Source: Nanobdellota archaeon (GTDB taxonomy: Archaea > Nanobdellota > Nanobdellia > Woesearchaeales > SM23-78). Taken from it: 64,000 bases of DNA. This document shows, one piece after another, positions 1 to 64,000 of this stretch (position 1 is its first letter; each line of letters starts with the position of its first letter). Made by a program: the position numbers and the translations under genes. The notes beneath the pieces are model-generated. The model had not been told where the DNA came from. It ran no database searches and was given only the letters and a program-made list of their open reading frames with translations. The stretch spans positions 34,832-98,831 of the forward strand of contig JAHJQO010000014.1 in NCBI GenBank assembly GCA_018819305.1, in the 5' to 3' direction.

Positions 1-533
1 AACAAGATAAAGTCAATACAGGACCTAAAAAAGCCCAAGGTATACTTCTTGGAATTAGCATAATTATCATTCTCTGTGGAATTTTTGCTGGTTGTTTTGT
101 GTATTTGAAAAAAATAAAAAAGAGGTCACTGCCAAAACCTAAAAAACCTAAAATAACAAAAAAAACTAAAGTTGAAGAAAAGAAAGGAGAACAGAAGAGC
201 GTAAAAAAAAGTATAGAATCCAAACCCTATGCTGAAAATATCAAAAAATTAGATGAATTTCTGGAGCAAGCAATACCTAAATACCATGACAAAGATAAGA
301 TAGAACAAGCACTTGTTGACAAAGGATGGTCAAAAGAAGTTATTGAAGAGGAAATTGAAAAAATCCAAGAAAAGATTGCTGCTAACTTCATAAACAAAGT
401 CGATCACTTAATAATTGATGCTGTTAAGCAAGGGTATGATAAGGAGAAAATTAAAGAAATGCTCATAAAAAAAGGCGTGAACAAGGATTTAGTTCATGAA
501 GAGATTGAAAAGATACTGAAAAAGAAAAAATAA
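1..533 (+). CDS. 5'-partial CDS. It has a hydrophobic TM segment (GILLGISIIIILCGIFAGCFVYL) followed by a lysine-rich, low-complexity cytoplasmic tail. The reading frame is open from nt 3 with no stop before the listed ORF at 99.
   Basis: Frame-0 translation from the window start is stop-free and reads ...GILLGISIIIILCGIFAGCFVYLKKIKKR..., joining ORF 99..533. The tail is a K/E-rich repeat. Confidence 0.4.
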   Translation, partial: QDKVNTGPKKAQGILLGISIIIILCGIFAGCFVYLKKIKKRSLPKPKKPKITKKTKVEEKKGEQKSVKKSIESKPYAENIKKLDEFLEQAIPKYHDKDKIEQALVDKGWSKEVIEEEIEKIQEKIAANFINKVDHLIIDAVKQGYDKEKIKEMLIKKGVNKDLVHEEIEKILKKKK

Positions 534-570
534 GTAAATTATTTATATCACTGTTCATAAATCTTAATCT

Positions 571-1497
571 ATGATAGGCATAGGTTCAGCAAAAAAACGT
601 ACCAAAGAAAGTTCTTATAAAATTGTCGAATTCTTTAATAGTATTAGTTTTGGACAGGTGTTTTTGTACTGGTTCCTTATAATAATAATTTTTGGTGCAG
701 TATATTTCTTGCTGAGTATGACTCCAAACAACACATTAATGTACCGTGGAGAAATTATTGCTTTTAATAAAGCGGGTTTTATCAATAGCCTTTACTTCTC
801 TTTTATAACCTCCACTTCTCTTGGTTATGGTGATATTGCTCCTCTTGGCATCTGCAAGTTCTTGTCAGGGTTTGAAGTCATGTTAGGCCTTATCATGTAT
901 GGTGTCCTTATTTCGAAAATAGTAGGTGTGAAACAGGAGATTATTCTCGAGGAAGTTTATGATATCAGTTATGAAGAAGTTATTGACAGACTTAGAAGCG
1001 GATTATATCTATTCAGGTCTGATGCTAACAGAATTATTGAAAAAATAGAAACAGGCACTATCAAACAGAGAGAAGTTAGGGATTTATGGATTCTTTTCTC
1101 TAATCTGGACAATAATCTAACCAAGATAAAGCATCTCATGATACCAAAAAAAGTCAATAAATATTACTATAAAAAACTTGATGTTTTCAGGCTTGAGCTC
1201 TTCCTGAACAGCATCCAGCTTTCCATGGACAAGATTGTAGAGTTGCTCAAGGCTCTCCAATCACATGAGCTTAACTGGAAAACAGAGCTGTTATTGACAA
1301 GCATTGACACAGATACCCGACTGGTTAATGATATTATTGAATTCCAGTCAAAAAAGAGCAGTGATAAAAAAGTTGTTGACAAGTTAAAAGAACTTCAAAA
1401 AACTATTGAAGAAATAGAAAAAGAAGTGAACATAAAAGAAATACTTGGAGACAAACAAGACAATAAACAAGATAATAAAGAGAAAAAAACTAAATGA
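571..1497 (+). CDS. Potassium channel (2-TM KcsA-like pore) with a ~190-aa C-terminal cytoplasmic domain.
   Basis: The canonical K+ selectivity-filter signature TSTSLGYGD (TxGYGD) lies between two hydrophobic helices. The N-terminus has hydrophobic TM segments. Confidence 0.7.
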   Translation: MIGIGSAKKRTKESSYKIVEFFNSISFGQVFLYWFLIIIIFGAVYFLLSMTPNNTLMYRGEIIAFNKAGFINSLYFSFITSTSLGYGDIAPLGICKFLSGFEVMLGLIMYGVLISKIVGVKQEIILEEVYDISYEEVIDRLRSGLYLFRSDANRIIEKIETGTIKQREVRDLWILFSNLDNNLTKIKHLMIPKKVNKYYYKKLDVFRLELFLNSIQLSMDKIVELLKALQSHELNWKTELLLTSIDTDTRLVNDIIEFQSKKSSDKKVVDKLKELQKTIEEIEKEVNIKEILGDKQDNKQDNKEKKTK

Positions 1498-2222
1498 AAA
1501 AGATAGAAAAAAAAGTAAAAGAAAAAAAATTAACAGATTTATCACAAAAATTATATTGGAAAAAGGTTTTTTGTGATAAAAAATTCCTTATCATATTGGG
1601 AATTATTGTTTTATTGATTATTGGTATCATTGTTGGAGCTCTTATTGATCCATGGATTAACTATTATGAAAAAGGGCAGCTTGATGCATACCAAAAAAAG
1701 ATTAATAGTTCTGTTTCTAATGAAGATTTTCTTGAAGAGCTTGTCAATCAGAATATTGAACAGAGAGACAGGATTATGGAGCTTGAAGGCGAAGTTGCAA
1801 ATCAAGGTCTCATTGTCAACTATTTAATGGAAAGACTTAATATGAGCATGGGCTTGCAAACCAATCCATTTAGACGAATTAGCCAAGAGGACATAATGGT
1901 TTATAATGATCGAGTCATCATATATGTAAACAAGGCTTTTCCTGCGGGCTTTACAAAGACAAAGTCAATGTATCCTTTCATAAGAGAAGGAGCATTTGCC
2001 CTGGAAATCATGCCTGAGGGACCTGAAGAGCTCAGAATGGGTGATGTTATTGGTTTTAAATCAAAAGTTTATAATACTACTATCATCCACCGCATCATAG
2101 AGCTGGGTGAAGATGAGCAGGGATGGTATGCAATTACCAAAGGCGACAATAATCCTGCTCCTGACAAAGAAAAAGTGCGCTTTGAAAATGTGCAAGGCGT
2201 ACTGGTTGGACTCATTTATTGA
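1494..2222 (+). CDS. Type I signal peptidase (archaeal Sec11/S26-like).
   Basis: An N-terminal TM anchor is present. Box B-like KSMYPF (Ser nucleophile context) and box E-like ITKGDNNPAPD (GDN motif) are present. The start overlaps the upstream stop (ATGA). Confidence 0.6.
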   Translation: MKKIEKKVKEKKLTDLSQKLYWKKVFCDKKFLIILGIIVLLIIGIIVGALIDPWINYYEKGQLDAYQKKINSSVSNEDFLEELVNQNIEQRDRIMELEGEVANQGLIVNYLMERLNMSMGLQTNPFRRISQEDIMVYNDRVIIYVNKAFPAGFTKTKSMYPFIREGAFALEIMPEGPEELRMGDVIGFKSKVYNTTIIHRIIELGEDEQGWYAITKGDNNPAPDKEKVRFENVQGVLVGLIY

Positions 2223-2295
2223 CCGGATTTATCGATATTTATTAAAATTAAATAACATCAACTCGCAGGGATTTAGAGGTGAAGAAACAAAATAG

Positions 2296-2592
2296 GTGAT
2301 TTTAATGAAAAACAAACTTACTTTTTTGTTGGTAGTATTATTGGTAATCAGCATAGTAGTGAATATTTTGCTCTTAATCGCGCCTGGCAAAGACAGAATT
2401 TCTTCATCAGACCCTACTGGTTTTGTAACAACAGAAAATAATGAAAACACTATGTTAGAGCAGGATTTAATTGAGATTAACAAAGAAGAACTTTTTGCAT
2501 GCTGTTCTTTTATTAACAGCAAAGGAGAAGAAGACACTTGTTATGTATTAAAAGACTTTGACTGCGGTTATTGTACTGATTACTGCTCTTAG
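2296..2592 (+). CDS. Small membrane-anchored, cysteine-rich protein (hypothetical).
   Basis: It has an N-terminal hydrophobic helix. The C-terminus has clustered Cys (CCSF..CYV..DCGYCTDYCS). Confidence 0.3.
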   Translation: MILMKNKLTFLLVVLLVISIVVNILLLIAPGKDRISSSDPTGFVTTENNENTMLEQDLIEINKEELFACCSFINSKGEEDTCYVLKDFDCGYCTDYCS

Positions 2593-2626
2593 ATGGTTTC
2601 GAAGTTTAGAAACAGGATTGATAAAT

Positions 2627-2914
2627 TTATTTTTCTTCTAATTCTTTTATTCTTTTTCTTACTTTAGCAACAAATTTCTTTTGGTCAAACTCTTTCTTTA
2701 TGGCTTTGGCAAGAACATCATCACCAAGAACCTCTAGAATCCAGCGGTAAAAATCATTTTTTTCCTTATTAAGATGATATTCAAAAGTCTTGCTGTCGCA
2801 TGCTTCAACATCATTTACAAGCTCATAGATGTTTCTGACAATAGTTCCATTTGTGAACCAGAAAGCCATGTGCGGCTGTGGAACATCTGAAAGCACTCTA
2901 TTGGGGTCTACCAC
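2627..2914 (-). CDS. Hypothetical protein carrying a ~60-aa conserved domain (WF...NDF..WI...LA motif). The same domain is found in the proteins at 20003..20650 and 20719..21102.
   Basis: Shared motif: HMAFWF...TFEYHL.KEKNDFYRWILEVLGDDVLAKAI aligns with ...NDFANWIEGVFGESVLAQ and ...NDFANWIEDIFKDMELAQ. Confidence 0.4.
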   Translation of the reverse strand: MVDPNRVLSDVPQPHMAFWFTNGTIVRNIYELVNDVEACDSKTFEYHLNKEKNDFYRWILEVLGDDVLAKAIKKEFDQKKFVAKVRKRIKELEEK

Positions 2915-3062
2915 TGAAATCTCACCTCTTATGAACTCTAATAATAATGAATATAAATAATATATATTACTTTATAATATAAATTTTTTGATAATTGATA
3001 ATAAAAAACGAAAGATTTAAGAGACTTAAAAGTCAAAAATTGACTATTAACAGAGAAATTGT

Positions 3063-3809
3063 ATGAAAATGATAAAAAGAGATAGTAAGCCCATAATTGA
3101 ACTTAGAAATGTTTGGAAAATATATCAAATGGGAGTAGTTAAGGTTAATGCTTTATGCAACATGGATTTGGTTGTAAAAAAAGGTGAATTTGTCTCAATT
3201 ATGGGTCCTTCTGGTTCTGGCAAAAGCACTGCAATGAACATGATAGGAGCTCTTGACATACCTACAAAAGGAACTATTCTGCTTGAAGGTCATGATATTG
3301 CTAAAATGACAGAATCCAATCTGGCACAGATAAGAGGCAGGAAAATAGGATTTATATTTCAACAATTTAATCTCATTCCAACACTTAGTGCGCTTGAAAA
3401 CATAACCCTGCCAATGATATTTCAGGGAATTCCAAGCGGGGAAAGAAAAATAAGAGCCAAAAAACTGCTTGAATTGGTGGATTTAGGAGATCGGATTCAT
3501 CACAAGCCTACTGAATTATCTGGAGGGCAGCAGCAAAGAGTAGCAATTGCAAGGGCTTTATCCAACAACCCTGAAGTTATACTTGCTGATGAACCTACTG
3601 GCAATCTTGACTCTAAAACAGGGCAGTCAGTGATAGGATTCCTAAAAAAACTTCATGAGGAAGAAGGAAAAACAATTATCATGGTTACACACGATTTAAA
3701 TGTAGCGAAACATGCTAACAGGACGGAGTATCTTTTAGATGGTAGAATTGTAAAATCTTTGAATAATAATAACCATCATGAACATAAAAAAGTAAGCATA
3801 AAAAGGTGA
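3063..3809 (+). CDS. ABC transporter ATP-binding protein, MacB/LolD-like.
   Basis: Walker [13 protein letters not shown] signature [15 protein letters not shown], Walker [12 protein letters not shown] and H-loop VTHD are all present. Confidence 0.85.
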
Positions 3810-5080
3810 ATGAAATGAAGAAAGAATTGAAATTTGTAAGTTTGTTTCTTATTGCAATGCTAGTTATAGTTGTTCCTGCTTTTGCAGTGCAGACTGGATT
3901 CACAACATTTCCACAGATATCTGTAACTTTGATTAATAATGAGCCTGATCCTGTTGCGCCCGGAAGTACAGTTAATATGAAATTCAGAATTGAAAATGAA
4001 GGAGGCGGTCCTGCAGAAGATGTTGAAGCAAAACTTGTACTTAAGCATCCTTTTTCATTTTATGGAGAAGAAGAAGTGAAAAATGTTGGCACTGTTGCCG
4101 GAAGCCAAACTAATGATATTGGTGTACGAGAAGACTGGACTCTTCTTGTTGATTCTGAAGCAATCAGTGGTAACCACATTGTAGAGTTTTGGTACAGGAT
4201 TGACCAAGGATCATGGATAAAATCAGGAGATTACACAGTATCCATCAGAAGCAGGGATGCTGTTCTTGCAATTAATGAGATAAAAACAGACTATGAAAAT
4301 ATAGTTCCTGGTACAAAAACAAAAGTCTCTTTTGTATTGGAAAATCTTGCAGATAATACTTTAATTGACATAAAACTTAAACTAGACATCCTGGCTCAGC
4401 TTACTACATCAACGTCTATTAGTTACAGGGAACTTCCTTTTACTCCTATTGGCTCTGGAAATGAGAAAACCCTGAAAAACCTCATGCCTGGAAAATCACA
4501 AGAAATAGTGTTTGATTTATTCACAGATGCTGATGCAGAGTCAAAGGTTCACAAAGTTCCTTTTACTTTGACATATTCTGATGCAGCAGGAACCAACTTC
4601 ACCAGAGAAGGAATTGTAGGCTTAATTGTTGAATCTTTCCCAGATCTCTCAATTAACATAGAAAGCAATCAAGCCAAAACAGCTGGAGCCAAAGGAATAA
4701 TAGAAATCAAAATTGTGAACAAAGGTTTTAGTGATGTCAAGTTCTTGAATGTCATACTCTCAGAGGGTGATCAGTATGAAATCTTGTCTAATCCAGAAGT
4801 ATACGTTGGAAAGCTTGATTCTGATGACTATGAAACAGCTGACTACACACTTCAGATAAGCAAGCTTGCAAAAGATAAAGTTATGCTACCTCTTACAATT
4901 GATTACAGAGATGCTAATGGCAAGCTTTTCCAAAGAGAAATAGAACTTGATTTTAAAGTAGACAAACCCAAGAGCCCTGTTGTAAGCATAATAATCTGGA
5001 TTATAATTATTATAATAATTGTAGGCGCAATAATCTTAATCAGGAAAAGAAGAAAAAAGCGCAGGGCAATAAAAGACTAA
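3806..5080 (+). CDS. Secreted cell-surface protein. It has an N-terminal signal peptide and a C-terminal TM anchor with a basic tail (KRRKKRR). It is co-operonic with the MacB-type transporter.
   Basis: The N-terminus has a hydrophobic signal (LFLIAMLVIVVPAFA). The body is predicted beta-rich. The C-terminus reads IIIWIIIIIIIVGAIILIRKRRKKRR. Confidence 0.5.
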   Translation: MNEMKKELKFVSLFLIAMLVIVVPAFAVQTGFTTFPQISVTLINNEPDPVAPGSTVNMKFRIENEGGGPAEDVEAKLVLKHPFSFYGEEEVKNVGTVAGSQTNDIGVREDWTLLVDSEAISGNHIVEFWYRIDQGSWIKSGDYTVSIRSRDAVLAINEIKTDYENIVPGTKTKVSFVLENLADNTLIDIKLKLDILAQLTTSTSISYRELPFTPIGSGNEKTLKNLMPGKSQEIVFDLFTDADAESKVHKVPFTLTYSDAAGTNFTREGIVGLIVESFPDLSINIESNQAKTAGAKGIIEIKIVNKGFSDVKFLNVILSEGDQYEILSNPEVYVGKLDSDDYETADYTLQISKLAKDKVMLPLTIDYRDANGKLFQREIELDFKVDKPKSPVVSIIIWIIIIIIIVGAIILIRKRRKKRRAIKD

Positions 5081-5164
5081 TAAGGACCCTGAAAAAAATT
5101 ACAGGGAAGATTCCTGGATTAAATCTTTTCATATAGACATATAATTAATACTGGAAAACAGAAG

Positions 5165-6391
5165 ATGTTTGCTGATTATCTACGCATAGCTTTAAGAAGC
5201 ATTGCTAAAAGAAGAACAAGAACCTATCTCACAATGATAGGCATTTTCATAGGCATAGCTGCAGTTGTTTCTCTTATGGGACTTGGCCAGGGCTTAAGAG
5301 TTGCTATAACTTCCCAGTTTGGTATTCTTGGAACAGATGTTCTCAGTGTTCGGGCCTCAGGAGCAAGTTTCGGAGGACCGCCAGGCGCAGGAGCATTAAC
5401 TCCTCTTACTAAAGATCTGGTGGACAAAATTGATAGGATAAATGGTGTTGATGTTGCTTTTGCAAGATATATTGAAAGCGGAACCATGGAGTTCAATGAC
5501 GAGCAGGTTATTGGATTCGCTACTTCTATTCCAAGCGGAGATGAAAGAAAAGTGGTTGAGAGAATGCTCAATCTTGAAACAGAGCAAGGTAGATTACTAA
5601 GAGATGATGATGTAAAAGGTATTGTCCTTGGAAATAACTTCAAAAATGACGACACTTTTGGCAGAGGCATTACCTCAGGAGACAGAGTGCTGCTGAATGA
5701 TGTAGAATTCAGGGTTGTTGGAATACTTGAGAAGAAAGGAAGTTTTCTCCTTGACGGAGGAGTATTTTTAAATGAAAAAGCCATGTTTGACTTTCTTGAA
5801 ACAGATGAGGATGAGGTTGATATTATTGCTATAAAAGTAAAAGATGAAAAAGAAATAGATGCTGTACAGAAAAGGATTGAAAACCTGCTTAGAAAAGAAA
5901 GAGATGTTGATGAAGGAGAAGAGGATTTTGAAGTTCAAAGCCCTCAAGCAATGCTTGAATCATTAGACTCCACCTTGTTTGCAGTCCAGCTCTTTGTAAC
6001 AATAATCGCATTAATATCTTTGCTTGTAGGTGGTATTGGTATAATGAACACCATGTACACAGCAGTATTGGAGAGAACCAAAGAAATAGGAATAATGAAA
6101 TCAATAGGAGCAAGGAACAGCACTATATTCACACTCTTTTTTATTGAATCCGGCTTCCTGGGAATGGTCGGAGGAATAATAGGCATAATCCTGGGCATGA
6201 TATTTGCTTATGGCTTGGCAGCTATTGGACGCCTGGCTCTTGGCGCTGATTTAATACAGGCAAGCATAGGATTTGATTTAATCATAGGAGCACTTATCTT
6301 TTCATTTGTAATGGGAACTATATTTGGAGTGATGCCTGCTGTCAGGGCTTCAAAACTAAATCCAGTCGATTCATTAAGACGTGCAAAATAA
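5165..6391 (+). CDS. ABC transporter permease, FtsX/MacB family (MacB periplasmic core domain plus 4 TM).
   Basis: It has an N-terminal TM, a large extracytoplasmic domain, a C-terminal FtsX-like 3-TM bundle, and the conserved segment IMNTMYTAVLERTKEIGIMKS.GA. Confidence 0.8.
   Translation: MFADYLRIALRSIAKRRTRTYLTMIGIFIGIAAVVSLMGLGQGLRVAITSQFGILGTDVLSVRASGASFGGPPGAGALTPLTKDLVDKIDRINGVDVAFARYIESGTMEFNDEQVIGFATSIPSGDERKVVERMLNLETEQGRLLRDDDVKGIVLGNNFKNDDTFGRGITSGDRVLLNDVEFRVVGILEKKGSFLLDGGVFLNEKAMFDFLETDEDEVDIIAIKVKDEKEIDAVQKRIENLLRKERDVDEGEEDFEVQSPQAMLESLDSTLFAVQLFVTIIALISLLVGGIGIMNTMYTAVLERTKEIGIMKSIGARNSTIFTLFFIESGFLGMVGGIIGIILGMIFAYGLAAIGRLALGADLIQASIGFDLIIGALIFSFVMGTIFGVMPAVRASKLNPVDSLRRAK
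6041..6104 (+). repeat. 64-nt perfect direct repeat shared by the two FtsX permease paralogs (copy 1).
   Basis: ataatgaacaccatgtacacagcagtattggagagaaccaaagaaataggaataatgaaatca is identical at 6041..6104 and 7269..7332. The flanking sequence is diverged. Confidence 0.8.
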
Positions 6392-7613
6392 GGTATATAA
6401 AATGAACCTAGATGAAATAAATTATTCCTTGAAAAATTTGAGAAGCAGAAAAATGAGAAGCGGTCTTTCTATTCTTTCAATACTCATAGGTATCACATCA
6501 ATCTTTGCTCTTATAAGCTTTGGCATGGGAATACAGAGTTACATGGATACCCTTGCAGAAGACGCAGGAGCAAGTAATCTTTACATACAGCCCAAAGGAG
6601 CAGGTATTCCTGGACTAGATGACAACTTTTTCTTAACCCAAGAGGATATTGATTTCGTTGAAAAAATTAATGGAGTTGACGACATAACAGCAGCATACTT
6701 TAAAGCTGCTGAAATAAAGCACAGAAAACAAACAAAATATTACTTTGCCTTTGGAATGAATATTGATGATCTGGAATTCCTTTTGAAAGGCTTTAATGTT
6801 GAGATAATCAAGGGTAGGGGTTTGAAAAAAGGAGACATGAATAAAGTAGTGCTGGGATATAATTATCAGATTGAAAATAGGATATTCAATAAAGTGGTAA
6901 AAGTTGGAGACAAAATTGAGATTAATGGAGTAGAATTTGAGGTTATTGGATTTTACAGTGAAGTAGGCAATCCCCAGGATGATGCTCAGGCATACCTCAC
7001 ACTTGAAGCATTTGAAGAATTATACCCTGATACAGCAGGAAAATTCGGATTTGTACTTTTAAATGCAGAAAAAGGAGTTGATCCAACCGACCTCGCAGAC
7101 AAGATTACAGACAAGCTAAGAAAATTTAAGGGACAGGAAGAAGGAAAAGAAGACTTCTTTGTCCAGTCTTTTGCAGATATAATGGAAACCTTTGGAAGCA
7201 TAATAAATATTCTTAATGGAATCCTAGTCTTAATAGCCCTTATATCTATAGTTGTGGCTACTGTTAACATAATGAACACCATGTACACAGCAGTATTGGA
7301 GAGAACCAAAGAAATAGGAATAATGAAATCAGTGGGTGCCAGGAACAATAATATCTTGTTCATATTTGTATTTGAATCAGGAGTAATAGGACTGATAGGT
7401 GGAATACTGGGAGTGATAGTTGGGTTTGGCATCGCAAGCATGGGAGGAATAATAGCAGCAACATCAGGTTATAGTATGTTACAGCCAATCTTTCCATGGT
7501 ATCTAATACTTGGGTGCATAGCCTTCTCATCCTTTGTAGGAGCAGGAGCAGGATTAATGCCGGCAATAAGGGCTTCAAAGTTAAAGCCAGTGGATGCACT
7601 GAGGTATGAATAG
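6381..7613 (+). CDS. Second ABC transporter permease, FtsX/MacB family (paralog of 5165..6391).
   Basis: It has the same architecture as 5165..6391 and shares a 64-nt perfectly identical stretch with it. Confidence 0.8.
   Translation: MQNKVYKMNLDEINYSLKNLRSRKMRSGLSILSILIGITSIFALISFGMGIQSYMDTLAEDAGASNLYIQPKGAGIPGLDDNFFLTQEDIDFVEKINGVDDITAAYFKAAEIKHRKQTKYYFAFGMNIDDLEFLLKGFNVEIIKGRGLKKGDMNKVVLGYNYQIENRIFNKVVKVGDKIEINGVEFEVIGFYSEVGNPQDDAQAYLTLEAFEELYPDTAGKFGFVLLNAEKGVDPTDLADKITDKLRKFKGQEEGKEDFFVQSFADIMETFGSIINILNGILVLIALISIVVATVNIMNTMYTAVLERTKEIGIMKSVGARNNNILFIFVFESGVIGLIGGILGVIVGFGIASMGGIIAATSGYSMLQPIFPWYLILGCIAFSSFVGAGAGLMPAIRASKLKPVDALRYE
7269..7332 (+). repeat. 64-nt perfect direct repeat (copy 2).
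   Basis: See copy 1 at 6041..6104. Confidence 0.8.
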
Positions 7614-7627
7614 GATAAATATTAAAA

Positions 7628-8266
7628 TTATCTTAAATATTTTTCAAATTCTTTATGATTCATTATTACATCTATATTATCACACATACTAATTCGTCCT
7701 TTTCTACTAATATCCGATAATTTAAATCCTGTGTAACCATCATCTAATCTATAATCTAATCTGCAAATTTCTATATCATATTTAATTGAAGATATTGGTT
7801 CTTTGCGTCTATCACTTTCAGCCACGGAGTACCACGGCCGGTCTAGATACCAAGGGATTTCTTTAGAGTCTTTAAACATATTTTCAGGAATGTTTTTTTT
7901 CATTAAATCCATAAAAATATCTTTTTCTTTTGTTCGTTGTTCTAGGGAATTGAAGGTTCTTTTTATTCTCCTAAAATTTCTTTCCCAATAACTATCTCTA
8001 AAACGTACATGAACTAAAAAATGGTTATGTTCGATATTCTGTTCTTCTTGGGCAAGATGAATTTTTATATCATTAAAATGGCCATCATATAATTCAGCGT
8101 GCTTAAGATACTGTTCAATAGATTCGTTGTTATGAAATCGCCTTACCAATTCTTCCTTAGTAACAAATAATTGTTTAATTGACCATATCTGTTGAATAAA
8201 TTCTTTTGTTTTATCATGCATTCTAACATCTCCTTTATCTAAGATCGTATAGTTGTAACCATACAA
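7628..8266 (-). CDS. Hypothetical protein, 212 aa, no recognisable motifs.
   Basis: Long ORF with coding-like composition. No family assignment is possible by eye. Confidence 0.35.
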   Translation of the reverse strand: MYGYNYTILDKGDVRMHDKTKEFIQQIWSIKQLFVTKEELVRRFHNNESIEQYLKHAELYDGHFNDIKIHLAQEEQNIEHNHFLVHVRFRDSYWERNFRRIKRTFNSLEQRTKEKDIFMDLMKKNIPENMFKDSKEIPWYLDRPWYSVAESDRRKEPISSIKYDIEICRLDYRLDDGYTGFKLSDISRKGRISMCDNIDVIMNHKEFEKYLR

Positions 8267-8339
8267 TTACTTAAATCTTTGTTGTAATATTATCACTACA
8301 ATAATAAAATTTATATATAAGCTCTTCATCCATATTTAT

Positions 8340-9059
8340 ATGAAACCAAAATTACTCCAAAACCTTGGACTTACTAAAAACGAGTCCAAAATATATGTTT
8401 CCCTAGTAAAACTAAAAATTGCTTCTGTTAACGAGTTATCCCGTTCAACAGACGTGCCCAGAGTAAACATTTATGATGTTCTTGAATCATTAAAAGCCAA
8501 AGGCCTTGTTGCTTCTGTAACAAAATCAAACAAAATGTATTTTGAACCAGCAAACCCAGACAGAATAATGGATTTATTTGAAAAAAAGCAGCGAGAAATG
8601 AAGGAAGTCAAAGAACAAATAACTCAACTCTCCGCCGTATTTAAAGAAGGTTCAATAAAGAAAGAAGTGGGTTTGTACAAAGGAAAATTAGGTTTGAAAA
8701 CAGTTCTTAAAGATGTGTTGACATCAAAAACAGAAATTCTTAACTATGGTTCATCAGGAATGTTTCCAAAATTCTACTCTGAATATTTCAATATATGGGA
8801 AGCTCATAGAGTAAGGAACAACATAAAAATGAGAATAGTTGCTTCCAAATCTATAAAAGGAAAAGCTCCAAAAAAGAAATTGCAAACAATAAAACATATC
8901 AATTTAGAGTTTAAAAATCTAACATCAACTTTTGTTTATGAAAATAAAGCCGCAATATTCATGTGGGTAGAAGATCCAATAGCGATCCTAATAGAAAACA
9001 AAGAACTAGCAGATTCACATAGAAACTATTTTGAAGTATTGTGGAAGACAGCGAAATAA
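8340..9059 (+). CDS. TrmB-family transcriptional regulator (N-terminal wHTH plus C-terminal effector domain).
   Basis: N-terminal LGLTKNESKIYVSLVKLKIASVNELSRSTDVPRVNIYDVLESLKAKGLV matches the TrmB HTH pattern. Confidence 0.6.
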   Translation: MKPKLLQNLGLTKNESKIYVSLVKLKIASVNELSRSTDVPRVNIYDVLESLKAKGLVASVTKSNKMYFEPANPDRIMDLFEKKQREMKEVKEQITQLSAVFKEGSIKKEVGLYKGKLGLKTVLKDVLTSKTEILNYGSSGMFPKFYSEYFNIWEAHRVRNNIKMRIVASKSIKGKAPKKKLQTIKHINLEFKNLTSTFVYENKAAIFMWVEDPIAILIENKELADSHRNYFEVLWKTAK

Positions 9060-9120
9060 AAAGAATAGTTTTATTAAGACTGTGAATTTATACAAAAAAT
9101 TGGGAACATGAGGTGATTAT

Positions 9121-9657
9121 ATGTCAGAACAAGATTATCTTAAAGATGAATTAGAAGCAATAAAGCTTTCAATTGCAAATGAAATAAAAGTCAGAGATTT
9201 TTATTTAGAACATGCTGGAAAGATAAAAAATAAGCTTGCAAAAAAAACTTTTATTTTTCTTGCAGATGAAGAGCTCAGGCATATTGATGAAATAAAGGCT
9301 TTTGACAAAGCAATTCATGATGGAGCAGAGCCAACTATTGAATCAGGTACAGAAGATGAAGCAATTAACAGAAGCAGAGAATTTTTCTCAACAAGTGCAA
9401 AAGCAATGGCTGAAAAAGTTGTGGCTGAGGATGATGATATTAAAGTTTATGAGTTAGGCTTGGAAATGGAGCTAAAAGGATATGATTTTTACAAGCAGGC
9501 TGCTGAAAAAGCAGAGCATCCAAATGTGAAAAACCTTTTTGAGTTTTTAATGAAAGAAGAAAATGCTCACTATGCATTGATAAGCAATGCAATAAATTAC
9601 CTTAAAAGCCCTGATGATTTTTTCCAAGAACAGGAATCCTGGTTTTTTGAAGGTTGA
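9121..9657 (+). CDS. Ferritin-like/rubrerythrin-family diiron four-helix-bundle protein.
   Basis: Two ExxH motifs (EELRH, EENAH) pair with two upstream Glu-containing helices (EIKVRDFY, ELKGYDFY), which is the rubrerythrin-like spacing. Confidence 0.55.
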   Translation: MSEQDYLKDELEAIKLSIANEIKVRDFYLEHAGKIKNKLAKKTFIFLADEELRHIDEIKAFDKAIHDGAEPTIESGTEDEAINRSREFFSTSAKAMAEKVVAEDDDIKVYELGLEMELKGYDFYKQAAEKAEHPNVKNLFEFLMKEENAHYALISNAINYLKSPDDFFQEQESWFFEG

Positions 9658-9742
9658 TAATGGATAATAAGGTTCAAATCAACAAAGTTTAAATAAAAAA
9701 CAAGACTATCTCAAAAAGATTAAAAGAGAAAGAGGTTGGGCC

Positions 9743-10780
9743 ATGAACGTAAATAAAGTATCTAAATATGTTTTTATTGGTTTACTTCTCGTATTATTAT
9801 ACCTCACTTTTAAATTAGTTCAGCCATTTTTCACTTACATCTTTCTTGGCTTAATATTAACAATAGCTCTTCATCCTCTCTACAGATGGTTTACACAAAG
9901 AATAAAACATGAAAAAACAAGCAGCATCATCGTTATAATTCTAATATTAATCATACTTATTATTCCTTCATATTTCATCATAACAGCCCTGGTAAAACAA
10001 TCAATAGGATTAATTAATTCTTTTAATGCAGCATCAATAGAAACCATAAACAACTATGTAATAAATATTCTTGGTCCTAGAGCTGATCTTGTAGCTAATT
10101 TCAACAATGTCATACTTGCAATAAGAGATTTTATTTTAAAATCAGCTCCTTCTATTGCAGGTTCTGTTGCTGAAATGACACTAGGAATATTCATAATGTT
10201 CTTTATAATGTATTATGGGTTTGTTGAAGGCAATAACTGGTTTAAACAGCTTAGAATTATTATTCCTTTTAAAAAAAAACATGGTGAAAAACTTGTTCAT
10301 GAAATCAAGAATGTCACTCAGGCTGTTATTTATGGCCAGATATTTATTTCTATCCTGCAGGGACTTTTGGGGGGAATAGGATTTTTTATTGTCGGTATTC
10401 CAAACCCTGTTTTCTGGGGATTTATAATGACTATTCTTGCTTTTTTGCCTGTTATCGGAACAGGTTTTATCTGGGCACCTGCAGCCATAATAGAAATTGC
10501 AAATAGCAATTATTTGGGAGGAATATTTCTATTAATATATGGTTTCTTTATTGTCTCAGGTGTTGATAATATATTAAGACCAAAAATCATATCTGGAAAA
10601 GGTAGAATACATCCAATAGTTGCATTGATTGGTGTGCTTGGAGGGTTAAAAGTTTTTGGATTCCTTGGAATCATTATCGGACCGCTCATCGCAGCTTTGT
10701 TCATCACACTTGTAGGATTTTATTATGAAGATTATGTAAATAAAAAACCAAAACAGCCAAACCCTAAAACAGCGAAATAG
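9743..10780 (+). CDS. Polytopic membrane protein, probably an AI-2E (UPF0118/PerM) family transporter.
   Basis: It is ~345 aa with ~8 predicted TM helices and a Gly-rich C-terminal half typical of AI-2E family proteins. Confidence 0.45.
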   Translation: MNVNKVSKYVFIGLLLVLLYLTFKLVQPFFTYIFLGLILTIALHPLYRWFTQRIKHEKTSSIIVIILILIILIIPSYFIITALVKQSIGLINSFNAASIETINNYVINILGPRADLVANFNNVILAIRDFILKSAPSIAGSVAEMTLGIFIMFFIMYYGFVEGNNWFKQLRIIIPFKKKHGEKLVHEIKNVTQAVIYGQIFISILQGLLGGIGFFIVGIPNPVFWGFIMTILAFLPVIGTGFIWAPAAIIEIANSNYLGGIFLLIYGFFIVSGVDNILRPKIISGKGRIHPIVALIGVLGGLKVFGFLGIIIGPLIAALFITLVGFYYEDYVNKKPKQPNPKTAK

Positions 10781-10782
10781 CA

Positions 10783-11748
10783 CTAAGCTTTTTTCATTTT
10801 TCTTAAATAAGAATTTAATTTCTGCTTTATTCTCTCTTTGAAGTCAGCATCCAATTTCAGACTATCAACTTCTGCATTCCAGTTAACATCTGGAAGCATA
10901 GTAAGCGTGCCTTGAAACTTCCTGCCAGCTAATCTAGCTTGTTTTTCAATTTCTTTAGCTTTTTCAGAGCCAAATAATCTTATTGCAGGAAACTTGCTTA
11001 TGCTGTTAGCGCCTGCTTTCAGAAGCTCACTCACTCTACCAACACGGTCAATCCAAATACCAAACTGAATATCAATATCAGGAAACGCATCTCTAGTTTT
11101 TTTAATCCATTCTGCCTGATATTCTGAACTAGGCGGCTCTGTGTTTTCAAAAGATGTGCCTTTGTGAGGATTAAGACCATAGATATGAATCTTTTCCACT
11201 CCATAAGTTTCTATCATCTCTTTAAGCTTGTCAAAATCATCAATAGTTTCACCAAGACCAATAATAATTGTGATTGCTCTTTTTAATCCAATCTCTTTTG
11301 CATATTCAAACATTTCCAAGTAAGGCGCAATTGGCTTTGAAGGGCAGACTTTGTCATGGATTTCAGGATTGACTGTTTCTATTGAAGCAACAACTCCTTT
11401 TGCATAAGGTTTGAATAATTGAAGTTCTTCTTGAGAAAGAGCACCTATGTTAAGCCAAATTTTTTCACCGATAACAGCAAATAGGTCCTTGAGAACTTCC
11501 AAAAATTCTTCTGTTTTATAAGCACCAATTCCACCTGAAAAAAAACCAATTTGCCAGCCTAGTTTTTTACAAAGAATTGCTTCTGCTAAAATTGATTCTG
11601 TTGAGCGTCGAGGAAGTTGTTTATTTTGTTTTCCATCTTTCTTTCTCAGCTCTGGTTGTGTTGACATATAACAATAAGCACAGTCTTTTATCTTGCATCC
11701 CCAACTGAAAAATATTGCTCTTTCAAAACATGTTGTTTTAAGGTTCAT
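10783..11748 (-). CDS. Radical-SAM-like TIM-barrel enzyme (BioB/ThiH/HydE-like).
   Basis: It has an N-terminal Cys cluster GCKIKDCAYC (Cx4Cx2C variant), a Gly-rich FFSGGIG segment and an IIIGLGET motif reminiscent of the BioB family. Confidence 0.45.
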   Translation of the reverse strand: MNLKTTCFERAIFFSWGCKIKDCAYCYMSTQPELRKKDGKQNKQLPRRSTESILAEAILCKKLGWQIGFFSGGIGAYKTEEFLEVLKDLFAVIGEKIWLNIGALSQEELQLFKPYAKGVVASIETVNPEIHDKVCPSKPIAPYLEMFEYAKEIGLKRAITIIIGLGETIDDFDKLKEMIETYGVEKIHIYGLNPHKGTSFENTEPPSSEYQAEWIKKTRDAFPDIDIQFGIWIDRVGRVSELLKAGANSISKFPAIRLFGSEKAKEIEKQARLAGRKFQGTLTMLPDVNWNAEVDSLKLDADFKERIKQKLNSYLRKMKKA

Positions 11749-11839
11749 TTGCTACATCCTTCACTATATTATTCATTATAAAACAAGAAAAAAAGTTTAT
11801 TTAAAAAGTTTACAATTGTTAACAATTATTTACACAAAT

Positions 11840-13237
11840 TTACAAGATTTTGAGTAATTCATGCTCATCTGGCATAAGCATTGATTGCAGGTATTTTTTA
11901 TGAGTTTCTATTTCTTTTCTCTTGATTTTCACAAAATCAGTTAGAAAACGCTCTCCAATAACACTTTTTACAAGTTCACTCTTCTCAGCCAGATTCACAG
12001 CTTCTTCAAGGCTTCCTGGCAGGCTCTTGATGCCGAGCTCGTTTCGTCCTGTCTGGTTTAGTTCATAAACATTTAAATTGCTGGGCTTAGGTTTAGGAAG
12101 TTTTTCTTTTATTCCTTGCAGACCTGCTGCTATCATCATAGCACTTGCTAAATAAGGATTAGCTGCAGGGTCAGGGCTTCGAAGTTCCAATCGCATTGCT
12201 TTTTCACTGCCAGGCTCGTATTGAGGAATTCTTATAAGGTTTGACCTATTTTGCGGGTCCCAACAAATGTATACTGGTGCTTCATAGCCAGGAATCAGTC
12301 TTTTGTATGAATTTTCCCATTGATTGAGAAAAACAGTTATCTCAGGAACATATTTCATTAATCCTGCCATATACTGATATGCTATTTCTGACAAGCCAAA
12401 TTCAGCACTCCTGTCAAAAAACAAATTTTTGCCTTGCTTAAACAAAGATTGATGCATATGCATACCACTTCCATTTACACCTGGCAAAGGTTTTGGCATA
12501 AAACTGGCAAAGATTCCTTTGGCCTTGGCCACTTTTTTCACAACATACCTATAAAGCATCATAAAATCTGCCATGTCAACAGCATTATTATAATGCACAT
12601 CTATTTCGTGCTGGCCAGGAGCAGCTTCATGATGGTCATATTCAAATTTATAACCCATCTCACTCATCAGGAGCTGAACTTCTTTTCTAAGCCTACCTTT
12701 TCCTCCAAGTTTAAAATAAGTTCCACTGTCCAAAGGCACAGGTTGATTATTTTTTATAACTGGTTTTCCTAGCTCATCCATTTGAAACAAAAAAAACTCC
12801 ATCTCAGGACCAAGGTAAATAGTGTCTGCACCTGTTGTTTTTGTTGCATCTTTAAGAACATTTTTCAACTTGCTTCGGGAGTCATAAACATATTCTTTTC
12901 CATCTGTATCAACTACATCTCCAAAGACAATGACTTCTTTCCATTTTTTTTCAAATCCCGGCGTGTCTGTCTTGTATGTCACTGGGAAAATTCTTGCAGT
13001 GGTCGGATCAAATTTTGCAAGCTTGTCGCTTTCTTTAATTCTTTCAGGATATAGAGAGGACGCGTCAAAACCTTTTTCTAAGTTTCCTTTAGAAAGAGTT
13101 TCTTTAGGAACAGTAAAGCTGCATTCTCTTTCTCCAAGCATATCTGCTGTTATAAATCTAACAAACTCTACTTCTTTATTCGTTTCTAGCATTTGAAGAA
13201 ACTCAACTTCATTTTCAAAACCAAAATTCTCCGTCAT
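11840..13237 (-). CDS. glnA: Glutamine synthetase (type I). The listed ORF extends to 13333, but the likely start is the internal Met at MTENFGF.
   Basis: GS motifs are present: GPEMEFFLF, SGMHMHQS, the NPYL region, and catalytic Glu/His/Arg patterns. The length is ~466 aa. Confidence 0.85.
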   Translation of the reverse strand: MTENFGFENEVEFLQMLETNKEVEFVRFITADMLGERECSFTVPKETLSKGNLEKGFDASSLYPERIKESDKLAKFDPTTARIFPVTYKTDTPGFEKKWKEVIVFGDVVDTDGKEYVYDSRSKLKNVLKDATKTTGADTIYLGPEMEFFLFQMDELGKPVIKNNQPVPLDSGTYFKLGGKGRLRKEVQLLMSEMGYKFEYDHHEAAPGQHEIDVHYNNAVDMADFMMLYRYVVKKVAKAKGIFASFMPKPLPGVNGSGMHMHQSLFKQGKNLFFDRSAEFGLSEIAYQYMAGLMKYVPEITVFLNQWENSYKRLIPGYEAPVYICWDPQNRSNLIRIPQYEPGSEKAMRLELRSPDPAANPYLASAMMIAAGLQGIKEKLPKPKPSNLNVYELNQTGRNELGIKSLPGSLEEAVNLAEKSELVKSVIGERFLTDFVKIKRKEIETHKKYLQSMLMPDEHELLKIL

Positions 13238-13280
13238 AAAAACCACCTCTGCTTTTGTTGATTTTATGCTTTGATTGATT

Positions 13281-15134
13281 TTATTGTGTTTGCGGATGCA
13301 ATTCATGCCAAAGCTCAATAAAAGTAGCTGCACTCCATGCCTGGCTTAAACAGCCTTCACTCTTCATATGCTTTGCACTGCTAAGTTCTGCACAACAGCC
13401 AATAAAGCCTGAGAAAAGCATTTCTTCTTCACTGGCTTTAAGAATTCTCTTAATCTGTTTTGAATAATAATTACTGTCAAGCCTGTGCATTGCAATAGCA
13501 GCAAAATTATTTACATAATACCACGAATCACCATTATGATAACTTAAATCATCTGTACCTGTATATTCTGACTTAAACAAAGGACTCTTGTGCCCAATTG
13601 ACGACAAGCCGCCCCAGTCAAGCCATAAATCATTTAAAACAATATCAAATGCTTTTTTCCATTCTTTTTTTGAGAGCAGCTCTGGGTAAATATAATAAGC
13701 AAGAAACATATTGGGCCTTGGTGTCTCTTTTGGAAGCCTGCCATAAACATTATCGTAAAGCATGCCTGTCTGCGGATTAAAAAAGATTCTTCTCACATTT
13801 TCTTTTACATCTTTTTCCAGGATTTTAAAGAGCTGCTTTGACCTTGTAATTCCAGCAATATAATTATGCAGCTTAATCATTGCAAGAAACAATGCCTGAA
13901 CTTCAATGCCTGCTCCTCCTCTTTGAGCAGCAGCAGTGTCCATCCATGTTTCCTGTTCATTATTCATAATAAATCCTTCTTTAGCATGCCAATGTGCAAG
14001 TGCCTGTATTGTTTTTTCCAGGGTTCTCTTAATTGTTATTATTTCTGAAACAGACAAATATTCGTTAAGGAGTTTTTTTAAGACAAGAAAATCCATATAA
14101 TCTTTTAACCTTACAAACAGCCAGCCAATAGCATCAACACTTTTTACATCTCCCTTGTTAAGCGGCAGCCGGCTTGGAAGAAAGCCATCAGCAAAAATGT
14201 TATGCATATATTTGAAAAGAATGCTTTTTACAAGATAATATTTATGCTGGTGTAACAGAGCTTTTATGCTTATGAGTTCGTCCCGAGCCCAGAATTGATA
14301 AAACCAAGGAAGTCCTGCAAATATACCTACACTTCTTTCTTTTCTGTCAACACTCATTAGCAAATCATCAAGAGATTTTTTTGCAATGCTCAAAGGAAAG
14401 TCTTTATTTGAAAAAGAATGCGTTACATAACTCTTATACGAATTCAGCAAGTACTCTCGATTCTCAAATATTTTTTCAGCATGAACCTTGGCAGTTTCCT
14501 TGTCTTTTGCAAAAGAAAAAGCCAGATTAAGGTGCTTATTGACTTTAATGCTAAGTGCATTGTATATATAGAATTCTGATTTTGATTTTCTTCTTGCATC
14601 ATAAGTATATTGTTTTTTTATCCATTCATTAATAATATTAAAGTTTTTTGCACCTTTAATAGCCATAAACCTTGTCTTATCCAGCACAGACAAACTATCA
14701 TCTATATATTTTTCATATTTTATAATTATAAAATCATCTTCCTGCGTAATTGTGTATATTCTTCCTTTGTCATCAAAATCAAACATTGGCCTAAAATCCA
14801 GCTCCAGTTTGATTTTTCCATTATAATTTTTTATAGAATAAATCATTGAATCATTAAAAAGATTAAATTTCTCCTCAGCACCATCTCTATACTTTCTCTG
14901 AACATTGAACAAATTGTTCTGAATAACACTCATCTCCTGGTCAATTCTTATGTCTTCTATTGTTTTAAAGAGATTCCAGTCTTCACAATCAAAAAAAAAC
15001 AATCCTTGCGTATGAGAGAAATTTTCTTTACCAAGAGAAACATAATTTCCTTTTTTATTAGTTATAAAAAAGCCTGTTTCTCTGCTTGTGTGTTCATCAA
15101 CAACTTTTTGATTAAATGAATGTATTATATGCAA
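13281..15134 (-). CDS. Glycogen debranching enzyme / amylo-alpha-1,6-glucosidase family (GDE C-terminal (alpha/alpha)6 domain).
   Basis: GLPWFYQFWARDELISIKAL matches the GDE_C signature (WF..FGRD). It is adjacent to other glycogen genes. Confidence 0.6.
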   Translation of the reverse strand: MHIIHSFNQKVVDEHTSRETGFFITNKKGNYVSLGKENFSHTQGLFFFDCEDWNLFKTIEDIRIDQEMSVIQNNLFNVQRKYRDGAEEKFNLFNDSMIYSIKNYNGKIKLELDFRPMFDFDDKGRIYTITQEDDFIIIKYEKYIDDSLSVLDKTRFMAIKGAKNFNIINEWIKKQYTYDARRKSKSEFYIYNALSIKVNKHLNLAFSFAKDKETAKVHAEKIFENREYLLNSYKSYVTHSFSNKDFPLSIAKKSLDDLLMSVDRKERSVGIFAGLPWFYQFWARDELISIKALLHQHKYYLVKSILFKYMHNIFADGFLPSRLPLNKGDVKSVDAIGWLFVRLKDYMDFLVLKKLLNEYLSVSEIITIKRTLEKTIQALAHWHAKEGFIMNNEQETWMDTAAAQRGGAGIEVQALFLAMIKLHNYIAGITRSKQLFKILEKDVKENVRRIFFNPQTGMLYDNVYGRLPKETPRPNMFLAYYIYPELLSKKEWKKAFDIVLNDLWLDWGGLSSIGHKSPLFKSEYTGTDDLSYHNGDSWYYVNNFAAIAMHRLDSNYYSKQIKRILKASEEEMLFSGFIGCCAELSSAKHMKSEGCLSQAWSAATFIELWHELHPQTQ

Positions 15135-15205
15135 AAACCATCAACCTCTTTTTTCTTGCTTAGTTTCTTTTTTTTCTTTTTGCCTGAATTATTTCTTAAT
15201 TATAA

Positions 15206-16207
15206 TTATTTTTTATATGGCTCGCCAACCACCACAGAATGGTCTCCGAGCATTAGTTCTTTGAATTTGCCTGTAAGCTGAACATCTTCTCCAATAATTG
15301 CTTTCTCGACAAAAGCATCTATTATTTTTGTTCTCTCATCAATAATAGAATCCTTGACAGTGCTATTATTTATCTCAACACCTTTTGCTATTGTCACATA
15401 TGGTCCAATCTCTGAATTTTTTATCTTAGCACCATCTGCGATGTGAACAGGAGGAATAATCTTGCTGTTTTCTGTTTTTATGGTCTTGTTCCTGCCTTTA
15501 TCCAAATAAATTCTATTGGTTTCAAGAAGAGTGGCTGGAACACCAAAATCATGCCAGCTACTAATCTCAGGGCATTTGAATTTTGCACCTTGTTTTATCA
15601 TATGGACCATTGCATCAACCACATAATATTCACCTTTAATTGTAATTTTATTATCATAAATATGTTTAATGCCTTCAAACAAAGCCTTGTAATCCTTAAT
15701 ATAATAAACACCTATGCTGCAAAGATCTGAAATAAATTCCTTGGGTTTCTCAACAAACTTAGTTAGGTAACCTTCTTTATTCAGGACACACACACCCATT
15801 CTATTCCAATCTTTTCTTGTCTGCACCCAAATAAGACCATCTTCATCATCTTTTAATTTATTCATCAAGCTAAGATTTGTGTCAAAGATAGCATCAGCAT
15901 AAACAAGAAAAATCGGCTCATCAACATAAGGTTCTGTCAGCTTAACAGCACCTGCAGTCCCATCTCTCACTTTTTGCTCTATAAATCTAAATTTAAAATC
16001 AGGATACTTCTTTATCACATATTCTTCAATCTGTTCTTTTAAATAGCCTGTTATAAATATTATTTCTGAAACATCATGTTCTTTAAGCTCATCTAAGATA
16101 TAATCCAAACCTGGTTTGCCAGCAACTAAAAGAAGCGCTTTATGCTTGGTGTATGTAAGAGGAAAAAGTCTTGTTCCTACACCTGCTATTGGTATTATTA
16201 CCTTCAT
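15206..16207 (-). CDS. Sugar-1-phosphate nucleotidyltransferase with a C-terminal left-handed beta-helix (glucose-1-phosphate adenylyl/uridylyltransferase-like).
   Basis: N-terminal MKVIIPIAGVGTRLFPLT.K.KALL (the G-x-G-T-R-L motif). The C-terminal hexapeptide repeats read (I/V)G....V. The likely start is the internal Met (MKVII). Confidence 0.7.
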   Translation of the reverse strand: MKVIIPIAGVGTRLFPLTYTKHKALLLVAGKPGLDYILDELKEHDVSEIIFITGYLKEQIEEYVIKKYPDFKFRFIEQKVRDGTAGAVKLTEPYVDEPIFLVYADAIFDTNLSLMNKLKDDEDGLIWVQTRKDWNRMGVCVLNKEGYLTKFVEKPKEFISDLCSIGVYYIKDYKALFEGIKHIYDNKITIKGEYYVVDAMVHMIKQGAKFKCPEISSWHDFGVPATLLETNRIYLDKGRNKTIKTENSKIIPPVHIADGAKIKNSEIGPYVTIAKGVEINNSTVKDSIIDERTKIIDAFVEKAIIGEDVQLTGKFKELMLGDHSVVVGEPYKK

Positions 16208-16282
16208 AATCCCACCATCCTTAACTATAAAATAATCAAATAAAGGATATTTATAAACATTATGGTATAATGCGGGTATATA

Positions 16283-17416
16283 TTGCCACTTGGGAAAGAA
16301 GCACAAAGTTTTTATAAAGAAATCACAAAAATTAGATTTATGCCTTCAATCATTGGACTGCCAGAGATGCTTAAAAATCTGAATAAGAAAAACAAAGATT
16401 TATTTAATCGGTTTTTCTCTGTCCAACGAAGCACAGGCCGCCTTGTTCTGCCAGAAAGCATGAAAAAATGGGCTGAAAATACTTTTGGACATCAAAACCA
16501 TGTGGAAGAGCAGGTCATTGTAAAGATTCTTGACAAATTAGTTTTTGAAGAAGCTCTTTATAATGAATTAAGAGCCAAAAGACCTATTCAAGCTAAAGAA
16601 AATGAGGATTTTGAAAAAATTATAAAGCAAAGCGCAGGAGGACCTTTTAGCAAGCCTTTGCAATTAACTCCTGAAGACATGTTTGGCAGAATCAAAGGCA
16701 AGCATTGCGTCACAGCAAGTAATGTTGCAAAATACGACGGCATGCATGGCCTGGTTGTATTTAAGAAGCATAATCCTCTTGATTTTAATCAAGAAGACCT
16801 TTATGATTACTTTGACACAGCTCTCAAATGGTTTGAAAAAGCCCATAAAACAAATGAAAAAGCTATTTATCCTTTTCTCTTATGGAACTGCTTGTGGCGC
16901 TCAGGAGCAAGCATTATCCACGGTCACATACAAATGGTGCTTGGAGAAGGTTTTCATTATGGTGATGTTGAAAAAGAAAACAAAGTGAGACTGGAATATC
17001 ACAAGAAGTATAAAAGTGATTATTTTAAGGATTTTTTTAGGATTCACAAACAAATTGGTCTTGGTTTTGAAGAAGAAGGACAGCAAATATTTATGAACAT
17101 TGTTCCAAGAGAAGACAAAGAAGTGACTATCATTGCAAAAAAACTTGACAGAAATTGCGTGCGTGCTATTTACAAGATCGCCAAATGCCTGACAGATGAT
17201 TTTGGAGTTGTCAGCTTTAATCTGGGTGTTGTTTTCCCTCCATTAAAAAAAATGCAGAACTGGAAAGACTTCCCTGTTATTGTCAGGATTGTTGACAGAG
17301 GCAAACTCAGCAGCAAAACAACAGACATTGGCGGCATGGAAATCTATGACATGGGTAATGTTATTTCTACTGACCCTTACAAAGTTTTTGAAAAGATAAA
17401 GAAAAGCTTTGCATAA
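16283..17416 (+). CDS. HIT-superfamily GalT-like nucleotidyltransferase/phosphorylase (tentative).
   Basis: The HxHxQ motif (IHGHIQMV) is at the position expected for GalT-branch HIT enzymes. It is ~370 aa and sits in a glycogen/NDP-sugar context. Confidence 0.4.
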   Translation: MPLGKEAQSFYKEITKIRFMPSIIGLPEMLKNLNKKNKDLFNRFFSVQRSTGRLVLPESMKKWAENTFGHQNHVEEQVIVKILDKLVFEEALYNELRAKRPIQAKENEDFEKIIKQSAGGPFSKPLQLTPEDMFGRIKGKHCVTASNVAKYDGMHGLVVFKKHNPLDFNQEDLYDYFDTALKWFEKAHKTNEKAIYPFLLWNCLWRSGASIIHGHIQMVLGEGFHYGDVEKENKVRLEYHKKYKSDYFKDFFRIHKQIGLGFEEEGQQIFMNIVPREDKEVTIIAKKLDRNCVRAIYKIAKCLTDDFGVVSFNLGVVFPPLKKMQNWKDFPVIVRIVDRGKLSSKTTDIGGMEIYDMGNVISTDPYKVFEKIKKSFA

Positions 17417-17625
17417 TAAGTTTATTTCTTCTTCGCGTTTACAAGAAGAAACTTACAACTAAAAGAATAATTAAGCCCTGTTGTCTGGACTTTATCATTT
17501 ATAACTCCTGATTCATATATTTTGAGCGCGTAGTTCTTTAAAATGTTTTTAAGGAAGGCTCTTGCTTCTTCTAATTCATAGTTAGGACTATTCTCTTTAA
17601 AATACAATGTCCCATCAGGTATTAC

Positions 17626-18168
17626 TCATTTAATATCTGTAGCAAAATCAAATATAATCTCACTGCATGGTTTCAAAACACGATTTATCTCAGAAAGTAT
17701 CTTCTTCACGAACTCTTTAGGAAAAAGATGCAATACGCCTGTGCAAAAAACTCCGTCAAAAGATTCGTCTTCAAATGGGAAACGATTAATAATATTAAAT
17801 ACTTTGATTTCTAATTTAGATCTCTGTTTTTTAGAAGTATTATGCCATAATTTGCTCAAAGCACTTTTATCAATGTCAGAAGCTACAACAAAATCTGCTT
17901 TTTTTAAGAGAATATTATTGTAACGCCCATCGCCCGCAGCTAAGTTTAACCATTTCCCAGAAAAAGATTTCTTATTCAAGAAATCCAGAGTCAGCTTTTC
18001 TCCTTCACCCCATATAGATTCTTTGCCTGTTTTAAAATAATTTAATCCTTCTGTAAAAACACATTTTTTCTCATCTGATTTGAAAGGTTCTGTGATTTTT
18101 TCCATATCATTCAAAATAAAGCAGAAAGTATAAATATTTTTCTCATTATTATTGTTTCTCCAAAGCAA
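17626..18168 (-). CDS. Class I SAM-dependent methyltransferase.
   Basis: Motif I-like LNLAAGDGRYN and an acidic motif II VVASDID. Overall Rossmann MTase pattern. Confidence 0.55.
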   Translation of the reverse strand: MLWRNNNNEKNIYTFCFILNDMEKITEPFKSDEKKCVFTEGLNYFKTGKESIWGEGEKLTLDFLNKKSFSGKWLNLAAGDGRYNNILLKKADFVVASDIDKSALSKLWHNTSKKQRSKLEIKVFNIINRFPFEDESFDGVFCTGVLHLFPKEFVKKILSEINRVLKPCSEIIFDFATDIK

Positions 18169-19927
18169 GGTTATGCGCCACTATGTAGAATTTTACAAAA
18201 TGTTTCCAGTCTGCAAGGTTGGACAGGTATTTGGCATTTATTTTGTTCTGAACTCTTTCTGAATGGTCAAGCATTGCATATTTATACATTATATCTGCCA
18301 GGTCTTTGACTGATTGTTCGTCTGTCATGCCAAAGCGTTTGAGAACATAAATACCTGCTTGTTCTTTTAACAGTTTGTTTTGTATGAATCTACCAAAGCC
18401 TGCTAAGTCACTTGTTAATGATGCGATTCCCATTGCTGCTGATTCAAGAGGAGTATATCCCCATGATTCATAGTAAGAGGGAAATATTCCAAAATGGCAG
18501 CCTGCCATTGCATCATAAGCAGGCAGGTCAAGCAAACCGTCATTTCCTGAGAGATAAACAGGGTAAATAATTATTTTTACTTTATCATCTGACCTGTTGT
18601 CAAGACCCTCTAACAATAATCCTTGAACAATTGCATCAGACTCTGCATTTGCAATATTATGAGTGAGTATAGGCGGGTTTCCTTTTCTCTGAAAATTAAG
18701 TATATTGCTTCTAACTTCTTTCATAAAGTCTTTTTCAAAAAAGCTTTCATTCATCTGAAGTTTTCGGGAAATAAAATCATCAATTATTTGCTGAAGAATC
18801 TGGTTTGATTTTGTATCTACTAAACTTTTTATGTGCCTGTAATAATTTTTGTTTTCTAAAAGCTCTACTTTCACACCATATGTTTTCATGGGCACCCAGA
18901 AAAACACACTTACAGTACGCAGTGTATCTTCTTTTTTTAGTTTTTCATTAAGAATACCTAATGCTTTGATAAGTATGTCCATTCCTTTATTGTGAAATTC
19001 ATATCTGCTTGCAAAAAAGAACATAAGATTATGCTCTAAATCAAAGGTATGATATGGGAAGAAATAATATTTTAGGAATTCTCGAAGAATATTCTTGCAT
19101 GTTACGTGCTTTATTGAAGTCTCTTCAATTGTAGGATAGTTCTCAATATCAATTCCATTTAACACCAAAACATCTGCTTTTTTACCCAGTATGTGTTCTG
19201 CTTCAATGCTTGTTATTTCACTCACAGTTGTAAATGCATCTGCATTATGCGCGCATGCCATTTCCATTGTGTGCTTGGCAAGCATATTGTATTCTCTGGC
19301 TTTTTGAATCGAATCAAAATTTCCCAGTTGATGATATAAATCAAAACCAGAACCTGCAAGCGTTCTGCCCAACATAGTTGCGTGAGTTGTAAAAACTGTT
19401 TTAACTCTTGATTTCTGCCTTTTAAGATATAAAAGCCCTGAACCACTTAGCCATTCATGAAAATGAGCCACAATTTTCATCTTAGGAATATCCTGGCTTA
19501 TGCTTTCTAATAATAATCCTGTACACCATGACCAGACAACTGGCTCGTCAAAATCAGAAGGGGCAAAAAGCGAGTCAACTTGAAAAGATTCCCACATCTT
19601 TCCCTTAATATCATTTGTTTTATTATACATGCTTTGGAAATCAATAAGAATAACTTTAGGATCTCCTCGAATCTCCCAGGTTCCATAATGGCAAATAATC
19701 CCCTGGCTTTTTAATTCAAGGAACGCTCCTTTAAGAAAATCAGGAACTTCTTCTTTTCTTAATTCAACGTCTGCTTTTTCCTGAAAATAAGGCCCGATTA
19801 AGAAATAATTAGTATAATAATCAAGCATGTGAGGAGCTTTTGTCTTGATAACAGTATTTATCCCTCCTGTCTTATTGCACACTTCCCAGGATACTTCAAA
19901 AACATAATCTGCATTTGGTCTTATCAC
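18149..19927 (-). CDS. Glycogen (starch) synthase, GT3 family (eukaryote-type).
   Basis: N-terminal FEVSWEVCNKTGGINTVIKTKA closely parallels the GT3 glycogen synthase signature (EVAWEVANKVGGIYTV). It is ~590 aa, GT-B length. Confidence 0.6.
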   Translation of the reverse strand: MIRPNADYVFEVSWEVCNKTGGINTVIKTKAPHMLDYYTNYFLIGPYFQEKADVELRKEEVPDFLKGAFLELKSQGIICHYGTWEIRGDPKVILIDFQSMYNKTNDIKGKMWESFQVDSLFAPSDFDEPVVWSWCTGLLLESISQDIPKMKIVAHFHEWLSGSGLLYLKRQKSRVKTVFTTHATMLGRTLAGSGFDLYHQLGNFDSIQKAREYNMLAKHTMEMACAHNADAFTTVSEITSIEAEHILGKKADVLVLNGIDIENYPTIEETSIKHVTCKNILREFLKYYFFPYHTFDLEHNLMFFFASRYEFHNKGMDILIKALGILNEKLKKEDTLRTVSVFFWVPMKTYGVKVELLENKNYYRHIKSLVDTKSNQILQQIIDDFISRKLQMNESFFEKDFMKEVRSNILNFQRKGNPPILTHNIANAESDAIVQGLLLEGLDNRSDDKVKIIIYPVYLSGNDGLLDLPAYDAMAGCHFGIFPSYYESWGYTPLESAAMGIASLTSDLAGFGRFIQNKLLKEQAGIYVLKRFGMTDEQSVKDLADIMYKYAMLDHSERVQNKINAKYLSNLADWKHFVKFYIVAHNLALEKQ

Positions 19928-20002
19928 TCTGCTTACCTCACATCTTTTTTTATCTCAATCTCTTCTTTTTCAGTTTATCTTAAAGTTAAATCATCTTAAA
20001 AG

Positions 20003-20650
20003 TTAAATCGCACCAATTGAATTATATATGATGCCCAGCAATATGAAGCCAAAAATCAACCCTAAAACAAAACCATAAATGAATTCCTTTACAATAAACT
20101 TATGATGTTCATGTTTATGGATTTCATGTTCATGATGCCTTAAATCGCTTAATTTCGGTTCATGCTCAGACTTGTGTTCTTTTTCACGCAGAACTTCTTT
20201 TGCTTCACCAACCATATCTTTTAATTCCTGCTCTGTTAGTATTTTTTCTTCATGCTTAGGATACTCAAAAATCTTAATCTCGTCAGGCATGATAACTTTT
20301 TGATTTTCTTCCGTAGGTTTATGTTCCTGATTTTTATGCTCAGCAAGGATGTGTTCCTTATGAAGTTCATGATGTTTCTGCTCGTAGTGCTGATGCACTA
20401 AGTCCTTATTCTTTAGAAATTCTTCTAAAATAATAATCAAGCCTTCTCTTTCAGAAACTTCTCTCATGCTTTGCGCAAGAACTGACTCTCCAAACACCCC
20501 TTCAATCCAGTTTGCAAAATCATTTCTGTTGATGTTTACATGATGTCCAAATGTTGATTCATCCATGTGTGAAAGTTCATTTTTTAATTCTTCAATGCTT
20601 TTTATGCTTCCTCCTCCTTCAAAGAAGAACCATTTATCTTGACTAATCAT
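20003..20650 (-). CDS. Membrane-anchored protein with the conserved WF...NDFANWIE domain, a His-rich repetitive segment and a C-terminal TM.
   Basis: The domain is shared with 2627..2914 and 20719..21102. H/E/K-rich tract: HEHKSEHEPK..HHEHEIHKHEHHK. C-terminal hydrophobic helix: FVLGLIFGFILLGIIY. Confidence 0.4.
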   Translation of the reverse strand: MISQDKWFFFEGGGSIKSIEELKNELSHMDESTFGHHVNINRNDFANWIEGVFGESVLAQSMREVSEREGLIIILEEFLKNKDLVHQHYEQKHHELHKEHILAEHKNQEHKPTEENQKVIMPDEIKIFEYPKHEEKILTEQELKDMVGEAKEVLREKEHKSEHEPKLSDLRHHEHEIHKHEHHKFIVKEFIYGFVLGLIFGFILLGIIYNSIGAI

Positions 20651-20718
20651 ACTTGACCACCTCTTTTTTCAGTTTTGATTTGAATTAATTTGAAAATTTA
20701 AATTTTGAAAACAAAAAA

Positions 20719-21102
20719 TTACCACAACTTGTGTGTTATGTGCTTGTAAATCACAAGCTGCATGTGCTTCTTCTCCTTTGCTCCTGCAAGTTTTTGTGCC
20801 AGTTCCATATCCTTAAAAATGTCTTCTATCCAATTTGCAAAGTCATTTTTGTCAGATGTTACATGATGGTCAAACACATGTTCCTCAATCTCATCCATCA
20901 CATCTGCCAGTTCTTTGACATTTTTCACAGGCTGGCCATTGCACAGAACAAAGTAATTCATTTCTGGCGCATCTTTGCAAATATCTGGTTTTTTCTGTAT
21001 TGTCGTCTTTGTGTCAGTTGTCTGTGTTGTTGGTTTCTTTTTGCCAGTTGTTTTCTTTTTAGGAGGTCGTCCTCTTTTTCTTTTCTTTGTTGTTGTAGGC
21101 AT
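20719..21102 (-). CDS. Small protein with an N-terminal AT-hook-like basic tail (KRKRGRPPKKK) plus the conserved WF...NDFANWIE domain.
   Basis: The GRP core of the AT-hook is flanked by K/R residues. The C-terminal domain aligns with 20003..20650 and 2627..2914. Confidence 0.4.
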   Translation of the reverse strand: MPTTTKKRKRGRPPKKKTTGKKKPTTQTTDTKTTIQKKPDICKDAPEMNYFVLCNGQPVKNVKELADVMDEIEEHVFDHHVTSDKNDFANWIEDIFKDMELAQKLAGAKEKKHMQLVIYKHITHKLW

Positions 21103-21143
21103 ACTCTTTTACCTCATCTCAATTTTTTCAATTTTTTAATAAA

Positions 21144-22463
21144 CTACTCAATTTTTGACAAGCTAATTTCAGGATCAATAAGTGTTAAACTGGGAGTCTC
21201 GCTTATCATATTGTGTGAAAACTCCACTTGTGTTGTTTGAGCATAAGTAAGCTTCTTGTCTTCACTTTGCTTTTGTTTTTGCAACTCTCGCACTCTGATA
21301 ATAATATCATTCAGCACATTCATAAAAGTGATAAAACCTTCATAAGGCGTATCATAGGGATTAAAGTATTTGTGAACATCTCCATCAGAAAACCACTTGA
21401 TGCACATGTAATAGAAGTGGTCACTTGTTGTGAGCTTTCTCCAGTCACTTAATAATGCAGGGTCGCCTGTTTTTTTTACAATAGTCCCAATCTTATAGAG
21501 TTCTTGAGCAGCAGAGTTCTGCAAAGAATTTCCAAGCCATGCACTAAGGTCTCTTTCAACATCGGCCCAAGACATAAAATTATGAATATCAAGCTCTGCC
21601 ACAGAAGGATATTTCTCAGCCGCCTCACTCACTGTTACAAAATCATTATCAGGATGTTTTAAGATTTCTTCAGGCAGTTTTTCCATGAATTCAAAGATTC
21701 CTGTATCTTCCCACTGGTGCTCTCCAAAAGTCTCATAATCCATGAATAAATTGATTAAATGCCCATTTCCATTATTTTCAGATATCCAGCGTCCATATTT
21801 CTCAACTGTTAATGGATGTTCGTTCCATCCTTTGTTGCTAAATCTAAATGCAACATCATCACTAAGCTTGTAGTTCTTTAGCAGAAGTTTCATGTTTTCT
21901 GCTGTTTTAGGAGTATAAATAAAATTTGGGCTTTTCCAGCCGAGAATATGGTCTGCGCCTTCTGCTAAAATCGCATTATAACCCATGCCTTGCACAAAAT
22001 TTGCCAACTCATTATTATAAACCAACTCTGTATTTCTAAAAACTTTTGGCTCCTGATCAAACAAATCTTTTATTTTTTGCTTGTGCATTAATACCTGCTG
22101 TTTGAATTCTTGTTTATCAAAGAGAAATGATAATGAGTGATGATATGTTTCACTTAAAAACTCTACTTGGCCTGTTTTTGCCAGCTCTCTGAATGAATGA
22201 AGCACTTCAGGTGCGTATTTTTCAAATTGTTCAAGAGCAACCCCTGAAATTGAAAAACTCACTTTAAATTTTCCTTCGTGCCTCTTTATGAGTTTGAGAA
22301 GCAGTTTGTTTGTTGGCAAATAGCATTTTTTAGCTACTTTTTTTATTATTTCCTTGTTTTTTTCTTCATCAAAATAATCTGAATTATTACCTATGTCAAA
22401 TACACTGTATTTTTTCAGCCTAAAAGGCTGGTGTACTTGGAAATAAAAACAAACCGATACCAT
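21144..22463 (-). CDS. Glycoside hydrolase family 57 (alpha-amylase/4-alpha-glucanotransferase-like).
   Basis: N-terminal CFYFQVHQPFR (GH57 HQP motif) and Glu-containing conserved blocks (DYETFGEHQWE). Confidence 0.6.
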   Translation of the reverse strand: MVSVCFYFQVHQPFRLKKYSVFDIGNNSDYFDEEKNKEIIKKVAKKCYLPTNKLLLKLIKRHEGKFKVSFSISGVALEQFEKYAPEVLHSFRELAKTGQVEFLSETYHHSLSFLFDKQEFKQQVLMHKQKIKDLFDQEPKVFRNTELVYNNELANFVQGMGYNAILAEGADHILGWKSPNFIYTPKTAENMKLLLKNYKLSDDVAFRFSNKGWNEHPLTVEKYGRWISENNGNGHLINLFMDYETFGEHQWEDTGIFEFMEKLPEEILKHPDNDFVTVSEAAEKYPSVAELDIHNFMSWADVERDLSAWLGNSLQNSAAQELYKIGTIVKKTGDPALLSDWRKLTTSDHFYYMCIKWFSDGDVHKYFNPYDTPYEGFITFMNVLNDIIIRVRELQKQKQSEDKKLTYAQTTQVEFSHNMISETPSLTLIDPEISLSKIE

Positions 22464-22511
22464 ATTTAATTGTCACCTTTTTTATTGTCTTGTTTATTAT
22501 TTATTATCATA

Positions 22512-23753
22512 TTACCGGTTACCTGCTAGTTCTTTGTAAATATCCATGCATTTTTGTGCGGGTCCTTCCCAAGTCATGTTTCTGACTTCCAAGGCTCCGT
22601 GTTGTTTGATTTGCTGATGTAATGACCTGTAATGTAATAGTGCTAATGTTTTTGCTGCGATATCATTCACATCCCAAAAGTCAACCTTAAGTACATGGTT
22701 AAGGACTTCTGAAACTCCTGACTGTCTTGATATTATTGCTGGTGTTTCCTGCCACATTGCTTCAAGCGGCACCAATCCAAATGGTTCTGATACAGATGGC
22801 ATAACAAACACATCAGCAATCTTGTTAAGCTTTGCAACTTCATCTCGGGATACAAAGCCAGGAAATATGAATTTATTAGCAATACCAATCTCTGCTACGC
22901 GCTCTATCATTCTAGGAAGCATGTCTCCTGTGCCAGCCATTATGAACTTAACATTTTGGTCTTTTTCAAGCACTTTTCTGGCTGCTTCAACAAAATAATC
23001 AGGTCCTTTTTGTAGAGTTATCCTACCAATAAAAAGCACGATTTTGTCTGTTTCTTTTATTTTGCTTGCATCATGGTCTGCGGTTTCATCCATCATCTCT
23101 GCTGCGTTGTGCACAACCCTAATTTTTTCTTCTGGCACACCATAATTGTTCATAAGCCGTTGTTTTACGAAATTACTGACAACAATCACTAAATCTGCTG
23201 CATGCATGCCTTCGCGCTCCATATCATACACTCTCTGGTTAACTCCTGTGCCTCCGGTTTTGTCAAACTCAGTTATATGAACATGAACAATCAATGGCTT
23301 ACCAGATGCTTTTTTTGCTGCTATTGCAGCTGGAAATGTCCAATGATCATGCGCATGAATCACATCAAAATCTTCATTAAATGCAATTAACCTTACTTTT
23401 CTTGCAAATAGCTGAGCTTCTTGAAATACATTTGGACCATACAATGATTTTGAGCGGTCTTTGGATGAAAGTGAAGCAAGGTATTTCTGATAATCTTCCC
23501 CATAACTCTCAGGTGTTGTATAAGCTCCAATCAGTGTTTCAACTTCTTTTAGCTTAAATCTCAGCTTTGGAAATAAGTGGTCTGCTACCATTATTTTCAT
23601 GTAGCCGCTGCATATCATCCGCGGACCAAATGGCATGACATAAGTCACATCAACTCCATGATCACATAGAGCTTTGGTCAGATGATAGCAAACCATTCCT
23701 ACTCCGCCTGCAAAAAAAGGCGGCAATTCCCATCCTAACATTAATACTTTCAA
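22512..23753 (-). CDS. GT-B glycosyltransferase (GT4/GT5, archaeal glycogen-synthase-like).
   Basis: N-terminal MKVLMLGWELPPFFAGGVGMV (the GGLG-type motif of GT5/GT4). The C-terminal half has an E-x7-E-like region (EPFGLVPLEAM). Confidence 0.6.
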   Translation of the reverse strand: MKVLMLGWELPPFFAGGVGMVCYHLTKALCDHGVDVTYVMPFGPRMICSGYMKIMVADHLFPKLRFKLKEVETLIGAYTTPESYGEDYQKYLASLSSKDRSKSLYGPNVFQEAQLFARKVRLIAFNEDFDVIHAHDHWTFPAAIAAKKASGKPLIVHVHITEFDKTGGTGVNQRVYDMEREGMHAADLVIVVSNFVKQRLMNNYGVPEEKIRVVHNAAEMMDETADHDASKIKETDKIVLFIGRITLQKGPDYFVEAARKVLEKDQNVKFIMAGTGDMLPRMIERVAEIGIANKFIFPGFVSRDEVAKLNKIADVFVMPSVSEPFGLVPLEAMWQETPAIISRQSGVSEVLNHVLKVDFWDVNDIAAKTLALLHYRSLHQQIKQHGALEVRNMTWEGPAQKCMDIYKELAGNR

Positions 23754-24293
23754 ATTTATTTCTCACCCTCTTTTTCCTGGAAAAAATCTAAAAAAATGAT
23801 TTTTTAATTTATTTTTCTTTTTTGGAAAAATATTCAAAAATCTTTGATTTTTGTTTTGTTTTTATTTGAGTTAATTGTTTTGTTTTAATAGTTTGAATTT
23901 AATAATTAATTAAGTATTTTTCATTGACTTTTTGTTATTTTTTTATTATTTTTATCGACGGTAAAAAATCAGTTATTTTTTTATTTATTTCTTTATTTTA
24001 TTTATTTTTATTCATTATTTATTTATTGTTTATCATGATTTAATTATGGCTTGATTTTTATTTTTCATAGTATTATCTTTAGATTATTTTTTATTAATAT
24101 AGCTCTTTTTTTTAATAATAACTTATTCACCTGCACCCCGAAATCCGATTATTAATAATTATTAATAAGATGTATTTATTTCTTTATAAATGTTGTTTAT
24201 ATAGACGACATATAATAATTTTGAAACTTATTAAGTTATTAAATAAAGTAAAATCAAAAGATTTATAAAGAAGAAGAACAAAAAAATTATATC

Positions 24294-24968
24294 GTGGATA
24301 CTGAAGAGTTGTTGTCAAAAAGCAGATGGAAGATTCTCAAAGAGCTAGCTAAAGCACCAAGGTCTGCTGTTGAGATTGCAAAGAAAACAAGCCAGAGTGT
24401 TGCTAATGTCACACAGCAGTTGCAGCTGCTAGAAGCATATCATCTGATTAAAAAGGCAAGTGATGAAAAAGACCCAAAAGAGCATAAACCAGGAAAACCA
24501 AAGACAAGATACTTATTAAGTCAGGAAATACTGCTAACAACAGTGCTAAAGTCTGGAATAGCTGAAAAAAAAGTATTAAAATTCAAAGAGGCAGATGACT
24601 TTCAAAAATTCCTTATAAACCTGTTTTTTATTATTGATCCTGAGTATCACAATCATCTTATTAAGTTCGTTAGCATTACAGATATGATACAAAAAGCAGA
24701 CACAATAGCATATTTGAAATCAGGTGAAAAAGAAATCGAGATAATGATAATCACAGAACACATCAAAGAAGTTAGGGAAAAATACAGCAACATGAATGTT
24801 GTTGGGTTTGATGGCAAAACCAAAAAGATTATAAGCTGGAGTCACAATAAAAAAGAAGTCGAAGAAGGGTTGGAAAGAAAAGAAGAATATTTTATTAATT
24901 TAGTAAAAAACAGCATTGTGCTGCTTGATAAAAAAGACTATTTAGCAGAATTAAAGCAAAAGCTGTAG
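24294..24968 (+). CDS. HTH (ArsR/wHTH-like) transcriptional regulator. GTG start as listed.
   Basis: N-terminal SRWKILKELAKAPRSAVEIAKKTSQSVANVTQQLQLLEAYHLIKK is a winged-helix pattern. Confidence 0.45.
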   Translation: MDTEELLSKSRWKILKELAKAPRSAVEIAKKTSQSVANVTQQLQLLEAYHLIKKASDEKDPKEHKPGKPKTRYLLSQEILLTTVLKSGIAEKKVLKFKEADDFQKFLINLFFIIDPEYHNHLIKFVSITDMIQKADTIAYLKSGEKEIEIMIITEHIKEVREKYSNMNVVGFDGKTKKIISWSHNKKEVEEGLERKEEYFINLVKNSIVLLDKKDYLAELKQKL

Positions 24969-25007
24969 ATTTTTTGCAAAACTAAGAGGTGGGCGGAGCA
25001 GAATACC

Positions 25008-25292
25008 ATGAATAGGCTTGCAAAGCTCATAGACCGTCTTGATAAAGAAGACTTAGCACTGATTAAAAAAGACCTTGAATTTGGAAATATAGAAAAATTA
25101 ATAAACAAAAAGCTATTAGAAAAAAGAGAGGAATACTCAAATCAGATATGTCCTGTTTGTCAGTCAGACAACATGGAAGAGGGCTTTACATTAATATTTG
25201 GGCCAAAAGGCTTGCGAAAAAAAGCAAGTTTTTGCGCTCTTGATTGCTTGGAATATTTTTTGCAGAAATTAAAAGCTGATAAAAAACAGTGA
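25008..25292 (+). CDS. Small hypothetical protein with Cys pairs (possible Zn ribbon).
   Basis: CPVCQ ... CALDC. Confidence 0.3.
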   Translation: MNRLAKLIDRLDKEDLALIKKDLEFGNIEKLINKKLLEKREEYSNQICPVCQSDNMEEGFTLIFGPKGLRKKASFCALDCLEYFLQKLKADKKQ

Positions 25293-25603
25293 GGAAAAAC
25301 AACATGTGGGAACTTAAAAAAGAATTAGAAATGCGCAAAGAAAACCTGATTTATACTTTGCAAAGCAAAAAAGACTTCTTAGAACTAGAAAAACAACATC
25401 AAATATATGGTGCCATTAAAGAACTTGACCATATTTTAAAACTCTTTGAGAACTATAGAGAAGAGGAAATGCTTACAAAGCACAGAGCCATGGTTCTAAA
25501 CACATCTGAAACACATGAAGAGCCTGTTATGAAAAAAGTAGAAGAAAAAACAAAGAAATTTAAAATTCCTATTAGATTTAAGTTTGCAAAAGACGACGCT
25601 TAG
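25289..25603 (+). CDS. Small hypothetical protein (overlaps upstream stop).
   Basis: Coding-like composition and ATGA-type coupling to the upstream ORF. Confidence 0.3.
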   Translation: MRKNNMWELKKELEMRKENLIYTLQSKKDFLELEKQHQIYGAIKELDHILKLFENYREEEMLTKHRAMVLNTSETHEEPVMKKVEEKTKKFKIPIRFKFAKDDA

Positions 25604-25900
25604 CACGCATAAAAATTCTTCCATTGCGGGTTTCTAATTGCCTGTGGCAGACAGAATGTTCTTTATCATTTACTGTAATAAAATTATAAATTCTAGAATT
25701 ATTACTCTCTTGTAATGTTATAAATTCCAATTTTTACCCCTAAACTATGCTAGCAAACACGTATTTGTTTTTAAAGTTTATTGACTAGATATACGGAAAG
25801 GTATGTTAAGAGCGAAAACTATTTATATGATAAAAAAGTCCTTATTTACAGGGGGTGGAGGTAATATTCTCCAATTAGTTAAAAAACTCCTTGGCTAAAA

Positions 25901-26173
25901 ATGGATGAAGCTGAATTTGAAGAACTGATGCGAATACAAAGAATGACCCTTCGCACAGTCACAAATGAAAGTGAGACAGATGATAAAATAAAATTAATGA
26001 ATATAATCAACGATTTAGTTACTGATAAAAACAAAAAAATCCAAAAAGAAAGCATACTTCTAGAAGCCCAAGTTGAAGGCATGGCTGAAACAGAAATTGA
26101 ACGAATTCTTGGGCTTTTGAAAAGTGATAGATTTATAAGAGAAATTGAAGATGGATTCATAATAAGAATTTGA
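25901..26173 (+). CDS. Small hypothetical acidic protein.
   Basis: 90-aa ORF. The antisense 93-aa ORF at 25879..26160 is less protein-like. Confidence 0.25.
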   Translation: MDEAEFEELMRIQRMTLRTVTNESETDDKIKLMNIINDLVTDKNKKIQKESILLEAQVEGMAETEIERILGLLKSDRFIREIEDGFIIRI

Positions 26174-26193
26174 GCTTAAACTACTGTTCCTGC

Positions 26194-29100
26194 TTATTTC
26201 TTACCAAACCCAAACAAAGTCTGTTGGCTGCTGCCAGCAAGTATGTCATCAAAGGATTGGCCATAGAATCCAAGAACACTGTCTGCCAATGGCTTGATTT
26301 GCTTTTCAATATAATGCTCATAATCTATTTTATGCTTTTGCTTCTGGATTGGCTCAGGACCTGCTGTTGTCATCACATATTCAATCAAAGTTCCATCTAA
26401 TTCTTTGCCAAGCAGCCGCGCTGCTTTGACATGCGGAGGAGTTGTTTTTGTGTATTCTGCAACACCTTTTCTAATTGATTTTCTATAGATTAAGGATTTA
26501 TCATGCTTGCCATTTTTGATTTCTTCAACAATATTTTTTACATATTCTGCTACTTCTTGTTTTTTGAAAATCCTGTCCAAGAGTTCCTGCTGAAATTGTT
26601 TTGCAATATCTGTCCAGTCTTTGCGCACAAATTCAAGCCCTACAAAATCCATCTTTGTCTTGCCTTTTTCATCTTCAATAAAGCCTGCATATCTTTTTTT
26701 GCTGCCTTTTTCAGAATGCCTGGCCATTGGCATTAAGAATCTCTTGTAAACTTTTTCAAATTCCAGCTCAAGATAGTTTTTTCTTTTGTAATCCTTTTGC
26801 GTATGCTCTTCAAAAAACTTGTTCATTATTCTTGCTATTTTGTTGCCTATTTTTTGCGCATCAGCATAGTTATTGACATTGAGATTTACAAAAATTGAAT
26901 CAGTGTTATGAACTAGAACTCCATTAGCAAAAAATCTATGGTTGTCTTTTACTTCCAAATCATAAACATAATCTTTGTATAATATTTCTTCAACCCTTTT
27001 AACACTCGAGATATCAAAATCATACTTCCTTATGGTTCTCTTTTGCTTTGAATTGACAGGTATTTTTTTTAACCTTTTGTTTTTTCTATTTAAAACAAAA
27101 CCAACGAATTTATTATATGAAAGGATATCCCTTACTACGATATGCAAAGAAATTGTATCGCTCTTCACAGAACAGTACTTATTTTTATTTGTTTCAGAGA
27201 AAAACGAACAAGGAATACTTATGAGCTGCAATAATTTCTGAATTTGATTAATAAATTCCTTGTTTGTGTTTGTGAATCTAACTATGGGTGAACCATTCCT
27301 AATCATGACTGTGCCGTCAGCAGAAAAAAGCCCCCTTAAAAAGCTTGCAATATTTTCATTTGATTCATTGAAAATAAATTCAGGAATGCATTTATGTTTA
27401 TCACGTAAAAGATTTTCATTAAAAAAATAAACTATTTTAGTACCATTAATACAAATATCTCCTTTAGGCTTTTTCCAATAATTTCTTATCCAACCTTGAC
27501 TCTTTAGTGGAACAATAACTTTTCTAATAATCTCATTCTGATCCAAGCCTGCTGCTAAATGGAGATAGTAATTTTTCTTTTTCATAGAATCAAAAGAACC
27601 GTCACCAATAAACAACCCCATAAATTCATAAAACTCTTTAGAAAAACCTTTAGTAGTTATCTTTTGATGGGGAACCGATTTTATCGAAACAACACTTTTA
27701 ACATTTTTTCCTAACTCGTTAGGTTTTACTTCAACTAAACGATCCATATCAGAAAGTTTTGCTTTTTTTGATTTGTTAATATATCCAATCAAAGAATGAT
27801 CTTCAGTTACATCAACAAACCAAGAATTTGTAAGATATACCCTGTGCATTTTTTTATTAACTTTGTGTCGCATAACATAAGAAATTGGCTTAAAAACTGA
27901 TTTACCAGAAGAATCAATTGTTAAAACACTGTAAGGAATATTCAAAGAATACGACTTTCCATCAGATGATCTTTTATCAACTTTAAAAAAAATATCTGAA
28001 ATGTTTTTATACAAAACATTACCGTTCGCATCTTGAACAATAACTTCGCTATCAGCAGCAACACTGTCTCCATATATCACTTCATAGCCCATATCTTTGA
28101 CTTTCTGCGCAGTCATCTTTATGAAATGCTGGCCAAAATAAGTGATTGCATTTGAAATATCTCTATTGTGAAACCTGCAGTTGTTGTTGCCTAGCACACC
28201 ATAGAATGAATTCATTAGAATTTTTATTGCGAATCTTGCAAATTCATTTTTTTCTTTTCTTGCTTTTTCTCTTTGCGACCAAAGCCTTTGAATAATTATT
28301 GGCAACAGTCCATCCTGATTCTTAAAACAAGCTCCATTTGGTGCTTTAACAAGATTTTTTCCTTTACAGTCAGCTACAAAGCTCAATGGGTCAATATTAA
28401 ATGTCCTTATTATGCTCGGATACAGACTTTTGAAGTCGCACACAATCACATAATCATATATTCCTGGTTTTGGCTCCATTACAAACCCTCCTAAGCCAGG
28501 TGCTTCATCTGGATTATATGTGGATGTTCCTGCAACATAGTCTTTTTTTCTAAGTTCTTTAAGATAAAGCGAGTCAAGACTTGCAATACTTGCCCTGACA
28601 CGGTCCAATGGCATTCCTGTCAGCAATGAACGCTGGATTGAAAGGCTAAGTGCTGTGCTTTTGTAAAGAATATCATAAGCTAGTTTTGAATCCAGCAGAT
28701 TATAGTCCACCAAAAGCTGCTGGTCTTTTTTATATGCATTTTCAATTTGCTCAAATCTGTTTTTGCCTGTGAAAATCTTTGATGTTCCTAAGAAATGCTG
28801 TGCTGCTGTTTCCAGTTTATAATTTGGCAGTCCAATAAAATTGTTTTTTAGCACCTGAATGCCGTCAAGTATCATTCTGCCTGGAAAGTCAGCTCTTGAA
28901 TCCTGGAAAAATGAATTAAATATTCTTAATGAGCATTTCATGTTTCCTCTGCCCAGCAAGAAAGGTATGTTGTATTTACTAAATTTGTTTTCTAAAAATT
29001 TTAAGTCAAAGTCTATAAGATTCCATCCTGTGATAATGTCGGGATTGACTTTTAGCAATAATTCCTGGAATTTGAAAATCAATTCTTTTTCATCTGCCAC

Positions 29101-29673
29101 ACTGATTGCTTTTTTGAGCTTTTTGTCAGATATAATTATTACTTTTTTAAAATCATCAGTGTAAAGAGAAACAGCATAAATTTGCTTGTGAGTGATGTCG
29201 GTTTCTATGTCTATGGATAAAACTTTTAGGTTTTTAGGTGTATAATCTGCTGGCTTGAGCTCAGGATCTAAATAAACCCTGTCAATTTCTTCTCCTTTTG
29301 CATAATTACCCTCAATTTCAAGGCTTCCCTGAAACCTGTGGTCATACATAAACCTGTATTCAAAGCGAATGTCTGCTTCATAACAGGAAATATTTTGTTC
29401 CAAGAGTTTGTTTCTCAATGGTTTTATTTGTGGAGGAACATGCATTATTATTTTTACAACAGGCTCTTCATCAAAAGTCTTGTATTTGGTTTCCTTGTAA
29501 TCAAACTTTTCAATTTCCAGGGCTGTGTTTAAATCTGATTGTTTTATAAAAAAATAAGGCCTGAACTCATTGATTGTTAAGAAAGATTCTCCATTCTGCA
29601 ATCTGCCAAATAGATATACATAAGCTTTACCATCCTTTATCTTATAAGTAGGATGAACAATAAACCCCTTCAT
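26194..29673 (-). CDS. polB: Family B DNA polymerase (archaeal PolB) interrupted by one intein.
   Basis: Exo I LSIDIETD, motif A DFKSLYPSII, motif B KILMNSFYGVLG, motif C split as VIYGD | intein | TDSIFV. Extein total ~772 aa. Confidence 0.9.
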   Translation of the reverse strand: MKGFIVHPTYKIKDGKAYVYLFGRLQNGESFLTINEFRPYFFIKQSDLNTALEIEKFDYKETKYKTFDEEPVVKIIMHVPPQIKPLRNKLLEQNISCYEADIRFEYRFMYDHRFQGSLEIEGNYAKGEEIDRVYLDPELKPADYTPKNLKVLSIDIETDITHKQIYAVSLYTDDFKKVIIISDKKLKKAISVADEKELIFKFQELLLKVNPDIITGWNLIDFDLKFLENKFSKYNIPFLLGRGNMKCSLRIFNSFFQDSRADFPGRMILDGIQVLKNNFIGLPNYKLETAAQHFLGTSKIFTGKNRFEQIENAYKKDQQLLVDYNLLDSKLAYDILYKSTALSLSIQRSLLTGMPLDRVRASIASLDSLYLKELRKKDYVAGTSTYNPDEAPGLGGFVMEPKPGIYDYVIVCDFKSLYPSIIRTFNIDPLSFVADCKGKNLVKAPNGACFKNQDGLLPIIIQRLWSQREKARKEKNEFARFAIKILMNSFYGVLGNNNCRFHNRDISNAITYFGQHFIKMTAQKVKDMGYEVIYGDSVAADSEVIVQDANGNVLYKNISDIFFKVDKRSSDGKSYSLNIPYSVLTIDSSGKSVFKPISYVMRHKVNKKMHRVYLTNSWFVDVTEDHSLIGYINKSKKAKLSDMDRLVEVKPNELGKNVKSVVSIKSVPHQKITTKGFSKEFYEFMGLFIGDGSFDSMKKKNYYLHLAAGLDQNEIIRKVIVPLKSQGWIRNYWKKPKGDICINGTKIVYFFNENLLRDKHKCIPEFIFNESNENIASFLRGLFSADGTVMIRNGSPIVRFTNTNKEFINQIQKLLQLISIPCSFFSETNKNKYCSVKSDTISLHIVVRDILSYNKFVGFVLNRKNKRLKKIPVNSKQKRTIRKYDFDISSVKRVEEILYKDYVYDLEVKDNHRFFANGVLVHNTDSIFVNLNVNNYADAQKIGNKIARIMNKFFEEHTQKDYKRKNYLELEFEKVYKRFLMPMARHSEKGSKKRYAGFIEDEKGKTKMDFVGLEFVRKDWTDIAKQFQQELLDRIFKKQEVAEYVKNIVEEIKNGKHDKSLIYRKSIRKGVAEYTKTTPPHVKAARLLGKELDGTLIEYVMTTAGPEPIQKQKHKIDYEHYIEKQIKPLADSVLGFYGQSFDDILAGSSQQTLFGFGKK
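26905..28065 (-). mobile_element. Intein (387 aa) with a LAGLIDADG homing endonuclease domain, inserted in polymerase motif C (YGD|TDS, the pol-c site).
   Basis: The intein starts with Ser (S537) right after YGD and ends ...VLVHN, followed by +1 Thr (TDS). The two dodecapeptides are EFMGLFIGDGSF and ASFLRGLFSADGTV. Confidence 0.8.
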
Positions 29674-29779
29674 TACAAAGCGAGAGGCTGGAGAAGTTTA
29701 TATAGTTTTTTAATATATATTTTTAATATAGTTTTTCTCTATAGATTTTTAAGTTAAAATATTTTTTTTAAGTTATATA

Positions 29780-30409
29780 TTATTTCTTGTTTTCAAACTG
29801 CTGTTTCATAGCCTCTCTAAACATTCTTCCCATTGCACCACTCATCATTGCTCCTTTAGTCAGATTATGCATCTCAATTACAAGCTTAGGATTTTTCTTT
29901 TTTTTGCCTATTTCAGATACATAATCACAAATATTGCTAATTGTTCTTTTAGCCTCAACCTCTTTTTCATTAAAGGTATATAACTCAAGGTCTTTAAGAT
30001 AACCAAAGAACTCTTTTTTTTCATTATCATTTAGATTTGCTTTGTGTCTTATTATTTTACCAACTGTCTGGCCTGCTTTTATACCTACATAAGTAGCTAT
30101 TCCTGTTTCAGCAGCAAGAGTTAAGTAAGATAAGGAATTCAGATCTTGATTTGTGTTGACAACACTCACCAAAAAAGCGTTTCCCATTGAAACTGCAGCT
30201 TCTAATTTAGAACGAGCAGAATTTAATTTATCATATTTTTTAATATCATTCTTATCACATTCTTCTGTCTTGTCGCAGTCTTCACATCCTTTATTTGCAT
30301 ATTCTGCTAAATCATGACTAAAACCAATTTTTCTGTCAGTATAAAATCCAAAAGCAAAACCACTGGCAAAACCATAAGCAGCGCCTCCAATTATTCTTTC
30401 AAGAGTCAT
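29780..30409 (-). CDS. Hypothetical protein, last gene of the E1/JAMM/AAA operon.
   Basis: Gly-rich hydrophobic N-terminus (GGAAYGFASGFAFGF) and Cys cluster CEDCDKTEEC. The start overlaps the upstream gene stop. Confidence 0.35.
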   Translation of the reverse strand: MTLERIIGGAAYGFASGFAFGFYTDRKIGFSHDLAEYANKGCEDCDKTEECDKNDIKKYDKLNSARSKLEAAVSMGNAFLVSVVNTNQDLNSLSYLTLAAETGIATYVGIKAGQTVGKIIRHKANLNDNEKKEFFGYLKDLELYTFNEKEVEAKRTISNICDYVSEIGKKKKNPKLVIEMHNLTKGAMMSGAMGRMFREAMKQQFENKK

Positions 30410-32031
30410 TTTTTAACCTCCATAAAAACCTTGTCAAGCTTTTCTGAAATCATGTTCAAAATAGGCGTTCTTGCTAAGTATTCTCCTACTTTTCCTTTGC
30501 TTTCAAAAGATTCTTTTATCTGCTCAAATGAATTGTTTCCTACTTTTTTCTTGGGATTTATTAATTCTACATGATTCCTCTGAATATCAAAAATATAAGG
30601 AGTTCCATGACGATCTCCTGTAAAATGATGAAACTCAATATCTATCTTTCCACCTCCATCTCTTTTAACATAACCCCAGCTACCATTTTTAGTATGAGTA
30701 TAATTATCTCCGCTCTTTACAATCTTAACTTTAACACCTGCTCTAAATACATCTTCTTGCTTTGCCTCTTCTAACAAGAACTGTGTGCAAAGATTCTCAT
30801 AACCATTATGATTCAACTTTTTAGGGAAAGTTTGATTATCCTTATTTATTGCAATTTCTAAATCACTAATTTTAAGACATTTAGTATCACCTTTAAAATT
30901 AATTTCCCATGTGGCTCCTGAATTGCATGTGCAAGAGTCAGTTTTTCCAATAATTCCTTTATACTCATCATAGTACTCACTGCCTTTTTTTACTCTTACT
31001 TTCAGGTTTTCCTTATGATCCTTTATTTTTGCTGGTTTAAAATAATAACCTGCTTCAAATTTAAACTCTGTTTGGTTAAGCTTCAATTCTGCTTGATTAG
31101 AATACTCTGATATCACTGCCTTAAATAGAGCTGCAAAATCTGGTTCTGCCCTATCATGCGCTCTCTTATGTTTATTTAATTCGTTATAAACATCATTCTT
31201 TGCAAATATACTGCGAACTATTTTTGGGTCATCAACAAGTTCAGATAAACATGCTGCCTGTTCATAAACATTCATATCATGACCAAACAGCTCAATCATG
31301 GCATTTTCAACTAATCCTTTGTTAACCTTTTCTTCATTTTTTATTGATTCCAATAATTTAAAATAGTTAGAGCATTCCCCTGCAAAGAACAGTTCAACTC
31401 CTTTGTACAGCATTTCATTGCTTGTTAATAATTTATCCTGTGATAACTCTAATAATCTATTTTTCACATCATCATTTCGTGCAGATGAAACGAGTTGAGA
31501 ATAGACTATTGTATTTGACAAATCATCAGGAGTATCCAACTTATCTACTTGTGAAGCAAGGAATGGTATTTTTTCTAAGAGATTCTGCGCAGCCATAGAT
31601 GAAATTACATTAGTACCTATGTACTGTAATACATGGGGCTCTATTTTTGCCTTTTTCACCTTATCTTTTTTTATATTTTTTGTATAATCCTTTAGGAGGT
31701 GAAGAGGTGATGTTTCTGGAGCTAATCTTGAAATTAAAGAATCATGGTTAGGTGTATATTTTAATCTTATGAAGTCTGAAAAAGCTTTTTCAGGATCCTT
31801 GGCAATCATTTGCTTTGCTTTTTTCTTATCAATGTCATTTGCAAAATAATATGCTAAACTTGTATCTGGGAGATTTGTTCCTGTTAACTCATCAAAACCG
31901 AATCTGGGTTGCTGTGCCTCCAGAATCTTTGATATTTTTCTAACTGGATTCATATCTGCTGCTAAAACAACTATTTCTTCAAGGGCTTCTTCTTCATTTA
32001 ACTCTTCTAACAAATCAATTTCATCATTCAT
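30406..32031 (-). CDS. Hypothetical 541-aa protein with an acidic N-terminus and C-terminal small beta-rich repeats (possible SH3/KOW-like) plus a CxC..C..C motif.
   Basis: Operon position. The repeated V(R/K)VK..KSG.. blocks and SCTCNSG...KCLK...LCTQ were seen directly in the sequence. Confidence 0.4.
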   Translation of the reverse strand: MNDEIDLLEELNEEEALEEIVVLAADMNPVRKISKILEAQQPRFGFDELTGTNLPDTSLAYYFANDIDKKKAKQMIAKDPEKAFSDFIRLKYTPNHDSLISRLAPETSPLHLLKDYTKNIKKDKVKKAKIEPHVLQYIGTNVISSMAAQNLLEKIPFLASQVDKLDTPDDLSNTIVYSQLVSSARNDDVKNRLLELSQDKLLTSNEMLYKGVELFFAGECSNYFKLLESIKNEEKVNKGLVENAMIELFGHDMNVYEQAACLSELVDDPKIVRSIFAKNDVYNELNKHKRAHDRAEPDFAALFKAVISEYSNQAELKLNQTEFKFEAGYYFKPAKIKDHKENLKVRVKKGSEYYDEYKGIIGKTDSCTCNSGATWEINFKGDTKCLKISDLEIAINKDNQTFPKKLNHNGYENLCTQFLLEEAKQEDVFRAGVKVKIVKSGDNYTHTKNGSWGYVKRDGGGKIDIEFHHFTGDRHGTPYIFDIQRNHVELINPKKKVGNNSFEQIKESFESKGKVGEYLARTPILNMISEKLDKVFMEVKK

Positions 32032-32043
32032 TTTACATCCTCA

Positions 32044-33558
32044 TTACATCCTCTTTCCATCCAAATAAACTTCTTTTATTATTTGGCCATCTACTTCTAT
32101 TTCCTTGATTTGAACTCTTTTTTTGTCAGGAAGCTCTAATGACTTTGCTTTTTTTGTATGACAATCACAAATAGATTCTAATTCACTCACTCCTCCTCTG
32201 GATTCAAAGTCAGAGATGTACTTGATTTCGCCATTTACAGGGCTGCCATAAATATCTGGTCTTAGCGCACACATGGCTTCCCCTATCATCAAAGCAGTGG
32301 CTATCTGGTTGATCATAATAACAGAAGGGTTGGGTGCTTGTATACAGCTAGTTCTCCTGATAATCTCAGCTCTGATAGCAAGGTCTGAAAGATTAATCTG
32401 GCAGTCAAAACATGAAGTTTCTCCTTGCTTATAAGCTAGAACTGTTGCTGCCCTATAATCTGTGCCTCCACTAATAATAGGGATGTTGTGTTTTTTTGCA
32501 TAATTATGAAGAATAGCCTTTGTGTAAAAACTATCCACTCCGTCAAAGATTAAATCATATTTTGTATCGAATTTGGATTTTTCTGTGAACTTATCAACAA
32601 TTGCATTTATCTGTGTTTTTCCTTTTGAAATCTTTTGCATAGTCTCTGCTATTCTTTCTGCCTTTAACTTGCCGACTGCATCATAAAAACTTACCTGCCT
32701 GTTGAGATTATGGTCTTCAACAACATCATAATCCATAACGTCAATTCTTCTCGGGCTTAAATTAGATATTGCTGCTGGTCCTAACAAGCAGCCCAGTGCG
32801 CCAGCTCCAACCATGAGAATATTCTTATCTTTGAAAGCATTAGCTATTACTTTTATCTCCTTGTCTGAAATATGACCAAAACGTTTATTTGATTCTAAAT
32901 TATAATTATAAATTATGTTTAAAGGCTCATCTTTTCTCATTAACAACTTCTTGACTTCCTCAGCCACCATTCCGCCTAGTTCTAAAGATACAAAATCACC
33001 TTGCTTTTTTCCTTCAAACATAGGCATTAACATAGCCAGGTTGTTTTCTCCGGCACCTGAAAAAGCAACTTTTCCATTATACTTATCAGCAGAAGAGCTA
33101 ATTATTGGAACGCCTTTTTTAAGATGATAATCTAAAACATGACTCTTTGATATCTTATCATTGGTTGCATCAACTATAACATGGCTTCCTTCTAAAAAAT
33201 ACTGAGCAGCAATAGTTGATAAATCAGAGTTTATTCCAATAACATTTACCTCTGGATTAATCTTCTTTAATGCTTGCTCAAGGCTTTGAGCTCTGGATTT
33301 TCCTTTTAGAGGCAAGTCAAGAAGCATATCATTTGCTGTTCCTTTGGCAGAATCAATTATTCTTATAGTGCCTACTCCTAAAGCTGCTAATGGCATGGCA
33401 ATGTACCTGGCAAGAACATCAGAGCCAATTATAGTAACAATTCCATTCTTCAGTTTCTCCTGATTCCAGTCCTTAATTAAGAGTTGCCTGTCATACCTGT
33501 GAATATTTTTTTCAATTTTTTCTTCAATATCTTCTAAAATGTCTTTTTTATATTTCAT
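32044..33558 (-). CDS. E1-like enzyme with tandem ThiF/MoeB-type Rossmann domains (a degenerate N-terminal domain plus a catalytic C-terminal adenylation domain) and C-terminal Cys motifs.
   Basis: Domain 1 (IIGSDVLARYIAMPLAALGVGTIRIIDSAKGTAND) lacks GxGxxG and the NLNRQ motif. Domain 2 has MVGAGALGC...VMDYDVVEDHNLNRQ. CxxC (SCFDC) and ICDC follow. Confidence 0.65.
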   Translation of the reverse strand: MKYKKDILEDIEEKIEKNIHRYDRQLLIKDWNQEKLKNGIVTIIGSDVLARYIAMPLAALGVGTIRIIDSAKGTANDMLLDLPLKGKSRAQSLEQALKKINPEVNVIGINSDLSTIAAQYFLEGSHVIVDATNDKISKSHVLDYHLKKGVPIISSSADKYNGKVAFSGAGENNLAMLMPMFEGKKQGDFVSLELGGMVAEEVKKLLMRKDEPLNIIYNYNLESNKRFGHISDKEIKVIANAFKDKNILMVGAGALGCLLGPAAISNLSPRRIDVMDYDVVEDHNLNRQVSFYDAVGKLKAERIAETMQKISKGKTQINAIVDKFTEKSKFDTKYDLIFDGVDSFYTKAILHNYAKKHNIPIISGGTDYRAATVLAYKQGETSCFDCQINLSDLAIRAEIIRRTSCIQAPNPSVIMINQIATALMIGEAMCALRPDIYGSPVNGEIKYISDFESRGGVSELESICDCHTKKAKSLELPDKKRVQIKEIEVDGQIIKEVYLDGKRM

Positions 33559-34916
33559 TTTTCTTTTTTCTCAACTTTTTCTTCAGGTCTATTTTCTTCT
33601 TTTTCTTTTATCTCTTTTTTCTCTCTTTCTTGTGCTTCTTTAGTCTTTAAGCCGTATTTACTCTGGAAATATGAATCCATAATCTGCATCTGCTCATCTC
33701 TTCTATATGATTCATCTAATTTAACCATCATCTTAACAAATGATTTTATTTCACCAATACTTGGATCATCTGTTCTTTTCTCATATTCATTTACTTTCCC
33801 CTCAAGAGTTTTTAGAAATGGCCTAGACAAGTAGAATGCGTTTTGATAAGTACCACCATAATGATTGTCATACTGAGCATAATATCCTTGAGCATCCCAT
33901 TTCTGTGCATTTGCACCAACAGAAACATACTTTCCTTTTTTGCCTTTAGCTCCTTTCCAGTTGACAAAAACCCATTTCTTAGGAAGATCAATATTAGCTT
34001 TGATTTCCTCTTCTAAAGACTGTCTTGTGACTTCTATGTCATTCTTAACAAAAACCTTTGAAATCTCTACTTTGTCAATTAATTCAGAGGAATTTCCTTT
34101 AGTAATAGCTTTTTCAGTGGAAAGTCCAATAGCGGTATAAGGCTTAATATTAGGTATGTTGCTCATAATAGCATAATAAGCAAAACCAAAAATATGAGAT
34201 TGATAATAATTTATTTGAGTTGTATCAAGTAATGAATTTAACAGATGAACAGCTTTGTCCTTTGCATTTTCCTTTTGAAAATCAACACCATTTCTTTTTA
34301 AAATTCTTTCCAAGCGCTTATCATGGTTCAGAACATACTCAATTATTGCATCATCTACAGATCTACCAGAAAACCTTATTCTTCCGTTTTCTCTGTTCTT
34401 TGTAATCTGAGTTTCAATAAGTTTTAATGGAATATTAATGTGTTGTTCTGTGTTAAGGCTGACAGAATTCAGCACAGTTTCAAAGTTTTCCATATCCACA
34501 CTTGAAGGTCCTAAGTGGCGTGCATCTCCATGGCCATGAGGCCAACCAATAATATATAAATTGCTTCCATTTGCATTGTTTTTTTCCTCTAACTGATTAT
34601 TTGCTTTAGCCACATCATCTCCGCTAATCTTAACAGTTCCAAGAGTGATATCCTGGCCTTTCTGTATCAAAAGATCACGTATAACATAATTAGGGTCTCC
34701 TTGTTGTGTTAGAAAATATGCTGACCATTCATAGTCTCTGCCAGTAAGCTCTTTTATAAGAGGACCTATCATCTCTAATTTCTTATGCGCCCCTAATGTG
34801 ATTGGCATTTTTTTAGGAATTAAATCTTTTGGAGATACTATCCTTTTTTCATGATTGTTCTCTGCTTGCACAAGCAGTTCATCAAGTTCATCAAATTGTT
34901 GTTCATTATTTTTCAT
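33555..34916 (-). CDS. Protein with a central JAMM/MPN+-like metalloprotease motif (candidate deubiquitinase-like isopeptidase). K/E-rich C-terminal tail.
   Basis: YIIGWPHGHGDARHLGPSSVD matches GWYHSHP.......SSVD (HxHx7-8Sx2D), with Glu residues upstream (LEEK). Confidence 0.45.
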   Translation of the reverse strand: MKNNEQQFDELDELLVQAENNHEKRIVSPKDLIPKKMPITLGAHKKLEMIGPLIKELTGRDYEWSAYFLTQQGDPNYVIRDLLIQKGQDITLGTVKISGDDVAKANNQLEEKNNANGSNLYIIGWPHGHGDARHLGPSSVDMENFETVLNSVSLNTEQHINIPLKLIETQITKNRENGRIRFSGRSVDDAIIEYVLNHDKRLERILKRNGVDFQKENAKDKAVHLLNSLLDTTQINYYQSHIFGFAYYAIMSNIPNIKPYTAIGLSTEKAITKGNSSELIDKVEISKVFVKNDIEVTRQSLEEEIKANIDLPKKWVFVNWKGAKGKKGKYVSVGANAQKWDAQGYYAQYDNHYGGTYQNAFYLSRPFLKTLEGKVNEYEKRTDDPSIGEIKSFVKMMVKLDESYRRDEQMQIMDSYFQSKYGLKTKEAQEREKKEIKEKEENRPEEKVEKKEK

Positions 34917-34917
34917 T

Positions 34918-36267
34918 TTAACCTCTATTCCAATCCCATCTGTTTGTTATTAACAGACCTTTTTTCTTAGCCTTCTCAATAGTAGTCTTTCTTGGAGATA
35001 GCTTTTTATCTAATGAATCACCAAAATATTCACCACCATCTCTTTCATCACCACCATGCCCTCTTATGCTATGTGGTGTTAAACCGTGCATAATTAAGTT
35101 TTTAGCATCATCAAGCGCCTTTGCAACCCATTCAACATTACTGCCATTTCTTGAGGGAACATTCCCCCCGCAAAGACCTTGAAAAGCTTGATTCTTATTC
35201 GATGTAAATGGATGCCATTCAGGTTCAAAGAGTTCAGGTTTATCCAAATAAATATCTCCGTCATATTGGATTCTCAATCCCACTCTTAATCTTGGAAATT
35301 CATAACAAACACCTTTCTTAGTTGGTCTTGGATCTAGCATTGCAAAAGGAGGTATTATCTGGTAAACATAGACGCTTCCATCTTTTCTTAAGAAACCAAC
35401 ATCACCATCATTAAACTCCTTAAGCTTTATAATTCCATCAAAGTCCTTTAATGCCTTTAGTCTGGTCCTCTGCACATCCTTAATGTAATCAGAAAATTCG
35501 TCAATGGCTTCTATCTTTGCAGTCCATTCCAAGAAATCAGAGTAATTCTTTTCTATATTCTCAACTTTTGCAAGAGGTAATAATTCTGATTTTTCAGAAA
35601 CTCCATTAAGACAGATTTCTAACTGGGATTGATTACCATTTGAATTTGCTAGCTGATAAACTTTTTCACCAAGAGTCAATATATTTTTTCCCTGTATTAC
35701 ATCTAAGAAATGAGTGACTTCATCTTTTGCAGTTCCATTAAAATTCTTTTTTGCATAATCCTGCTGCTGTGCATACAGCTTTCTTTTAACCTCTTCAATA
35801 CTTCCAAGCAATTCTTTTTCATCGACTTCTTTAGAATCCTTTTTCCTTTGTTTATTTACTTCATCACCTAGTAAAGCAGATAAATCCTCTTTATGCCCGC
35901 TCATGTAGGGCATTAATTCTTTTATTATAAAAGAAAAAAGCTTTCTGTCTCCTATCTCTCTTTCTCTTTGCTCAGCAGTCTGAAATCCTTTGTCAACCTT
36001 ACTCTCAATAAAAGCTTTTTTTAGAGCAAATATCTCATCTTCATTTATATGATTGTAGAATCTGACTAAATCATCCAGATTACCAGCAGGAACCAAACCC
36101 AGTTTAACATTTGAGCCAGAAAACCCAATATAATTATCTCTGTGATTGCCCTTATTACCTTCTTTATAGTTTGGTTTATAGTTTGGGCTAACAAGATAAA
36201 CCTCTTTACCTCTAATAAGGAGAGGTCCTCTTGATGCGAGTTCTGAAAAAAAGGTTTGAAGTTTCAT
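34918..36267 (-). CDS. Hypothetical 449-aa protein. The C-terminal region has a pattern reminiscent of the UBC (E2) fold (tentative).
   Basis: YEFPRLRVGLRIQYDGDIYLDKPELFEPEWHPFTSNKNQAFQGLCGG....W resembles EFP..YP..PP.V.F....HPN.....G.IC...W. Confidence 0.35.
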   Translation of the reverse strand: MKLQTFFSELASRGPLLIRGKEVYLVSPNYKPNYKEGNKGNHRDNYIGFSGSNVKLGLVPAGNLDDLVRFYNHINEDEIFALKKAFIESKVDKGFQTAEQREREIGDRKLFSFIIKELMPYMSGHKEDLSALLGDEVNKQRKKDSKEVDEKELLGSIEEVKRKLYAQQQDYAKKNFNGTAKDEVTHFLDVIQGKNILTLGEKVYQLANSNGNQSQLEICLNGVSEKSELLPLAKVENIEKNYSDFLEWTAKIEAIDEFSDYIKDVQRTRLKALKDFDGIIKLKEFNDGDVGFLRKDGSVYVYQIIPPFAMLDPRPTKKGVCYEFPRLRVGLRIQYDGDIYLDKPELFEPEWHPFTSNKNQAFQGLCGGNVPSRNGSNVEWVAKALDDAKNLIMHGLTPHSIRGHGGDERDGGEYFGDSLDKKLSPRKTTIEKAKKKGLLITNRWDWNRG

Positions 36268-36331
36268 GTCATTTCCTCTTTATCTTTTATTTTTCCTGTT
36301 GGTTGAAATCCTTTTATCTTAACATAATATT

Positions 36332-36760
36332 TTATCTTAACATATAATCAATACTTTTTTTTGCGCCTTCCTGTCTTGCAGCTACAATTATCTCTGCTTC
36401 AAGATACTCTCTTCCTGCTGTAGAAGTTGCGTCTCTAAGATAATCTGTAATTTTTTCTGTTCCTTTTATTGCCTGACCATTAACAGAAATACCATACTTA
36501 TCTTTCATCTCTATTCTAATTTTGTCTTGGTAACGAAGTTGCTCTCTTGTAAACCCGTCTTCTTCTCCTAATTCCAAAGCATGGCTAACAATCTTATCTA
36601 TCGACATGTCAGCCATGTGGTCAGGTAACAAAAACCTCAATGACTTCTCTGCCGCTGTCCCTGGCTTGACCCTTACAATTACTGGTTTATTTGCATCAGG
36701 TAAGTCTGCGCCTTTATCTCCTGTTGTTCTATTATCTTTTTTCTTTTTTTGTTCTAACAT
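36332..36760 (-). CDS. Small protein (142 aa) with a disordered basic N-terminus. Candidate modifier or adaptor of the operon. No C-terminal GG.
   Basis: Operon position between the AAA ATPase and the E2-like gene. PVIVRVKPG and ISVNGQAI segments are beta-grasp-like, but this is weak. Confidence 0.35.
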   Translation of the reverse strand: MLEQKKKKDNRTTGDKGADLPDANKPVIVRVKPGTAAEKSLRFLLPDHMADMSIDKIVSHALELGEEDGFTREQLRYQDKIRIEMKDKYGISVNGQAIKGTEKITDYLRDATSTAGREYLEAEIIVAARQEGAKKSIDYMLR

Positions 36761-36773
36761 TTTTTTTGCCTCC

Positions 36774-38258
36774 TTAAATTATATTTCTAATATCTTTGAT
36801 TTGGTCATAGCGATCATTTGCTATTGAACGAATATCTGATTCAGTTAATGATCTCTTTACGTTTTGCCCCATTTCTTTGAATTCAGCATCTATTGCTCTT
36901 AGCAAATCTGATAACCCCAAACCTTTATCGTGTGAATTACCCTTGCCATTGCCAATTTCTCTTTTTATTGCATAATCAGCTGCTCTCTGGACACTGGCCT
37001 CAATAATTGCGCCACTAACAAGATTCTTATATCTTACTGGTTCTGATGTTTGATCATAGAATTCCATTAAAGCAAGTACGCTCTCATCTGAGAATAATTT
37101 TTTTACACCTTCAGATGATAAGTAGTCTACTTCTGGAAAACCAGCTTTTTTTGCTGCTTTTCTTAATTCCCTGTTAAAGGGCATGTCTTTTAGATAAATA
37201 TCATAAATCTGCTTAGCACCTTTATCATTAGGTCTTGGAATTTCCAGTTTTCTATCAATTCTTCCAGGCCTTAAAACTGCAGGGTCTATCATATCCTCCC
37301 TGTTGGTTGCCATGACAAGAACAACATTGTAATTTGAATCAAGACCATCCATCTCTGCCAGGAACTGAGGAACTATGGAATCATAGATATCTGTGGATAT
37401 ACCACTTCCTCTTCTTTTGAAAACTGATTCTGCCTCATCAATAAATATTACGACTGGCTCATTGGTTTCAGAACTCTTGTCTCTTGCACTTGCAAATATT
37501 TGCCTGATTGTTTCTTCTGATGCTCCGACATATTTGTTTAATATTTCTGGTCCTTTGATGTTCAGAAAGTAGCCGTTTTGATTATTGCCTGTTCTGGCTG
37601 CTATTGACTTTGCAAGATTATAAGCCATTGCTTTTGCCACAAGAGTCTTTCCACATCCTGGAGGACCGTAAAGCAACACTCCCTTTGGAACCCTCTTATT
37701 ATATTTCTTATAGAGATCCTTGTGCAAAAATGGTGTCTCAATAACATCTTTTATTGTCTCTATAATATGATCTAATCCACCTACTTTGCTCCATGGAATT
37801 TCAGGTACTCCTTCTAAAGTAAATCTCTTGTTTTGTTTTCCAAGGTTATCTAGAACTACAGATTCACTATCATCAATAACTACACAGTCTCCTCTTTTTG
37901 CACCATTATTTCCATAAAGGATGGTTTGATTACCGTTTATGTTTACTTTGACTCTATTATTATCTAGAACTTCGCTAACAACAACAACATTTCCTTCTTT
38001 TCTTGGATCAGATACATCTACAATAGCATAATTATTATTTAAAGAAACACTTTTCCCTCTTTGCAGTTTGTCCTTCATTCTAGGATTATACGATACCTCA
38101 TAAGTTTGATTTCCAACTATCACTTCAACTTTTTTATCAAATACCTCTGTAATAATTCCTTTTCTAAGCGGCGGAAGTGATAATGATTTGATAATCTCTT
38201 CTTGGTCTGCAATTTCTTCTTCAAGCTTTGAAACTCTTTCTCTTAGATCTTGAGTCAT
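36774..38258 (-). CDS. AAA+ ATPase of the ARC/Mpa/PAN type: N-terminal coiled coil, tandem OB-like domains and an AAA module (proteasome-associated-ATPase-like unfoldase).
   Basis: Coiled coil RERVSKLEEEIADQEEIIKSL. Two OB-like beta segments. GVLLYGPPGCGKTLVAKAMAYNLAKS, GYFLNIKGPEILNKYVGASE, VIFIDEAESVF and ATNREDMIDPAVLRPGRIDRKLEIPRP are strikingly Mpa/ARC-like. Confidence 0.8.
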   Translation of the reverse strand: MTQDLRERVSKLEEEIADQEEIIKSLSLPPLRKGIITEVFDKKVEVIVGNQTYEVSYNPRMKDKLQRGKSVSLNNNYAIVDVSDPRKEGNVVVVSEVLDNNRVKVNINGNQTILYGNNGAKRGDCVVIDDSESVVLDNLGKQNKRFTLEGVPEIPWSKVGGLDHIIETIKDVIETPFLHKDLYKKYNKRVPKGVLLYGPPGCGKTLVAKAMAYNLAKSIAARTGNNQNGYFLNIKGPEILNKYVGASEETIRQIFASARDKSSETNEPVVIFIDEAESVFKRRGSGISTDIYDSIVPQFLAEMDGLDSNYNVVLVMATNREDMIDPAVLRPGRIDRKLEIPRPNDKGAKQIYDIYLKDMPFNRELRKAAKKAGFPEVDYLSSEGVKKLFSDESVLALMEFYDQTSEPVRYKNLVSGAIIEASVQRAADYAIKREIGNGKGNSHDKGLGLSDLLRAIDAEFKEMGQNVKRSLTESDIRSIANDRYDQIKDIRNII

Positions 38259-38860
38259 TTTCTCCCCCCTATTATTTTGTTTATTTTTTTGTTTATGATT
38301 TTATTTTTCATTATTCTTCTTTAGTTTTGATTCTTAATTTCCCCTATGTCTTCTTAATATATAGGATAGTGAATTGATAATATATACTTAACGTACATAC
38401 AGGCATTAAAACATGTTTTGTACATACTATTTTGACAATTTTTCATTTTCATCCGTTCATATTTTTAATCACTGTAAAGTTATTAATTATTTAAATATTT
38501 GTTGTTGATATTTCTACAACAGATATTTTTCTAGTCCTTGGCTTTCTGGACGATGCAGTTTGTAGTGTTTTTGCAAACCTTCTGCCCACTTAGCTTCTGG
38601 TAGTAATATTTCGTATCTCATCTTCCTATGATAACTACAAAGTAGTGACGATATATAAAACATTGTAGAAGAATTTTTGGATATACGCGTAAAGATGCTA
38701 CTTTTTTTTAGTTATAATCAATAAATTAATATAATGGTTTTATAAATGAAAAAATAATTTATTACGCTTAATAACTCTGCTAGGTTTTGTTTTTACAACT
38801 AAATAAAATCACATCTTATTTAAGAATAACTTTATAAAACTCAAAAAAGAACTAAATATC

Positions 38861-38956
38861 ATGACACGTATATGTATAGTTAAGAAGGAGAAATGCAGCC
38901 CTGTGAGCTGTGGAAATTTTCTTTGCATTAGAGTGTGCCCTCTGAATCGCAAGTAA
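38861..38956 (+). pseudogene. Orphan 31-codon fragment encoding an intact ABCE1 N-terminal 4Fe-4S motif (MTRICIVKKEKCSPVSCGNFLCIRVCPLNRK*).
   Basis: It matches the archaeal ABCE1 N-terminus (M.RIA.ID.DKC.P.KCG.FLCERVCPVNR). It is followed by a stop and sits in a different frame from the downstream genes. Confidence 0.6.
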
Positions 38957-39074
38957 TCGTATTGGTTGGGGAAAAATTTAAATAATGTGACCTTTTTCTG
39001 ATATCATCAAAGCTTTTTATTCCAAAAACTTCATCATTTTTTAGCAATTTAAACATTTTTTAAAGAGTGCAAAA

Positions 39075-40448
39075 ATGTTAAATTACAAAAATGACTCCTT
39101 ATTATTGAACAAAGAAACTGCTAACGATTTAATTAGAAATAAGAATACTGACTTCATTTTTATCGATAAAGAAAAGAAAATATTGAATTTATTCTCGGCT
39201 TTTGTAAAAAAAGATGACTTCATTAAGAAAGATGAACTATGTCAACCGCTACAAAAAACCATTTATGTGAAAATAACTCAAAAACTCTTAAATAAAATTA
39301 AAAACAGATTCAAAGATAAAAAAGAAATTATAATAATTCTAGAAAAATATACTGATCGAAGAATTGTCACAAAAGAAGGGGTTAATAGATGGTTTAACAC
39401 CAGAATAATTCCTTTTATTCTTTTAAGAATATTAAGCAAAGATAATGAAGAATTTGCAGAATTCATAAAAGAAATTGATTACATTACTGATTTCTTAAAT
39501 AAAAGCAAATTTTACTGTCCGAAAACATTAGATGAATTATTAACACCAAAAATATTTTATCTCTGTGGATGCTCAGTTGGAGACGGTCATATAGATAAAA
39601 CAGGCAAAAGATGGGTTTTGGTGGATGGAAGCTCTAACAAAGAAAGATTACTTCAATCTCACAAATTCGTAGTTAACTTATCAAATTTACTTGAAAATTT
39701 AGGGATGAAATCAAGTATAAAATTAAAGAAAACAAAATGTATTTTAACAGCAAATAACAAACCTTTTTGTAGGTTTCTAAACTTCTTCTTTGGCTTGCCT
39801 TATGGAAAGAAAAAAGAAGTTGTATTAAGAAAACCAATTATACTAAATCAGAGTAAGAAAGATTTAGAAAAATACTTCTGGAGAGGATGTTTTGACACAG
39901 ACGGGAGTGTGAATAAAGATGGTACAATAGATTTATGTTCTTCAGATAATAATCTACTAACTGAATGTGAATCATATTTGGAAAACATAGGTATTAAAAC
40001 AAAAAAAAACAATATATTAATTACCATTAATATTCAAGAACTAAAGAAATTCACACAAATCGGTTTTGCTCATCAACGAAAACAAAAAGAATTCTTAAAA
40101 ATACTTAGACGAGGATTAAAACAGGAAAAAATGAATATAAGAGACAGTGAAAAGGTAGATACAAATTTATCAAGGATACATGATTTAATAAGAATCGATG
40201 GCAACTACAGAATAAGAATTCACAGAAGAAACCTTAAAAAGAGCGATATTGATGAAGAGGGAATAAGAAAAATCATTAAAGAAATGTTTGGATATGATCT
40301 AAAAGAAACAAGGAAATTACTTTATTTCAAATCCAAAAAAGTATATGAATACTTAAATAAGCGTCTTAAATCAGAGTCATATTGGAAACCTATAAATACT
40401 CAAGAAGAAGCCCAATTATTAGAAGAATGGAATGAGGTTTGGAATTAA
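39075..40448 (+). mobile_element. Free-standing LAGLIDADG homing endonuclease gene (457 aa). Its stop abuts the ABCE1 start (TAAATG).
   Basis: The two dodecapeptide motifs are IFYLCGCSVGDGHI and YFWRGCFDTDGSV, ~110 aa apart. No intein splicing blocks (no N-terminal C/S, no terminal HN). Confidence 0.7.
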
Positions 40449-42185
40449 ATGACAAGATTAGCTATTGTTGACAATAACAAACTAAAAGATATGGCTTTGA
40501 AAAAACACATACAAAGTTTATGTCCTGTTAATAGAACAGGAAGTGATTGCATGTATTTTGAGGGTTCAAAGCTTTTAATAGATGAAGCTTTATGCATTGG
40601 ATGCGGAATTTGCACTAAACCCGCTTTAGAAGCAATTCACATAGTTAATCTGCCAGAGGAATTAAAAAAAGAACCTGTGCATCGTTATGGAAAAAATGGT
40701 TTTGCTCTTTACAGCCTGCCAATCCCAATCAATGGAAAAGTTGTTGGTATTGTTGGAAAAAACGGCATTGGAAAAACCACTGCTCTTAAAATTCTTGCAG
40801 GTATTGAAAAGCCTAACTTTGGAATTCCAGGGGCAGAAGCAAGTTATGATGAGTTGATTGATTATTTTAAAGGTAGTGAGGCGCAGGGTTTTTTTGAAAA
40901 GCTCAAAAAAGGCGAAGTTGTTATTAGTTACAAGCCTCAGCAAGTTGATTTGATTCCTAAGCAATACAAAGGAACTGTCAAGGATTTGCTTGTCAAAGTT
41001 GACGAGAAAAAAGAACTTGACAAAATGGCTGAAGTGCTAGAGTTAAAAGAGATTCTTGACCATGATATTTCTAAGATTAGTGGCGGTGAACTTCAAAGAG
41101 TTGCTATTGCTGCCTGTGTTCTGAAAAAAGCAAATGTTTATTTTTTTGACGAACCAACCAGTTTTCTGGATGTCAAGCAAAGACTTAAGATAAGTCAGTT
41201 CATAAGAAACCTTGTTAATGAAGAAACTGGCGTAATTGTTGTTGAGCACGACCTGATAATTCTTGACTACATGGCTGACTTGATTCATTTGATGTATGGT
41301 AAACCAGGTGCTTTTGGAGTTGTAAGTCAGCCAAAGAGTGCAAAAGGTGGTATTAATGTTTATTTGTCTGGATTTTTAAAAGAAGAAAATGTGAGGTTCA
41401 GGGATGAAACAATAAAATTTGAAGCCAGACCTCCTATTGACATGAAACGAATGCATTTATTAACAGAGTGGGAAGGTTTCAAGCAAAAACTTGAAAGCTT
41501 TGAATTAGTAGCAGAAAAAGGAAATATCTATAAGCAGGATATTGTTGGTGTTCTTGGAGAAAACGGCATTGGAAAAACAACTTTTGTAAGAGTTCTTGCA
41601 GGTGAAATCAAAGGTCATGAATTAGAAGGACTTGGAATAAGTTATAAGCCACAGTATCTTGATTCAAGTGATGAACTTGTTATGAGTTTTATTCCGCTTG
41701 CAGTTCACAAATATGATGCTCAGCTTGTAAAGCCACTGGGCTTAAAGAATTTATTAATGAGAAAATTAAATGAGCTAAGTGGTGGAGAGTTGCAAAGAGT
41801 GTGGATTGCAAAATGTTTGAGTGAAGATTCTGATTTGATTCTTATGGACGAACCATCTGCTTATCTTGATGTAGAACAAAGGCTAAGCTTAGGAAAGATT
41901 ATACGAGATATGCTAAAGATTACAGGCAGAAGTGCACTTATAGTTGATCATGACTTATTGTTTATTGACACAATTTCTGACAGGCTCACTGTTTTTGAAG
42001 GAAAACCAGCAGTGCATGGCAAAGTAACAGGCCCATTCCCAATGGAAGAAGGCATGAATCACTTCCTTGACCACATCGACGTAACCTTCAGAAGAGATGA
42101 AGAAAGCAAAAGACCTCGCATCAACAAGCTAGGCAGCCAAAAAGACAAAGAACAGAAAAGAACAGGAAAATTGTATTATTCTTAA
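40449..42185 (+). CDS. abcE1: ABCE1 (RNase L inhibitor/Rli1, ribosome recycling ATPase) with twin ABC domains. Its N-terminal FeS domain is degenerate.
   Basis: Two Walker A motifs (GIVGKNGIGKTT, GVLGENGIGKTT), two signatures (ISGGELQRVAIA, LSGGELQRVWIA), and a C-terminal ...KLGSQKDKEQKRTGKLYY tail. The N-terminus retains CIGCGIC but lacks the CxxxxCxxxCxxxCP Cys residues. Confidence 0.9.
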   Translation: MTRLAIVDNNKLKDMALKKHIQSLCPVNRTGSDCMYFEGSKLLIDEALCIGCGICTKPALEAIHIVNLPEELKKEPVHRYGKNGFALYSLPIPINGKVVGIVGKNGIGKTTALKILAGIEKPNFGIPGAEASYDELIDYFKGSEAQGFFEKLKKGEVVISYKPQQVDLIPKQYKGTVKDLLVKVDEKKELDKMAEVLELKEILDHDISKISGGELQRVAIAACVLKKANVYFFDEPTSFLDVKQRLKISQFIRNLVNEETGVIVVEHDLIILDYMADLIHLMYGKPGAFGVVSQPKSAKGGINVYLSGFLKEENVRFRDETIKFEARPPIDMKRMHLLTEWEGFKQKLESFELVAEKGNIYKQDIVGVLGENGIGKTTFVRVLAGEIKGHELEGLGISYKPQYLDSSDELVMSFIPLAVHKYDAQLVKPLGLKNLLMRKLNELSGGELQRVWIAKCLSEDSDLILMDEPSAYLDVEQRLSLGKIIRDMLKITGRSALIVDHDLLFIDTISDRLTVFEGKPAVHGKVTGPFPMEEGMNHFLDHIDVTFRRDEESKRPRINKLGSQKDKEQKRTGKLYYS

Positions 42186-42232
42186 CTTACCATTACAAAA
42201 TTAATAAAAAGCCAACATTTAAATATTATGTA

Positions 42233-43105
42233 ATGGTACTTATTCTTATGAGAGTAATAAAAAGAAAAAAAGGCAGCAAAGAATACTATTATCTTCAGCA
42301 TTCATTCAGAATAAAGGGCAAAGTGGTGACTAGAGAAAAATATCTTGGTAAAGAAATACCTGTAATCATAGAAGAAATAAAAAAAGCTTTTGAAGAAAAA
42401 ACATCTAAACAAGAATTGTATAAAAAACTAGAGAAAATAAAACAAGGCTTTCAAAAAGAGTGGAAAAAATACCCTGAAAGCATAAAAAACAAGATAAAAA
42501 AACAGATTTCGATAGAATTAACCTATAACACAAACGCAATAGAAGGCTCAACAATAACACTAGAAGAAACAAGAGAAATAATAGAAGACCAAATAGCGCC
42601 AAACAAACCATTAAAAGATGTAAAAGAAACAGAATCACACTCAGAACTTTTTCTAAAAATACTAAAAAACAAAGAAAAGATAAGCATAAAAACAATGATA
42701 AAATGGCACAAAGAACTATTCAAAGACACTAAACAAGACATTGCAGGAATAATAAGAGAATACAATGTGAGAGTTGGAAACCACACAGCACCTGACTGGC
42801 AAGAAATTAAAAAACTACTGAAAAAACTAATTGATTTCTATAAAAAAAATAAAGAAACAAACCCTGTTGAATTAGCAGCCAAAACACATTATCAATTCGA
42901 GAAGATCCATCCCTTTGGAGATGGCAATGGCAGAATAGGAAGACTCATAATAAATAATACGCTTTGGAGCGCAGGATATCCAATGCTGATAATCGAGTAC
43001 AAGAAACGAAAAGGTTATTACAAAGCATTGCAAAAAGACGAAGAAAAATTTTTCAATTATTTTGCAAGAAAATATTTGAAAGTGCATAGCAAATATTTGA
43101 AATAG
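42233..43105 (+). CDS. Fic/Doc family protein (AMPylation domain).
   Basis: Fic motif HPFGDGNGRIGRL (HPFx[DE]GNGR). Confidence 0.8.
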   Translation: MVLILMRVIKRKKGSKEYYYLQHSFRIKGKVVTREKYLGKEIPVIIEEIKKAFEEKTSKQELYKKLEKIKQGFQKEWKKYPESIKNKIKKQISIELTYNTNAIEGSTITLEETREIIEDQIAPNKPLKDVKETESHSELFLKILKNKEKISIKTMIKWHKELFKDTKQDIAGIIREYNVRVGNHTAPDWQEIKKLLKKLIDFYKKNKETNPVELAAKTHYQFEKIHPFGDGNGRIGRLIINNTLWSAGYPMLIIEYKKRKGYYKALQKDEEKFFNYFARKYLKVHSKYLK

Positions 43106-43110
43106 AAAAA

Positions 43111-44235
43111 TCACCTCAAACTTTCATATCCGCCAGGAATTCCTTTTTTTGAAAGCACTATCTGCCATAACTGGTTGTTTCTTGCTCTGAAACCTCCTGC
43201 ACAGCTTAGTATATAATATTCCCACATTCTAAAGAATCTGTCATCGTATTTTGGATTCTTTTTTATTTCATTCCAGTTCTTTGTAAAATTATCATACCAA
43301 GCCATTAATGTTTTATCATAATCTGCTCCAAAATTATGCCAGTCTTCAATCATAAACAATCCTTCGATTGCTTTTGTCAGCTGAACAGGAGAAGGAAGCA
43401 TTCCATCAGGAAAAATATATTTATGCATCCATGGCTCTCCTATAACAGAACTCTTGTTGCCTGCTATTGTATGCAAGAGAAACAAACCGTCATCTTTTAA
43501 ACAATTATTTGCAATTTCCATATAAGTTCTATAGTTCTTATATCCGACATGTTCTATCATTCCAACAGATACTATTCTGTCAAACTTGCCTTTAATATTT
43601 CTGTAATCTTCTAATTTTATTTCAACATTTAATCCTTTACATATATCTACTGCAAGTTTTGCCTGTTCTTTGGAAACAGTTATACCCACAACTTTTACTT
43701 TACATTTCTCTGCAGCATATTTTGCAAAGCCTCCCCAACCGCATCCTATATCAAGTACTCGCATGCCTTTTTTTAATCCTAGTTTTTTGCAGATTAAGTC
43801 AAGTTTTGCTTCCTGCGCCTGGTCAAGGGTTTTTGCATTTTTCCAATAGCCGCAGCTATAATTCATTCTTTTATCAAGCATTAGTTTGTATAGGTCATTG
43901 CCTATATCATAATGAGCTTTCCCAATATTATATGCTCGGGATTTTTTTTGAAGATTAAACAGTTTTGCCTTCAGAGCAATCATCAATACAGGTGCTCCTT
44001 GCACTTGGTCTCTTAAATTAGCCATTAAGAATTTATGAAAGAACTGATCAAGTGCTTTGCAATCCCACCAGGCGTCCATATAACTTTCTCCAAGGCCTAG
44101 TGTGCCCTGGCTAAGAACTCTTTTGTAAATTCTTTCATCATGCACTTGAATGTCCCAAGGCCTGCTGCCATTAATCTTCACATCAGCAAGAGCTAATATT
44201 TGTTTTGCAGTTTGTATATAATTGTTTTTTGCCAT
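43111..44235 (-). CDS. Cyclopropane-fatty-acyl-phospholipid synthase family SAM methyltransferase.
   Basis: VLDIGCGWGGFAKYAAEKCKVKVVGITVS (the CFA synthase/mycolic acid MTase motif I region). The length (374 aa) and overall collinearity fit the CFA family. Confidence 0.75.
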   Translation of the reverse strand: MAKNNYIQTAKQILALADVKINGSRPWDIQVHDERIYKRVLSQGTLGLGESYMDAWWDCKALDQFFHKFLMANLRDQVQGAPVLMIALKAKLFNLQKKSRAYNIGKAHYDIGNDLYKLMLDKRMNYSCGYWKNAKTLDQAQEAKLDLICKKLGLKKGMRVLDIGCGWGGFAKYAAEKCKVKVVGITVSKEQAKLAVDICKGLNVEIKLEDYRNIKGKFDRIVSVGMIEHVGYKNYRTYMEIANNCLKDDGLFLLHTIAGNKSSVIGEPWMHKYIFPDGMLPSPVQLTKAIEGLFMIEDWHNFGADYDKTLMAWYDNFTKNWNEIKKNPKYDDRFFRMWEYYILSCAGGFRARNNQLWQIVLSKKGIPGGYESLR

Positions 44236-44296
44236 GAAAATCCTCTCAATAAGAAAAAGTAATCAGAACGATTTTATAATATTTGCGATAATAAAA

Positions 44297-45004
44297 CTAT
44301 CTCCCTCCTAAATATATACTCTTTATCTTGGGATTATTGACGATGTTTTTTCCGCCTGTCAGAGCGACTTTACCATCTTCAAGAACATAAGTCCTGTGCG
44401 CAATTTTTATTGCCTGCTTTGCATTCTGCTCAACAATCAAAACTGCTGTTCTTTCTTTATTTATATCTATTATTTTTTGAAAGATTTCCTTTGTTAGTTT
44501 TGGAGAAAGACCAAGACTTGGTTCATCTAAAAGCAACAACTGAGGGTCCTGCATGAGTGCTCTTCCCATTGCCAGCATTTGCTGCTGTCCTCCGCTCAGA
44601 GCAAAACCATATTGATTTGTTTTTTCTTTGAGCACTGGAAACTTTGCAAACACATCTTTCATCTTCTTTTTTATCAATACTTTGTCATCTGTGATAAAAG
44701 CTCCCATTTCAAGATTCTCTTTAACTGTAAGAGAAGAAAACACTTGTCTTCCCTGAGGCACATAACTAATTCCTAATCTTACTAACTCACTGGTATTTAA
44801 CTTTGTAATATTCTTGTCTCTATAAATTATCTTTCCACCATAATTTGTTGTCAAGCCAAATATGGATTTGAGAACAGTGCTCTTGCCAGCGCCATTAGGA
44901 CCAATAAGAGCAACAATCTCATCAGGTTTTATGGTTATATCTACATCTTCCAAAACCCTGAACTTTCCATACCCTGCTGCTAAATCCTTAATTGATAAAA
45001 TCAT
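44297..45004 (-). CDS. livF: Branched-chain amino acid ABC transporter ATP-binding protein (LivF-like).
   Basis: GPNGAGKST, LSGGQQQMLAMGRAL and LLLDEP are present. It is ~235 aa, the last gene of the liv operon. Confidence 0.8.
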   Translation of the reverse strand: MILSIKDLAAGYGKFRVLEDVDITIKPDEIVALIGPNGAGKSTVLKSIFGLTTNYGGKIIYRDKNITKLNTSELVRLGISYVPQGRQVFSSLTVKENLEMGAFITDDKVLIKKKMKDVFAKFPVLKEKTNQYGFALSGGQQQMLAMGRALMQDPQLLLLDEPSLGLSPKLTKEIFQKIIDINKERTAVLIVEQNAKQAIKIAHRTYVLEDGKVALTGGKNIVNNPKIKSIYLGGR

Positions 45005-45762
45005 TTTCCTAAATAAGCCTCAAGGACTTTTTTGTTTTTTCTTACTTTTCCTGGCTTGTCAGCCATTAATTTTTTTCCTGCATCAAGCACTATCACCTCA
45101 TCTGATAAACTCATTACAAAATCCATGTCATGCTCAATCAATAATATTGTTTTCCCCTGACTTCTGAGTTTTCTCAGCAAAACCTTTAATCTTTTTCTAA
45201 TAAATGGATTAACTCCTGCTGTTGGCTCGTCAAGCATTAATAATTTATAATCCATCATTAATGCTCTTGCAAGTTCAACTAATCTTTTCTGCCCATAAGA
45301 TAATTCAGATGTTAATGTTGATAATGGCTTTGTCAGTCCAACCAAGTTCACAACCTGTTTGACTTTTTTCAATAGGGATTTGCTCGGCTTTCTTGTGAAA
45401 AAAAATGATTTAAAGAAATTCTCTCCAGGATGATGCTTTGCAAGCAACAGATTTTCTTCAATTGTCAAATTATCAAATAGTCTTACTTTTTGAAAAGTCC
45501 TTGCCAGGCCTTTGTTAGCAATATAATGTGTTGGCTTATCTGTTATATCTTCATTCATAAATATTATATTGCCGCTGTTGGTTTTCAGCAGACCAGTAAT
45601 TAAGTTAAAAGCAGTTGTTTTTCCAGCGCCATTAGGACCGATTAAGCCTGTTATCTGGCCTTTTTTAACATAAAAAGAGCAGTTCCTAACTGCTTTGACC
45701 CCTCCAAAATGTTTCGATACATTATTGAATTCTAGTATTGTATCTGGCTGTTTTGTATTCAT
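45001..45762 (-). CDS. livG: Branched-chain amino acid ABC transporter ATP-binding protein (LivG-like).
   Basis: GPNGAGKTT, LSYGQKRLVELARAL and LMLDEPTAG. Confidence 0.8.
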   Translation of the reverse strand: MNTKQPDTILEFNNVSKHFGGVKAVRNCSFYVKKGQITGLIGPNGAGKTTAFNLITGLLKTNSGNIIFMNEDITDKPTHYIANKGLARTFQKVRLFDNLTIEENLLLAKHHPGENFFKSFFFTRKPSKSLLKKVKQVVNLVGLTKPLSTLTSELSYGQKRLVELARALMMDYKLLMLDEPTAGVNPFIRKRLKVLLRKLRSQGKTILLIEHDMDFVMSLSDEVIVLDAGKKLMADKPGKVRKNKKVLEAYLGK

Positions 45763-46640
45763 TATGATTCACCAAGTTCTACTCTGCCAAATATTCCTTT
45801 TGGCCTGAAATAAAGTATTAACAACAAAATTAATGCATAAAGTATCTGCCTGGCAGGCCCTACAATGCTGCTTGGAAATCCCAGGAATCTTAAAGGCTCT
45901 GGAAGTATTAATAATATGATCGCGCCCACTATTGCTCCTTTGCTGCTTCCCAAGCCGCCAACAATAATTATGCTGAATAACAAGATTACTTCCAGCAAAC
46001 TGAAAGTAGTCGGATCAATAAAGGATATATAATGAGCATAAAGACTTCCTGCTATTCCTGCAAAAAAAGCAGAAACAGTCAGGGCAATTGCTTTTGTTTT
46101 GTAAACATCTTTTCCTAATGTACTGGCAGCGACTTCATCATCTCTTGTTGCTTCAAGCATTCTACCAAACGGACTTTTTTCAACTCTGACAATCAAGAAT
46201 ACACAAATAGCCATTACAACTGCGCTAAAAATTAAGTAGCCTAGCTGCGAACTGACTGTTATGCCAAAGAATTCTGGCCTTGGAATGCCTGGCAGACCCA
46301 GAGGGCCTCTTGTTAATGAAACCCAGTTTTTCAGAACACTCTCAATTATAAATGCAAAGCCAAGGGTTGCAACTGCAAGATAATCTCCTTTAAGTTTTGT
46401 TGTTGGAAGCGACAATACAAATCCTGCAATACCTGCCATTATTGCTCCTGCAATGAGTGCTGGCAAAAATGGAGTTCCTCCAAGTGTCAGCAATGCAGAA
46501 GTGTATGCTCCTATTCCAAAGAACGCAACATGACCCATGTTAAGCATTCCTGCAAAACCAACAGTTAAATCCAAGCTTACAGCCAAGACTATGTAAATGC
46601 AAATCAAAATTAAGATATGGATTAAGTAGGCTTCTATCAT
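45762..46640 (-). CDS. livM: Branched-chain amino acid ABC transporter permease (LivM-like).
   Basis: Polytopic membrane protein with operon context. Start overlaps (ATGA). Confidence 0.75.
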   Translation of the reverse strand: MIEAYLIHILILICIYIVLAVSLDLTVGFAGMLNMGHVAFFGIGAYTSALLTLGGTPFLPALIAGAIMAGIAGFVLSLPTTKLKGDYLAVATLGFAFIIESVLKNWVSLTRGPLGLPGIPRPEFFGITVSSQLGYLIFSAVVMAICVFLIVRVEKSPFGRMLEATRDDEVAASTLGKDVYKTKAIALTVSAFFAGIAGSLYAHYISFIDPTTFSLLEVILLFSIIIVGGLGSSKGAIVGAIILLILPEPLRFLGFPSSIVGPARQILYALILLLILYFRPKGIFGRVELGES

Positions 46641-47521
46641 TTATTATTAACACCTCTTTTAATCCCAAGTATTCCTTGAGGCCTGATTAACAAGAATATA
46701 AATAAGAGAACAAATGCAATTGCATCTTTGTAGCCAGATGGCAGGAACCAAATTCCAAAGTTCTCAACCAATCCAAGTAGGTAAGAACCAAGCACTGCAC
46801 CAGGCACCATGTGAATTCCTCCAATAATCGCACCTGTAAAACCCTTGATGATTAAACTAAAGCCCATGTTAGGCTCAACATTCTGCTCAAGAGCAATTAG
46901 CACTGCTGCAATGCCTGCAATAGCACTGCCAATCATAAATGTTATGTTGTAGATTTTCTCAGGATTAATGCCCACAGTCTGGGCAACTTCTTTATTATCA
47001 GCAACTGCTCGCATAGCTTTTCCAAGTCTTGTTTTTTTCATAAAAAGCCATAATAATACAAGGAGAATAACTGACACTAGAACAATGATTATCTGCAACT
47101 CGGTTATTATTCCTCCAAAAACATTTAAGCCTGTGCTTATCTGTCCTAAGCGCACAGTTTTAATGTCAGCTCCAAACACTGCAATCATCAAAGACTGGAA
47201 CAAGATAAACATTGCCAGACTGGCAATTAGCAATACTGCATTTGTTGCTTTTCGCTTTCTCATAGGCCTATAACACAACAAGTTCATTAACAAGCCAAAC
47301 AATGCTGCAAAGATGATTGTTAAGATGGCTGACAGCCAAAAAGGAAATTTAAGCATTCCTGCAAAGAAAAACAAAATAAAAGCAGACACAGTAACAACAG
47401 CGCCATGAGCAAAATGCATGAACTTAGCCACAGAATAAATTAGGCTGAAGCCAGAGGCTATCAAAGCATAAATACTACCTGCAATAATACTATTTATCAA
47501 TAATTGAACAACAATACTCAC
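46637..47521 (-). CDS. livH: Branched-chain amino acid ABC transporter permease (LivH-like).
   Basis: Polytopic membrane protein with operon context. Confidence 0.75.
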   Translation of the reverse strand: MSIVVQLLINSIIAGSIYALIASGFSLIYSVAKFMHFAHGAVVTVSAFILFFFAGMLKFPFWLSAILTIIFAALFGLLMNLLCYRPMRKRKATNAVLLIASLAMFILFQSLMIAVFGADIKTVRLGQISTGLNVFGGIITELQIIIVLVSVILLVLLWLFMKKTRLGKAMRAVADNKEVAQTVGINPEKIYNITFMIGSAIAGIAAVLIALEQNVEPNMGFSLIIKGFTGAIIGGIHMVPGAVLGSYLLGLVENFGIWFLPSGYKDAIAFVLLFIFLLIRPQGILGIKRGVNNK

Positions 47522-47594
47522 TTTAACCTAATTCTCGTAAAATAGTTATTTAAAGCTTTTCATCAAAACCCTCAGTTCATATTTGATTTTCAAC

Positions 47595-47867
47595 TCAGTC
47601 TAATTGGTACGGTGCAATAACAAGTTCGCCCTGATCATTTAATTTCAGATAGTAAGGCTTGCCATCATATTTCAGCATGGTTTCAGGAATGCCATCTAAA
47701 TTCATATCTCGACAATATATTTGAATTTTTCTTGGCACGGCAAAATCCTGTTCCACAATATTGTTGTAAGGAACCGCCCTGCCTTTCGAATGCATTATTA
47801 TTCCTGTTGAAAAGACGCCTATAAAACTAGCAACCAAAGCCCCTGCTAAATAATCTTTTGCTCCCAT
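47595..47867 (-). CDS. Small membrane-anchored hypothetical protein.
   Basis: N-terminal TM (LAGALVASFIGVFSTGIIM). It lies between livJ and livH. Confidence 0.3.
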   Translation of the reverse strand: MGAKDYLAGALVASFIGVFSTGIIMHSKGRAVPYNNIVEQDFAVPRKIQIYCRDMNLDGIPETMLKYDGKPYYLKLNDQGELVIAPYQLD

Positions 47868-48079
47868 TTTTATCCCTCCATTTTCAATTATAAAACAATT
47901 TAATATAAAAAAAATAAAAAAATATTATTATTCAGATAAAATTCTGTAAACTTCCTCCCTTAGTCCATCATACTTCACTCTGTGCAATGCATTCTTGATG
48001 TCATCTGGGTCGGTTCCTACTTGTCTCATAATAGCTACAAGTATTCTAACAGCATCACAGGTATGATGTGTGGTTATCA

Positions 48080-49249
48080 TTACCTAATCACTGCCTCACT
48101 ATATTCTACAAGCACTGCTTCTCTATTAACTAACTCCTTAACTGCTCCTTTTATTCCCAACACATCTCCTTTCTTATCAAACTTGTATTTCCCAATGGTT
48201 CCTAAGTACCAGTCCATATCATAGAGGTAGTCTCTTATGCAATCAGTGTCCTCGCCACACTCTTCAAGTGCATTCTTGGTTATGTAAACAGTATCATATC
48301 TTGCTCCTGCATCCCAAAAGCTGAAAGGCTCTTTGTATCTTGAGTTATACTTTTCCATGAAAGCATCTGCTTTGGGATTAGACTTGTCTAAGAGTGGAGC
48401 ATCAAATACCTTTGCTCCTTCAAGCAAGTCACCAACAAGTTCTACAGACTCAGGTGCAAATAATAGAAAATTGCCGTATATTTTTACATCCATGCCTAGT
48501 TCTGCAGCCTGTTTTATTATAAGTCCAGGAGTATTACCACTGGTAGCTACATTGATAAACAAGGCATCTGGATTTACTGATTTTATCTTTGTCAGATAAG
48601 TCCTGAAATCTTTTTCTCCCGAAGCATAGCGCTCATCTGCTACAATATCAACATTAAAAGAGGGTAATTGTTCCTTAAGTCCTTTTCTTATTCCTATAGC
48701 ATAATCACTATTCTCTGTTATTATAGCAATCCTTTTGTTCTCTGCTATATAATGCAATAACGGACCAATTAAGTCTGGGTGAGTGTCTGGTATCGTTGTT
48801 CTAAAAACATAGTCTCCTGCATATGTTATGTCAGGGCTGCTTGAAAAAGCTGAGAAAAGAATTACTTTGTTTGCCTCTGTTATAGGAGCTGCTCCTAAGG
48901 TTTCACTTGAACAGGCACCTCCTAAAATTATTTTAACATTATCAATATTTATTAATTTCTGAGCTGCAGTAGCTGCTTCTTTACCACTACATTTACCATC
49001 TTCAAAGATTGCTTGTAAAGGTCTTCCATCTATTCCTCCTGCATTATTTATTTCTTCTACTGCTATATCAACTGCATTCTTTTCACCAATGCCAACAACA
49101 GCAGCATCCCCTGTAAGAGGACCAATAAAACCAATCTTAATTACTTCTTCTTTTTTAACAACTTCTCCTGTCGGTGTCTGGCTGCATCCAGCTATTAATA
49201 ATGCAAGCAAAGCAAGGCTTGCTAAAACAACAAAATTAATTTTTTTCAT
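48080..49249 (-). CDS. livJ: Periplasmic (extracytoplasmic) substrate-binding lipoprotein, LivJ/LivK-like.
   Basis: Signal peptide plus lipobox LLIAGCSQ. Type I PBP fold pattern (IKIGFIGPLTGDAAVVG). Confidence 0.7.
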   Translation of the reverse strand: MKKINFVVLASLALLALLIAGCSQTPTGEVVKKEEVIKIGFIGPLTGDAAVVGIGEKNAVDIAVEEINNAGGIDGRPLQAIFEDGKCSGKEAATAAQKLINIDNVKIILGGACSSETLGAAPITEANKVILFSAFSSSPDITYAGDYVFRTTIPDTHPDLIGPLLHYIAENKRIAIITENSDYAIGIRKGLKEQLPSFNVDIVADERYASGEKDFRTYLTKIKSVNPDALFINVATSGNTPGLIIKQAAELGMDVKIYGNFLLFAPESVELVGDLLEGAKVFDAPLLDKSNPKADAFMEKYNSRYKEPFSFWDAGARYDTVYITKNALEECGEDTDCIRDYLYDMDWYLGTIGKYKFDKKGDVLGIKGAVKELVNREAVLVEYSEAVIR

Positions 49250-49415
49250 TTTATATCACCTTTTACTACTCATAGCTAAGTAAAACTCTCTCATATGCTG
49301 TCACTCAAGAATAACTAGTTAATAAAATATATATTTTGTCCATATACTATATATACTAATATTAATCCCTATATTTTCGAAATATTTATATACTTACTTT
49401 ACCCTCTTCTAGAGC

Positions 49416-50321
49416 ATGAAAAGAAAAATCATCAAACTAGGCAATGCAACCCTAGTAACATCTCTGCCAAGCAAATGGGTAAAAAAATACGGATTAAAAC
49501 AAGGAGATGAAATAGACATAGATGAGCAAGAAAGAAGTCTCCAACTTTCAACAGCCAAGAGCTTTCAGATGAGCAAAACAGAAATAGATGTTACAACCAT
49601 TGACCTGCTAATGAAAAGAATCGTAGTGGCGCGTTATCTTGCAGGCTATGATGTTATTAGAATAAAGATTGACAGTATAGAAAAAGCAAGAACAATACAA
49701 AAAAGAGCAAAAGATCTCATAGGTATGGAAGTGGTAAATCAAGGCAAAGACTTTGTAGAACTCAAAGAAATATCATACATAAATGAAGAAAGTTTTGAGC
49801 CAATGCTGAGAAGAGTATTTCTCTTGCTCCTAACTATTTCAGAAGAAAGTGAAAAAGCAATATTTGCATCGCAAACAGACCTGGAATATATTAAAGACAT
49901 GGAACAAAATGTTAATAATTTCACAGACTACTGCTTCAGAATACTGAACAAAAGAGGATATTCAAAATATAATAAAACACCAGATGTTTATTGTGTGGTA
50001 AATAACCTTGAATTTATAGGAGACGATTATAAGAAATTAGTATCATACATAACAGATAACAACTTGAAATTATCAAAAGAAAACAAAAACCTTTACGCTA
50101 AAATCAACAAGCTCTTAAGAGAATTATATGAAATTTATTACAAGTATTCAGATGACAAAGCAATTGCATTGGCAGAGCACAGGGATGAAATAATAAAAAC
50201 AATTGAAACAGCAACAAATAAAACAAAATCAGTAAAAGAAGCAGTATTATTACAGAAGTTCTACAACATTACAGAATTAATCATTAATGTTCTGGGGCAC
50301 ATACTAATTATACAAAGCTAG
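49416..50321 (+). CDS. AbrB/SpoVT-type DNA-binding domain fused to PhoU-like repeats (archaeal phosphate-uptake-regulator-like).
   Basis: N-terminal KLGNATLVTSLPSKWVKKYGLKQGDEIDI (AbrB swapped hairpin). C-terminal helical repeats in PhoU-like register. Confidence 0.5.
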   Translation: MKRKIIKLGNATLVTSLPSKWVKKYGLKQGDEIDIDEQERSLQLSTAKSFQMSKTEIDVTTIDLLMKRIVVARYLAGYDVIRIKIDSIEKARTIQKRAKDLIGMEVVNQGKDFVELKEISYINEESFEPMLRRVFLLLLTISEESEKAIFASQTDLEYIKDMEQNVNNFTDYCFRILNKRGYSKYNKTPDVYCVVNNLEFIGDDYKKLVSYITDNNLKLSKENKNLYAKINKLLRELYEIYYKYSDDKAIALAEHRDEIIKTIETATNKTKSVKEAVLLQKFYNITELIINVLGHILIIQS

Positions 50322-52322
50322 TTACTTTTTAGAAGGACCAAATTTAGAATCATAAGCAGCAGTTGCTAAATCCATTGTTTCTTTAAACCAATTTTTTATA
50401 GTTATACCTTTATTCACATCCATACGAATAGGAGTATCAACATAACCATCTTGCCTAATTACTTCATCAACAGTAAAATAAAAATATATATGGTTTTCTT
50501 CTAAATAAGGTCTTAAGACATCATAATCTTCAGAACCTGTTTGCCTAATTGCTTCAATAGCAAGGTAATGATTTAAATAAAATAATCTGCCAGTTCTAGT
50601 ATCTTTAAATTGTTTTTCAGCATACTCAATCCTGGCTTCTGCCAGAAACATCCTTATATCCTCATCTTTTTCACGAGCCATTTGCAAAAGAGATACCTTT
50701 GTATCCAAGTCCATATCTTTTTTTAACTGAATTTTTTCTTGCTCTAGATTATTTGTTTTTTTATTCATAACATACCAGCTGGCACCAGCAACAGCAGCAA
50801 GTGCAATGGCTCCATAAACAGTCCACTTCTGCCAGGTTCTGATGTTCTTACCTCTTTTTAGGCCTTGTTTCAGTTTTCTCAGTGTTTTATTTTTTTGCTT
50901 GTCATCTGTCTGGTCAAGCAGGTACTCTTTGATCTGTATTGAAGCCATGTTTTCCTGAGAACCAAGAGCATGAGGATTATAATCTTTCAGATAATCTCCC
51001 AACTGACTCCCTAAATCTGTGAGTGAATCATCAAATGTTCCTATGTATTCTGTGATTTTTTCTTTGAAATCTCCCGGCAGCAAGCTTTTTTCAACAACAT
51101 GGTCAAGCCTATTCAAGGCAAGAGTATAAGCAACATCTGCCATTGTTGATAAAGCCGTGGACTTCTCAATAACAGGAGTTTTCTTCAAACGTCTATTCTT
51201 GAAATCAAGTTTAATTTTGGATTTCTTAACATGATTTGACCTCATCTTATATCTGACTGCTGTTAACAAGTCCTGAACAACAGCATTCAAAGCATATCTT
51301 TTATGAGATGCTTGTATATCTTGTTCTGTTAATTCTCTGCCTTCTAAATTCGCAAGGTTTCCAGAGGCATAACTTATAATTCTTTCCTGTGCATCATAAT
51401 CAACTCCTACTTTGGTTAAGAGTCTTTCATAATCAAATTCTAAGAATCCCTTGCTTAAGCCTTCCATGTCAATTATTTTAATATTATCTTCATCAATCAA
51501 AACATTGCTATGTATTAAATCTCTGTGAATCACATAATTATTTGCATTATTAATTTCTGTAAAGCATTCGGCTAAATGTTCATTGATATCTTGTTTAAGA
51601 TTCTCTCTTTCAGCAGGTACATGAAGCCCCTGGGAGGACAACTGATCATAATCTTGCATTCTTTGAAAAAAGAATTTGTTAAAAGCTTTTTCTACTGTTA
51701 ATAAATCGTCCAAGGTTTGTTTTCCTTTTTTATCTTGGAATATGTACTTGTTTTCAGTGAGATTCAATGACAATCTTTGATAAGTATCAATAATGTTCTT
51801 TATTGTTTCTTCTTTTTCCTGAGGATTCATATCCTGGCAAGCATCTGCAAATGAGCTTGCATTAATCATTGGATAGGATATAATCTGTTTATTATCATTA
51901 GTGAATGAAGGAGGAACAATTATGTTTTCCAAGTCTGTTCCCTGAAGATGAGTGTAAACCCTTTCTTGCATATCCAGAGCTCTTTTGTATGATTCTTTTG
52001 TTGAGAATAATTTGACAAAATTGTCAATTGCAAGGTCTTTGGTTATTGGAAGGGTTACTCTGAATAATTCACCTCCAGCAACAGTATGTTTTGTAGCATA
52101 TTTCATCTGAATTGCAGGAATGTCAAACAGCTTATTGCCGCTTTTTTTAACAAGCTTAGTCAAGCGCTCAACAGTAAGAACATCAATTTTTCCCTGGTCC
52201 AGCCATTCTTCAACAGGTTTGTAGATAAAGTCCTGAAGAAAAGTCTTGTAATCATTGCCAAGAATCTGTTTTAAAGAAAGTCGGATTCCTTCCTGATTTG
52301 TCAGAGGATTAGATAGGGTCAT
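50322..52322 (-). CDS. Membrane-anchored protein-kinase-like (ePK-fold) protein with a C-terminal TM and a ~170-aa extracytoplasmic tail.
   Basis: Catalytic-loop-like VIHRDLIHSNVLID and DFG-like IIDMEG. TM is WTVYGAIALAAVAGASWYV. Confidence 0.5.
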   Translation of the reverse strand: MTLSNPLTNQEGIRLSLKQILGNDYKTFLQDFIYKPVEEWLDQGKIDVLTVERLTKLVKKSGNKLFDIPAIQMKYATKHTVAGGELFRVTLPITKDLAIDNFVKLFSTKESYKRALDMQERVYTHLQGTDLENIIVPPSFTNDNKQIISYPMINASSFADACQDMNPQEKEETIKNIIDTYQRLSLNLTENKYIFQDKKGKQTLDDLLTVEKAFNKFFFQRMQDYDQLSSQGLHVPAERENLKQDINEHLAECFTEINNANNYVIHRDLIHSNVLIDEDNIKIIDMEGLSKGFLEFDYERLLTKVGVDYDAQERIISYASGNLANLEGRELTEQDIQASHKRYALNAVVQDLLTAVRYKMRSNHVKKSKIKLDFKNRRLKKTPVIEKSTALSTMADVAYTLALNRLDHVVEKSLLPGDFKEKITEYIGTFDDSLTDLGSQLGDYLKDYNPHALGSQENMASIQIKEYLLDQTDDKQKNKTLRKLKQGLKRGKNIRTWQKWTVYGAIALAAVAGASWYVMNKKTNNLEQEKIQLKKDMDLDTKVSLLQMAREKDEDIRMFLAEARIEYAEKQFKDTRTGRLFYLNHYLAIEAIRQTGSEDYDVLRPYLEENHIYFYFTVDEVIRQDGYVDTPIRMDVNKGITIKNWFKETMDLATAAYDSKFGPSKK

Positions 52323-52606
52323 TTTGTTTCCACCTCCTCTAGAACATCTATTGTCAGTCTTACAATTGTTTTCGGCTTTAGATAGTTTTCAAGAATCCTA
52401 GGGACAACAATGATTGCTTGATTACTATGCTTAGCAACTTTTTTTGTGATTATGAATTGTTTGATTGGCAAAATATTCCCCCTAAAATGTATAATTTAGA
52501 CATATTGCTATTCTTATCATTTATAAATGTTTTGATTTTTAGCTACTTTTCAGTAGTGAAAGATTGTTGGAAAGGTTTTTATAAGCAGCAACATTCATAA
52601 CAGAGG

Positions 52607-53287
52607 GTGGGTGAAATAAAGAAAAAACCAACAGAGCAAAAAACACTTGTAATTCTCTCTGCAATCTTAATAATCATTATCTTGTTCTCAGCCAGCTTTT
52701 TTATGGTCTTGTTTGACAAGAAATTATATGACAAGCAGTTTGAGCAGAGCGGCATATATGAAGAAATTGGTGTCTTTGGCATAAGGAACACAGTTGACTA
52801 TTTAATTAAATACTTAACTAGTGGAAATACTGAAATTAATGAAATACCAGAACTGGCAGTGTTCTCAGAAGCAGAAAGATCTCATTTGGAAGATGTCAGA
52901 TACATTATAATCTGGGCTAAGGCTCTTGGGATCGCAGCCTTTGTTCTTCTCATCATATTTATTCTTCGTCTTAACCAGCTCAAAGACTATGCTTTGAATT
53001 TCAGAAGAATTCTAATTTATGGAGGCATAGCAACTTTGGCTGTGCTCGCAATAATTTTTTTCCTAAGCTTGAATTTTCCTGCATTTTTCGATGCATTTCA
53101 TAGATTATTGTTTCCGCAGGGAAATTATACTTTTCCAGTAAATTACTTGTTAATCAAAATGTTTCCACAAGTATTTTTTAATGCATATGCAATAAAAATG
53201 TTTTTTCATGTATTAATCATGAGCTTGGTGCTTATATTCTTAGGTTCTTCTTCAGCTCTGGCCTTCAGAAAGACCAGACGCAATTAA
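52607..53287 (+). CDS. Integral membrane protein (possibly DUF1461/TIGR01906-like).
   Basis: It has 4-5 predicted TM helices. Weak resemblance only. Confidence 0.35.
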   Translation: MGEIKKKPTEQKTLVILSAILIIIILFSASFFMVLFDKKLYDKQFEQSGIYEEIGVFGIRNTVDYLIKYLTSGNTEINEIPELAVFSEAERSHLEDVRYIIIWAKALGIAAFVLLIIFILRLNQLKDYALNFRRILIYGGIATLAVLAIIFFLSLNFPAFFDAFHRLLFPQGNYTFPVNYLLIKMFPQVFFNAYAIKMFFHVLIMSLVLIFLGSSSALAFRKTRRN

Positions 53288-53815
53288 ATGAGCAACACGA
53301 ATAGGTTCTGGCAAATTAGAATGAGTACATGTTATTTTTAGCAATTTCTTTGTGTCTTCCAGATTTATACCAACATGCTGAACATAAATATCATCTATCT
53401 TAACTGGCTTTGGCATCTTCTTAATAATATCAATTTTTTTATCCATGCGAAGGCCTTTTAATGCAGCAAATATTTTTTTATAATCGGGATGATCTCGGAT
53501 GACAATAATCACAGGAATCTTTAATTCTTTGTTCAGAACAACAGGATTAATCACATTAAAGCCAGCAACAGCAATTCCTTTCAAAAAAATAGCTTGAATC
53601 TGTGGTCTGAACTTAGAATCCTTAACCATCTCAATTATTCTAAGAGTTGCATCTTCTCCATCTTTCTTAACATTACAAGAAAGAAGACCGTCCATAAAGT
53701 TGCCGCCTCGAAAAAGAGTAGCAACAACTCTCACATATTTCTGCAGAGGGTCAAACTTATCAAAGCAAGTGTCTGCAATTCCTAAAACACGGAGTTCTTT
53801 TTTTAGTTTATTCAT
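53252..53815 (-). CDS. Conserved archaeal hypothetical protein (possibly the UPF0215/DUF99 family).
   Basis: Length ~187 aa. The pattern is weak, so the assignment is low confidence. Confidence 0.3.
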   Translation of the reverse strand: MNKLKKELRVLGIADTCFDKFDPLQKYVRVVATLFRGGNFMDGLLSCNVKKDGEDATLRIIEMVKDSKFRPQIQAIFLKGIAVAGFNVINPVVLNKELKIPVIIVIRDHPDYKKIFAALKGLRMDKKIDIIKKMPKPVKIDDIYVQHVGINLEDTKKLLKITCTHSNLPEPIRVAHLIASGLSEGQS

Positions 53816-54591
53816 TTTAACTTCCTAACAAATGTCAAGAAAGCTGTATGCCCATGGTCTTTTGTTTTTGGCCTGCTTCTCTTGGCATCAACAGCCCATT
53901 CTCTCTCAATAACCTCAATTGTTTTTTCTATTAATAATTCTTCAGGTAATTCTTTGACAAAATCCTGCACCTGAGTAATGTTTGGAAGATAAATAACCAG
54001 AAATCCGCCAATCTTTAGCACTTTTTGTGCTGTCTTTATTGCTTTCCCAGGATCAGGAACATCAAGCACAAATATATCTATATTTTTCTCATTAATCTTT
54101 GTATAAGAATATATGTTGCCTTCTTTAACAGTGATGTTCCTTAAGCCCAAAGATTGAATGTTTTCTGTGGTGGTTTCAAGACTGGATTTATCAATATCAT
54201 AAGATATAACTTTCTTGGCAAGCATTGCAAGAAAACAAGCAATTGCACCTGAACCAGAACCAGCATCAAGAACAACAGAATCTTTTGTAATGCCTGTGTT
54301 AGCAATAATTGCACCAATATCTTTAAGTGTGATTATCTGCGCCATTCTTTTAATGCGCTTGTAATGGTCAAGAAAAACAGGGTCAAGAATAATAAATTCA
54401 TGGTTTTTGACTTTTACAACAGAGCCTGCTTTTTTTAGCAGGTCTTTCTTAGATATTATTCCATGTTTTGTGTGAAAATCCTTGTCAGCATCAACATAAT
54501 GCTTTTCAAAACCGGAAATAACTCTCTCTTTATCATCCACTTGAATTTTTTTCTCTTTTTTAATCAGGATTTTCTTTTTTGCCATTTTCAA
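53812..54591 (-). CDS. tRNA (adenine-N1)-methyltransferase, TrmI/Gcd14-like.
   Basis: SAM motif VLDAGSGSGAIACFLAML and DIFVLDVPDP (cf. TrmI FLDLPAPW). N-terminal beta-barrel-like region. Confidence 0.55.
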   Translation of the reverse strand: MKMAKKKILIKKEKKIQVDDKERVISGFEKHYVDADKDFHTKHGIISKKDLLKKAGSVVKVKNHEFIILDPVFLDHYKRIKRMAQIITLKDIGAIIANTGITKDSVVLDAGSGSGAIACFLAMLAKKVISYDIDKSSLETTTENIQSLGLRNITVKEGNIYSYTKINEKNIDIFVLDVPDPGKAIKTAQKVLKIGGFLVIYLPNITQVQDFVKELPEELLIEKTIEVIEREWAVDAKRSRPKTKDHGHTAFLTFVRKLK

Positions 54592-54606
54592 GAATAGTAA
54601 AAGGAG

Positions 54607-54709
54607 AGCGGGAGGGGAGACTCGAACTCCCGATCAGTGGGTTGCAGCCACTTGCCTTAGCCGCTTGGCCTTAGGAAAAAACCTCAAAAATGATAGTCTT
54701 TACTCCCGC
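54607..54709 (-). tRNA. tRNA-Cys (anticodon GCA) with a ~31-nt non-canonical intervening sequence between nt 9 and the D-stem (approx. 54670..54700). The mature length is ~72 nt; CCA is not encoded.
   Basis: Acceptor GCGGGAG/CTCCCGC (7 bp), U8A9, D-arm GCCA-AGCGGCTA-AGGC, anticodon arm AGTGG-CTGCAAC-CCACT (anticodon GCA), variable GATC, T-arm GGGAG-TTCGAGT-CTCCC, discriminator T. The 5' acceptor strand is separated from the D-arm by 31 nt. Confidence 0.6.
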
Positions 54710-54714
54710 AAAAA

Positions 54715-55440
54715 CTAAGGTCGCTCTCCTGCTAAAGCAGACAAAAGCTTTATCTGCTTATTGGGTGTGTTAAAGCCTATATATTTATAAAAGTTTCCGA
54801 AAGAAGACTTCTCTATTTCAAAACGCATCTCTACACTTTGAGAACCGTCTTTTCTAATATTTAGATTCCAATATCTAATAGGGGAAGCCTTAATATAAAA
54901 ATTATTTAACAAAGATCTTATTTGACTCAAGAATCGTAAGCCATCATCTAATAAATCTTTATTTTTACAAAAAGTCAAAGAGATTCGCCACCGTACATAA
55001 TTCTTATATTGCTTTGTGAAAAAAATTGAACCTTCGCAATCAAACAAACTTCTAAGATAAGCACTTTTTATTTCATTAGAACCATTTATAATCCACCCCG
55101 GAACTTGAAAAGGAGTGTTTGTTTTGTTACCTTTAGGAACACCAACTCGTTTAAGAAACAAAGCAGTTGATTTAGAAATAAAGAATAATTTATACCTTAA
55201 GTTAAGAGTTATAACTTTTTTGCCCGGACTTCTATCTTCATATATTCTTCCTTCAACATCAAATACTTTTTTAAATAATTTTTTAACTCTATTTATTTCA
55301 TCTAAATCTTTTGAATAAAAAGAAGTTAGATACCTCCATTCTTTTATTTGCAAATGACCATCTGAAGTTATAAGTGCAGCTATTTGTGCAAGTTCTAGAG
55401 TTAATTTATTTTTCATCTCGCCCCGAGTTGATGAAAGCAT
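54715..55440 (-). mobile_element. Free-standing LAGLIDADG homing-endonuclease-like gene (241 aa), directly upstream of the intron-containing tRNA-Cys.
   Basis: Dodecapeptides LAQIAALITSDGHL and AYLRSLFDCEGSIF are ~110 aa apart. The stop is 5 nt from the tRNA 5' end. Confidence 0.6.
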
Positions 55441-55558
55441 AAATTAATGGAAGGATGATTATATATAAGACTGACGTCAACATGTCCAGTGCTCGCAGTA
55501 CATTAGACTGAGAAAAACAGGCTTAATAAAGGTTACGAAAAAAATAGAATTTCCAGAA

Positions 55559-56161
55559 TCATTTCTTTCTTGCATTCTTGATTGCTTGGTCTAGGTCATT
55601 TTTAGAAATCTTATGTTTTCTGAATTTTTTTTGTATTTCTTCAGATAATTCTTTGAATTTCTTTTTTAGAGCAATTTTTTTCAGTTCGCTTCTATACTTC
55701 TCAATTTCATTATTAGTAATATTAGAAACAATCTCATCAAACAATGATACAAATAATTTTGCTTCTTTAAGTATTTGTTTAACCTGTGCTTCTTTACCAA
55801 TTTTTATATAATATTGGGCATCTATTCTTTTTTCTTTGTGTTGATTTACCACATTTATTTTATCATCTCCTAATAAAAAACCTACTGCTGATATTGAACA
55901 AGAATGAATCTCGCAGTTAACACCTATTTTTTGCAGAAAAGAGTATAATGCATAATAATCTGCATAATAGATAACTACAGTACTCCAGAGCAAGTCATTG
56001 TCTTCAAAATCCTTTTCTGCTCTTTTTAATGATGATTTAGCTTCTTTTAGATACAAATCCGAAAGTCTTTTGTTTGGCTCAACTATTCTTAATCCATCTT
56101 TAATTCCAAAACACCAACTCAATTTCTTATCCTGCATAGTAACTCCACATATTATCAACAT
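55559..56161 (-). CDS. HEPN-like domain protein (partner of the adjacent nucleotidyltransferase). Assignment is tentative.
   Basis: Helical N-terminus with a HEPN-like register (LKEAKSSLKRAEKDFEDNDLLWSTVVIYYADYYALY) and a KRIDAQYY (R-x4-Y) region. It overlaps the upstream NTase gene. Confidence 0.35.
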   Translation of the reverse strand: MLIICGVTMQDKKLSWCFGIKDGLRIVEPNKRLSDLYLKEAKSSLKRAEKDFEDNDLLWSTVVIYYADYYALYSFLQKIGVNCEIHSCSISAVGFLLGDDKINVVNQHKEKRIDAQYYIKIGKEAQVKQILKEAKLFVSLFDEIVSNITNNEIEKYRSELKKIALKKKFKELSEEIQKKFRKHKISKNDLDQAIKNARKK

Positions 56162-56714
56162 AAAAAGAATGATTGTTTAGGATGACATGATTTTCTTCTA
56201 TCTCTTTTATTATTGTTTCTTGTTGGCTTAGTGATTTTATAAAAGTTGCTTCTGTCATATCAATCTTATGAAGTTCGTATGGAAGCAGATGAAGAGGTAA
56301 TTTTAATTCATTCATTGATATTTTTAATAAATCCAAATCTGAATTCTTATCTGCTTTGAATCTAGCAAAGCTTCCAAAAATAATTAAAGGAGTTAATGTT
56401 TTAATTTCTTTTAGAAAGGTTTTGAATACAGGATATTTTTCCAGGAACAAGAATGTTTTATATATCTCTGCTTGTAAAAGATAGAATTTTGTTTGTATAT
56501 TGCTTAAATTTAGTTTAAAGTATTTATTTTTTCCTTCCTGGCTTCCTATAAGTATGTTTTTTTGTTCAAGTTCTTTTATCTTGTTCTGTGTTGTCTTAAG
56601 AGGTGTCTTTGTTAATCTGCTTATTTCCCTTAGGTAAAACTGTTTCTTATAATCGTTTAGGTATAGCATTATTATCCCAAGTTCTTTGTTTCTTTTTAGA
56701 TACATATGTATCAT
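56127..56714 (-). CDS. wHTH plus minimal nucleotidyltransferase (MNT) domain protein (MNT-HEPN toxin-antitoxin-like module).
   Basis: NTase motif IIFGSFARFKADKNSDLDLL (GS...x9-13 DxD). N-terminal HTH: LREISRLTKTPLKTTQNKIKELEQKNILI. Confidence 0.6.
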   Translation of the reverse strand: MIHMYLKRNKELGIIMLYLNDYKKQFYLREISRLTKTPLKTTQNKIKELEQKNILIGSQEGKNKYFKLNLSNIQTKFYLLQAEIYKTFLFLEKYPVFKTFLKEIKTLTPLIIFGSFARFKADKNSDLDLLKISMNELKLPLHLLPYELHKIDMTEATFIKSLSQQETIIKEIEENHVILNNHSFYVDNMWSYYAG

Positions 56715-56800
56715 AAAATATACGATTGTTTAAATATTTTTCGATAAAAAAACAAAATCAGAACTAATATGTAAGCCTGACTTAGAGATGTCCAGTGGAG

Positions 56801-56880
56801 AACGAAAATTTTACGAAAAAAACAAATTTTTGACTCGCATAACAAAAAAGTTATGCGATAACGAAAATTTTACGAAAAAA
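56801..56880 (+). repeat. Two 21-nt direct repeats (aacgaaaattttacgaaaaaa) at 56801 and 56860, bracketing an 8-bp inverted repeat (cgcataac-aaaaaa-gttatgcg). Candidate operator or attachment-like element.
   Basis: Seen directly in the sequence. It lies in the intergenic region between the NTase gene and the AlkD-like gene. Confidence 0.5.
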
Positions 56881-56906
56881 GTTAAATAAGAGTACTAATA
56901 ACTCAG

Positions 56907-57614
56907 TTGATAATGAATGCAAAAGACGTCAAAAAAGACCTGAAAAAGCTTGCAAACCCGGAGCAAGCAAAGCTATTGCAAAGATTCTTCAAAACAGGAC
57001 TTGGAGAATATGCTGAAGGGGATGTTTTTCTAGGAATAAAGGTTCCTGTTCAAAGAAAAGTTGCAAAGAACTATATTGATTTAAGTTTAAAAGATGTTCA
57101 GGAATTACTTAGCAGCAAAATTCATGAGCATAGATTATCAGCATTATTCATTCTTATAGACAAATACAAAAAATCAGATCTTAAGGGTAAAAAACAAATA
57201 TTTGATTTCTACTTAAAAAACACTCAACATATCAATAACTGGGATTTAATTGATTTATCTGCTCCAAATATTGTTGGAAACTACCTGTTGGATAAAGACA
57301 GAAAAATACTCTATAAACTTGCAAAATCAAAGAGCTTGTGGGAGAAAAGAATCTCTGTTCTTGCAACTTTTAGTTTTATCAACAATAAAGAAACCAAAGA
57401 TATACTTAAAATTGCTGAAATCTTACTGCATGACAAGCATGACTTAATACACAAAGCAGTCGGATGGATGCTCAGAGAGATTGGCAAAAGAGTTAGCCAG
57501 GCAGAAGAAGAAAAATTTCTCAAAAAACATTACAAAGTAATGCCAAGAACAATGCTCAGGTATGCTATTGAAAGATTTGATGAGAAGAAAAGAAAGTTTT
57601 ATATGAAGAAATAA
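56907..57614 (+). CDS. DNA alkylation repair enzyme (AlkD/AlkC-like HEAT-repeat DNA glycosylase family).
   Basis: LANPEQAKLLQRFFKTG...EGDVFLGIKVPVQRKVAK and NNWDLID are characteristic of the AlkD-like family. Confidence 0.6.
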   Translation: MIMNAKDVKKDLKKLANPEQAKLLQRFFKTGLGEYAEGDVFLGIKVPVQRKVAKNYIDLSLKDVQELLSSKIHEHRLSALFILIDKYKKSDLKGKKQIFDFYLKNTQHINNWDLIDLSAPNIVGNYLLDKDRKILYKLAKSKSLWEKRISVLATFSFINNKETKDILKIAEILLHDKHDLIHKAVGWMLREIGKRVSQAEEEKFLKKHYKVMPRTMLRYAIERFDEKKRKFYMKK

Positions 57615-58346
57615 TCAATCTTTAGCTTTTTCCCACTGCTCATTAAAGAATCTTTGCCATCGAACATAATTTTCTCTTGATTTTATTAAGAATCCAACTG
57701 GCTTTTTTCCCCATATCACATTTAACAAATGGTCTTTAAAGATAAAGATTCCTGTGGGAAACTCTTGTCTAGTGTATTTTATTTTGATAAGTTCATATTG
57801 ACTGTAAAATTGTTTAAAAATATGTTTCCATTTAATATTATGCAAGGTTCTTATTCTTATTTTCATATCTAACCTTTTTTTAAAGACTTGGGCCCAGAAA
57901 ATTTGTAGTTCTTCTTTAGCCAGGAGCTCTCCTAATGGCAGTCCGCAATATTCACTATTTTTTCCAATATAATCATACATTTCATAAAAAACAGATTTTA
58001 TGGCGCGAGCTCCTTCATATATCCTTGCATCATATTCAACTTCTTTTTTTTGCCTTATTATCTGTAGTTCATCTACGGTCTCACTTAAGTTTGCTTTTTT
58101 TTCTTCATAAAAATTCATTAAGGTGTTTGGATCAGAAGCCTGAAAATATTTTGTTTTTCCTTTTAAAACATAATTGCATAAACCTTTTTTCATCAATTTA
58201 TCTAATGTTTCATAAATTTTAGAGTTTTGAACTCCTGAATCTTTAACTAAAGGTCCTGTTGTTGTACTGCCCAGCTTTAACAACACCAAAAATACTGCTA
58301 TTTCTCTTTCTGAAAGGCCTAGGTCTAAAAGGATTTGTTTGTTCAT
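57615..58346 (-). CDS. TrmB-family transcriptional regulator.
   Basis: N-terminal LGLSEREIAVFLVLLKLGSTTTGPLVKDSGVQNSKIYETLDKLMKKGL. Confidence 0.55.
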   Translation of the reverse strand: MNKQILLDLGLSEREIAVFLVLLKLGSTTTGPLVKDSGVQNSKIYETLDKLMKKGLCNYVLKGKTKYFQASDPNTLMNFYEEKKANLSETVDELQIIRQKKEVEYDARIYEGARAIKSVFYEMYDYIGKNSEYCGLPLGELLAKEELQIFWAQVFKKRLDMKIRIRTLHNIKWKHIFKQFYSQYELIKIKYTRQEFPTGIFIFKDHLLNVIWGKKPVGFLIKSRENYVRWQRFFNEQWEKAKD

Positions 58347-58446
58347 TCATAAGAGAATATTAATCAACATATAAAAAACTTTCCTATTACTACCGTCAGA
58401 AGGGGTAAATAGTTTTTAAATAGAGATTTTTATTCACCTAACTAAA

Positions 58447-59418
58447 ATGACCACAAAAAAACAAGTCTCAAAAATAATTATTATTATAACAGTAATATTT
58501 CTAGCAATAATAACAACAAGCTGCAATAAGGAAACTGAAACCTTAAAGGTGGCCTGGATGACGACATGGACTGATGGAGGGTTGACAGCACAAGCACTCA
58601 AAAACACTGACATTCTTGAAAAAAATAATGCAAATGCAGAGATGATTTCTTTTCTTTACGGTCCTCCAATGGTAGAAGCAGCACTGTCAAACCAAGTGGA
58701 TGTGCTTTTTGTAGGCTGGGTGCCTGCAGTAAATTTAATGTCAAAATCAGATGACTGGATTATTGTATCCAAACTGGCATATTTCCCTATGGAACTAATG
58801 GCTAGAGAAGGTTCTGGGATTCAAAGTGTAAATGATTTGAAAAATAAAAAAATAGGAGTGCCTTATGCAACAGGGCCTTATCCGCATGTTGTTAATTCTC
58901 TTAAAGAAAAAGGACTCATCGCAGGAAAAGACTATGAACTCGTGAACCTAAAGCCGTCTGACATGGGAACTGCACTGGAAAGAGCATATGTAGATGCTGT
59001 TTCATGGAGCGAACCCAGTCTTACTTTATTTGCACAAAAAAAACTTGCTTATCCAATCGAAGAATACACAGATATAAGCTTTATTGTAGTGTCAAAGTCT
59101 TATGCTGAGAATCATCCAGAGCAAATGAAAAACTTTCTCAAAGCAATTAAGGAAGCGCAGTTTTATGTGTCTCAACATAAGGAAGAAGTTTTTGGATGGT
59201 TTGCAGAGGAATCCAGATTTGACCTTTCGCTTGTAAAATCATTAAAAATAATAGAGCCAAACTATGATGCCAACAGTATTGAAGAAGTAGATCTGACAAT
59301 ATCTGATTTCTGGATTAAAGAAACACAAAAGAAAATAGATTTTGAATATCAAGAGGGAATCCTAAGCAAGAAATTGGTTCTTAGCAAAAAAATAGATCAA
59401 AGTTATATAAGCGATTAG
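58447..59418 (+). CDS. ABC transporter substrate-binding protein, NMT1/SsuA/TauA-like (NitT/TauT family). N-terminal lipoprotein-like signal.
   Basis: Signal peptide plus TSCNKE lipobox-like. Type II PBP pattern. It is in an operon with a permease and an ATPase. Confidence 0.6.
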   Translation: MTTKKQVSKIIIIITVIFLAIITTSCNKETETLKVAWMTTWTDGGLTAQALKNTDILEKNNANAEMISFLYGPPMVEAALSNQVDVLFVGWVPAVNLMSKSDDWIIVSKLAYFPMELMAREGSGIQSVNDLKNKKIGVPYATGPYPHVVNSLKEKGLIAGKDYELVNLKPSDMGTALERAYVDAVSWSEPSLTLFAQKKLAYPIEEYTDISFIVVSKSYAENHPEQMKNFLKAIKEAQFYVSQHKEEVFGWFAEESRFDLSLVKSLKIIEPNYDANSIEEVDLTISDFWIKETQKKIDFEYQEGILSKKLVLSKKIDQSYISD

Positions 59419-59421
59419 AAA

Positions 59422-60171
59422 ATGAACAAAAAACTTCATACTGTTAAAGAAGTAATAATATCAATAATCATATTCATATGCGCATGGTACCTTCTGTCAA
59501 TTATATTAAAAAGCTATTTTCTGCCAAGACCAGAAATTGTGCTAAAAACCCTAGTTGTTCTTTTAGTCAAAGGAGAAATAACCATTCATTTAATAGCAAG
59601 CCTGAAAAGGACCTTGCTGGGCTTTACACTGGCTTTACTCGCAGGTTCATTAACTGCTTATATGCTGGGTTTATCAAAGAGCATAGGTAAATACTTTCAT
59701 CCTATGATTGAATTTATCAGGCCAATACCTCCCTTGGCATGGATTCCTCTGGCAATTGTCTGGTTTGGCATAGGAAATGGCTCTGCAATATTTGTTATAT
59801 TCATAGCAACCTTTTTTCCAATATTCACTAGTACTTACTTTGGTGTTAAAACTATTCTAAACGAGCACAAAAGATTAAAACATCATTATCAACTAAACAA
59901 CATCCAATACTTCACACACATAGTCTTTCCACACAGTCTTCCTTATTTATTATCAGGTTCAAAAACAGGCTTGGGCATGTCATGGATGGCCGTAATAGCA
60001 GCAGAAATAATAGCTGCAAACACAGGTCTTGGATATTTCATAGAAATAAACCGAGTGCTGCTTAACATCGAAATAGTAATAGCAACAATGATTATTATTG
60101 GAATTATAGGTTATACAATGGCATTAATTCTAAAATATATAGAGACAAAGATCTTGTACTGGGTGGATTAA
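59422..60171 (+). CDS. ABC transporter permease (binding-protein-dependent transport inner-membrane component, SsuC/TauC-like).
   Basis: It has 6 TM helices and the EAA-like region (GMSWMAVIAAEIIAANTGLGY). Confidence 0.7.
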   Translation: MNKKLHTVKEVIISIIIFICAWYLLSIILKSYFLPRPEIVLKTLVVLLVKGEITIHLIASLKRTLLGFTLALLAGSLTAYMLGLSKSIGKYFHPMIEFIRPIPPLAWIPLAIVWFGIGNGSAIFVIFIATFFPIFTSTYFGVKTILNEHKRLKHHYQLNNIQYFTHIVFPHSLPYLLSGSKTGLGMSWMAVIAAEIIAANTGLGYFIEINRVLLNIEIVIATMIIIGIIGYTMALILKYIETKILYWVD

Positions 60172-60174
60172 AAA

Positions 60175-60888
60175 ATGAACCAAACATATTTATTGGATTT
60201 AAAAAACATTTATTTTAGTTATCCTGATGAATCAGAAATAATAATTCTGAGAGATTTCTCATTAAAAATAAAAAAAGGAGAGATTATATCCATACTCGGT
60301 GCTAATGGCTGTGGAAAAACCACCTTACTTAATATAATATCAGGATTCCTAAAACCTGACAAAGGGAACATTATATGGTCTGAAAAAAACAAAAAAAGTC
60401 TTCTGACCTCATTAGTTTTCCAACAAGCAAATCTATTGGAATGGAAAACAGGGTACCAAAACATAGAATTATCATTAATAAGTCATATCTCTGACAAGAA
60501 AAAAAGAAAAAAAATAGTAAATAACATGTTGAATCTTTTAGAAATATACCCTCATAAAAACAAATTACCAAGGCAAATGTCAGGAGGAATAAAACAAAGA
60601 ACAACTGTAGCAAGAGCATTGGCACCAAAGCCACAAATACTTCTTTTAGATGAGCCATTCAGCGCAGTAGATATTGCTAGTAAAGAAAAACTAATGAAAG
60701 ATATAAAAAAAGTAATAAAAAAACAAGAGCAAAGTACAATTCTGGTTACACATAATCTTGATGAAGCATTATTATTTGCAGATAAAATATTGATTATGAA
60801 TTCTAAAAAAAGAAATATAAAAGAAATCGATAATATTAGGCAAATATCAAAAAAAGAAATAATTAGGATACTAAATATGAAGAAATAA
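60175..60888 (+). CDS. ABC transporter ATP-binding protein (SsuB/TauB-like).
   Basis: GANGCGKTT, MSGGIKQRTTVARAL and LLLDEPFSAVD. Confidence 0.8.
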   Translation: MNQTYLLDLKNIYFSYPDESEIIILRDFSLKIKKGEIISILGANGCGKTTLLNIISGFLKPDKGNIIWSEKNKKSLLTSLVFQQANLLEWKTGYQNIELSLISHISDKKKRKKIVNNMLNLLEIYPHKNKLPRQMSGGIKQRTTVARALAPKPQILLLDEPFSAVDIASKEKLMKDIKKVIKKQEQSTILVTHNLDEALLFADKILIMNSKKRNIKEIDNIRQISKKEIIRILNMKK

Positions 60889-61374
60889 TTATTCTTTTGG
60901 ATTCTCCTTCAATCCAAACAATCCACTCTTGTAATTCTTAATCTGTCTGAAGATTGTACCAAATAGACCTGGAATACTGTAGCCGACAAGAGGCGCCAGA
61001 TAATATGGAACAAAACTTGTTTCTAATAGGAAATAATGAAGTAATATCTGAAGCACACCTGTAATTAGCAATGCACCACTATTTGCTTTTAATAATTCAT
61101 AAATATATTGTTTAGGATAAGGCTGCCCTTTGAATAGATAAGAATAAGCTATTCTGTGAGCTATCATGTTTCCAGCCCAAAAAGCAGTGTGCATAGCCAG
61201 AAATGTAGCAATAGCATTGAATTCATTGCCAAAACCACTATTTTTAAAGTAAATTGTTGCAAGGGTTGCAACCACATAACCTGATAAAGCTCCCCCAAGC
61301 TCAGCTATAATATAATCAATATTATCTTTAGAAAAAATTTCGTGAATAATTCCTTTACTCTTTTTTTTAGTCAT
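60889..61374 (-). CDS. Small polytopic membrane protein (possibly GtrA-like). The listed ORF's first 42 codons are a translated tRNA, so the real start is MTKKKSKG.
   Basis: The listed N-terminus (ARSLAWIGRRPSKPKVRGSNPLGLT) overlaps tRNA-Arg exactly. The hydrophobic helices begin after MTKKK. Confidence 0.35.
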   Translation of the reverse strand: MTKKKSKGIIHEIFSKDNIDYIIAELGGALSGYVVATLATIYFKNSGFGNEFNAIATFLAMHTAFWAGNMIAHRIAYSYLFKGQPYPKQYIYELLKANSGALLITGVLQILLHYFLLETSFVPYYLAPLVGYSIPGLFGTIFRQIKNYKSGLFGLKENPKE

Positions 61375-61379
61375 AAAAG

Positions 61380-61454
61380 TGAGCCCGAGGGGATTCGAAC
61401 CCCTGACCTTCGGCTTAGAAGGCCGACGCCCTATCCAGGCTAGGCTACGGGCCC
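61380..61454 (-). tRNA. tRNA-Arg (anticodon TCT), 75 nt, no encoded CCA.
   Basis: Acceptor GGGCCCG/CGGGCTC (one GU). D-arm GCCT-AGCCTGGATA-GGGC. Anticodon arm TCGGC-CTTCTAA-GCCGA. Variable AGGTC. T-arm AGGGG-TTCGAAT-CCCCT. Discriminator A. Confidence 0.85.
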
Positions 61455-61496
61455 AATAAAAGAATAGTATTCTATTTTGTTTATAAAAGTTTTCTC

Positions 61497-62915
61497 TCAA
61501 AGCCTTAATTTGTTAGCCATGAGCACAAGAATGAAGTATATTGGTGCTGCTAGTATCAGCAAGACAAAGGCCAATATCTTGAACAAAACAATCAATCCCA
61601 TTGTTTGAGCCACCCATGAGCCTATTGGTATGAGGATAATAAAGGGGATTACAATTGCAATGCTCAGGGCTGCAAAAAATATTTTTCTTTTTTCTTCAGG
61701 CAGGAGTTTTCTCAATAAAAGTCCTTGTCCCATGCCAAGTATGGCTGCTCCTAAAACGGACAATGCATTTGCCACGCTAACACTCAGAAAATGGGGATTA
61801 TAAGCAGATACCAATGGCATCATGGCAATCAGCAGAGTTCCAAAAACAAGAGTTGGCGCTAATCCAACTTTTTTATTCAGGAATTTTGAAAACATTGGCC
61901 CTAAAAAAGACACAACAATAGCAAATGTGAAAATCATTGCCACATTCATAAATCCTCCGAGAGCTGCAAACTGAAACTGCTTATATATAAATATTCCATA
62001 AAAAGAATTTCCAAGAATCTGAACAAGCCCTGTAATTGAACTGGCAAAAAGCAAAGTCAATAAATACTTGTTTTTTACAAACAGCTTGGTTTGCTCTCTT
62101 ATTCTGTTGTAAAAAGCAGACACAAACTCTTTAACTTTCTCAGTTTCAACTTTTTTCTCTTTAAAATAATGCAAAACATAACCTGAAAGAATAAATACAA
62201 TAGCTGTAATTTCAAAAGAAATCAAATAACCATATAGAGGAAGGCTTTTTCCAAACAACACCAGCTTTGTTGCATTAAACATTGGAAACTTGTCAAAAAG
62301 AAAACCTGCAATCAAAAGAGATGCTCCTGTAATCAAGACACCATAATGAGATATCCTGAGCAGGAACTTGCTCATTTTTTCTTTTTTCAGGGTCTGCTCT
62401 ACAAGCTTGTTATACAAATCGCCGTATGTCACCACGCCAATACTGCCTGCTAAAAGAGCAATTGCAAATAAAGGAAGAGACTTGATTACTACAGCCATAG
62501 CAATGAATAAAAAACTAATCCCAAAGAAAATTCCTGCTTTACTCAGGAATTTTTTGCTTATTTCCCTGACTTTAGAATATTCTTCTAAAAATGAAGAAAT
62601 AACAAGTGAAAGAATTGTTCTTAATCCATTAATAATACCTATTAAGAAAAAACCAGCTCCTGTTAAGTAAAACAATATGTTGATGAATTGCACACTTGCA
62701 AAACCATAGCCAATACGGTCAAGGATTTCTTTGACAGTCAGAAGACTAATGTTCTTTTTTTCATCCTGAGATCTTTCAGTACCTTTAATGTTCTGAATAG
62801 CATCCAGCACTTCTTCTTCCATATATCCTTCACTAACAAGATCTGAGCGAACTTCATCTATTGCTCTATCTTCTTCAAAAGCCTGCCTGACTCTTTCAAA
62901 TACCTCTTTTCCCAT
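61497..62915 (-). CDS. Polytopic membrane transporter (MFS-like, ~12 TM) with a soluble N-terminal ~60-aa domain.
   Basis: Hydrophobicity pattern only. No sharp motif. Confidence 0.4.
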   Translation of the reverse strand: MGKEVFERVRQAFEEDRAIDEVRSDLVSEGYMEEEVLDAIQNIKGTERSQDEKKNISLLTVKEILDRIGYGFASVQFINILFYLTGAGFFLIGIINGLRTILSLVISSFLEEYSKVREISKKFLSKAGIFFGISFLFIAMAVVIKSLPLFAIALLAGSIGVVTYGDLYNKLVEQTLKKEKMSKFLLRISHYGVLITGASLLIAGFLFDKFPMFNATKLVLFGKSLPLYGYLISFEITAIVFILSGYVLHYFKEKKVETEKVKEFVSAFYNRIREQTKLFVKNKYLLTLLFASSITGLVQILGNSFYGIFIYKQFQFAALGGFMNVAMIFTFAIVVSFLGPMFSKFLNKKVGLAPTLVFGTLLIAMMPLVSAYNPHFLSVSVANALSVLGAAILGMGQGLLLRKLLPEEKRKIFFAALSIAIVIPFIILIPIGSWVAQTMGLIVLFKILAFVLLILAAPIYFILVLMANKLRL

Positions 62916-63019
62916 TACAATAAACTTTTGATATTTGTGTTTATAAATTTATTGCTAAGAAGAAATAATTTGATTTATCCGAAAACTATTTATAGCTTAT
63001 TCTCGTAATTATTAGTTAA

Positions 63020-64000
63020 ATGGGCAAAATTACTTTTGCTTTTCGAAAGCTTTCAAAAAAGAGGGTTGGCCGTATTGACAGGAAGTGGGATTTTGATGCA
63101 CAGAGTGCTATAACCAGTCCACCGCTTGTTGTTGATATTGATGGTGACGGCAAGAAAGAGATAGTTTTTGGAACAAAAAAAGGAAAGCTCTTTGTTCTTG
63201 ATGCTAAATCAGGCATCAAATGGTTTTATGACACAAATGAAACAGTTGATGATGTCGAACTGATGTTTCTTGACAGCGATACCATGAGCAGCATAGGTGC
63301 TGTTCCAAACATTGCAGATATCAACAGAGACGGCAAGAATGAGATTGTTTTTGGCACAGAACTGGGAATAATTTATGTTCTTGATACTCGAGGCAAGCTG
63401 CTCTGGAAATACAAGACAGGAGGAGCTGTGAGAGGACAAATCCTGATTTATGATTTATATGGAGATGGTGATCCAAAAATCATTTTTGGATGTGCTGATG
63501 GCAAGCTTTATGTGCTAAATTCAAAAGGAAATCTGGTCTGGCAGTATGATGCAGGCAGTGAAATTAACAGCACCCCTGGAATCCTGCATAAAGACAAGCT
63601 AATAATTATTTTTGGTGCTGATAATGGAAGTATCTTTGGTGTTAATACTAAAGGTGACCTCGTCTGGAAATTTCAAGCTAAAGACAAGGTATTTGCACAG
63701 CCTGCAATTGGAAAATTATTCAATGATGACAGAATGTTCATAGTAATTGGCAGCAATGACCAGCATCTTTATGTTCTTGATGAAGCAGGCGAATTATTTT
63801 GGGATTACAAGACTGAAGGTGCTATTCTGGCAAAAGCCTGCCTGGCAGACATTAATGATGACAATAAATTAGAGATTATTTTTGGCAGCTGCGACAATAA
63901 TGTTTATGCCCTAACCCCATATGGTGACAAGATTTGGAGTTATGAAACTGATTTTTGGGTTGCAAGCGAACCAATTGTCGAAGATATAGATGGTGACAAT
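63020..64000 (+). CDS. 3'-partial CDS for a PQQ-like/FG-GAP-like beta-propeller repeat protein. It runs off the window end.
   Basis: Frame from ATG 63020 is open to the window end. Repeats: DIDGDGKKEIVFGT.KGKLFVLDAKSG..W, NRDGKNEIVFGT..GIIYVLDTRGKLLWKY, DGDPKIIFGCADGKLYVLNSKGNLVWQY, etc. Confidence 0.5.
   Translation, partial: MGKITFAFRKLSKKRVGRIDRKWDFDAQSAITSPPLVVDIDGDGKKEIVFGTKKGKLFVLDAKSGIKWFYDTNETVDDVELMFLDSDTMSSIGAVPNIADINRDGKNEIVFGTELGIIYVLDTRGKLLWKYKTGGAVRGQILIYDLYGDGDPKIIFGCADGKLYVLNSKGNLVWQYDAGSEINSTPGILHKDKLIIIFGADNGSIFGVNTKGDLVWKFQAKDKVFAQPAIGKLFNDDRMFIVIGSNDQHLYVLDEAGELFWDYKTEGAILAKACLADINDDNKLEIIFGSCDNNVYALTPYGDKIWSYETDFWVASEPIVEDIDGDN

Follow-up and report, generated by a model that had tools for sequence, protein, structure and literature searches.

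A predicted ubiquitin-like conjugation cassette shares an operon with an ARC/Mpa-type AAA+ unfoldase in DPANN archaea

We analyzed a 64,000-nucleotide stretch (the window) of the chromosome of a tiny DPANN archaeon and found a seven-gene operon within it. All seven open reading frames (ORFs) lie on the minus strand and abut or overlap, precisely at the coordinates that the preliminary description of this DNA had given. The intergenic gaps from gene 1 to gene 7 are, in order, 13, 64, 1, -4, 12, and -4 nt. The features are as follows.

29780-38258, minus strand: seven-gene operon of abutting ORFs
36774..38258, minus strand: gene 1, ARC/Mpa-type AAA+ unfoldase, 494 aa; a single AAA module preceded by a coiled coil and OB domain(s)
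37644..37667, minus strand: gene 1 Walker A GPPGCGKT, by direct translation; invariant in the family alignment
36332..36760, minus strand: gene 2, precursor of a ubiquitin-like protein (Ubl), 142 aa; disordered N-tail 1-21, beta-grasp 27-128, QEGA, 9-residue tail
36362..36373, minus strand: Q130-E-G-A133, predicted processing/activation site, from comparison of family C termini
36335-36361, minus strand: gene 2 tail KKSIDYMLR, 3' of the QEGA codons
34918..36267, minus strand: gene 3, E2-like, 449 aa; ~280-aa N-terminal region and C-terminal UBC-like domain
34921-35421, minus strand: gene 3 UBC-like domain, approximately residues 283-449
35170..35172, minus strand: gene 3 Cys366 codon, candidate E2 catalytic Cys (WHPF-x11-LCGG)
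33555..34916, minus strand: gene 4, predicted JAMM/MPN+ metalloprotease, 453 aa; long, poorly conserved C-terminal extension
34494..34538, minus strand: gene 4 JAMM zinc/catalytic motif H127-G-H129-x8-S138-x2-D141; upstream catalytic Glu is E63
32044..33558, minus strand: gene 5, single-chain pseudo-dimeric E1, 504 aa; two Pfam ThiF stretches, E = 7.6e-44
32914-33558, minus strand: gene 5 inactive adenylation domain, approximately residues 1-215
32047-32913, minus strand: gene 5 active adenylation domain, approximately residues 216-504
32344..32346, minus strand: gene 5 Cys405 codon, candidate E1 catalytic Cys; short crossover loop, C383xxC386-x18-C405
30406..32031, minus strand: gene 6, accessory protein, 541 aa; acidic N terminus, ~220-aa helical core, small C-terminal beta domains
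29780..30409, minus strand: gene 7, lineage-specific protein, 209 aa; start overlaps gene 6 stop by 4 nt
38259..39074, no strand assigned: upstream region, presumed promoter, 816 nt, AT-rich (27.5% GC)

The upstream region separates gene 1 from a divergently transcribed LAGLIDADG ORF and has no Rfam match; a purine-rich GGGGGGAGA lies 3 nt 5' of the gene 1 ATG. Housekeeping genes flank the operon in the window (PolB, ABCE1, glycogen metabolism, glutamine synthetase, and ABC transporters). The same contig is present in several independent assemblies, and the core genes recur beside the E1 in other genomes; the arrangement far exceeds chance.

The preliminary description had read gene 1 as close to actinobacterial Mpa/ARC, gene 2 as a possible modifier with a disordered N terminus, the C terminus of gene 3 as UBC-like, gene 4 as carrying a JAMM-type motif, and gene 5 as an E1 with two ThiF domains, the first degenerate and the second active. 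The results that follow uphold each of these readings, and every motif it had quoted from genes 1, 3, 4, and 5 is present.

Gene 1 contains GPPGCGKT, YFLNIKGPEILNKYVG, and ATNREDMIDPAVLRPGRIDRK. The ARC model TIGR03689 (pup_AAA) matched residues 5-492 with 418.7 bits, under its equivalog cutoff of 504.75 but twice the score of the PAN models (~216 bits). Mycobacterium tuberculosis Mpa (PDB 5kwa) aligned with residues 29-492; thus both comparisons run end to end. Pfam AAA and Prot_ATP_ID_OB_N each matched over their cutoffs. The Walker A and Walker B motifs, the aromatic pore loop, and the Arg fingers do not vary among 11 orthologues. Gene 1 has no HbYX/GQYL proteasome-docking C terminus, which counts against the interpretation favored below; C termini vary across the orthologues. 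There are no Pup genes near gene 1.

Gene 2 has a beta-grasp fold whose closest structural match is SAMP1, and disorder is predicted for its residues 1-21. The Ubl family typically ends in Q-x-G-G and a short tail: GG is followed by 1-14 residues in 46 of 55 nonredundant members. The window protein instead has QEGA and 9 further residues, and it belongs to a clade (4/55) in which an invariant QEGA precedes a tail of 7-16 residues. This C-terminal pattern suggests that the tail is cleaved in the gene 2 family. That the window Ubl has QEGA rather than GG is a second point against the favored interpretation.

In gene 3 we verified EFP...WHPF...GLCGG within a UBC-like fold. The candidate catalytic Cys is invariant across the family rows (78/78), and His352 and Pro353 are retained in 70 and 74 of the 78, respectively. 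Gene 4 carries GWPHGHGD...PSSVD; its family alignment shows no variation at G124, H127, H129, S138, or D141, at least 90% of it has E63, and most relatives have the canonical HxHx7Sx2D spacing. Although the window protein alone has no Pfam match, Prok-JAB is matched by 23 of 28 family members, and the family profile finds deubiquitinases in the PDB: BRCC36 (the best, E = 1.7e-11), Pyrococcus furiosus JAMM1 (PfJAMM1), the Caldiarchaeum Rpn11-like protein (CsRpn11), CSN5, and Rpn11. Judged from these residues and matches, gene 4 is a JAMM/MPN+ protein with intact catalytic residues, and the possibility that the motif lies outside an MPN domain falls away.

The two halves of gene 5 differ in equipment. 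Its N-terminal domain aligns as a profile with MoeB/ThiF as well as with the inactive domains of Uba1, UBA6, NAE1, and SAE1; the P-loop is degenerate (IIGSDVLA), and the RYDRQ arginine motif is retained with R21, Y22, R24, and Q25 invariant. The C-terminal domain is fully equipped. It carries GAGALG, DYDVVEDHNLNRQ, CxxC (C383/C386), and CxC (C464/C466), and G251-A-G-A-x-G256, D276, D278, N284, R287, Q288, K299, and D339 are invariant. C464xC466 is probably the second half of a zinc site. C405 is invariant in 28/28 diverse E1s, among them bacterial enzymes without the CxxC, at a position that we take to be equivalent to ThiF C184 and MoeB C187.

We counted conservation of the core over 88 E1-anchored loci from other genomes. 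These are mostly in DPANN genomes, often several per genome, and some are bacterial. A check of neighborhood conservation had been proposed, and in most of these loci the core genes do adjoin the E1: an E2 in 76, a JAMM protein in 75, and a Ubl in 59, the usual order being Ubl-E2-JAMM-E1. The N-terminal core of gene 6 lies directly 3' of the E1 in 25/88, and its ~75-aa beta domain is also inserted into the E2 of loci L047 and L024; gene 6 matched nothing in Pfam, NCBIfam, or PADLOC. Gene 7 has no family match and no clear transmembrane segment (maximum KD19 1.12), and it was found only in near-identical contigs, apart from one weak match in locus L035. Thus, given how narrowly genes 6 and 7 are distributed, the conserved unit is genes 2-5, which gene 1 joins in a subset of loci.

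That subset comprises 12 loci from two separate E1 clades, in which the gene immediately upstream of the Ubl encodes a DPANN-type ARC-like AAA+ (644-742 bits against the family HMM); in 6 of the 12 the AAA+ stop and the Ubl start overlap by 4 nt. This co-conservation comes mostly from E1-anchored loci, and the reciprocal AAA-anchored metagenome scan contributes one informative locus, where the sole DPANN-type AAA+ recovered has a Ubl immediately downstream. Other clades and bacterial homologues have a ClpX-like AAA+ in place of the ARC-like one. Thus, two unrelated unfoldase families have been recruited to one cassette. Many cassettes lack an AAA+ altogether; an unfoldase is therefore not obligatory, and this too counts against the favored interpretation.

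On balance, the locus probably encodes a complete BilABCD-like system for Ubl conjugation and deconjugation coupled to an ARC/Mpa-type hexameric unfoldase that reads the tags. The sequences show the folds and catalytic motifs, together with the gene order and the co-conservation; all of its chemical steps, the link from tag to unfoldase, and its biological role we infer. Gene 2 would be produced as a pre-Ubl with its disordered N-tail, beta-grasp, QEGA, and 9-residue tail. The gene 4 JAMM protein would remove this tail and later also strip Ubl off targets. The active C-terminal domain of gene 5 would adenylate the Ubl C terminus while the degenerate N-terminal domain provides an arginine in trans (RYDRQ), and the E1 thioester would form on Cys405. 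Ubl would then be handed to Cys366 in the gene 3 UBC-like domain, and from there to target lysines, with targets selected through the 280-aa E2 N-terminal region, gene 6, or both. We identified no E3 or conjugation target for the cassette. Finally, the coiled-coil/OB ring of gene 1 may recognize Ubl-tagged proteins, possibly via the disordered Ubl N-tail, and unfold or extract them for degradation or disassembly. A scan of ~37 window ORFs turned up neither a proteasome gene nor any other protease gene; degradation as the outcome is therefore unsupported.

A defense role against viruses or mobile elements, as in Bil, is possible, though we would not expect it. The Ubl would be put on invader proteins, such as virion parts, and the AAA+ would act as a regulator or, as an effector, take tagged assemblies apart. 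This alternative bears on biological role and does not conflict with the tag-and-unfold mechanism. Parts and order equal those of anti-phage BilABCD (PMC10557695). Small genomes hold 2-4 divergent paralogous cassettes whose accessory modules have been exchanged (ARC-like AAA+, ClpX-like AAA+, or kinase), a pattern typical of conflict systems; the E2 N-terminal and JAMM C-terminal regions vary greatly in length, up to 1403 aa; and genomic context differs between close relatives (the window and locus L009). However, PADLOC gives only generic AAA and E1 similarity, and the window flanks are housekeeping genes. The flanks of ten other loci hold DnaK, a GTPase, kinases, and regulators, with no restriction, CRISPR, or abortive-infection genes found there. 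No E1 relative was found among 2.9 million viral contigs, and the recurrent Ser/Thr kinase linkage suits signaling at least equally.

It is more doubtful that the AAA+ works on the system's own parts instead of tagged substrates, unfolding or recycling Ubl~enzyme complexes, freeing Ubl from oligomers, or switching E1/E2 on and off, as TRIP13 resets HORMA in CBASS. Its gene is translationally coupled specifically to the Ubl gene, and oligomerization has been reported for bacterial Ubls from related operons (PMC11601603). PADLOC detects weak similarity to TRIP13 and IetA, but these scores (57-77 bits) reflect the shared AAA module only. Gene 1 matches substrate-translocating Mpa/ARC over its whole length and retains the aromatic pore loop, and the ClpX-like substitutes are likewise processive unfoldases.

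Two further readings broaden ones that the preliminary description had named as undoing its own (a MoeB/ThiF activator in a cofactor pathway and an ordinary PAN next to proteasome genes). One, a sulfur-carrier system, with E1 and beta-grasp protein serving cofactor synthesis or tRNA thiolation (MoeB/MoaD, ThiF/ThiS, or dual-function SAMP/Urm1) and tagging not the main role, is very improbable. MoeB, ThiF, and Uba4 are the top sequence matches for both E1 domains, and SAMP1, the structure nearest to the Ubl, has a dual function. However, the MoeB, ThiF, and UbaA models all score far under their curated cutoffs (e.g., 124.7 versus 275 and 117 versus 266). The operon has no rhodanese domain and no MoaE, ThiG, ThiI, or NcsA partner; a Cys-bearing E2-like protein and a JAMM protein are conserved between Ubl and E1; the Ubl is predicted to need proteolytic maturation; and one of the two E1 domains no longer has a nucleotide site, a loss that homodimeric sulfur-carrier activators are not known to show. 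The other, that gene 1 is an ordinary PAN, the general proteasomal ATPase of the organism, beside the cassette by accident, we hardly credit: it is a member of the proteasomal ATPase superfamily with an OB N-domain, but its score is double with the ARC model, it lacks HbYX and nearby proteasome genes, and it is co-conserved with the cassette at 12 loci in two E1 clades with frequent stop/start overlaps.

Bacterial BilABCD, for which both conjugation and pre-processing by the JAB protease have been shown (PMC10557695), already has this gene order and combines a Ubl, an E2, and a JAB protease with a single-chain inactive/active E1. The window cassette is alike in parts, gene order, and E1 architecture, and the pseudo-dimeric E1 is therefore not new. 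The earlier claim that the arrangement had not been described is narrowed accordingly: it is the DPANN setting and the repeated operonic coupling to unfoldases that appear new. Elsewhere, the ARC/Mpa unfoldase is known as part of the bacterial Pup-proteasome system, which is unrelated. In the true bacterial ARC loci of the AAA-anchored scan (L093 and L144) the order is ARC-Dop-PrcB-PrcA-PafA, whereas the window AAA+ has a Ubl cassette instead. A tagging kit and a Pup-type unfolding motor in one DPANN operon suggest an undescribed prokaryotic "tag and unfold" pathway.

We found all seven ORFs of the minus-strand operon (29780-38258 of the window) where the preliminary description had placed them, together with every motif that it had quoted. 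In order of transcription, the distances between the genes are 13, 64, 1, -4, 12, and -4 nt, and an AT-rich gap of 816 nt lies upstream of the operon. The seven genes, numbered as transcribed, and the features around them are:

22512-23753, minus strand: GT4 glycosyltransferase in a glycogen-metabolism cluster
26194-29673, minus strand: intein-bearing family B DNA polymerase, directly downstream of the operon on the same strand, after a 106-nt gap
29780-30409, minus strand: gene 7, accessory
30406-32031, minus strand: gene 6, accessory
32044-33558, minus strand: gene 5, predicted pseudo-dimeric E1
33555-34916, minus strand: gene 4, predicted JAMM protease
34918-36267, minus strand: gene 3, E2-like
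36332-36760, minus strand: gene 2, predicted ubiquitin-like modifier (Ubl)
36774-38258, minus strand: gene 1, ARC/Mpa-type AAA+
39075-40448, plus strand: free-standing LAGLIDADG_3 ORF of 457 aa, its stop one base before the ABCE1 start
40449-42185, opposite strand to the operon: ABCE1, upstream of the operon
42233-43105, plus strand: Fic/DOC-domain protein (AMPylation-type enzyme), just past ABCE1
54615-54670, minus strand: weak second tRNA match (Rfam, 34.4 bits, model positions 9-63 only; no ARAGORN call)

With a GC content of 33%, the window is part of the chromosome of a DPANN archaeon. The polymerase matches Pfam DNA_pol_B_exo1, DNA_pol_B, Intein_splicing, LAGLIDADG_3, and DNA_pol_B again, its intein carrying a LAGLIDADG endonuclease domain. 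The free-standing LAGLIDADG_3 ORF, beside the essential gene ABCE1, looks like the remnant of a homing endonuclease or a copy that has been domesticated. The glycosyltransferase also matches Pfam "GT4-conflict" (E = 7e-21), which is probably mere family overlap, and the tRNA match may represent a split, intron-containing, or degraded tRNA. More distant neighbors are glycogen metabolism genes, glutamine synthetase, and ABC transporters. Among the approximately 37 window ORFs scanned, there were no proteasome, Pup-ligase, or known defense genes. Rfam gave no match within or near the operon, and a sigma-70 promoter and terminator scan, a bacterial model applied to an archaeal host, gave results similar to those for shuffled sequence. 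By hydropathy, none of the seven proteins has a clear membrane segment. The gene 5 protein has an identical copy in NCBI MAG GCA_018820305.1 ("Nanoarchaeota archaeon") and occurs in several independent assemblies. Single-sequence scans of genes 2, 3, 4, 6, and 7 against Pfam, NCBIfam, and PADLOC returned no match. As single sequences were insufficient, we built family alignments for the operon proteins from the genes neighboring E1 homologues.

Gene 5 matches Pfam ThiF in two stretches. Across 28 diverse homologues, the N-terminal domain keeps the RYDRQ motif, in which R21, Y22, R24, and Q25 are invariant, and has a degenerate P-loop lacking GxGxxG. Invariant in the C-terminal domain are GAGAxG, D276, D278, N284, R287, Q288, K299, and D339. 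Cys405 is likewise invariant in these homologues and lies 18 residues past C383xxC386; a further pair, C464xC466, is found near the C terminus. The profile of the N-terminal domain can be aligned to MoeB/ThiF as well as to the inactive domains of Uba1, UBA6, NAE1, and SAE1. Judged from its sequence, gene 5 is predicted to have the pseudo-dimer plan of canonical E1s, with one inactive and one active domain. As in ThiF, MoeB, and Uba5, its candidate catalytic Cys is carried by a short crossover loop.

The preliminary description had left the modifier unidentified, and the family alignment now points to gene 2. Near the C terminus of its members is a conserved Q-[EQ]-G-G, after which comes a tail that varies; in 46 of 55 nonredundant members, GG is followed by 1 to 14 residues. 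In the window's own clade, the motif is an invariant QEGA with a tail of 7 to 16 residues. These features, together with fold support, suggest that gene 2 is a beta-grasp Ubl with an exposable C-terminal end of the Gly-Gly type, the mature end being Gly132 or Ala133.

Gene 3 has an extra N-terminal region of 280 aa, and its best structural match is BubB, the Bub E2. A Foldseek search of the full E2 model against the PDB gave no significant match, though E2s dominated the list, and the E2-family HMM yielded only noise (e.g., kinases and S100 proteins) against PDB sequences. When its profile was compared with approximate sequences of three eukaryotic E2s in a profile-profile alignment, the family fell into the expected register with a probability of only 1.8%.

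Gene 4 alone gave no match. In an alignment of 28 relatives from E1 neighborhoods, G124, H127, H129, S138, and D141 are invariant and E63 is conserved. The motif is of the E...HxHx7Sx2D type, with a spacing of x8 in gene 4 and x7 in most relatives. The family profile matches the solved MPN+ proteins BRCC36 (1.7e-11), Pyrococcus furiosus JAMM1, the Rpn11-like protein of Caldiarchaeum, CSN5, and Rpn11, and 23 of the 28 relatives match Pfam Prok-JAB. By these profile matches and motif residues, gene 4 is a predicted member of the JAMM/MPN+ metalloprotease family.

The best NCBIfam model for gene 1 was TIGR03689 (pup_AAA), which aligned at residues 5 to 492 with model positions 20 to 510 of 512. 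The score of 418.7 bits is below the equivalog cutoff (504.75) and about twice the PAN score; orthologues of gene 1 scored 378 to 401 bits. Mycobacterium tuberculosis Mpa (5kwa) aligns to residues 29 to 492 in a single stretch. Pfam detected AAA and the proteasomal-ATPase OB N-domain (OB_N above cutoff), and the architecture of a coiled coil, OB domain(s), and one AAA module matches Mpa/ARC end to end. Walker A, Walker B, the K-[YW]-V-G pore loop, and the arginine fingers are kept in 11 orthologues. The C-terminal GQYL or penultimate-Tyr motif of Mpa or PAN mediates docking onto the 20S proteasome. It is absent from gene 1, which ends in KDIRNII, and from the 11 orthologues, whose C termini vary. 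We found no Dop/PafA, Pup, or PrcAB in the operon or among the approximately 37 ORFs scanned. Gene 1 thus belongs to the Mpa/ARC lineage but has diverged, and it sits among entirely different genomic partners.

A search of a representative library with gene 1 was dominated by multi-AAA proteins and added little. In a metagenome scan anchored on the AAA+ gene, almost all of the matches listed were bacterial ARCs, with a DPANN-type AAA+ in at least one locus; the reciprocal co-occurrence test, from AAA+ to conjugation genes, rests on one locus among the matches listed. Among these, the closest non-DPANN relatives of gene 1 were higher-GC ARCs, at 262 to 418 bits versus 644 to 742 bits for the DPANN clade. 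Two of the loci recovered, L093 (9713-16232) and L144 (9860-13607), are classical ARC-Dop-PrcB-PrcA-PafA operons (two annotated). Both are metagenomic contigs of mid GC (42 to 47%), and Pup-proteasome loci therefore also occur in lower-GC, probably nonactinobacterial, lineages.

The E1 family forms about 95 clusters in a set of 5.8 billion proteins and has 193 matches in GTDB species representatives. Present annotations call all genes of this set either "hypothetical" or "ThiF family." Using iterated HMMs made from the window proteins, we detected the partners of the Ubl-E2-JAMM-E1 core, here called the cassette, among 88 loci: E2 in 76, JAMM in 75, and Ubl in 59, with Ubl-E2-JAMM-E1 as the typical order. 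The kept loci (n = 80) comprise 64 from archaea (Woese-, Pace-, Nano-, and Aenigmatarchaeota and unnamed DPANN) and 16 from bacteria (Desulfobacterales and relatives, Chloroflexota, Acetothermia, and Fraserbacteria). Several MAGs have two to four cassettes, the maximum being four in one MAG. Divergent cassettes occur within single DPANN MAGs (loci L014, L015, L028, and L034 in MAG DATDYQ01; L022 and L023; L038 and L043), and the accessory set differs with each copy: a ClpX-like AAA+, an ARC-like AAA+, or none.

An ARC-like AAA+ gene lies directly upstream of the Ubl gene in 12 loci from two separate E1 clades, and in half of them (6/12) the AAA+ stop and the Ubl start overlap by 4 nt; the other loci of the window's own clade end before the AAA+ position. 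A ClpX-like AAA+ occupies the sister clade, two further archaeal loci, and a deltaproteobacterial version, scoring 266 to 327 bits on ClpX models, below the cutoff. That two unrelated unfoldase families, ARC-like and ClpX-like, have been recruited to one cassette is the strongest argument for a functional link between tagging and unfolding.

The bacterial version, found in Desulfobacterales and relatives (L007, L075-L078, L080-L083, and L085), has the order E1-Ubl-E2-(150-aa protein)-ClpX-like AAA+-JAMM (266 aa). Its Ubl ends in KPQEGG plus 1 to 7 residues, and at L007 amidoligase and GATase genes lie upstream. The E2 HMM detected no E2 in three ARC-linked cassettes (L034, L035, and L041). Between JAMM and E1 or after E1, these have unassigned ORFs of 227 to 290 aa, possibly replacements for the E2 or very divergent forms of it. 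At one locus only (L022:13976-18391), an ARC-linked cassette adjoins an Hsp70 (DnaK) gene with probable co-chaperone neighbors, a proteostasis context. Genes for Ser/Thr kinases adjoin one cassette clade, one or two genes past E1 (L006, L037, L043, L044, L045, L048, and L049), and are also present at L005 and L047. This adjacency suggests that tagging is under phosphorylation-linked control.

Genes 6 and 7 gave no family match in Pfam, NCBIfam, or PADLOC, and no Pfam match was found in any of the 16 gene 6 family members scanned. The N-terminal helical core of gene 6 (approximately 220 aa) occurs after E1 in 25 loci; gene 7 is lineage specific. Toward its C terminus, at about residues 420 to 500, gene 6 has a beta-rich domain of approximately 75 aa (GDxVxV...GSWGYV...IEF) that belongs to no known family. 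The same domain is inserted in the E2s of L047:5036-6886 (residues 327 to 403) and L024:5306-7204 (residues 339 to 415). The domain behaves as a mobile module inside the cassette system, and its sharing with two E2s ties this part of gene 6 functionally to the E2.

We consider it very probable that a system for Ubl conjugation and deconjugation exists at this locus, and it is likely that the cassette is functionally coupled to the AAA+ protein. In the tag-and-unfold model that we favor, if only slightly, the Ubl cascade would mark proteins, and the AAA+ would recognize and unfold those that are marked. For the single step in which the AAA+ reads tagged substrates, we hold the case to be evenly balanced. 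Degradation may be the outcome, but there is neither a docking motif nor a protease nearby. More tentatively, and with belief somewhat short of even, we propose that a ubiquitin-to-unfoldase pathway was built independently in DPANN archaea and in some bacteria. In it, a Bil-like Ubl cascade would mark proteins, and a dedicated AAA+ motor (ARC type here, ClpX type in other lineages) would read the mark, possibly from the disordered N-terminal tail of the Ubl. The JAMM protease of the operon would have an Rpn11-like recycling role.

The biological role of such a pathway could be either regulated proteostasis and signaling or antiviral defense. The housekeeping flanks, the association with kinases, and the lack of any relative in a viral-contig scan with the E1 profile speak slightly against a defense island of the classical kind. 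However, the multicopy state and modular diversification of the cassettes lean toward a role in conflict or host interaction. The idea that gene 1 is a coincidental PAN-like neighbor of the cassette is rejected, since its score is about twice as high on the ARC model and the adjacency recurs. Membership of gene 5 in a sulfur-carrier pathway of the MoeB/ThiF/UbaA type is also rejected, as the scores on the MoeB, ThiF, and UbaA models were all far under the curated cutoffs, the protein has two domains with one inactive, and the locus has no sulfur-transfer partners (no rhodanese domain and no MoaE or ThiG neighbor).

Only recently has protein conjugation been demonstrated for complete prokaryotic systems of E1, E2, deubiquitinase, and Ubl (Bil, Bub, and CBASS). 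To our knowledge, none of them feeds an unfoldase, and Pup-Mpa, with its entirely different chemistry, is the sole prokaryotic pathway from tag to unfoldase. Here, an Mpa-family motor and a ubiquitin-type cascade share one operon, and related cassettes have ClpX-like motors. If such a pathway was indeed built independently, this would be a third, evolutionarily separate "tag then unfold" solution beside eukaryotic Ub-26S/Cdc48 and actinobacterial Pup-Mpa, and the Mpa/ARC family would serve two chemically unrelated tagging systems. If the coupling is functional, the origin of the link between ubiquitin tagging and ATP-dependent unfolding could be tested with seven small soluble proteins, and a conspicuous multicopy gene set of reduced DPANN genomes would gain a function. 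In the open-access literature searched, we encountered neither a DPANN Ubl system nor an E1-E2-JAB operon coupled to an AAA+, which is no proof of novelty.

Among known systems, sampylation in Haloferax (SAMP/UbaA/HvJAMM1, with proteasome and Cdc48a links) differs in having no E2, a single-domain homodimeric E1 (UbaA) that also acts in sulfur transfer, and dispersed genes with no AAA+-containing operon. CBASS Cap2/Cap3 and Bub, like this operon, combine E1, E2, and protease modules; gene 5 matches the PADLOC Cap2 "E1-E2" models through its ThiF domain, and the best structural match of gene 3 is to Bub. However, Cap2 is a homodimeric E1-E2 fusion that conjugates the cyclase itself, and in Bub the intermediates are oxyesters, the peptidase-E1 is a homodimer with no catalytic Cys, and the protease is a serine enzyme, whereas here E1 and E2 each have an invariant Cys and the protease is of the JAMM type. 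The operons of Caldiarchaeum subterraneum and Asgard archaea (Ub, E1-like, E2-like, RING E3, and Rpn11-like) are also archaeal and share a Ubl with a processed C terminus, an E1, an E2, and a JAMM deubiquitinase, the Caldiarchaeum Rpn11-like protein being one that the gene 4 profile matches. Here, in contrast, there is no RING E3, the E1 is a fused inactive/active pseudo-dimer, an unfoldase is in the operon, and E2 and Ubl have no detectable sequence similarity to eukaryote-like UBC and Ub.

With the Pup-proteasome system, the operon shares a full-length Mpa/ARC relative (about 35 to 44% identity to bacterial ARCs, coiled-coil/OB/AAA) and a tag with a disordered segment that could start translocation. 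The tag here, however, would be a folded beta-grasp protein attached by E1/E2 chemistry, whereas Pup is disordered and is ligated by a glutamine-synthetase-like enzyme. The Pup_ligase and proteasome genes present at L093 and L144 are not adjacent here, the GQYL C terminus is lacking, and the TIGR03689 score is below the cutoff.

The gene order is that of BilABCD, a bacterial ISG15-like anti-phage ubiquitination system with structures from E. aridi, which guards its host by attaching the Ubl to virion proteins and whose genes encode Ubl, E2, JAB/JAMM protease, and E1 in that order; conjugation and preprocessing have been demonstrated, the JAB protease removing a C-terminal extension of the Ubl (PMC10557695). 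Genes 2 to 5 have these predicted parts in identical order, as in most of the 88 loci. Both systems have inactive/active E1 logic, a Ubl with a C-terminal extension (the tail of gene 2), and no E3. The Bil zinc is held by two crossover-loop Cys and two near the C terminus, for which C383/C386 and C464/C466 of gene 5 are the probable counterparts. Genes 2 to 4 had no family match in NCBIfam or PADLOC, and BilD was not among the best 60 PDB matches of either E1 profile (80 and 70 in total). The two systems differ in that the catalytic Cys of BilD lies on a helical CYS domain of approximately 80 aa in the crossover loop, whereas gene 5 has no inserted domain and only 18 residues between C386 and Cys405. 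The E2 here is also longer by its N-terminal region, most hosts are DPANN archaea, and an AAA+ unfoldase is in the operon, an unfoldase not being reported for Bil. Because the Bil E1 logic is known, a pseudo-dimeric E1 is not unprecedented in prokaryotes. The proposal in the preliminary description of a candidate novel Ubl conjugation system with an Mpa-type unfoldase is supported, with two corrections: gene 2 is the predicted modifier, and the E1 architecture and the four-gene core are Bil-like.

Follow-up and report, generated by a model that had tools for sequence, protein, structure and literature searches.

A single-chain pseudo-dimeric E1 in a probable ubiquitin-like conjugation cassette of a Woesearchaeales archaeon

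The window, a 64,000 nt stretch of the genome of a Nanobdellota archaeon of the order Woesearchaeales (contig JAHJQO010000014.1), includes an operon whose genes are spaced 1-64 nt apart or overlap (Table 1). It encodes an E1 protein composed of an inactive (IAD) and an active (AAD) adenylation domain, a JAMM peptidase, an E2-like protein, a candidate ubiquitin-like modifier (Ubl) and an AAA+ ATPase. Downstream of the E1 gene, the 541-aa protein has no Pfam, NCBIfam or PADLOC match, and counterparts lie at the corresponding place in its nearest relatives (loci L006, L008 and L009; 31-43% identity). The 209-aa protein lacks a Pfam or NCBIfam family match, and elsewhere returned a single weak match.

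Table 1. Positions in the window of the E1 gene, its domains and motifs, and its operon neighbors
Feature	Position	Strand	Basis
E1 gene, 504 aa: IAD (aa 1-232) + AAD (aa 233-504)	32044..33558	minus	
Inactive adenylation domain (IAD), aa 1-232	32863..33558	minus	IAD-only profile matches; lost catalytic equivalents; Gly motif degenerate family-wide
Active adenylation domain (AAD), aa 233-504 + stop codon	32044..32862	minus	adenylation residues 78/78; MoeB E 2.8e-11 (PDB sequence search)
ATP-binding glycine motif G251-A-G253-A-L-G256	32791..32808	minus	translation; 78/78 conserved
Nucleotide/phosphate-binding box D276-Y-D278...N284-L-N-R287-Q288	32695..32733	minus	translation; invariant
R21-Y-D-R24-Q25 motif, IAD N-terminus; inferred arginine finger completing the AAD ATP site	33484..33498	minus	
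Zinc pair C383-x-x-C386 + short helical crossover loop + invariant candidate catalytic Cys405	32344..32412	minus	
Second zinc pair C464-x-C466	32161..32169	minus	C464/C466 in 41/40 of 78 members
JAMM/MPN+ metallopeptidase, 453 aa; 4-nt overlap with E1 start	33555..34916	minus	
E2-like protein, 449 aa; UBC-like C-terminal domain (aa ~284-449), H352-P-F...C366	34918..36267	minus	
Candidate modifier (Ubl) precursor, 142 aa, ending ...ARQEG-A-KKSIDYMLR	36332..36760	minus	
AAA+ ATPase, Mpa/ARC-like, 494 aa; 13 nt upstream of Ubl gene	36774..38258	minus	
541-aa protein without family match; 12 nt downstream of E1	30406..32031	minus	
209-aa protein; 4-nt overlap with 541-aa gene; possibly final operon gene	29780..30409	minus	

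The preliminary description of this locus read the E1 as a single-chain pseudo-dimer whose N-terminal ThiF domain is degenerate and whose C-terminal one is active. ThiF matches in both halves, residue conservation and structure prediction bear this out, and all of the strings it quoted (IIGSDVLARY, IIDSAKGTAND, MVGAGALGC, DYDVVEDHNLNRQ, SCFDC and ICDC) are present in the translation. Pfam ThiF (PF00899) matches two stretches of the protein above the gathering threshold (E 7.6e-44), NCBIfam MoeB/ThiF models separately match residues 16-166 and 243-423, and a PDB sequence search pairs residues 16-164 with Uba4/ThiF and 238-403 with MoeB/SAE2. The two halves also match each other in a profile-profile comparison (probability 99.5%, E 2.8e-22) at 18% identity. 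In the AF2 model (pLDDT 95.7, pTM 0.94) both ThiF-fold halves pack in the BilD/UBA1 arrangement. There is no insertion within the IAD, and the AAD is followed by just a 25-aa beta-hairpin (E482-499 in the model) that is missing in most relatives. We conclude that the gene probably encodes the activating enzyme of a ubiquitin-like conjugation system and that this enzyme works as an intramolecular pseudo-dimer.

Is the N-terminal half a ThiF-family domain, or does it fit better to another Rossmann family, such as the dehydrogenases? An IAD-only profile matches MoeB (2.5e-23), ThiF (1e-20) and Uba4 (2e-16), compared with 3e-4 for a shikimate-dehydrogenase-like protein, and the domain is thus assigned to the ThiF family. 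The absence of GxGxxG and of the NLNRQ box from this half, noted earlier, holds, and profile-profile alignment identifies the lost catalytic equivalents (G253->D47, D278->A71, R287->D77, Q288->M78 and D342->N133). A refinement is that some positions are retained among the 78 non-redundant family members, from different species, on which residue counts are based. The first glycine of the degenerate motif (G45) persists in 76 of them and the second in 24, G61 is also conserved, and the RxxRQ motif is near-invariant (R21 in 70/78, R24 in 74/78 and Q25 in 75/78). This motif aligns with RYNRQ of MoeB, and R24, possibly with R21, is a candidate arginine finger for the ATP site of the AAD. In BilD, Arg9 of the IAD completes the site, the same role as is proposed here for the RYDRQ arginine (Chambers et al., bioRxiv 10.1101/2023.09.26.559546). 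The IAD scores 31-35 bits against eukaryotic IADs and 86 bits against MoeB, and therefore displays no special eukaryotic affinity.

The complete ATP/Mg adenylation set (GxGxxG, D, NLxRQ, K, D) is confined to the C-terminal domain, and the earlier assignment of the full motif set to this half is strengthened by its conservation across species: G251, G253, G256, D276, D278, N284, R287, Q288, K299 and D342 are each invariant in 78/78 members. The cysteine pairs previously proposed to bind zinc (SCFDC, ICDC) are present in the window E1, but the proposal does not extend to the whole family. All four zinc cysteines occur in only ~41 of the 78 members, the archaeal ones (C383 in 44 and C386 in 41), and the bacterial clade lacks them. 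Cys405, which aligns with the crossover-loop cysteine of MoeB, is conserved in 77/78. A check for an inserted catalytic-cysteine domain found none, as CxxC and Cys405 are separated by 18 aa in the window and by 6-23 residues in all 78 members (16-23 in 73). The model resolves the crossover loop as a single helix (residues 390-403).

The E1 family comprises at least 150 full-length clusters at 50% identity; with a threshold of E<=1e-30 the number rises to as many as 981. It is found mainly in DPANN archaea and Desulfobacterota, with further members in Chloroflexota and Patescibacteria. A viral origin was rejected, given that IMG/VR viral contigs contained no relatives. In-frame TAA codons interrupt the gene in 3 of 80 loci, once at the domain junction, and could be taken to mean that faulty annotation or assembly produced the tandem, or that it is a duplicate in decay; the C-terminal domain would then act as an ordinary homodimer and the N-terminal half be irrelevant. 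This is extremely unlikely, because 78 species-level genomes each retain the gene as a single 400-560 aa ORF, the top 150 cluster representatives all match at full length, R21, R24, Q25, G45 and G61 of the IAD are conserved, and the two halves are confidently packed together by AF2.

The origin of the halves was assessed by HMM bit scores rather than by a tree. The IAD-HMM scores single-domain ThiF/MoeB proteins (median 79 bits) above the family's own AADs (43 bits), and with the AAD-HMM, likewise, the IADs (25 bits) fall behind single-domain proteins (107 bits). As each half favors single-domain proteins over its partner, either the duplication is old or two paralogues were fused.

The pairing of a dead and a live adenylation domain was long held to be a eukaryotic invention. 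Eukaryotic canonical E1s (Uba1/UBA6/UBA7; the heterodimers SAE1-SAE2 and NAE1-UBA3) share this pair with the window E1, which is about half their size, lacks the FCCH, SCCH/CYS and UFD domains, and carries its candidate catalytic cysteine on the crossover loop. The preliminary description treated the fused pair as a eukaryotic hallmark and listed BilD among the single-domain homodimeric E1s of prokaryotes. Both statements require correction, because BilD, which serves as E1 in the Type II BilABCD antiphage operons of bacteria, combines in one chain an IAD at the N-terminus, an AAD at the C-terminus and a CYS domain that is mobile (Chambers et al.; PDB 8TYZ). The window E1 is thus not the first of its kind in prokaryotes.

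BilD is the closest structural relative of the window E1, but in sequence the two have next to no affinity. Only the AADs are aligned by hhalign (probability 56%), and the IAD-HMM and AAD-HMM score the corresponding N- and C-terminal parts of BilD at 4.1 and 13.4 bits. The halves of the window family are MoeB-like, unlike those of BilD, and its IAD is readily recognised as ThiF. BilD contains an inserted CYS domain of ~80 aa, whereas a loop of 16-23 aa bears the cysteine in 73/78 members of the window family. On the grounds of sequence and of the missing CYS domain, assignment to the BilD family was rejected.

By sequence, both halves are nearest to MoeB, ThiF, Uba4 and archaeal UbaA. MoeB-type enzymes share with the window E1 the crossover-loop cysteine, a CxxC...CxxC zinc site and an N-terminal RYxRQ motif, but they form symmetric homodimers in which both sites are active, whereas the window E1 joins both protomers in one chain and has a single live site. 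So, is it an adenylyltransferase for a sulfur carrier or cofactor, one that serves thiocarboxylation of a MoaD/ThiS-type protein and not protein conjugation? The sequence affinity of both halves, the position of the cysteine and the presence of a small protein with a GG motif would fit, yet we regard this as very unlikely. Scores against NCBIfam MoeB/ThiF-type equivalogs are far under their cut-offs (TIGR02356, 124.7 vs 275.25; PRK05690, 117.4 vs 266; SAMP E1 UbaA, 76.3 vs 450), the E1 has no rhodanese domain, and the cassette has no Moa or Thi genes. MoeB-type proteins work with sulfur-transfer enzymes, whereas the partners of this E1 are a JAMM peptidase, an E2-like protein with a Cys and, in many loci, an AAA+ ATPase. 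The small protein also has a tail that needs cleavage.

Genes for the Ubl candidate, the E2-like protein and the JAB peptidase adjoin the E1 gene in 43 of the 78 non-redundant loci, and 28 of these 43 also have the AAA+ gene; many of the remaining loci are truncated contigs. Gene order and accessory domains vary. AAA+ orthologues are adjacent in L005, L007, L009, L021, L027, L029, L030 and L037, of which L029, L030 and L037 lack a recognisable E2-like protein, and the AAA+ gene was undetected in some complete-looking loci (e.g., L003). The cassette is conserved and apparently undescribed. We found no description of the E1 family or the operon in full-text literature, most of it outside subscription journals (Aravind-lab surveys could hold one), and Iyer et al. 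2006 do not mention an AAA-linked or tandem E1.

The JAMM protein has an invariant E...HxH...S..D zinc motif (E63, H127, H129, S138 and D141), and its profile matches a Caldiarchaeum Rpn11-like protein in the PDB (7.9e-6), as well as BRCC36 and PfJAMM1. E2-like proteins are 370-630 aa long with an invariant HPF...C motif; a third, alignment-based homology search added just one sequence. The window cassette resembles Bil operons in having a Ubl candidate with a post-Gly tail, an E2-like protein and a JAB peptidase, and differs in its mainly DPANN and Desulfobacterota hosts, the frequently linked AAA+ and an E2-like protein unrelated by sequence to the Bil E2, BilB. A BilB-like E2 was rejected, as hhalign found nothing between the two families. 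The predicted fold of the E2-like domain is instead closest to BubB. In Bub (6E/DUF6527) systems, BubCD is a JAB-E1 fusion homodimer without a catalytic cysteine, and the linkages are Tyr/Ser oxyesters (PMC11601596); the window E1 is, by contrast, a pseudo-dimer, and both it and the E2-like protein have an invariant cysteine.

Orthologues of the Ubl candidate (n=57) always adjoin E2-like, JAB or E1 genes. A GG motif (mostly QEGG) followed by a variable 1-13 aa tail occurs in 52 of the 57; four others, including that of the window, have QEGA and one has VGAG. In the window, QEG-A precedes 9 further residues. Since the window and its closest relatives read QEGA and not QEGG, the C-terminus of the mature tag is uncertain. 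Sequence searches for a beta-grasp fold in the 142-aa protein gave no match, whether by profile against the PDB, by Pfam for seven members (E<=10) or by local hhalign, which compared the 57-sequence alignment with ubiquitin, MoaD, ThiS, SAMP1 (an approximate sequence) and BilA.

Cassette AAA+ ATPases are Mpa-like or ClpB-D2-like. That of the window is colinear with the Mpa/ARC model TIGR03689 over residues 5-492 (418.7 bits, under the cut-off of 504.75), aligns over residues 29-492 with Mpa (PDB 5kwa), and has an OB N-domain. A small tag gene with a C-terminal Gly motif beside a proteasome-type ATPase is reminiscent of Pup-Mpa/ARC and SAMP/PAN. However, Pup is ligated by the glutamine-synthetase-like PafA without an E1 or E2, and the SAMP system has a single-domain homodimeric E1 (UbaA) and no E2. 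Unlike the Pup- and SAMP-associated ATPases, the window protein lacks a C-terminal docking motif. It ends in ...DIRNII, without the proteasome-docking penultimate Tyr, which makes coupling to a protease speculative.

The cassette is most likely a Ubl-conjugation system coupled to an unfoldase. The JAMM peptidase may first remove the tail from the 142-aa precursor, which would leave a glycine at the C-terminus. The Bil system (BilC, BilA and BilD) offers a precedent both for such JAB trimming of a Ubl that carries a post-Gly tail and for an IAD arginine that completes the site. The tag would then bind the AAD, with ATP-Mg held by G251/G253/G256, D276, R287/Q288, K299 and D342, and R24 (possibly R21) of the IAD would complete the site in which the tag C-terminus is adenylated. 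Attack on the adenylate by crossover-loop Cys405 would generate an E1~tag thioester by the non-canonical route of MoeB, Uba4 and Uba5, in which a separate CYS domain would be unneeded. The tag might next be handed to Cys366 of the E2-like protein, the large N-terminal region of which probably selects targets. Tagged proteins would be recognised and unfolded by the AAA+ ATPase, and the tag recycled by the JAMM enzyme. The purpose of the system may lie in the quality control of proteins, in regulation or in antiviral defence.

With slightly less than even confidence, we suggest that DPANN archaea and Desulfobacterota have in common a large undescribed five-part system (GG-tailed tag, E2-like protein, JAMM, E1 and AAA+ unfoldase), with a tag-and-unfold pathway analogous to ubiquitin-Cdc48/proteasome. 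Its E1, a minimal pseudo-dimer with MoeB-like halves, a crossover-loop cysteine and no CYS or UFD domain, would be intermediate between MoeB-type homodimers and BilD or canonical E1s, having arisen independently or before CYS insertion. BilD brought the canonical-type E1 architecture into bacteria, and the window family would represent a third, sequence-independent lineage that is abundant in archaea. As the window E1 still resembles a fused MoeB dimer without a cysteine domain, a possible model is that fusion and asymmetry came first and the CYS domain later, and the family allows the benefit of asymmetry to be tested simply. The tight linkage to Mpa-like/ClpB-like AAA+ proteins suggests that Ubl tagging is coupled to unfolding in these prokaryotes. 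To our knowledge, such coupling in E1/E2-based systems has been described only from eukaryotes and, in archaea, from a few SAMP/Urm1-type cases.

Could the cassette be a Bil-type anti-virus defence, in which E1 and E2 tag viral proteins that the AAA+ ATPase extracts or unfolds? The structural proximity of the E1 to antiphage BilD and of the E2-like domain to BubB may hint at this, as may the patchy spread over DPANN, Desulfobacterota, Chloroflexota and Patescibacteria, the occurrence of up to four copies in a single MAG, the triplicated E2-like paralogues, and the varying gene order and accessory domains. We nevertheless consider defence possible but on balance doubtful. Its neighbors in the window and at other loci have housekeeping roles (PolB, ABC-ATPase, glycogen genes, eIF2-gamma, PCNA and DnaK), no relatives occur in IMG/VR viral contigs, and PADLOC matches are limited to a generic Cap2 E1 domain and IetA/TRIP13 AAA domains, on which basis identity with a known defence system was rejected. 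Were it a defence system, Bil/Bub-type immunity would be extended to DPANN archaea. A defensive function would bear on the physiology of the cassette alone and would not conflict with the mechanism proposed for the E1.

The E1 gene lies within a tightly packed minus-strand operon (intergenic gaps of -4 to 64 nt) in a low-GC DPANN archaeon (about 33%). Ordinary chromosomal genes flank the operon, among them an intein-containing family-B polymerase, ABC ATPases, glutamine synthetase and genes of glycogen metabolism. At the protein level, E1 shares 100% identity with the NCBI entry ‘ThiF family adenylyltransferase [Nanoarchaeota archaeon]’.

Genes of the E1 operon and their positions in the window
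Feature	Coordinates	Strand	Type
AAA+ ATPase	36774-38258	minus	operon gene
142-aa protein (p142, candidate modifier, Ubl)	36332-36760	minus	operon gene
449-aa protein (p449, E2-like, E2L)	34918-36267	minus	operon gene
453-aa protein (p453, JAMM/JAB peptidase)	33555-34916	minus	operon gene
E1, 504 aa	32044-33558	minus	operon gene
541-aa protein (p541)	30406-32031	minus	operon gene
209-aa protein	29780-30409	minus	operon gene

The preliminary description read E1 as one chain with a degenerate N-terminal and an active C-terminal ThiF domain, and all strings it quoted occur in the translation. This architecture is confirmed by two Pfam ThiF matches and asymmetric active-site residues. NCBIfam MoeB/ThiF models align apart, to residues 16-166 and 243-423, and the halves likewise match separately in a PDB sequence search. 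Searched on its own as a profile, the N-terminal half hits MoeB (2.5e-23), ThiF (1e-20) and Uba4 (2e-16) far above the best non-E1 Rossmann protein (3e-4), so this half is a ThiF domain rather than a member of an unrelated Rossmann family, the alternative that the description had allowed for. Profile comparison shows homology between the two halves (hhalign probability 99.5%, 18% identity). All of 78 orthologues, taken from different species, keep G251/G253/G256, D276, D278, N284, R287, Q288, K299 and D342 in the C-terminal half. The N-terminal equivalents of these residues in the window E1 (G253 to D47, D278 to A71, R287 to D77, Q288 to M78, D342 to N133) bear out the reported loss of GxGxxG, whose second Gly only 24/78 orthologues retain, and of the NLNRQ box residues. 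The extreme N-terminus is conserved (R21 in 70/78, R24 in 74/78, Q25 in 75/78), and the RYNRQ motif of MoeB aligns to it. In BilD, the E1 of Type II Bil antiphage operons, the equivalent arginine of the inactive adenylation domain (IAD) completes the single active site (Chambers et al., bioRxiv 10.1101/2023.09.26.559546). By analogy, we infer the same role for the N-terminal arginine motif here.

BilD also corrects two earlier assumptions. It had been taken for a single-domain homodimer, and a fused inactive/active pair for a purely eukaryotic hallmark; BilD carries an IAD, an active adenylation domain (AAD) and a mobile catalytic-cysteine (CYS) domain (Chambers et al.), so the first is wrong and the second does not hold. 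Bub E1s, from bacterial ubiquitination-like operons, are homodimers (PMC11601596). The window E1 thus belongs with the prokaryotic E1s that hold an IAD and an AAD in one chain, of which BilD was the first established case, but its family lacks the CYS domain and has almost no sequence affinity to BilD. Membership of the BilD family was ruled out, as hhalign aligns the active domain only (probability 56%). Half-specific HMMs score 4.1 and 13.4 bits on the BilD halves and 86 and 102 bits on MoeB. The IAD-HMM gives 79 bits for generic single-domain ThiF/MoeB versus 43 for the AAD half, and the AAD-HMM 107 versus 25 for the IAD half. Because each half is closer to single-domain proteins than to its partner, the scores indicate that the fusion is old. 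At 31-35 bits, eukaryotic IADs are not favoured matches of the IAD.

An AlphaFold2 model of E1 (93-sequence alignment) reached pLDDT 95.7 and pTM 0.94. Among single-domain proteins, structural comparison scored MoeB at 26.2 and SAE1 at 25.7, with dehydrogenases at ≤12.8, and Uba1, UBA6 or UBA7 fill all of the Foldseek top 50. From these matches, the two halves are predicted to pack in the manner of canonical E1s. Cys405, at the position of the crossover-loop cysteine of MoeB, ThiF and Uba4 in alignments, is invariant in 77/78 orthologues. A catalytic-Cys domain insertion, sought at the suggestion of the preliminary description, is absent: the crossover segment from C383-x-x-C386 to Cys405 spans 18 residues in the window, 16-23 in 73/78 members and at most 23 in all 78, and is modelled as a single helix. 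FCCH and UFD domains are absent from E1, and a short beta-hairpin, within the window E1's subgroup, is the sole addition after the AAD. The proposed zinc-binding Cys pairs are present in the window E1 but not family-wide: about 41/78 members have all four cysteines, and the bacterial clade has none of them. Desulfobacterota E1s (L055-L087, e.g. L004:10001-11287; L numbers denote loci of E1 relatives in other genomes) lack all four but retain the crossover-loop Cys.

When 1.84 billion representatives of 50%-identity clusters were searched exhaustively with the family HMM, 981 proteins fell at E≤1e-30. The top 150 of these all score ≥324 bits, and nearly all match at full length over both domains. 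Among 185,579 genomes, 134 relatives were found. Gene context came from 7 loci (exact-protein look-up) and 80 loci (one genome per species). Of these 80 loci, about 49 lie in MAGs of DPANN or other archaea and about 31 are bacterial, mostly from Desulfobacterota, with 2 from Chloroflexota and 1 from Patescibacteria. One Nanoarchaeia MAG, SMAG_U8169, has 4 separate E1 loci (L014, L015, L024 and L029 listed). Three orthologues contain a single in-frame TAA where the gene stop itself is TAG (L043:5917-7353, L086:2264-3508, L047:43-1176), in L086 exactly at the IAD/AAD junction. These could be sequencing errors, pseudogenisation or a natural two-chain split as in SAE1/SAE2.

Ubl, E2L and JAB genes all adjoin E1 in 43/78 non-redundant loci, many of the others being truncated contigs. 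In a local HMM scan the gene order is conserved: archaea have Ubl-E2L-JAB-E1, and bacteria have either E1-Ubl-E2L-AAA-JAB or Ubl-E2L-AAA-JAB-E1. An AAA+ gene is present in 28 of the 43 (7 Mpa-like, 21 ClpB-D2-like); Desulfobacterota cassettes pair a ClpB-D2-like ATPase with a 266-aa JAB protein. The window ATPase is colinear over its full length with actinobacterial Mpa/ARC (TIGR03689, 418.7 bits, under the cut-off of 504.75; PDB 5kwa aligns to residues 29-492). Its Mpa/ARC score exceeds those for the archaeal PAN models (195-216 bits). The C-terminus reads ...DIRNII, with no docking tyrosine, HbYX or GQYL-type motif. Among 57 p142 orthologues, 52 end in GG (mostly QEGG) followed by a variable tail of 1-13 residues; the window p142 and its three closest relatives have QEGA, and one orthologue VGAG. 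A Nanoarchaeia Ubl candidate (L070:312-650) terminates in ...NGFQKVG without a tail, beside an E2-like protein without the HPF motif. p453 has an invariant JAMM motif (E63, H127, H129, S138, D141) and hits the structures of Rpn11-like proteins, BRCC36 and JAMM1 in a profile search.

This Ubl-E2-JAMM-E1-AAA+ cassette is widespread and apparently so far undescribed in the literature. E1 architecture, asymmetric active sites, conserved cysteines and conserved gene linkage suggest a pathway in which the JAMM enzyme would trim the p142 tail, the AAD would carry out adenylation with the IAD arginine taking part, a thioester would form on E1 Cys405, the tag would pass to E2L Cys366, and the AAA+ ATPase would recognise the conjugates. 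The distribution is patchy, a genome can carry several copies and paralogues have expanded, which favours a conflict system. The cassette's neighbours are housekeeping genes and no E1 relatives were found in viral contigs, which favours proteostasis or regulation.

Other features accompany the operon and its relatives. Three paralogous E2-like genes surround one E1 at a single Woesearchaeota locus (L007:5678-13193). A small, probably SH3-like ‘YYYGG...PLGSKG’ module recurs in operon-linked proteins: p541 (aa 429-498), the L005:6768-8390 N-terminus, L029:8312-8995, L030:7264-8981 and the L001:7152-10004 C-terminus. In L029 and L030, the module-carrying proteins replace the E2-like gene between JAB and E1. 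The p541 C-terminus matches ORFs downstream of E1 in L052 and L018. A LAGLIDADG endonuclease intein splits the family-B DNA polymerase (26194-29673), and a free-standing LAGLIDADG ORF (39075-40448) lies past an AT-rich spacer (38259-39074) upstream of the operon. The glycogen-metabolism cluster (13281-23753: amylo-1,6-glucosidase, sugar nucleotidyltransferase, glycogen synthase, GH57, GT4) is worth noting in a DPANN genome. Rfam matches part of its tRNA model (positions 9-63, 34.4 bits) to 54615-54670, where ARAGORN makes no call; this could be a tRNA that is degenerate, split or interrupted by an intron.

What the first reader, a model, noticed from the sequence alone, without database searches (positions are those of the whole stretch)
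36774..38258. Mpa/ARC-type (actinobacterial proteasome-ATPase-like) AAA+ unfoldase in an archaeal context, without a Pup system.
The Walker A neighbourhood and sensor regions match Mpa/ARC far better than archaeal PAN (GPPGCGKT rather than GPPGTGKT, and YFLNIKGPEILNKYVG). Tandem OB-like segments follow the coiled coil, as in Mpa.

The C-terminus ends ...IRNII. It has neither the PAN HbYX tail nor the Mpa GQYL tail. This suggests either a different 20S docking mode or a non-proteasomal partner.
Basis: partly seen in the sequence, partly recalled or inferred. Interest (0 to 1): 0.6.

Follow-up and report, generated by a model that had tools for sequence, protein, structure and literature searches.

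The report
Mpa-type unfoldase heading a ubiquitin-like operon
A DPANN archaeon encodes a relative of the bacterial proteasome ATPase Mpa that lacks the proteasome-docking tail and is the first gene of an operon for a ubiquitin-like tag, its activating enzyme, a probable conjugating enzyme and a de-tagging protease. This suggests a previously undescribed link between ubiquitin-type tagging and protein unfolding in archaea.

Summary
ORF 36774-38258 (minus strand, 494 aa) is an intact AAA+ ATPase. It aligns end to end with actinobacterial Mpa/ARC, including both OB domains and the Mpa-specific insertion after Walker A. It lacks the GQYL and HbYX tails.

In a bootstrapped tree it groups with Mpa/ARC and excludes PAN and Cdc48 (100%). 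It sits in a tail-less, DPANN-type sister clade (63%).

"No Pup system" is true for this window but misses the main point. The ATPase is the first gene of a conserved operon:
- a ubiquitin-fold protein with a QEG(G/A)+propeptide C-terminus;
- an uncatalogued protein with an invariant HP...C signature (probable E2);
- a JAB/JAMM protease;
- a tandem-ThiF E1 (inactive plus active halves).

In all 18 ATPase-plus-E1 loci examined the Ubl gene follows the ATPase directly. In other cassettes a ClpX-like unfoldase occupies that slot. One tail-less relative sits in a genuine Pup/Dop/PafA locus.

Best reading: a tag-dependent unfoldase for a Bil-like ubiquitin-type conjugation system. The E2 assignment, the tag-recognition step and any 20S partnership are inferred, not shown. 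I found no published description. Novelty: new variant of a known kind.

The parts
36774..38258 (-). Mpa/ARC-family AAA+ ATPase, 494 aa, first gene of the operon
   Evidence: ORF. TIGR03689 scores 418.7 bits over the full length. 39% identity end to end with an actinobacterial ARC. Groups with Mpa/ARC and excludes PAN and Cdc48 at 100% bootstrap.
38175..38246 (-). Short N-terminal coiled-coil segment (about residues 5-28)
   Evidence: Aligns to residues 56-80 of the ARC coiled coil. The heptad character was judged by eye and not computed.
37809..38159 (-). Tandem OB domains (OB1 about residues 34-89, OB2 about 92-150)
   Evidence: Pfam PF17758 at residues 34-89. OB2 is inferred from the contiguous alignment to ARC OB2 and to Mpa chain 5kwa.
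37236..37679 (-). AAA module: Walker A 198-205, Mpa-type insertion 220-238, pore loop KYVG 242-245, Walker B 270-277, sensor-1 316-320, Arg fingers 330-336
   Evidence: Pfam AAA at residues 194-341. Motif positions. The insertion is absent from VAT in the alignment.
36777..37163 (-). C-terminal domain (residues 366-494) ending ...IRNII, with no GQYL or HbYX tail
   Evidence: Aligns to ARC residues 428-553. The ARC protein has 18 further residues ending in GQYL. C-termini of 120 homologues were tabulated.
36332..36760 (-). Ubiquitin-like modifier precursor, 142 aa: disordered N-terminus (1-21), beta-grasp core (27-128), invariant QEGA (130-133), then a 9-residue tail
   Evidence: AF2 model, pLDDT 78.7 with the core above 85. 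Foldseek top hits are SUMO-2, Caldiarchaeum ubiquitin, BAG6 Ubl and ISG15 at probability 0.97-1.0. Alignments show the conserved Q(E/Q)G(G/A) followed by variable tails.
34918..36267 (-). Protein 'B', 449 aa: uncatalogued family, candidate E2-like conjugating enzyme (C-terminal domain residues 283-449; H352-P353...C366)
   Evidence: No Pfam, NCBIfam or PADLOC hit. AF2 pLDDT 81. About 30 of the top 50 Foldseek hits are E2 enzymes, but none is significant. H352, P353 and C366 are nearly invariant in 142 divergent relatives. hhalign against E2s gives P=0.05 in the HPN...Cys register, against about 0.5 for controls.
33555..34916 (-). JAB/JAMM metalloprotease, 453 aa (E63; H127-x-H129; S138-x-x-D141), with a long C-terminal extension
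   Evidence: The catalytic motif is invariant in the alignment of four orthologues. Orthologues match PF14464 Prok-JAB. The profile matches P. furiosus JAMM1 at 3e-5, then BRCC36 and the Caldiarchaeum Rpn11-like protein.
32044..33558 (-). E1-like activating enzyme, 504 aa: tandem ThiF, N-terminal inactive half plus C-terminal active half (GAGALG 251-256, NLNRQ 284-288, D339/D342, CxxC 383-386, C405, CxC 464-466)
   Evidence: Pfam ThiF with two stretches. NCBIfam ThiF/MoeB/Ube1 hits. Alignment of 8 orthologues. The profile matches MoeB, ThiF, SAE2 and Uba1. Overlaps the JAB gene by 4 nt.
30406..32031 (-). Protein 'F', 541 aa: unknown accessory protein, shared only with the closest relative
   Evidence: 43% identity to the L004 counterpart and no counterpart in more distant loci. 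No family hits. Membership in the system is uncertain.
29780..30409 (-). Protein 'G', 209 aa: unknown, overlaps F by 4 nt
   Evidence: ORF with no family hits. It is not conserved in L004. Membership is doubtful.

Best explanation
The gene encodes a hexameric-ring AAA+ unfoldase of the Mpa/ARC family, from a tail-less clade that is sister to the bacterial proteasome ATPases and is seen in DPANN archaea. It is co-transcribed with a ubiquitin-type tagging system.

Proposed mechanism:
1. The JAB protease trims the propeptide from the Ubl after the conserved Gly of QEG(G/A).
2. The pseudo-dimeric E1 adenylates the exposed C-terminus.
3. The Ubl passes to Cys366 of the E2-like protein B and then onto target proteins.
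4. The ATPase recognises the tagged proteins through its coiled-coil and double-OB N-terminal ring. It may engage the Ubl's disordered N-terminal tail, as Mpa engages Pup.
5. The ATPase threads the substrate through its pore, and the JAB enzyme recycles the tag, as Rpn11 does on the 26S lid.

What is shown: family membership of the ATPase, the Ubl fold, the catalytic motifs of JAB and E1, and the conserved gene linkage.

What is inferred: the E2 activity of B, tag recognition by the ATPase, and the fate of the unfolded substrate (20S core, another protease, or release).
For: ATPase identity:
- Searches place it in the Mpa/ARC family.
- All ATPase motifs are intact.

Operon:
- Co-directional genes with 1-13 nt gaps or 4-nt overlaps.
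- The ATPase-Ubl-...-JAB-...-E1 arrangement is conserved in 8 of 8 sampled named or long DPANN loci at only 41-59% ATPase identity.
- In 10 further metagenomic loci the Ubl again follows the ATPase directly.

Components:
- Ubl: ubiquitin fold and a near-universal ...Q(E/Q)GG plus 1-10 residue tail.
- JAB: complete JAMM motif.
- E1: active C-terminal half and degenerate N-terminal half.
- B: present in most cassettes, with a family-wide HP...C signature and E2-enriched fold hits.

Functional coupling to unfolding:
- In 4 cassettes without the Mpa-like gene, a ClpX-like AAA+ gene occupies the same slot directly upstream of the Ubl.
- 14 of 19 informative cassettes therefore have an unfoldase in that slot.
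- A related tail-less ATPase is wired to a different tagging system, Pup/Dop/PafA.

Precedent: in bacterial Type II Bil systems a JAB enzyme pre-processes the Ubl after a conserved Gly (PMC10557695).
Against: - There is no experimental or structural evidence that the ATPase binds the Ubl.
- The coiled coil that binds Pup in Mpa is much shorter here.
- The E2 assignment for B is statistically weak: Foldseek E of 0.38 or worse, hhalign P=0.05, and no Pfam hit in 97 members.
- 5 of 19 informative cassettes have no adjacent unfoldase. The conjugation system can therefore exist without one nearby.
- Three ATPase-linked loci (L017, L018, L020) have no detectable B homologue.
- The whole tail-less clade lacks a 20S-docking motif, so a degradative outcome is not established.
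Confidence: 0.6

Rival explanations
1. Antiviral defence reading. The cassette is an archaeal counterpart of bacterial Bil systems. The Ubl is conjugated to virus proteins, and the unfoldase extracts or unfolds the tagged viral components. It does not serve housekeeping proteostasis.
For: - The component set and gene order (Ubl, E2-like, JAB, E1) match BilABCD, including a pseudo-dimeric E1 and a Gly+propeptide Ubl.
- The accessory gene content is variable: B has 0-3 paralogues, and the downstream unknown genes differ between loci. This is typical of conflict systems.
- A toxin-antitoxin pair is nearby in L020.
Against: - PADLOC gives only generic ThiF and AAA hits.
- No specific sequence kinship to Bil proteins was detected in the PDB searches.
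- The neighbours are housekeeping genes: PolB and ABCE1 in the window, DnaK/GrpE in L008, SecDF in L010 and RNA polymerase in L020.
- The cassette is widespread across DPANN lineages and not sporadic.
Confidence: 0.2
2. The ATPase serves the conjugation machinery itself and does not process tagged substrates. It might unfold or recycle Ubl-enzyme adducts, or remodel the E1/E2 complex. It may equally be a general chaperone that is merely co-regulated with the cassette.
For: - Strict ATPase-Ubl adjacency, often with overlapping stop and start codons, suggests a direct Ubl-ATPase relationship. It does not say which one.
- Some cassettes work without any adjacent unfoldase.
Against: Replacement by ClpX-like unfoldases and the association of relatives with Pup both fit a tag-reader role known from Mpa. 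No precedent for the alternative role was found.
Confidence: 0.12
3. It is simply this archaeon's proteasome-activating nucleotidase, a divergent PAN equivalent that docks on the 20S core. The neighbouring genes are functionally unrelated.
For: - It has proteasomal-ATPase architecture (coiled coil, OB, AAA).
- At least one host of the cassette encodes 20S alpha and beta subunits 4-7 kb away (L035).
Against: - PAN and Cdc48 are excluded with 100% bootstrap.
- PAN models score less than half of their cutoff.
- There is no HbYX or GQYL tail in any of the 58 clade members.
- Gene linkage to Ubl, JAB and E1 is conserved at 41-59% ATPase identity.
Confidence: 0.05
4. The E1 and beta-grasp pair is a sulfur-carrier system (ThiS/MoaD type) for cofactor or tRNA thiolation, and the ATPase is incidental.
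For: The E1's best sequence matches include MoeB and ThiF.
Against: - The Ubl has a cleavable propeptide and a 25-residue disordered N-terminus.
- A JAB protease and the Cys-bearing protein B are conserved partners.
- No thiamine, molybdopterin or tRNA-thiolation genes are adjacent.
- The structural matches are to ubiquitin and SUMO, not ThiS or MoaD.
Confidence: 0.03

Closest known systems
Mpa/ARC, the actinobacterial proteasome-associated AAA+ ATPase of the Pup-proteasome system
   Same: - Same overall architecture: coiled coil, two OB domains, one AAA module and a C-terminal domain.
- 39% identity over the whole length.
- Shared insertion after Walker A, and pore loop KYVG.
- Clusters with it at 100% bootstrap, excluding PAN and Cdc48.
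   Different: - About 50 fewer N-terminal residues, so the coiled coil is short.
- No C-terminal tail with GQYL.
- Below the TIGR03689 cutoff (418.7 against 504.75 bits).
- Lies in a sister clade, not nested among the bacterial sequences.
- Archaeal host.
- The partner tag is a beta-grasp Ubl made conjugatable by E1, an E2-like protein and JAB, in place of disordered Pup with PafA and Dop.
Type II BilABCD (bacterial ISG15-like) ubiquitination operons
   Same: - Four components in the same order: Ubl, E2, JAB-type DUB, E1.
- The E1 has an inactive and an active adenylation domain in one chain.
- The Ubl has a conserved Gly followed by a short non-conserved tail removed by the JAB enzyme. E. aridi BilA has Gly97-Ala98, compare QEG-A here (PMC10557695).
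   Different: - No AAA+ unfoldase is described for Bil.
- No sequence match of B, the E1 or the JAB protein to Bil proteins in the PDB searches.
- The E1 here has a short crossover loop with Cys405, where BilD has an 80-residue CYS domain.
- B is 420-570 aa with a large N-terminal region, and its signature is H-P...C. BilB's signature is Cys followed by His.
- Archaeal hosts.
Archaeal eukaryote-like ubiquitin operon of Caldiarchaeum subterraneum (Ub, E1, E2, RING E3, Rpn11)
   Same: - An archaeal operon with a ubiquitin-fold tag carrying a propeptide, an E1 and a JAB/Rpn11-type protease.
- Caldiarchaeum ubiquitin and its Rpn11-like protein are among the best structural and sequence matches.
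   Different: - No RING E3 was detected here.
- The E2 candidate is not a recognisable UBC-family member.
- The operon includes a proteasomal-type ATPase, which the descriptions of the Caldiarchaeum operon that I read do not mention (PMC4571572; abstracts).
PAN, the archaeal proteasome-activating nucleotidase
   Same: Coiled coil, OB domain and AAA layout, with 37% identity in the AAA module.
   Different: - PAN has a single OB domain and the HbYX tail (M. jannaschii PAN ends LYR).
- PAN lacks the Mpa-type insertion.
- PAN models score 216 bits against a 500-bit cutoff.
- The tree separates PAN from this protein at 100% bootstrap.

Membership tests
Mpa/ARC (TIGR03689 proteasome ATPase) | Full-length similarity reaching the curated family cutoff | tested here: not met
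   418.7 bits against a 504.75-bit cutoff. The match is full length (residues 5-492 to model positions 20-510 of 512) and is by far the best model.
Mpa/ARC (TIGR03689 proteasome ATPase) | Tandem OB domains between the coiled coil and the AAA module | tested here: met
   PF17758 at residues 34-89. Contiguous alignment through ARC OB1 and OB2 and Mpa chain 5kwa, residues 29-492.
Mpa/ARC (TIGR03689 proteasome ATPase) | Groups phylogenetically with Mpa/ARC and not with PAN or Cdc48 | tested here: met
   NJ tree of 122 sequences over 480 columns. The Mpa-like group excludes PAN and Cdc48 D1/D2 in 100 of 100 bootstraps. The tail-less clade is sister to the bacterial clade in 63 of 100. Limits: only one PAN and no AMA sequence, and NJ only.
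Mpa/ARC (TIGR03689 proteasome ATPase) | C-terminal GQYL-type tail for docking on the 20S core | tested here: not met
   The protein ends ...DIRNII. All 50 long bacterial homologues end in G-x-(x)-YL, and none of the 58 tail-less clade members does.
Mpa/ARC (TIGR03689 proteasome ATPase) | Long N-terminal coiled coil that binds Pup | tested here: inconclusive
   Only about residues 5-28 align to the C-terminal part of the ARC coil. Binding cannot be tested.
Mpa/ARC (TIGR03689 proteasome ATPase) | Genomic association with Pup, Dop/PafA and 20S genes | tested here: not met
   No Pup ligase or 20S gene in the 64 kb window. A related tail-less ATPase (P0005, 44% identity) does sit with Pup, Dop and PafA.
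PAN (proteasome-activating nucleotidase) | Family model cutoff, HbYX tail and phylogenetic placement | tested here: not met
   216.4 and 195 bits against 500-bit cutoffs. No HbYX tail. Separated from PAN at 100% bootstrap.
Cdc48/VAT | Two tandem AAA domains plus the N domain | tested here: not met
   The protein has a single AAA module. Cdc48/VAT hits align the one query domain to each of their two domains.
Ubiquitin-like modifiers (beta-grasp, conjugatable) | Beta-grasp fold | tested here: met
   All of the top 50 Foldseek hits are ubiquitin-fold domains. The best have probability 0.97-1.0 and target-normalised TM 0.53-0.61, from a model whose core pLDDT is above 85.
Ubiquitin-like modifiers (beta-grasp, conjugatable) | C-terminal Gly or Gly-Gly exposed by proteolytic processing | tested here: inconclusive
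   Conserved Q(E/Q)GG (QEGA in this subclade) followed by a 1-15 residue variable tail, seen in more than 40 orthologues. Cleavage itself was not tested.
JAB/JAMM (MPN+) metalloproteases | E...HxH...S..D zinc-binding catalytic motif | tested here: met
   E63, H127, H129, S138 and D141 are invariant. Orthologues match PF14464. The profile matches JAMM1 at 3e-5.
E1-like adenylating enzymes (ThiF/MoeB/Uba) | Nucleotide-binding GxGxxG, NLxRQ, the Mg-binding Asp motif and a catalytic Cys | tested here: met
   All are present and invariant in the C-terminal half. The N-terminal half lacks NLNRQ and the Asp motif. Pfam ThiF 7.6e-44.
E2 (UBC-fold) conjugating enzymes | UBC fold with an HPN-like loop followed by a catalytic Cys | tested here: inconclusive
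   - H352, P353 and C366 are nearly invariant in 142 relatives.
- The predicted topology is a beta-meander, a loop carrying HPF and the Cys, then a long helix.
- About 30 of the top 50 Foldseek hits are E2s, but at E of 0.38 or worse.
- hhalign gives P=0.05 in the correct register.
- No Pfam UQ_con or Prok-E2 hit.
BilABCD systems | Sequence membership of the E1, E2, DUB and Ubl in the Bil families | tested here: not met
   No Bil chain appears among the PDB profile hits for the E1, the JAB protein, B or the Ubl. PADLOC gives only generic E1-E2 (Cap2) hits to the ThiF domain. No Bil-specific HMMs were available.
BilABCD systems | Anti-phage activity | not testable with these tools
   Requires experiments.

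The most novel reading that the evidence does not exclude
DPANN archaea carry a self-contained 'mini ubiquitin-unfoldase pathway'. A di-glycine Ubl is activated by a eukaryote-like pseudo-dimeric E1 and passed through a new E2-like family. It marks proteins for a dedicated Mpa-type ring unfoldase, with a JAB enzyme acting as its Rpn11-like partner. The unfoldase works without canonical 20S docking.

The tail-less clade is sister to all bacterial Mpa/ARC, and its members pair with either a Pup system or a ubiquitin-type system. It would therefore represent the ancestral 'tag-reading' proteasomal ATPase. It would be an evolutionary bridge between the Pup-Mpa and ubiquitin-26S logics, in which the unfoldase is constant and the tagging chemistry is swappable.
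Probability: 0.3. Interest if true: 0.85.

Novelty: new variant of a known kind. Interest (0 to 1): 0.64.

Why it matters
Ubiquitin-type tagging and proteasomal-type unfolding are each known in prokaryotes. A conserved operon that physically links the two has not, as far as I could find, been described. Pup-Mpa uses an unrelated tag chemistry. The Caldiarchaeum, Asgard and Bil ubiquitin operons, as described in the papers I read, include no ATPase.

If the ATPase reads the Ubl tag, this would be a minimal, genetically compact model for how tag recognition, unfolding and de-tagging became coupled. That bears on a central question about the origin of the ubiquitin-proteasome system.

It would also:
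- define a new E2-like family (209 clusters at 50% identity) with no database model;
- show that the Mpa/ARC family is not restricted to bacteria;
- offer small proteins from small genomes that should suit in vitro reconstitution.

Tried and rejected
- **PAN hypothesis.** Rejected by HMM scores, the alignment and the tree.
- **Cdc48/VAT as closest relative.** Their high PDB rank is an artefact of summing two AAA domains.
- **GPPGCGKT as an Mpa-diagnostic motif.** Rejected, because two of the three archaeal Cdc48 proteins in the hit list have it too.
- **Bacterial promoter and terminator scan.** No excess over shuffles, and not appropriate for archaea.
- **Pup-like or AbrB-like small ORF upstream of the ATPase.** L010 and L006 have one, but the window does not.
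- **Relating the 210-270 aa proteins of L017, L018 and L020 to B or to known E2 families.** No signal.
- **Identifying the organism behind the Pup-type locus L006/L007.** The sources give no names.
- **Deciding whether the ClpX-type cassettes are archaeal or bacterial.** The flanking genes were not diagnostic.
- **Genome-contig scan with B.** It returned only 5 close loci because the search patterns were too specific.
- **Literature searches for a prior description.** Nothing found.
Full report
**1. The observation**

A G-rich, Shine-Dalgarno-like stretch (GGGGGGAG) lies just upstream of the start codon.

The protein has every motif of an active AAA+ ATPase:
- Walker A GPPGCGKT, residues 198-205
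- pore loop KYVG, 242-245
- Walker B VIFIDEAE, 270-277
- sensor-1, 316-320
- Arg fingers RPGRIDR, 330-336

Pfam finds an AAA domain (2.5e-35) and the proteasomal-ATPase N-terminal OB domain at residues 34-89. The C-terminus is ...DIRNII.

**2. Which AAA+ family**

- The NCBIfam model for the actinobacterial proteasome ATPase (TIGR03689) matches end to end, residues 5-492 against model positions 20-510 of 512. It scores 418.7 bits, below its 504.75-bit cutoff.
- PAN models score 216 and 195 bits against cutoffs of 500. The Cdc48 model scores 254 bits summed over two domains.
- Against PDB sequences, VAT and Cdc48 rank first only because two domains of about 150 bits each are summed. The best single-stretch match is Mpa (5kwa, query residues 29-492, 283.6 bits).
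- BLASTP against an actinobacterial ARC (P0097) gives 39% identity from residue 7 to the last residue. The alignment runs through both OB domains and the 12-residue insertion after Walker A, which VAT lacks.
- The ARC protein has about 50 extra N-terminal residues and 18 extra C-terminal residues ending in GQYL. A verified M. jannaschii PAN sequence matches only the AAA module, 37% over 211 residues.
- I built a bootstrapped NJ tree of 122 sequences over 480 columns. All Mpa-like sequences separate from PAN and both Cdc48 domains in 100 of 100 replicates. The bacterial ...YL proteins are monophyletic (100). The 58 shorter, tail-less proteins form their sister clade (63).
- Limits of the tree: one PAN, no AMA, and NJ only.

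GPPGCGKT on its own is not diagnostic, however, because two of the three archaeal Cdc48 proteins in the hit list share it.

**3. The host**

An identical protein is annotated in a Nanoarchaeota MAG (GCA_018820305.1). The nearest relatives, at 40-59% identity, are named Woesearchaeota, Pacearchaeota or Nanoarchaeia. The window also encodes an intein-containing family B DNA polymerase and an ABCE1-like protein. The archaeal context is therefore confirmed.

**4. The tail**

All 50 long bacterial homologues end in G(Q/G/H)xYL. None of the 58 tail-less clade members does, and none has a recognisable HbYX tail. The missing docking motif is thus a property of the whole clade and not an accident of this gene.

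**5. The neighbourhood is the real finding**

The ATPase is the first of seven co-directional, tightly packed genes. The first five are conserved in other genomes:

- **Ubl (36332-36760, 142 aa).** It has no family hit. The AF2 model has a confident core (residues 27-128, pLDDT above 85), a disordered N-terminus (1-21) and a floppy tail. Every one of the top 50 Foldseek hits is a ubiquitin-fold domain, including SUMO-2, Caldiarchaeum ubiquitin, the BAG6 Ubl and ISG15; the best have probability 0.97-1.0. Q-E-G-A (130-133) is invariant in the close family and is followed by 2-15 variable residues. Across some 40 more distant orthologues the motif is ...Q(E/Q)GG plus a 1-10 residue tail. This is the layout of a ubiquitin-type precursor.
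- **Protein B (34918-36267, 449 aa).** It has no hit in Pfam, NCBIfam or PADLOC. Its C-terminal domain (residues 283-449) defines a family of 209 clusters at 50% identity. None of 97 members scanned matches any Pfam model. H352, P353 and C366 are nearly invariant in that family.
- **Protein B, fold evidence.** The model (pLDDT 81) shows a beta-meander, a loop carrying HPF and the Cys, then a long helix. About 30 of the top 50 Foldseek PDB hits are E2 enzymes, but the best E-value is 0.38. hhalign against five canonical E2s aligns exactly HPF...C...helix to HPN...C...alpha2 at P=0.05, against about 0.5 for four controls. I call it a probable E2-like enzyme, not a proven one.
- **JAB (33555-34916, 453 aa).** It has the full JAMM motif (E63, H127, H129, S138, D141), invariant among orthologues. 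Some orthologues match PF14464. Its profile matches P. furiosus JAMM1, BRCC36 and the Caldiarchaeum Rpn11-like protein.
- **E1 (32044-33558, 504 aa).** It has two ThiF halves. The C-terminal half keeps GAGALG, NLNRQ, the Asp motif, a CxxC...CxC zinc site and an invariant crossover-loop Cys405. The N-terminal half has lost NLNRQ and the Asp motif. This inactive-plus-active arrangement in one chain is described for eukaryotic E1s and BilD.
- **F (541 aa) and G (209 aa).** F is shared only with the closest relative, L004. G has no detectable counterpart there. Both are of unknown function.

**6. Conservation of the linkage**

I sampled eight DPANN loci through their ATPases: the window, L004, L008, L010, L017, L018, L019 and L020. 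ATPase identity among them is 41-59%. All eight have the ATPase directly followed by the Ubl, then JAB and E1. B is present in five of them.

I then probed metagenomes with the E1 alone and obtained 80 loci. The set Ubl-B-JAB-E1 recurs in these. Among the 19 loci with enough upstream sequence:
- 10 have the Mpa-like ATPase directly before the Ubl.
- 4 have a ClpX-like AAA+ gene in exactly that slot. It matches AAA_2 plus ClpB_D2-small, scores 295-307 bits on the ClpX model, and lacks the zinc-finger domain.
- 5 have no adjacent unfoldase.

Two unrelated unfoldase families occupying the same position is the strongest argument that unfolding is part of what the system does.

Conversely, one tail-less ATPase (P0005, 44% identity) lies in a genuine Pup locus. 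It sits with two Pup-ligase-family genes, and between them is an ORF ending ...EEIDRVV...QYKQQGGQ. This ATPase clade is therefore repeatedly wired to a protein-tagging system, but the tagging chemistry differs.

**7. Proteasome partner**

The window and the ATPase-centred loci contain no 20S, PAN or Pup-ligase genes.

One cassette-bearing archaeal contig (L035) encodes a 20S beta subunit and an alpha subunit 4-7 kb downstream. At least some hosts therefore have a core particle. Whether the tail-less ATPase docks on it is open.

**8. Mechanism proposed**

Shown: an intact Mpa-family unfoldase, a ubiquitin-fold protein with a conserved Gly and propeptide, a catalytically complete JAB protease, an E1 with one active half, and conserved operonic linkage.

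Inferred, by analogy with Bil (where the JAB enzyme removes the residues after the conserved Gly; PMC10557695), with Mpa-Pup and with Rpn11 on the 26S lid:
1. JAB matures the Ubl.
2. E1 adenylates it.
3. B carries it on Cys366.
4. Targets are tagged.
5. The ATPase engages tagged proteins and unfolds them, possibly through the Ubl's disordered N-terminal segment.
6. JAB recycles the tag.

The fate of the unfolded chain is unknown. It could be degradation by the 20S core through a non-canonical contact, another protease, or simple extraction.

**9. Comparison with known systems and novelty**

- The ATPase works like Mpa/ARC and is its closest relative. It fails three membership features: the curated cutoff, the docking tail and the Pup/20S context. 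I therefore file it as a distinct, archaeal-type sister group.
- The conjugation cassette works like Type II BilABCD and like the Caldiarchaeum ubiquitin operon. I could show no specific sequence kinship to Bil proteins. No RING E3 was found.
- No ATPase is mentioned for Bil. I found no paper describing this cassette.
- I rate it a new variant of a known kind. The ATPase alone would be only a new member of the Mpa/ARC kind.

**10. Verdict**

Its framing as an orphan Mpa without a tagging system is incomplete, because the gene belongs to a ubiquitin-type tagging operon.

Confidence by component:
- Family placement: about 0.95.
- Membership in a Ubl/E1/JAB operon: about 0.9.
- E2 assignment of B: about 0.65.
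- Tag-dependent unfoldase mechanism as a whole: about 0.6.

Noticed in passing
window 38861-42185 (+): A 31-aa ORF (38861-38956) reads like the N-terminal Fe-S motif of ABCE1 (MTRICIVKKEKCSPVSCGNFLCIRVCPLNRK). It is followed by a free-standing LAGLIDADG endonuclease ORF (39075-40448). That ORF is in frame with, and directly abuts, the ABCE1-like ORF (40449-42185), whose own N-terminus lacks the first Cys cluster. This looks like a homing-endonuclease insertion or a decayed intein that splits or duplicates the 5' end of ABCE1.
   Followed up: no
window 26194-29673 (-): The family B DNA polymerase directly downstream of the operon carries an intein with a LAGLIDADG domain (Pfam).
   Followed up: no
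L006 7169-13105 (and L007): A tail-less Mpa-like ATPase (44% identity to the window protein) sits in a genuine Pup locus: a Dop/PafA-like gene, a Pup ORF ending ...QYKQQGGQ (10285-10530), a second Pup-ligase gene and an unknown 399-aa protein. No 20S genes are adjacent. The organism is unidentified (low-GC groundwater metagenome). If it is archaeal, it would be a Pup system outside bacteria.
   Followed up: partly
L050 5362-6510, L062 2866-3993, L068 5015-6163, L069 5142-6302: ClpX-like AAA+ genes of about 380 aa, without the zinc-finger domain, sit directly upstream of the Ubl and overlap or abut it. These Ubl-B-JAB-E1 cassettes lack the Mpa-like ATPase. L050 and L068 also share an upstream DUF6909 protein. 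The domain of life of these contigs is undetermined.
   Followed up: partly
C-termini of P0004-P0059; e.g. L010 8538-10064: Many tail-less ATPases end in a loosely conserved ...TK(L/S)xxGGK(T)K or ...REVK(Q) tail. This is reminiscent of the GG-containing C-termini of the Ubl and of Pup. The window protein's subclade lacks it. The tail could be a docking or mimicry element for the JAB enzyme or the E1.
   Followed up: no
L010 8390-8536; L006 7053-7160 (or 7014-7160); L004 7311-7475 (-): Small ORFs of 35-54 aa lie next to the ATPase start. Two of them share the ending ELNIK..G.A., and the L004 ORF looks AbrB/SpoVT-like. Larger AbrB/MazE-like proteins (one with a PhoU domain) and Ser/Thr protein kinases recur next to the cassette in L017, L018, L019 and L058. 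These may be regulators. The window has no counterpart.
   Followed up: partly
L035 9498-10142 (-) and 11055-11786 (+): 20S proteasome beta and alpha subunit genes lie 4-7 kb downstream of an Mpa-like ATPase cassette. Three ORFs of about 235 aa follow the alpha gene. They may be exosome subunit genes, as in the usual archaeal gene order, but were not checked.
   Followed up: partly
L008 12130-19645: There are three paralogues of protein B in one operon (35-53% identical to each other). One has Asp in place of the conserved His of the HP...C signature. This suggests diversification of the putative E2 or substrate-selection component.
   Followed up: partly
window 18149-19927 (-) and 11840-23753: A glycogen-metabolism cluster includes a eukaryotic-type glycogen synthase (PF05693, 3.9e-148), a GH57 enzyme, an amylo-alpha-1,6-glucosidase and a GT4 glycosyltransferase. 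A glutamine synthetase lies next to it.
   Followed up: no
window 54615-54670 (-): Rfam reports a partial tRNA match (34.4 bits, model positions 9-63) that ARAGORN does not call. It may be an intron-containing or split archaeal tRNA.
   Followed up: no
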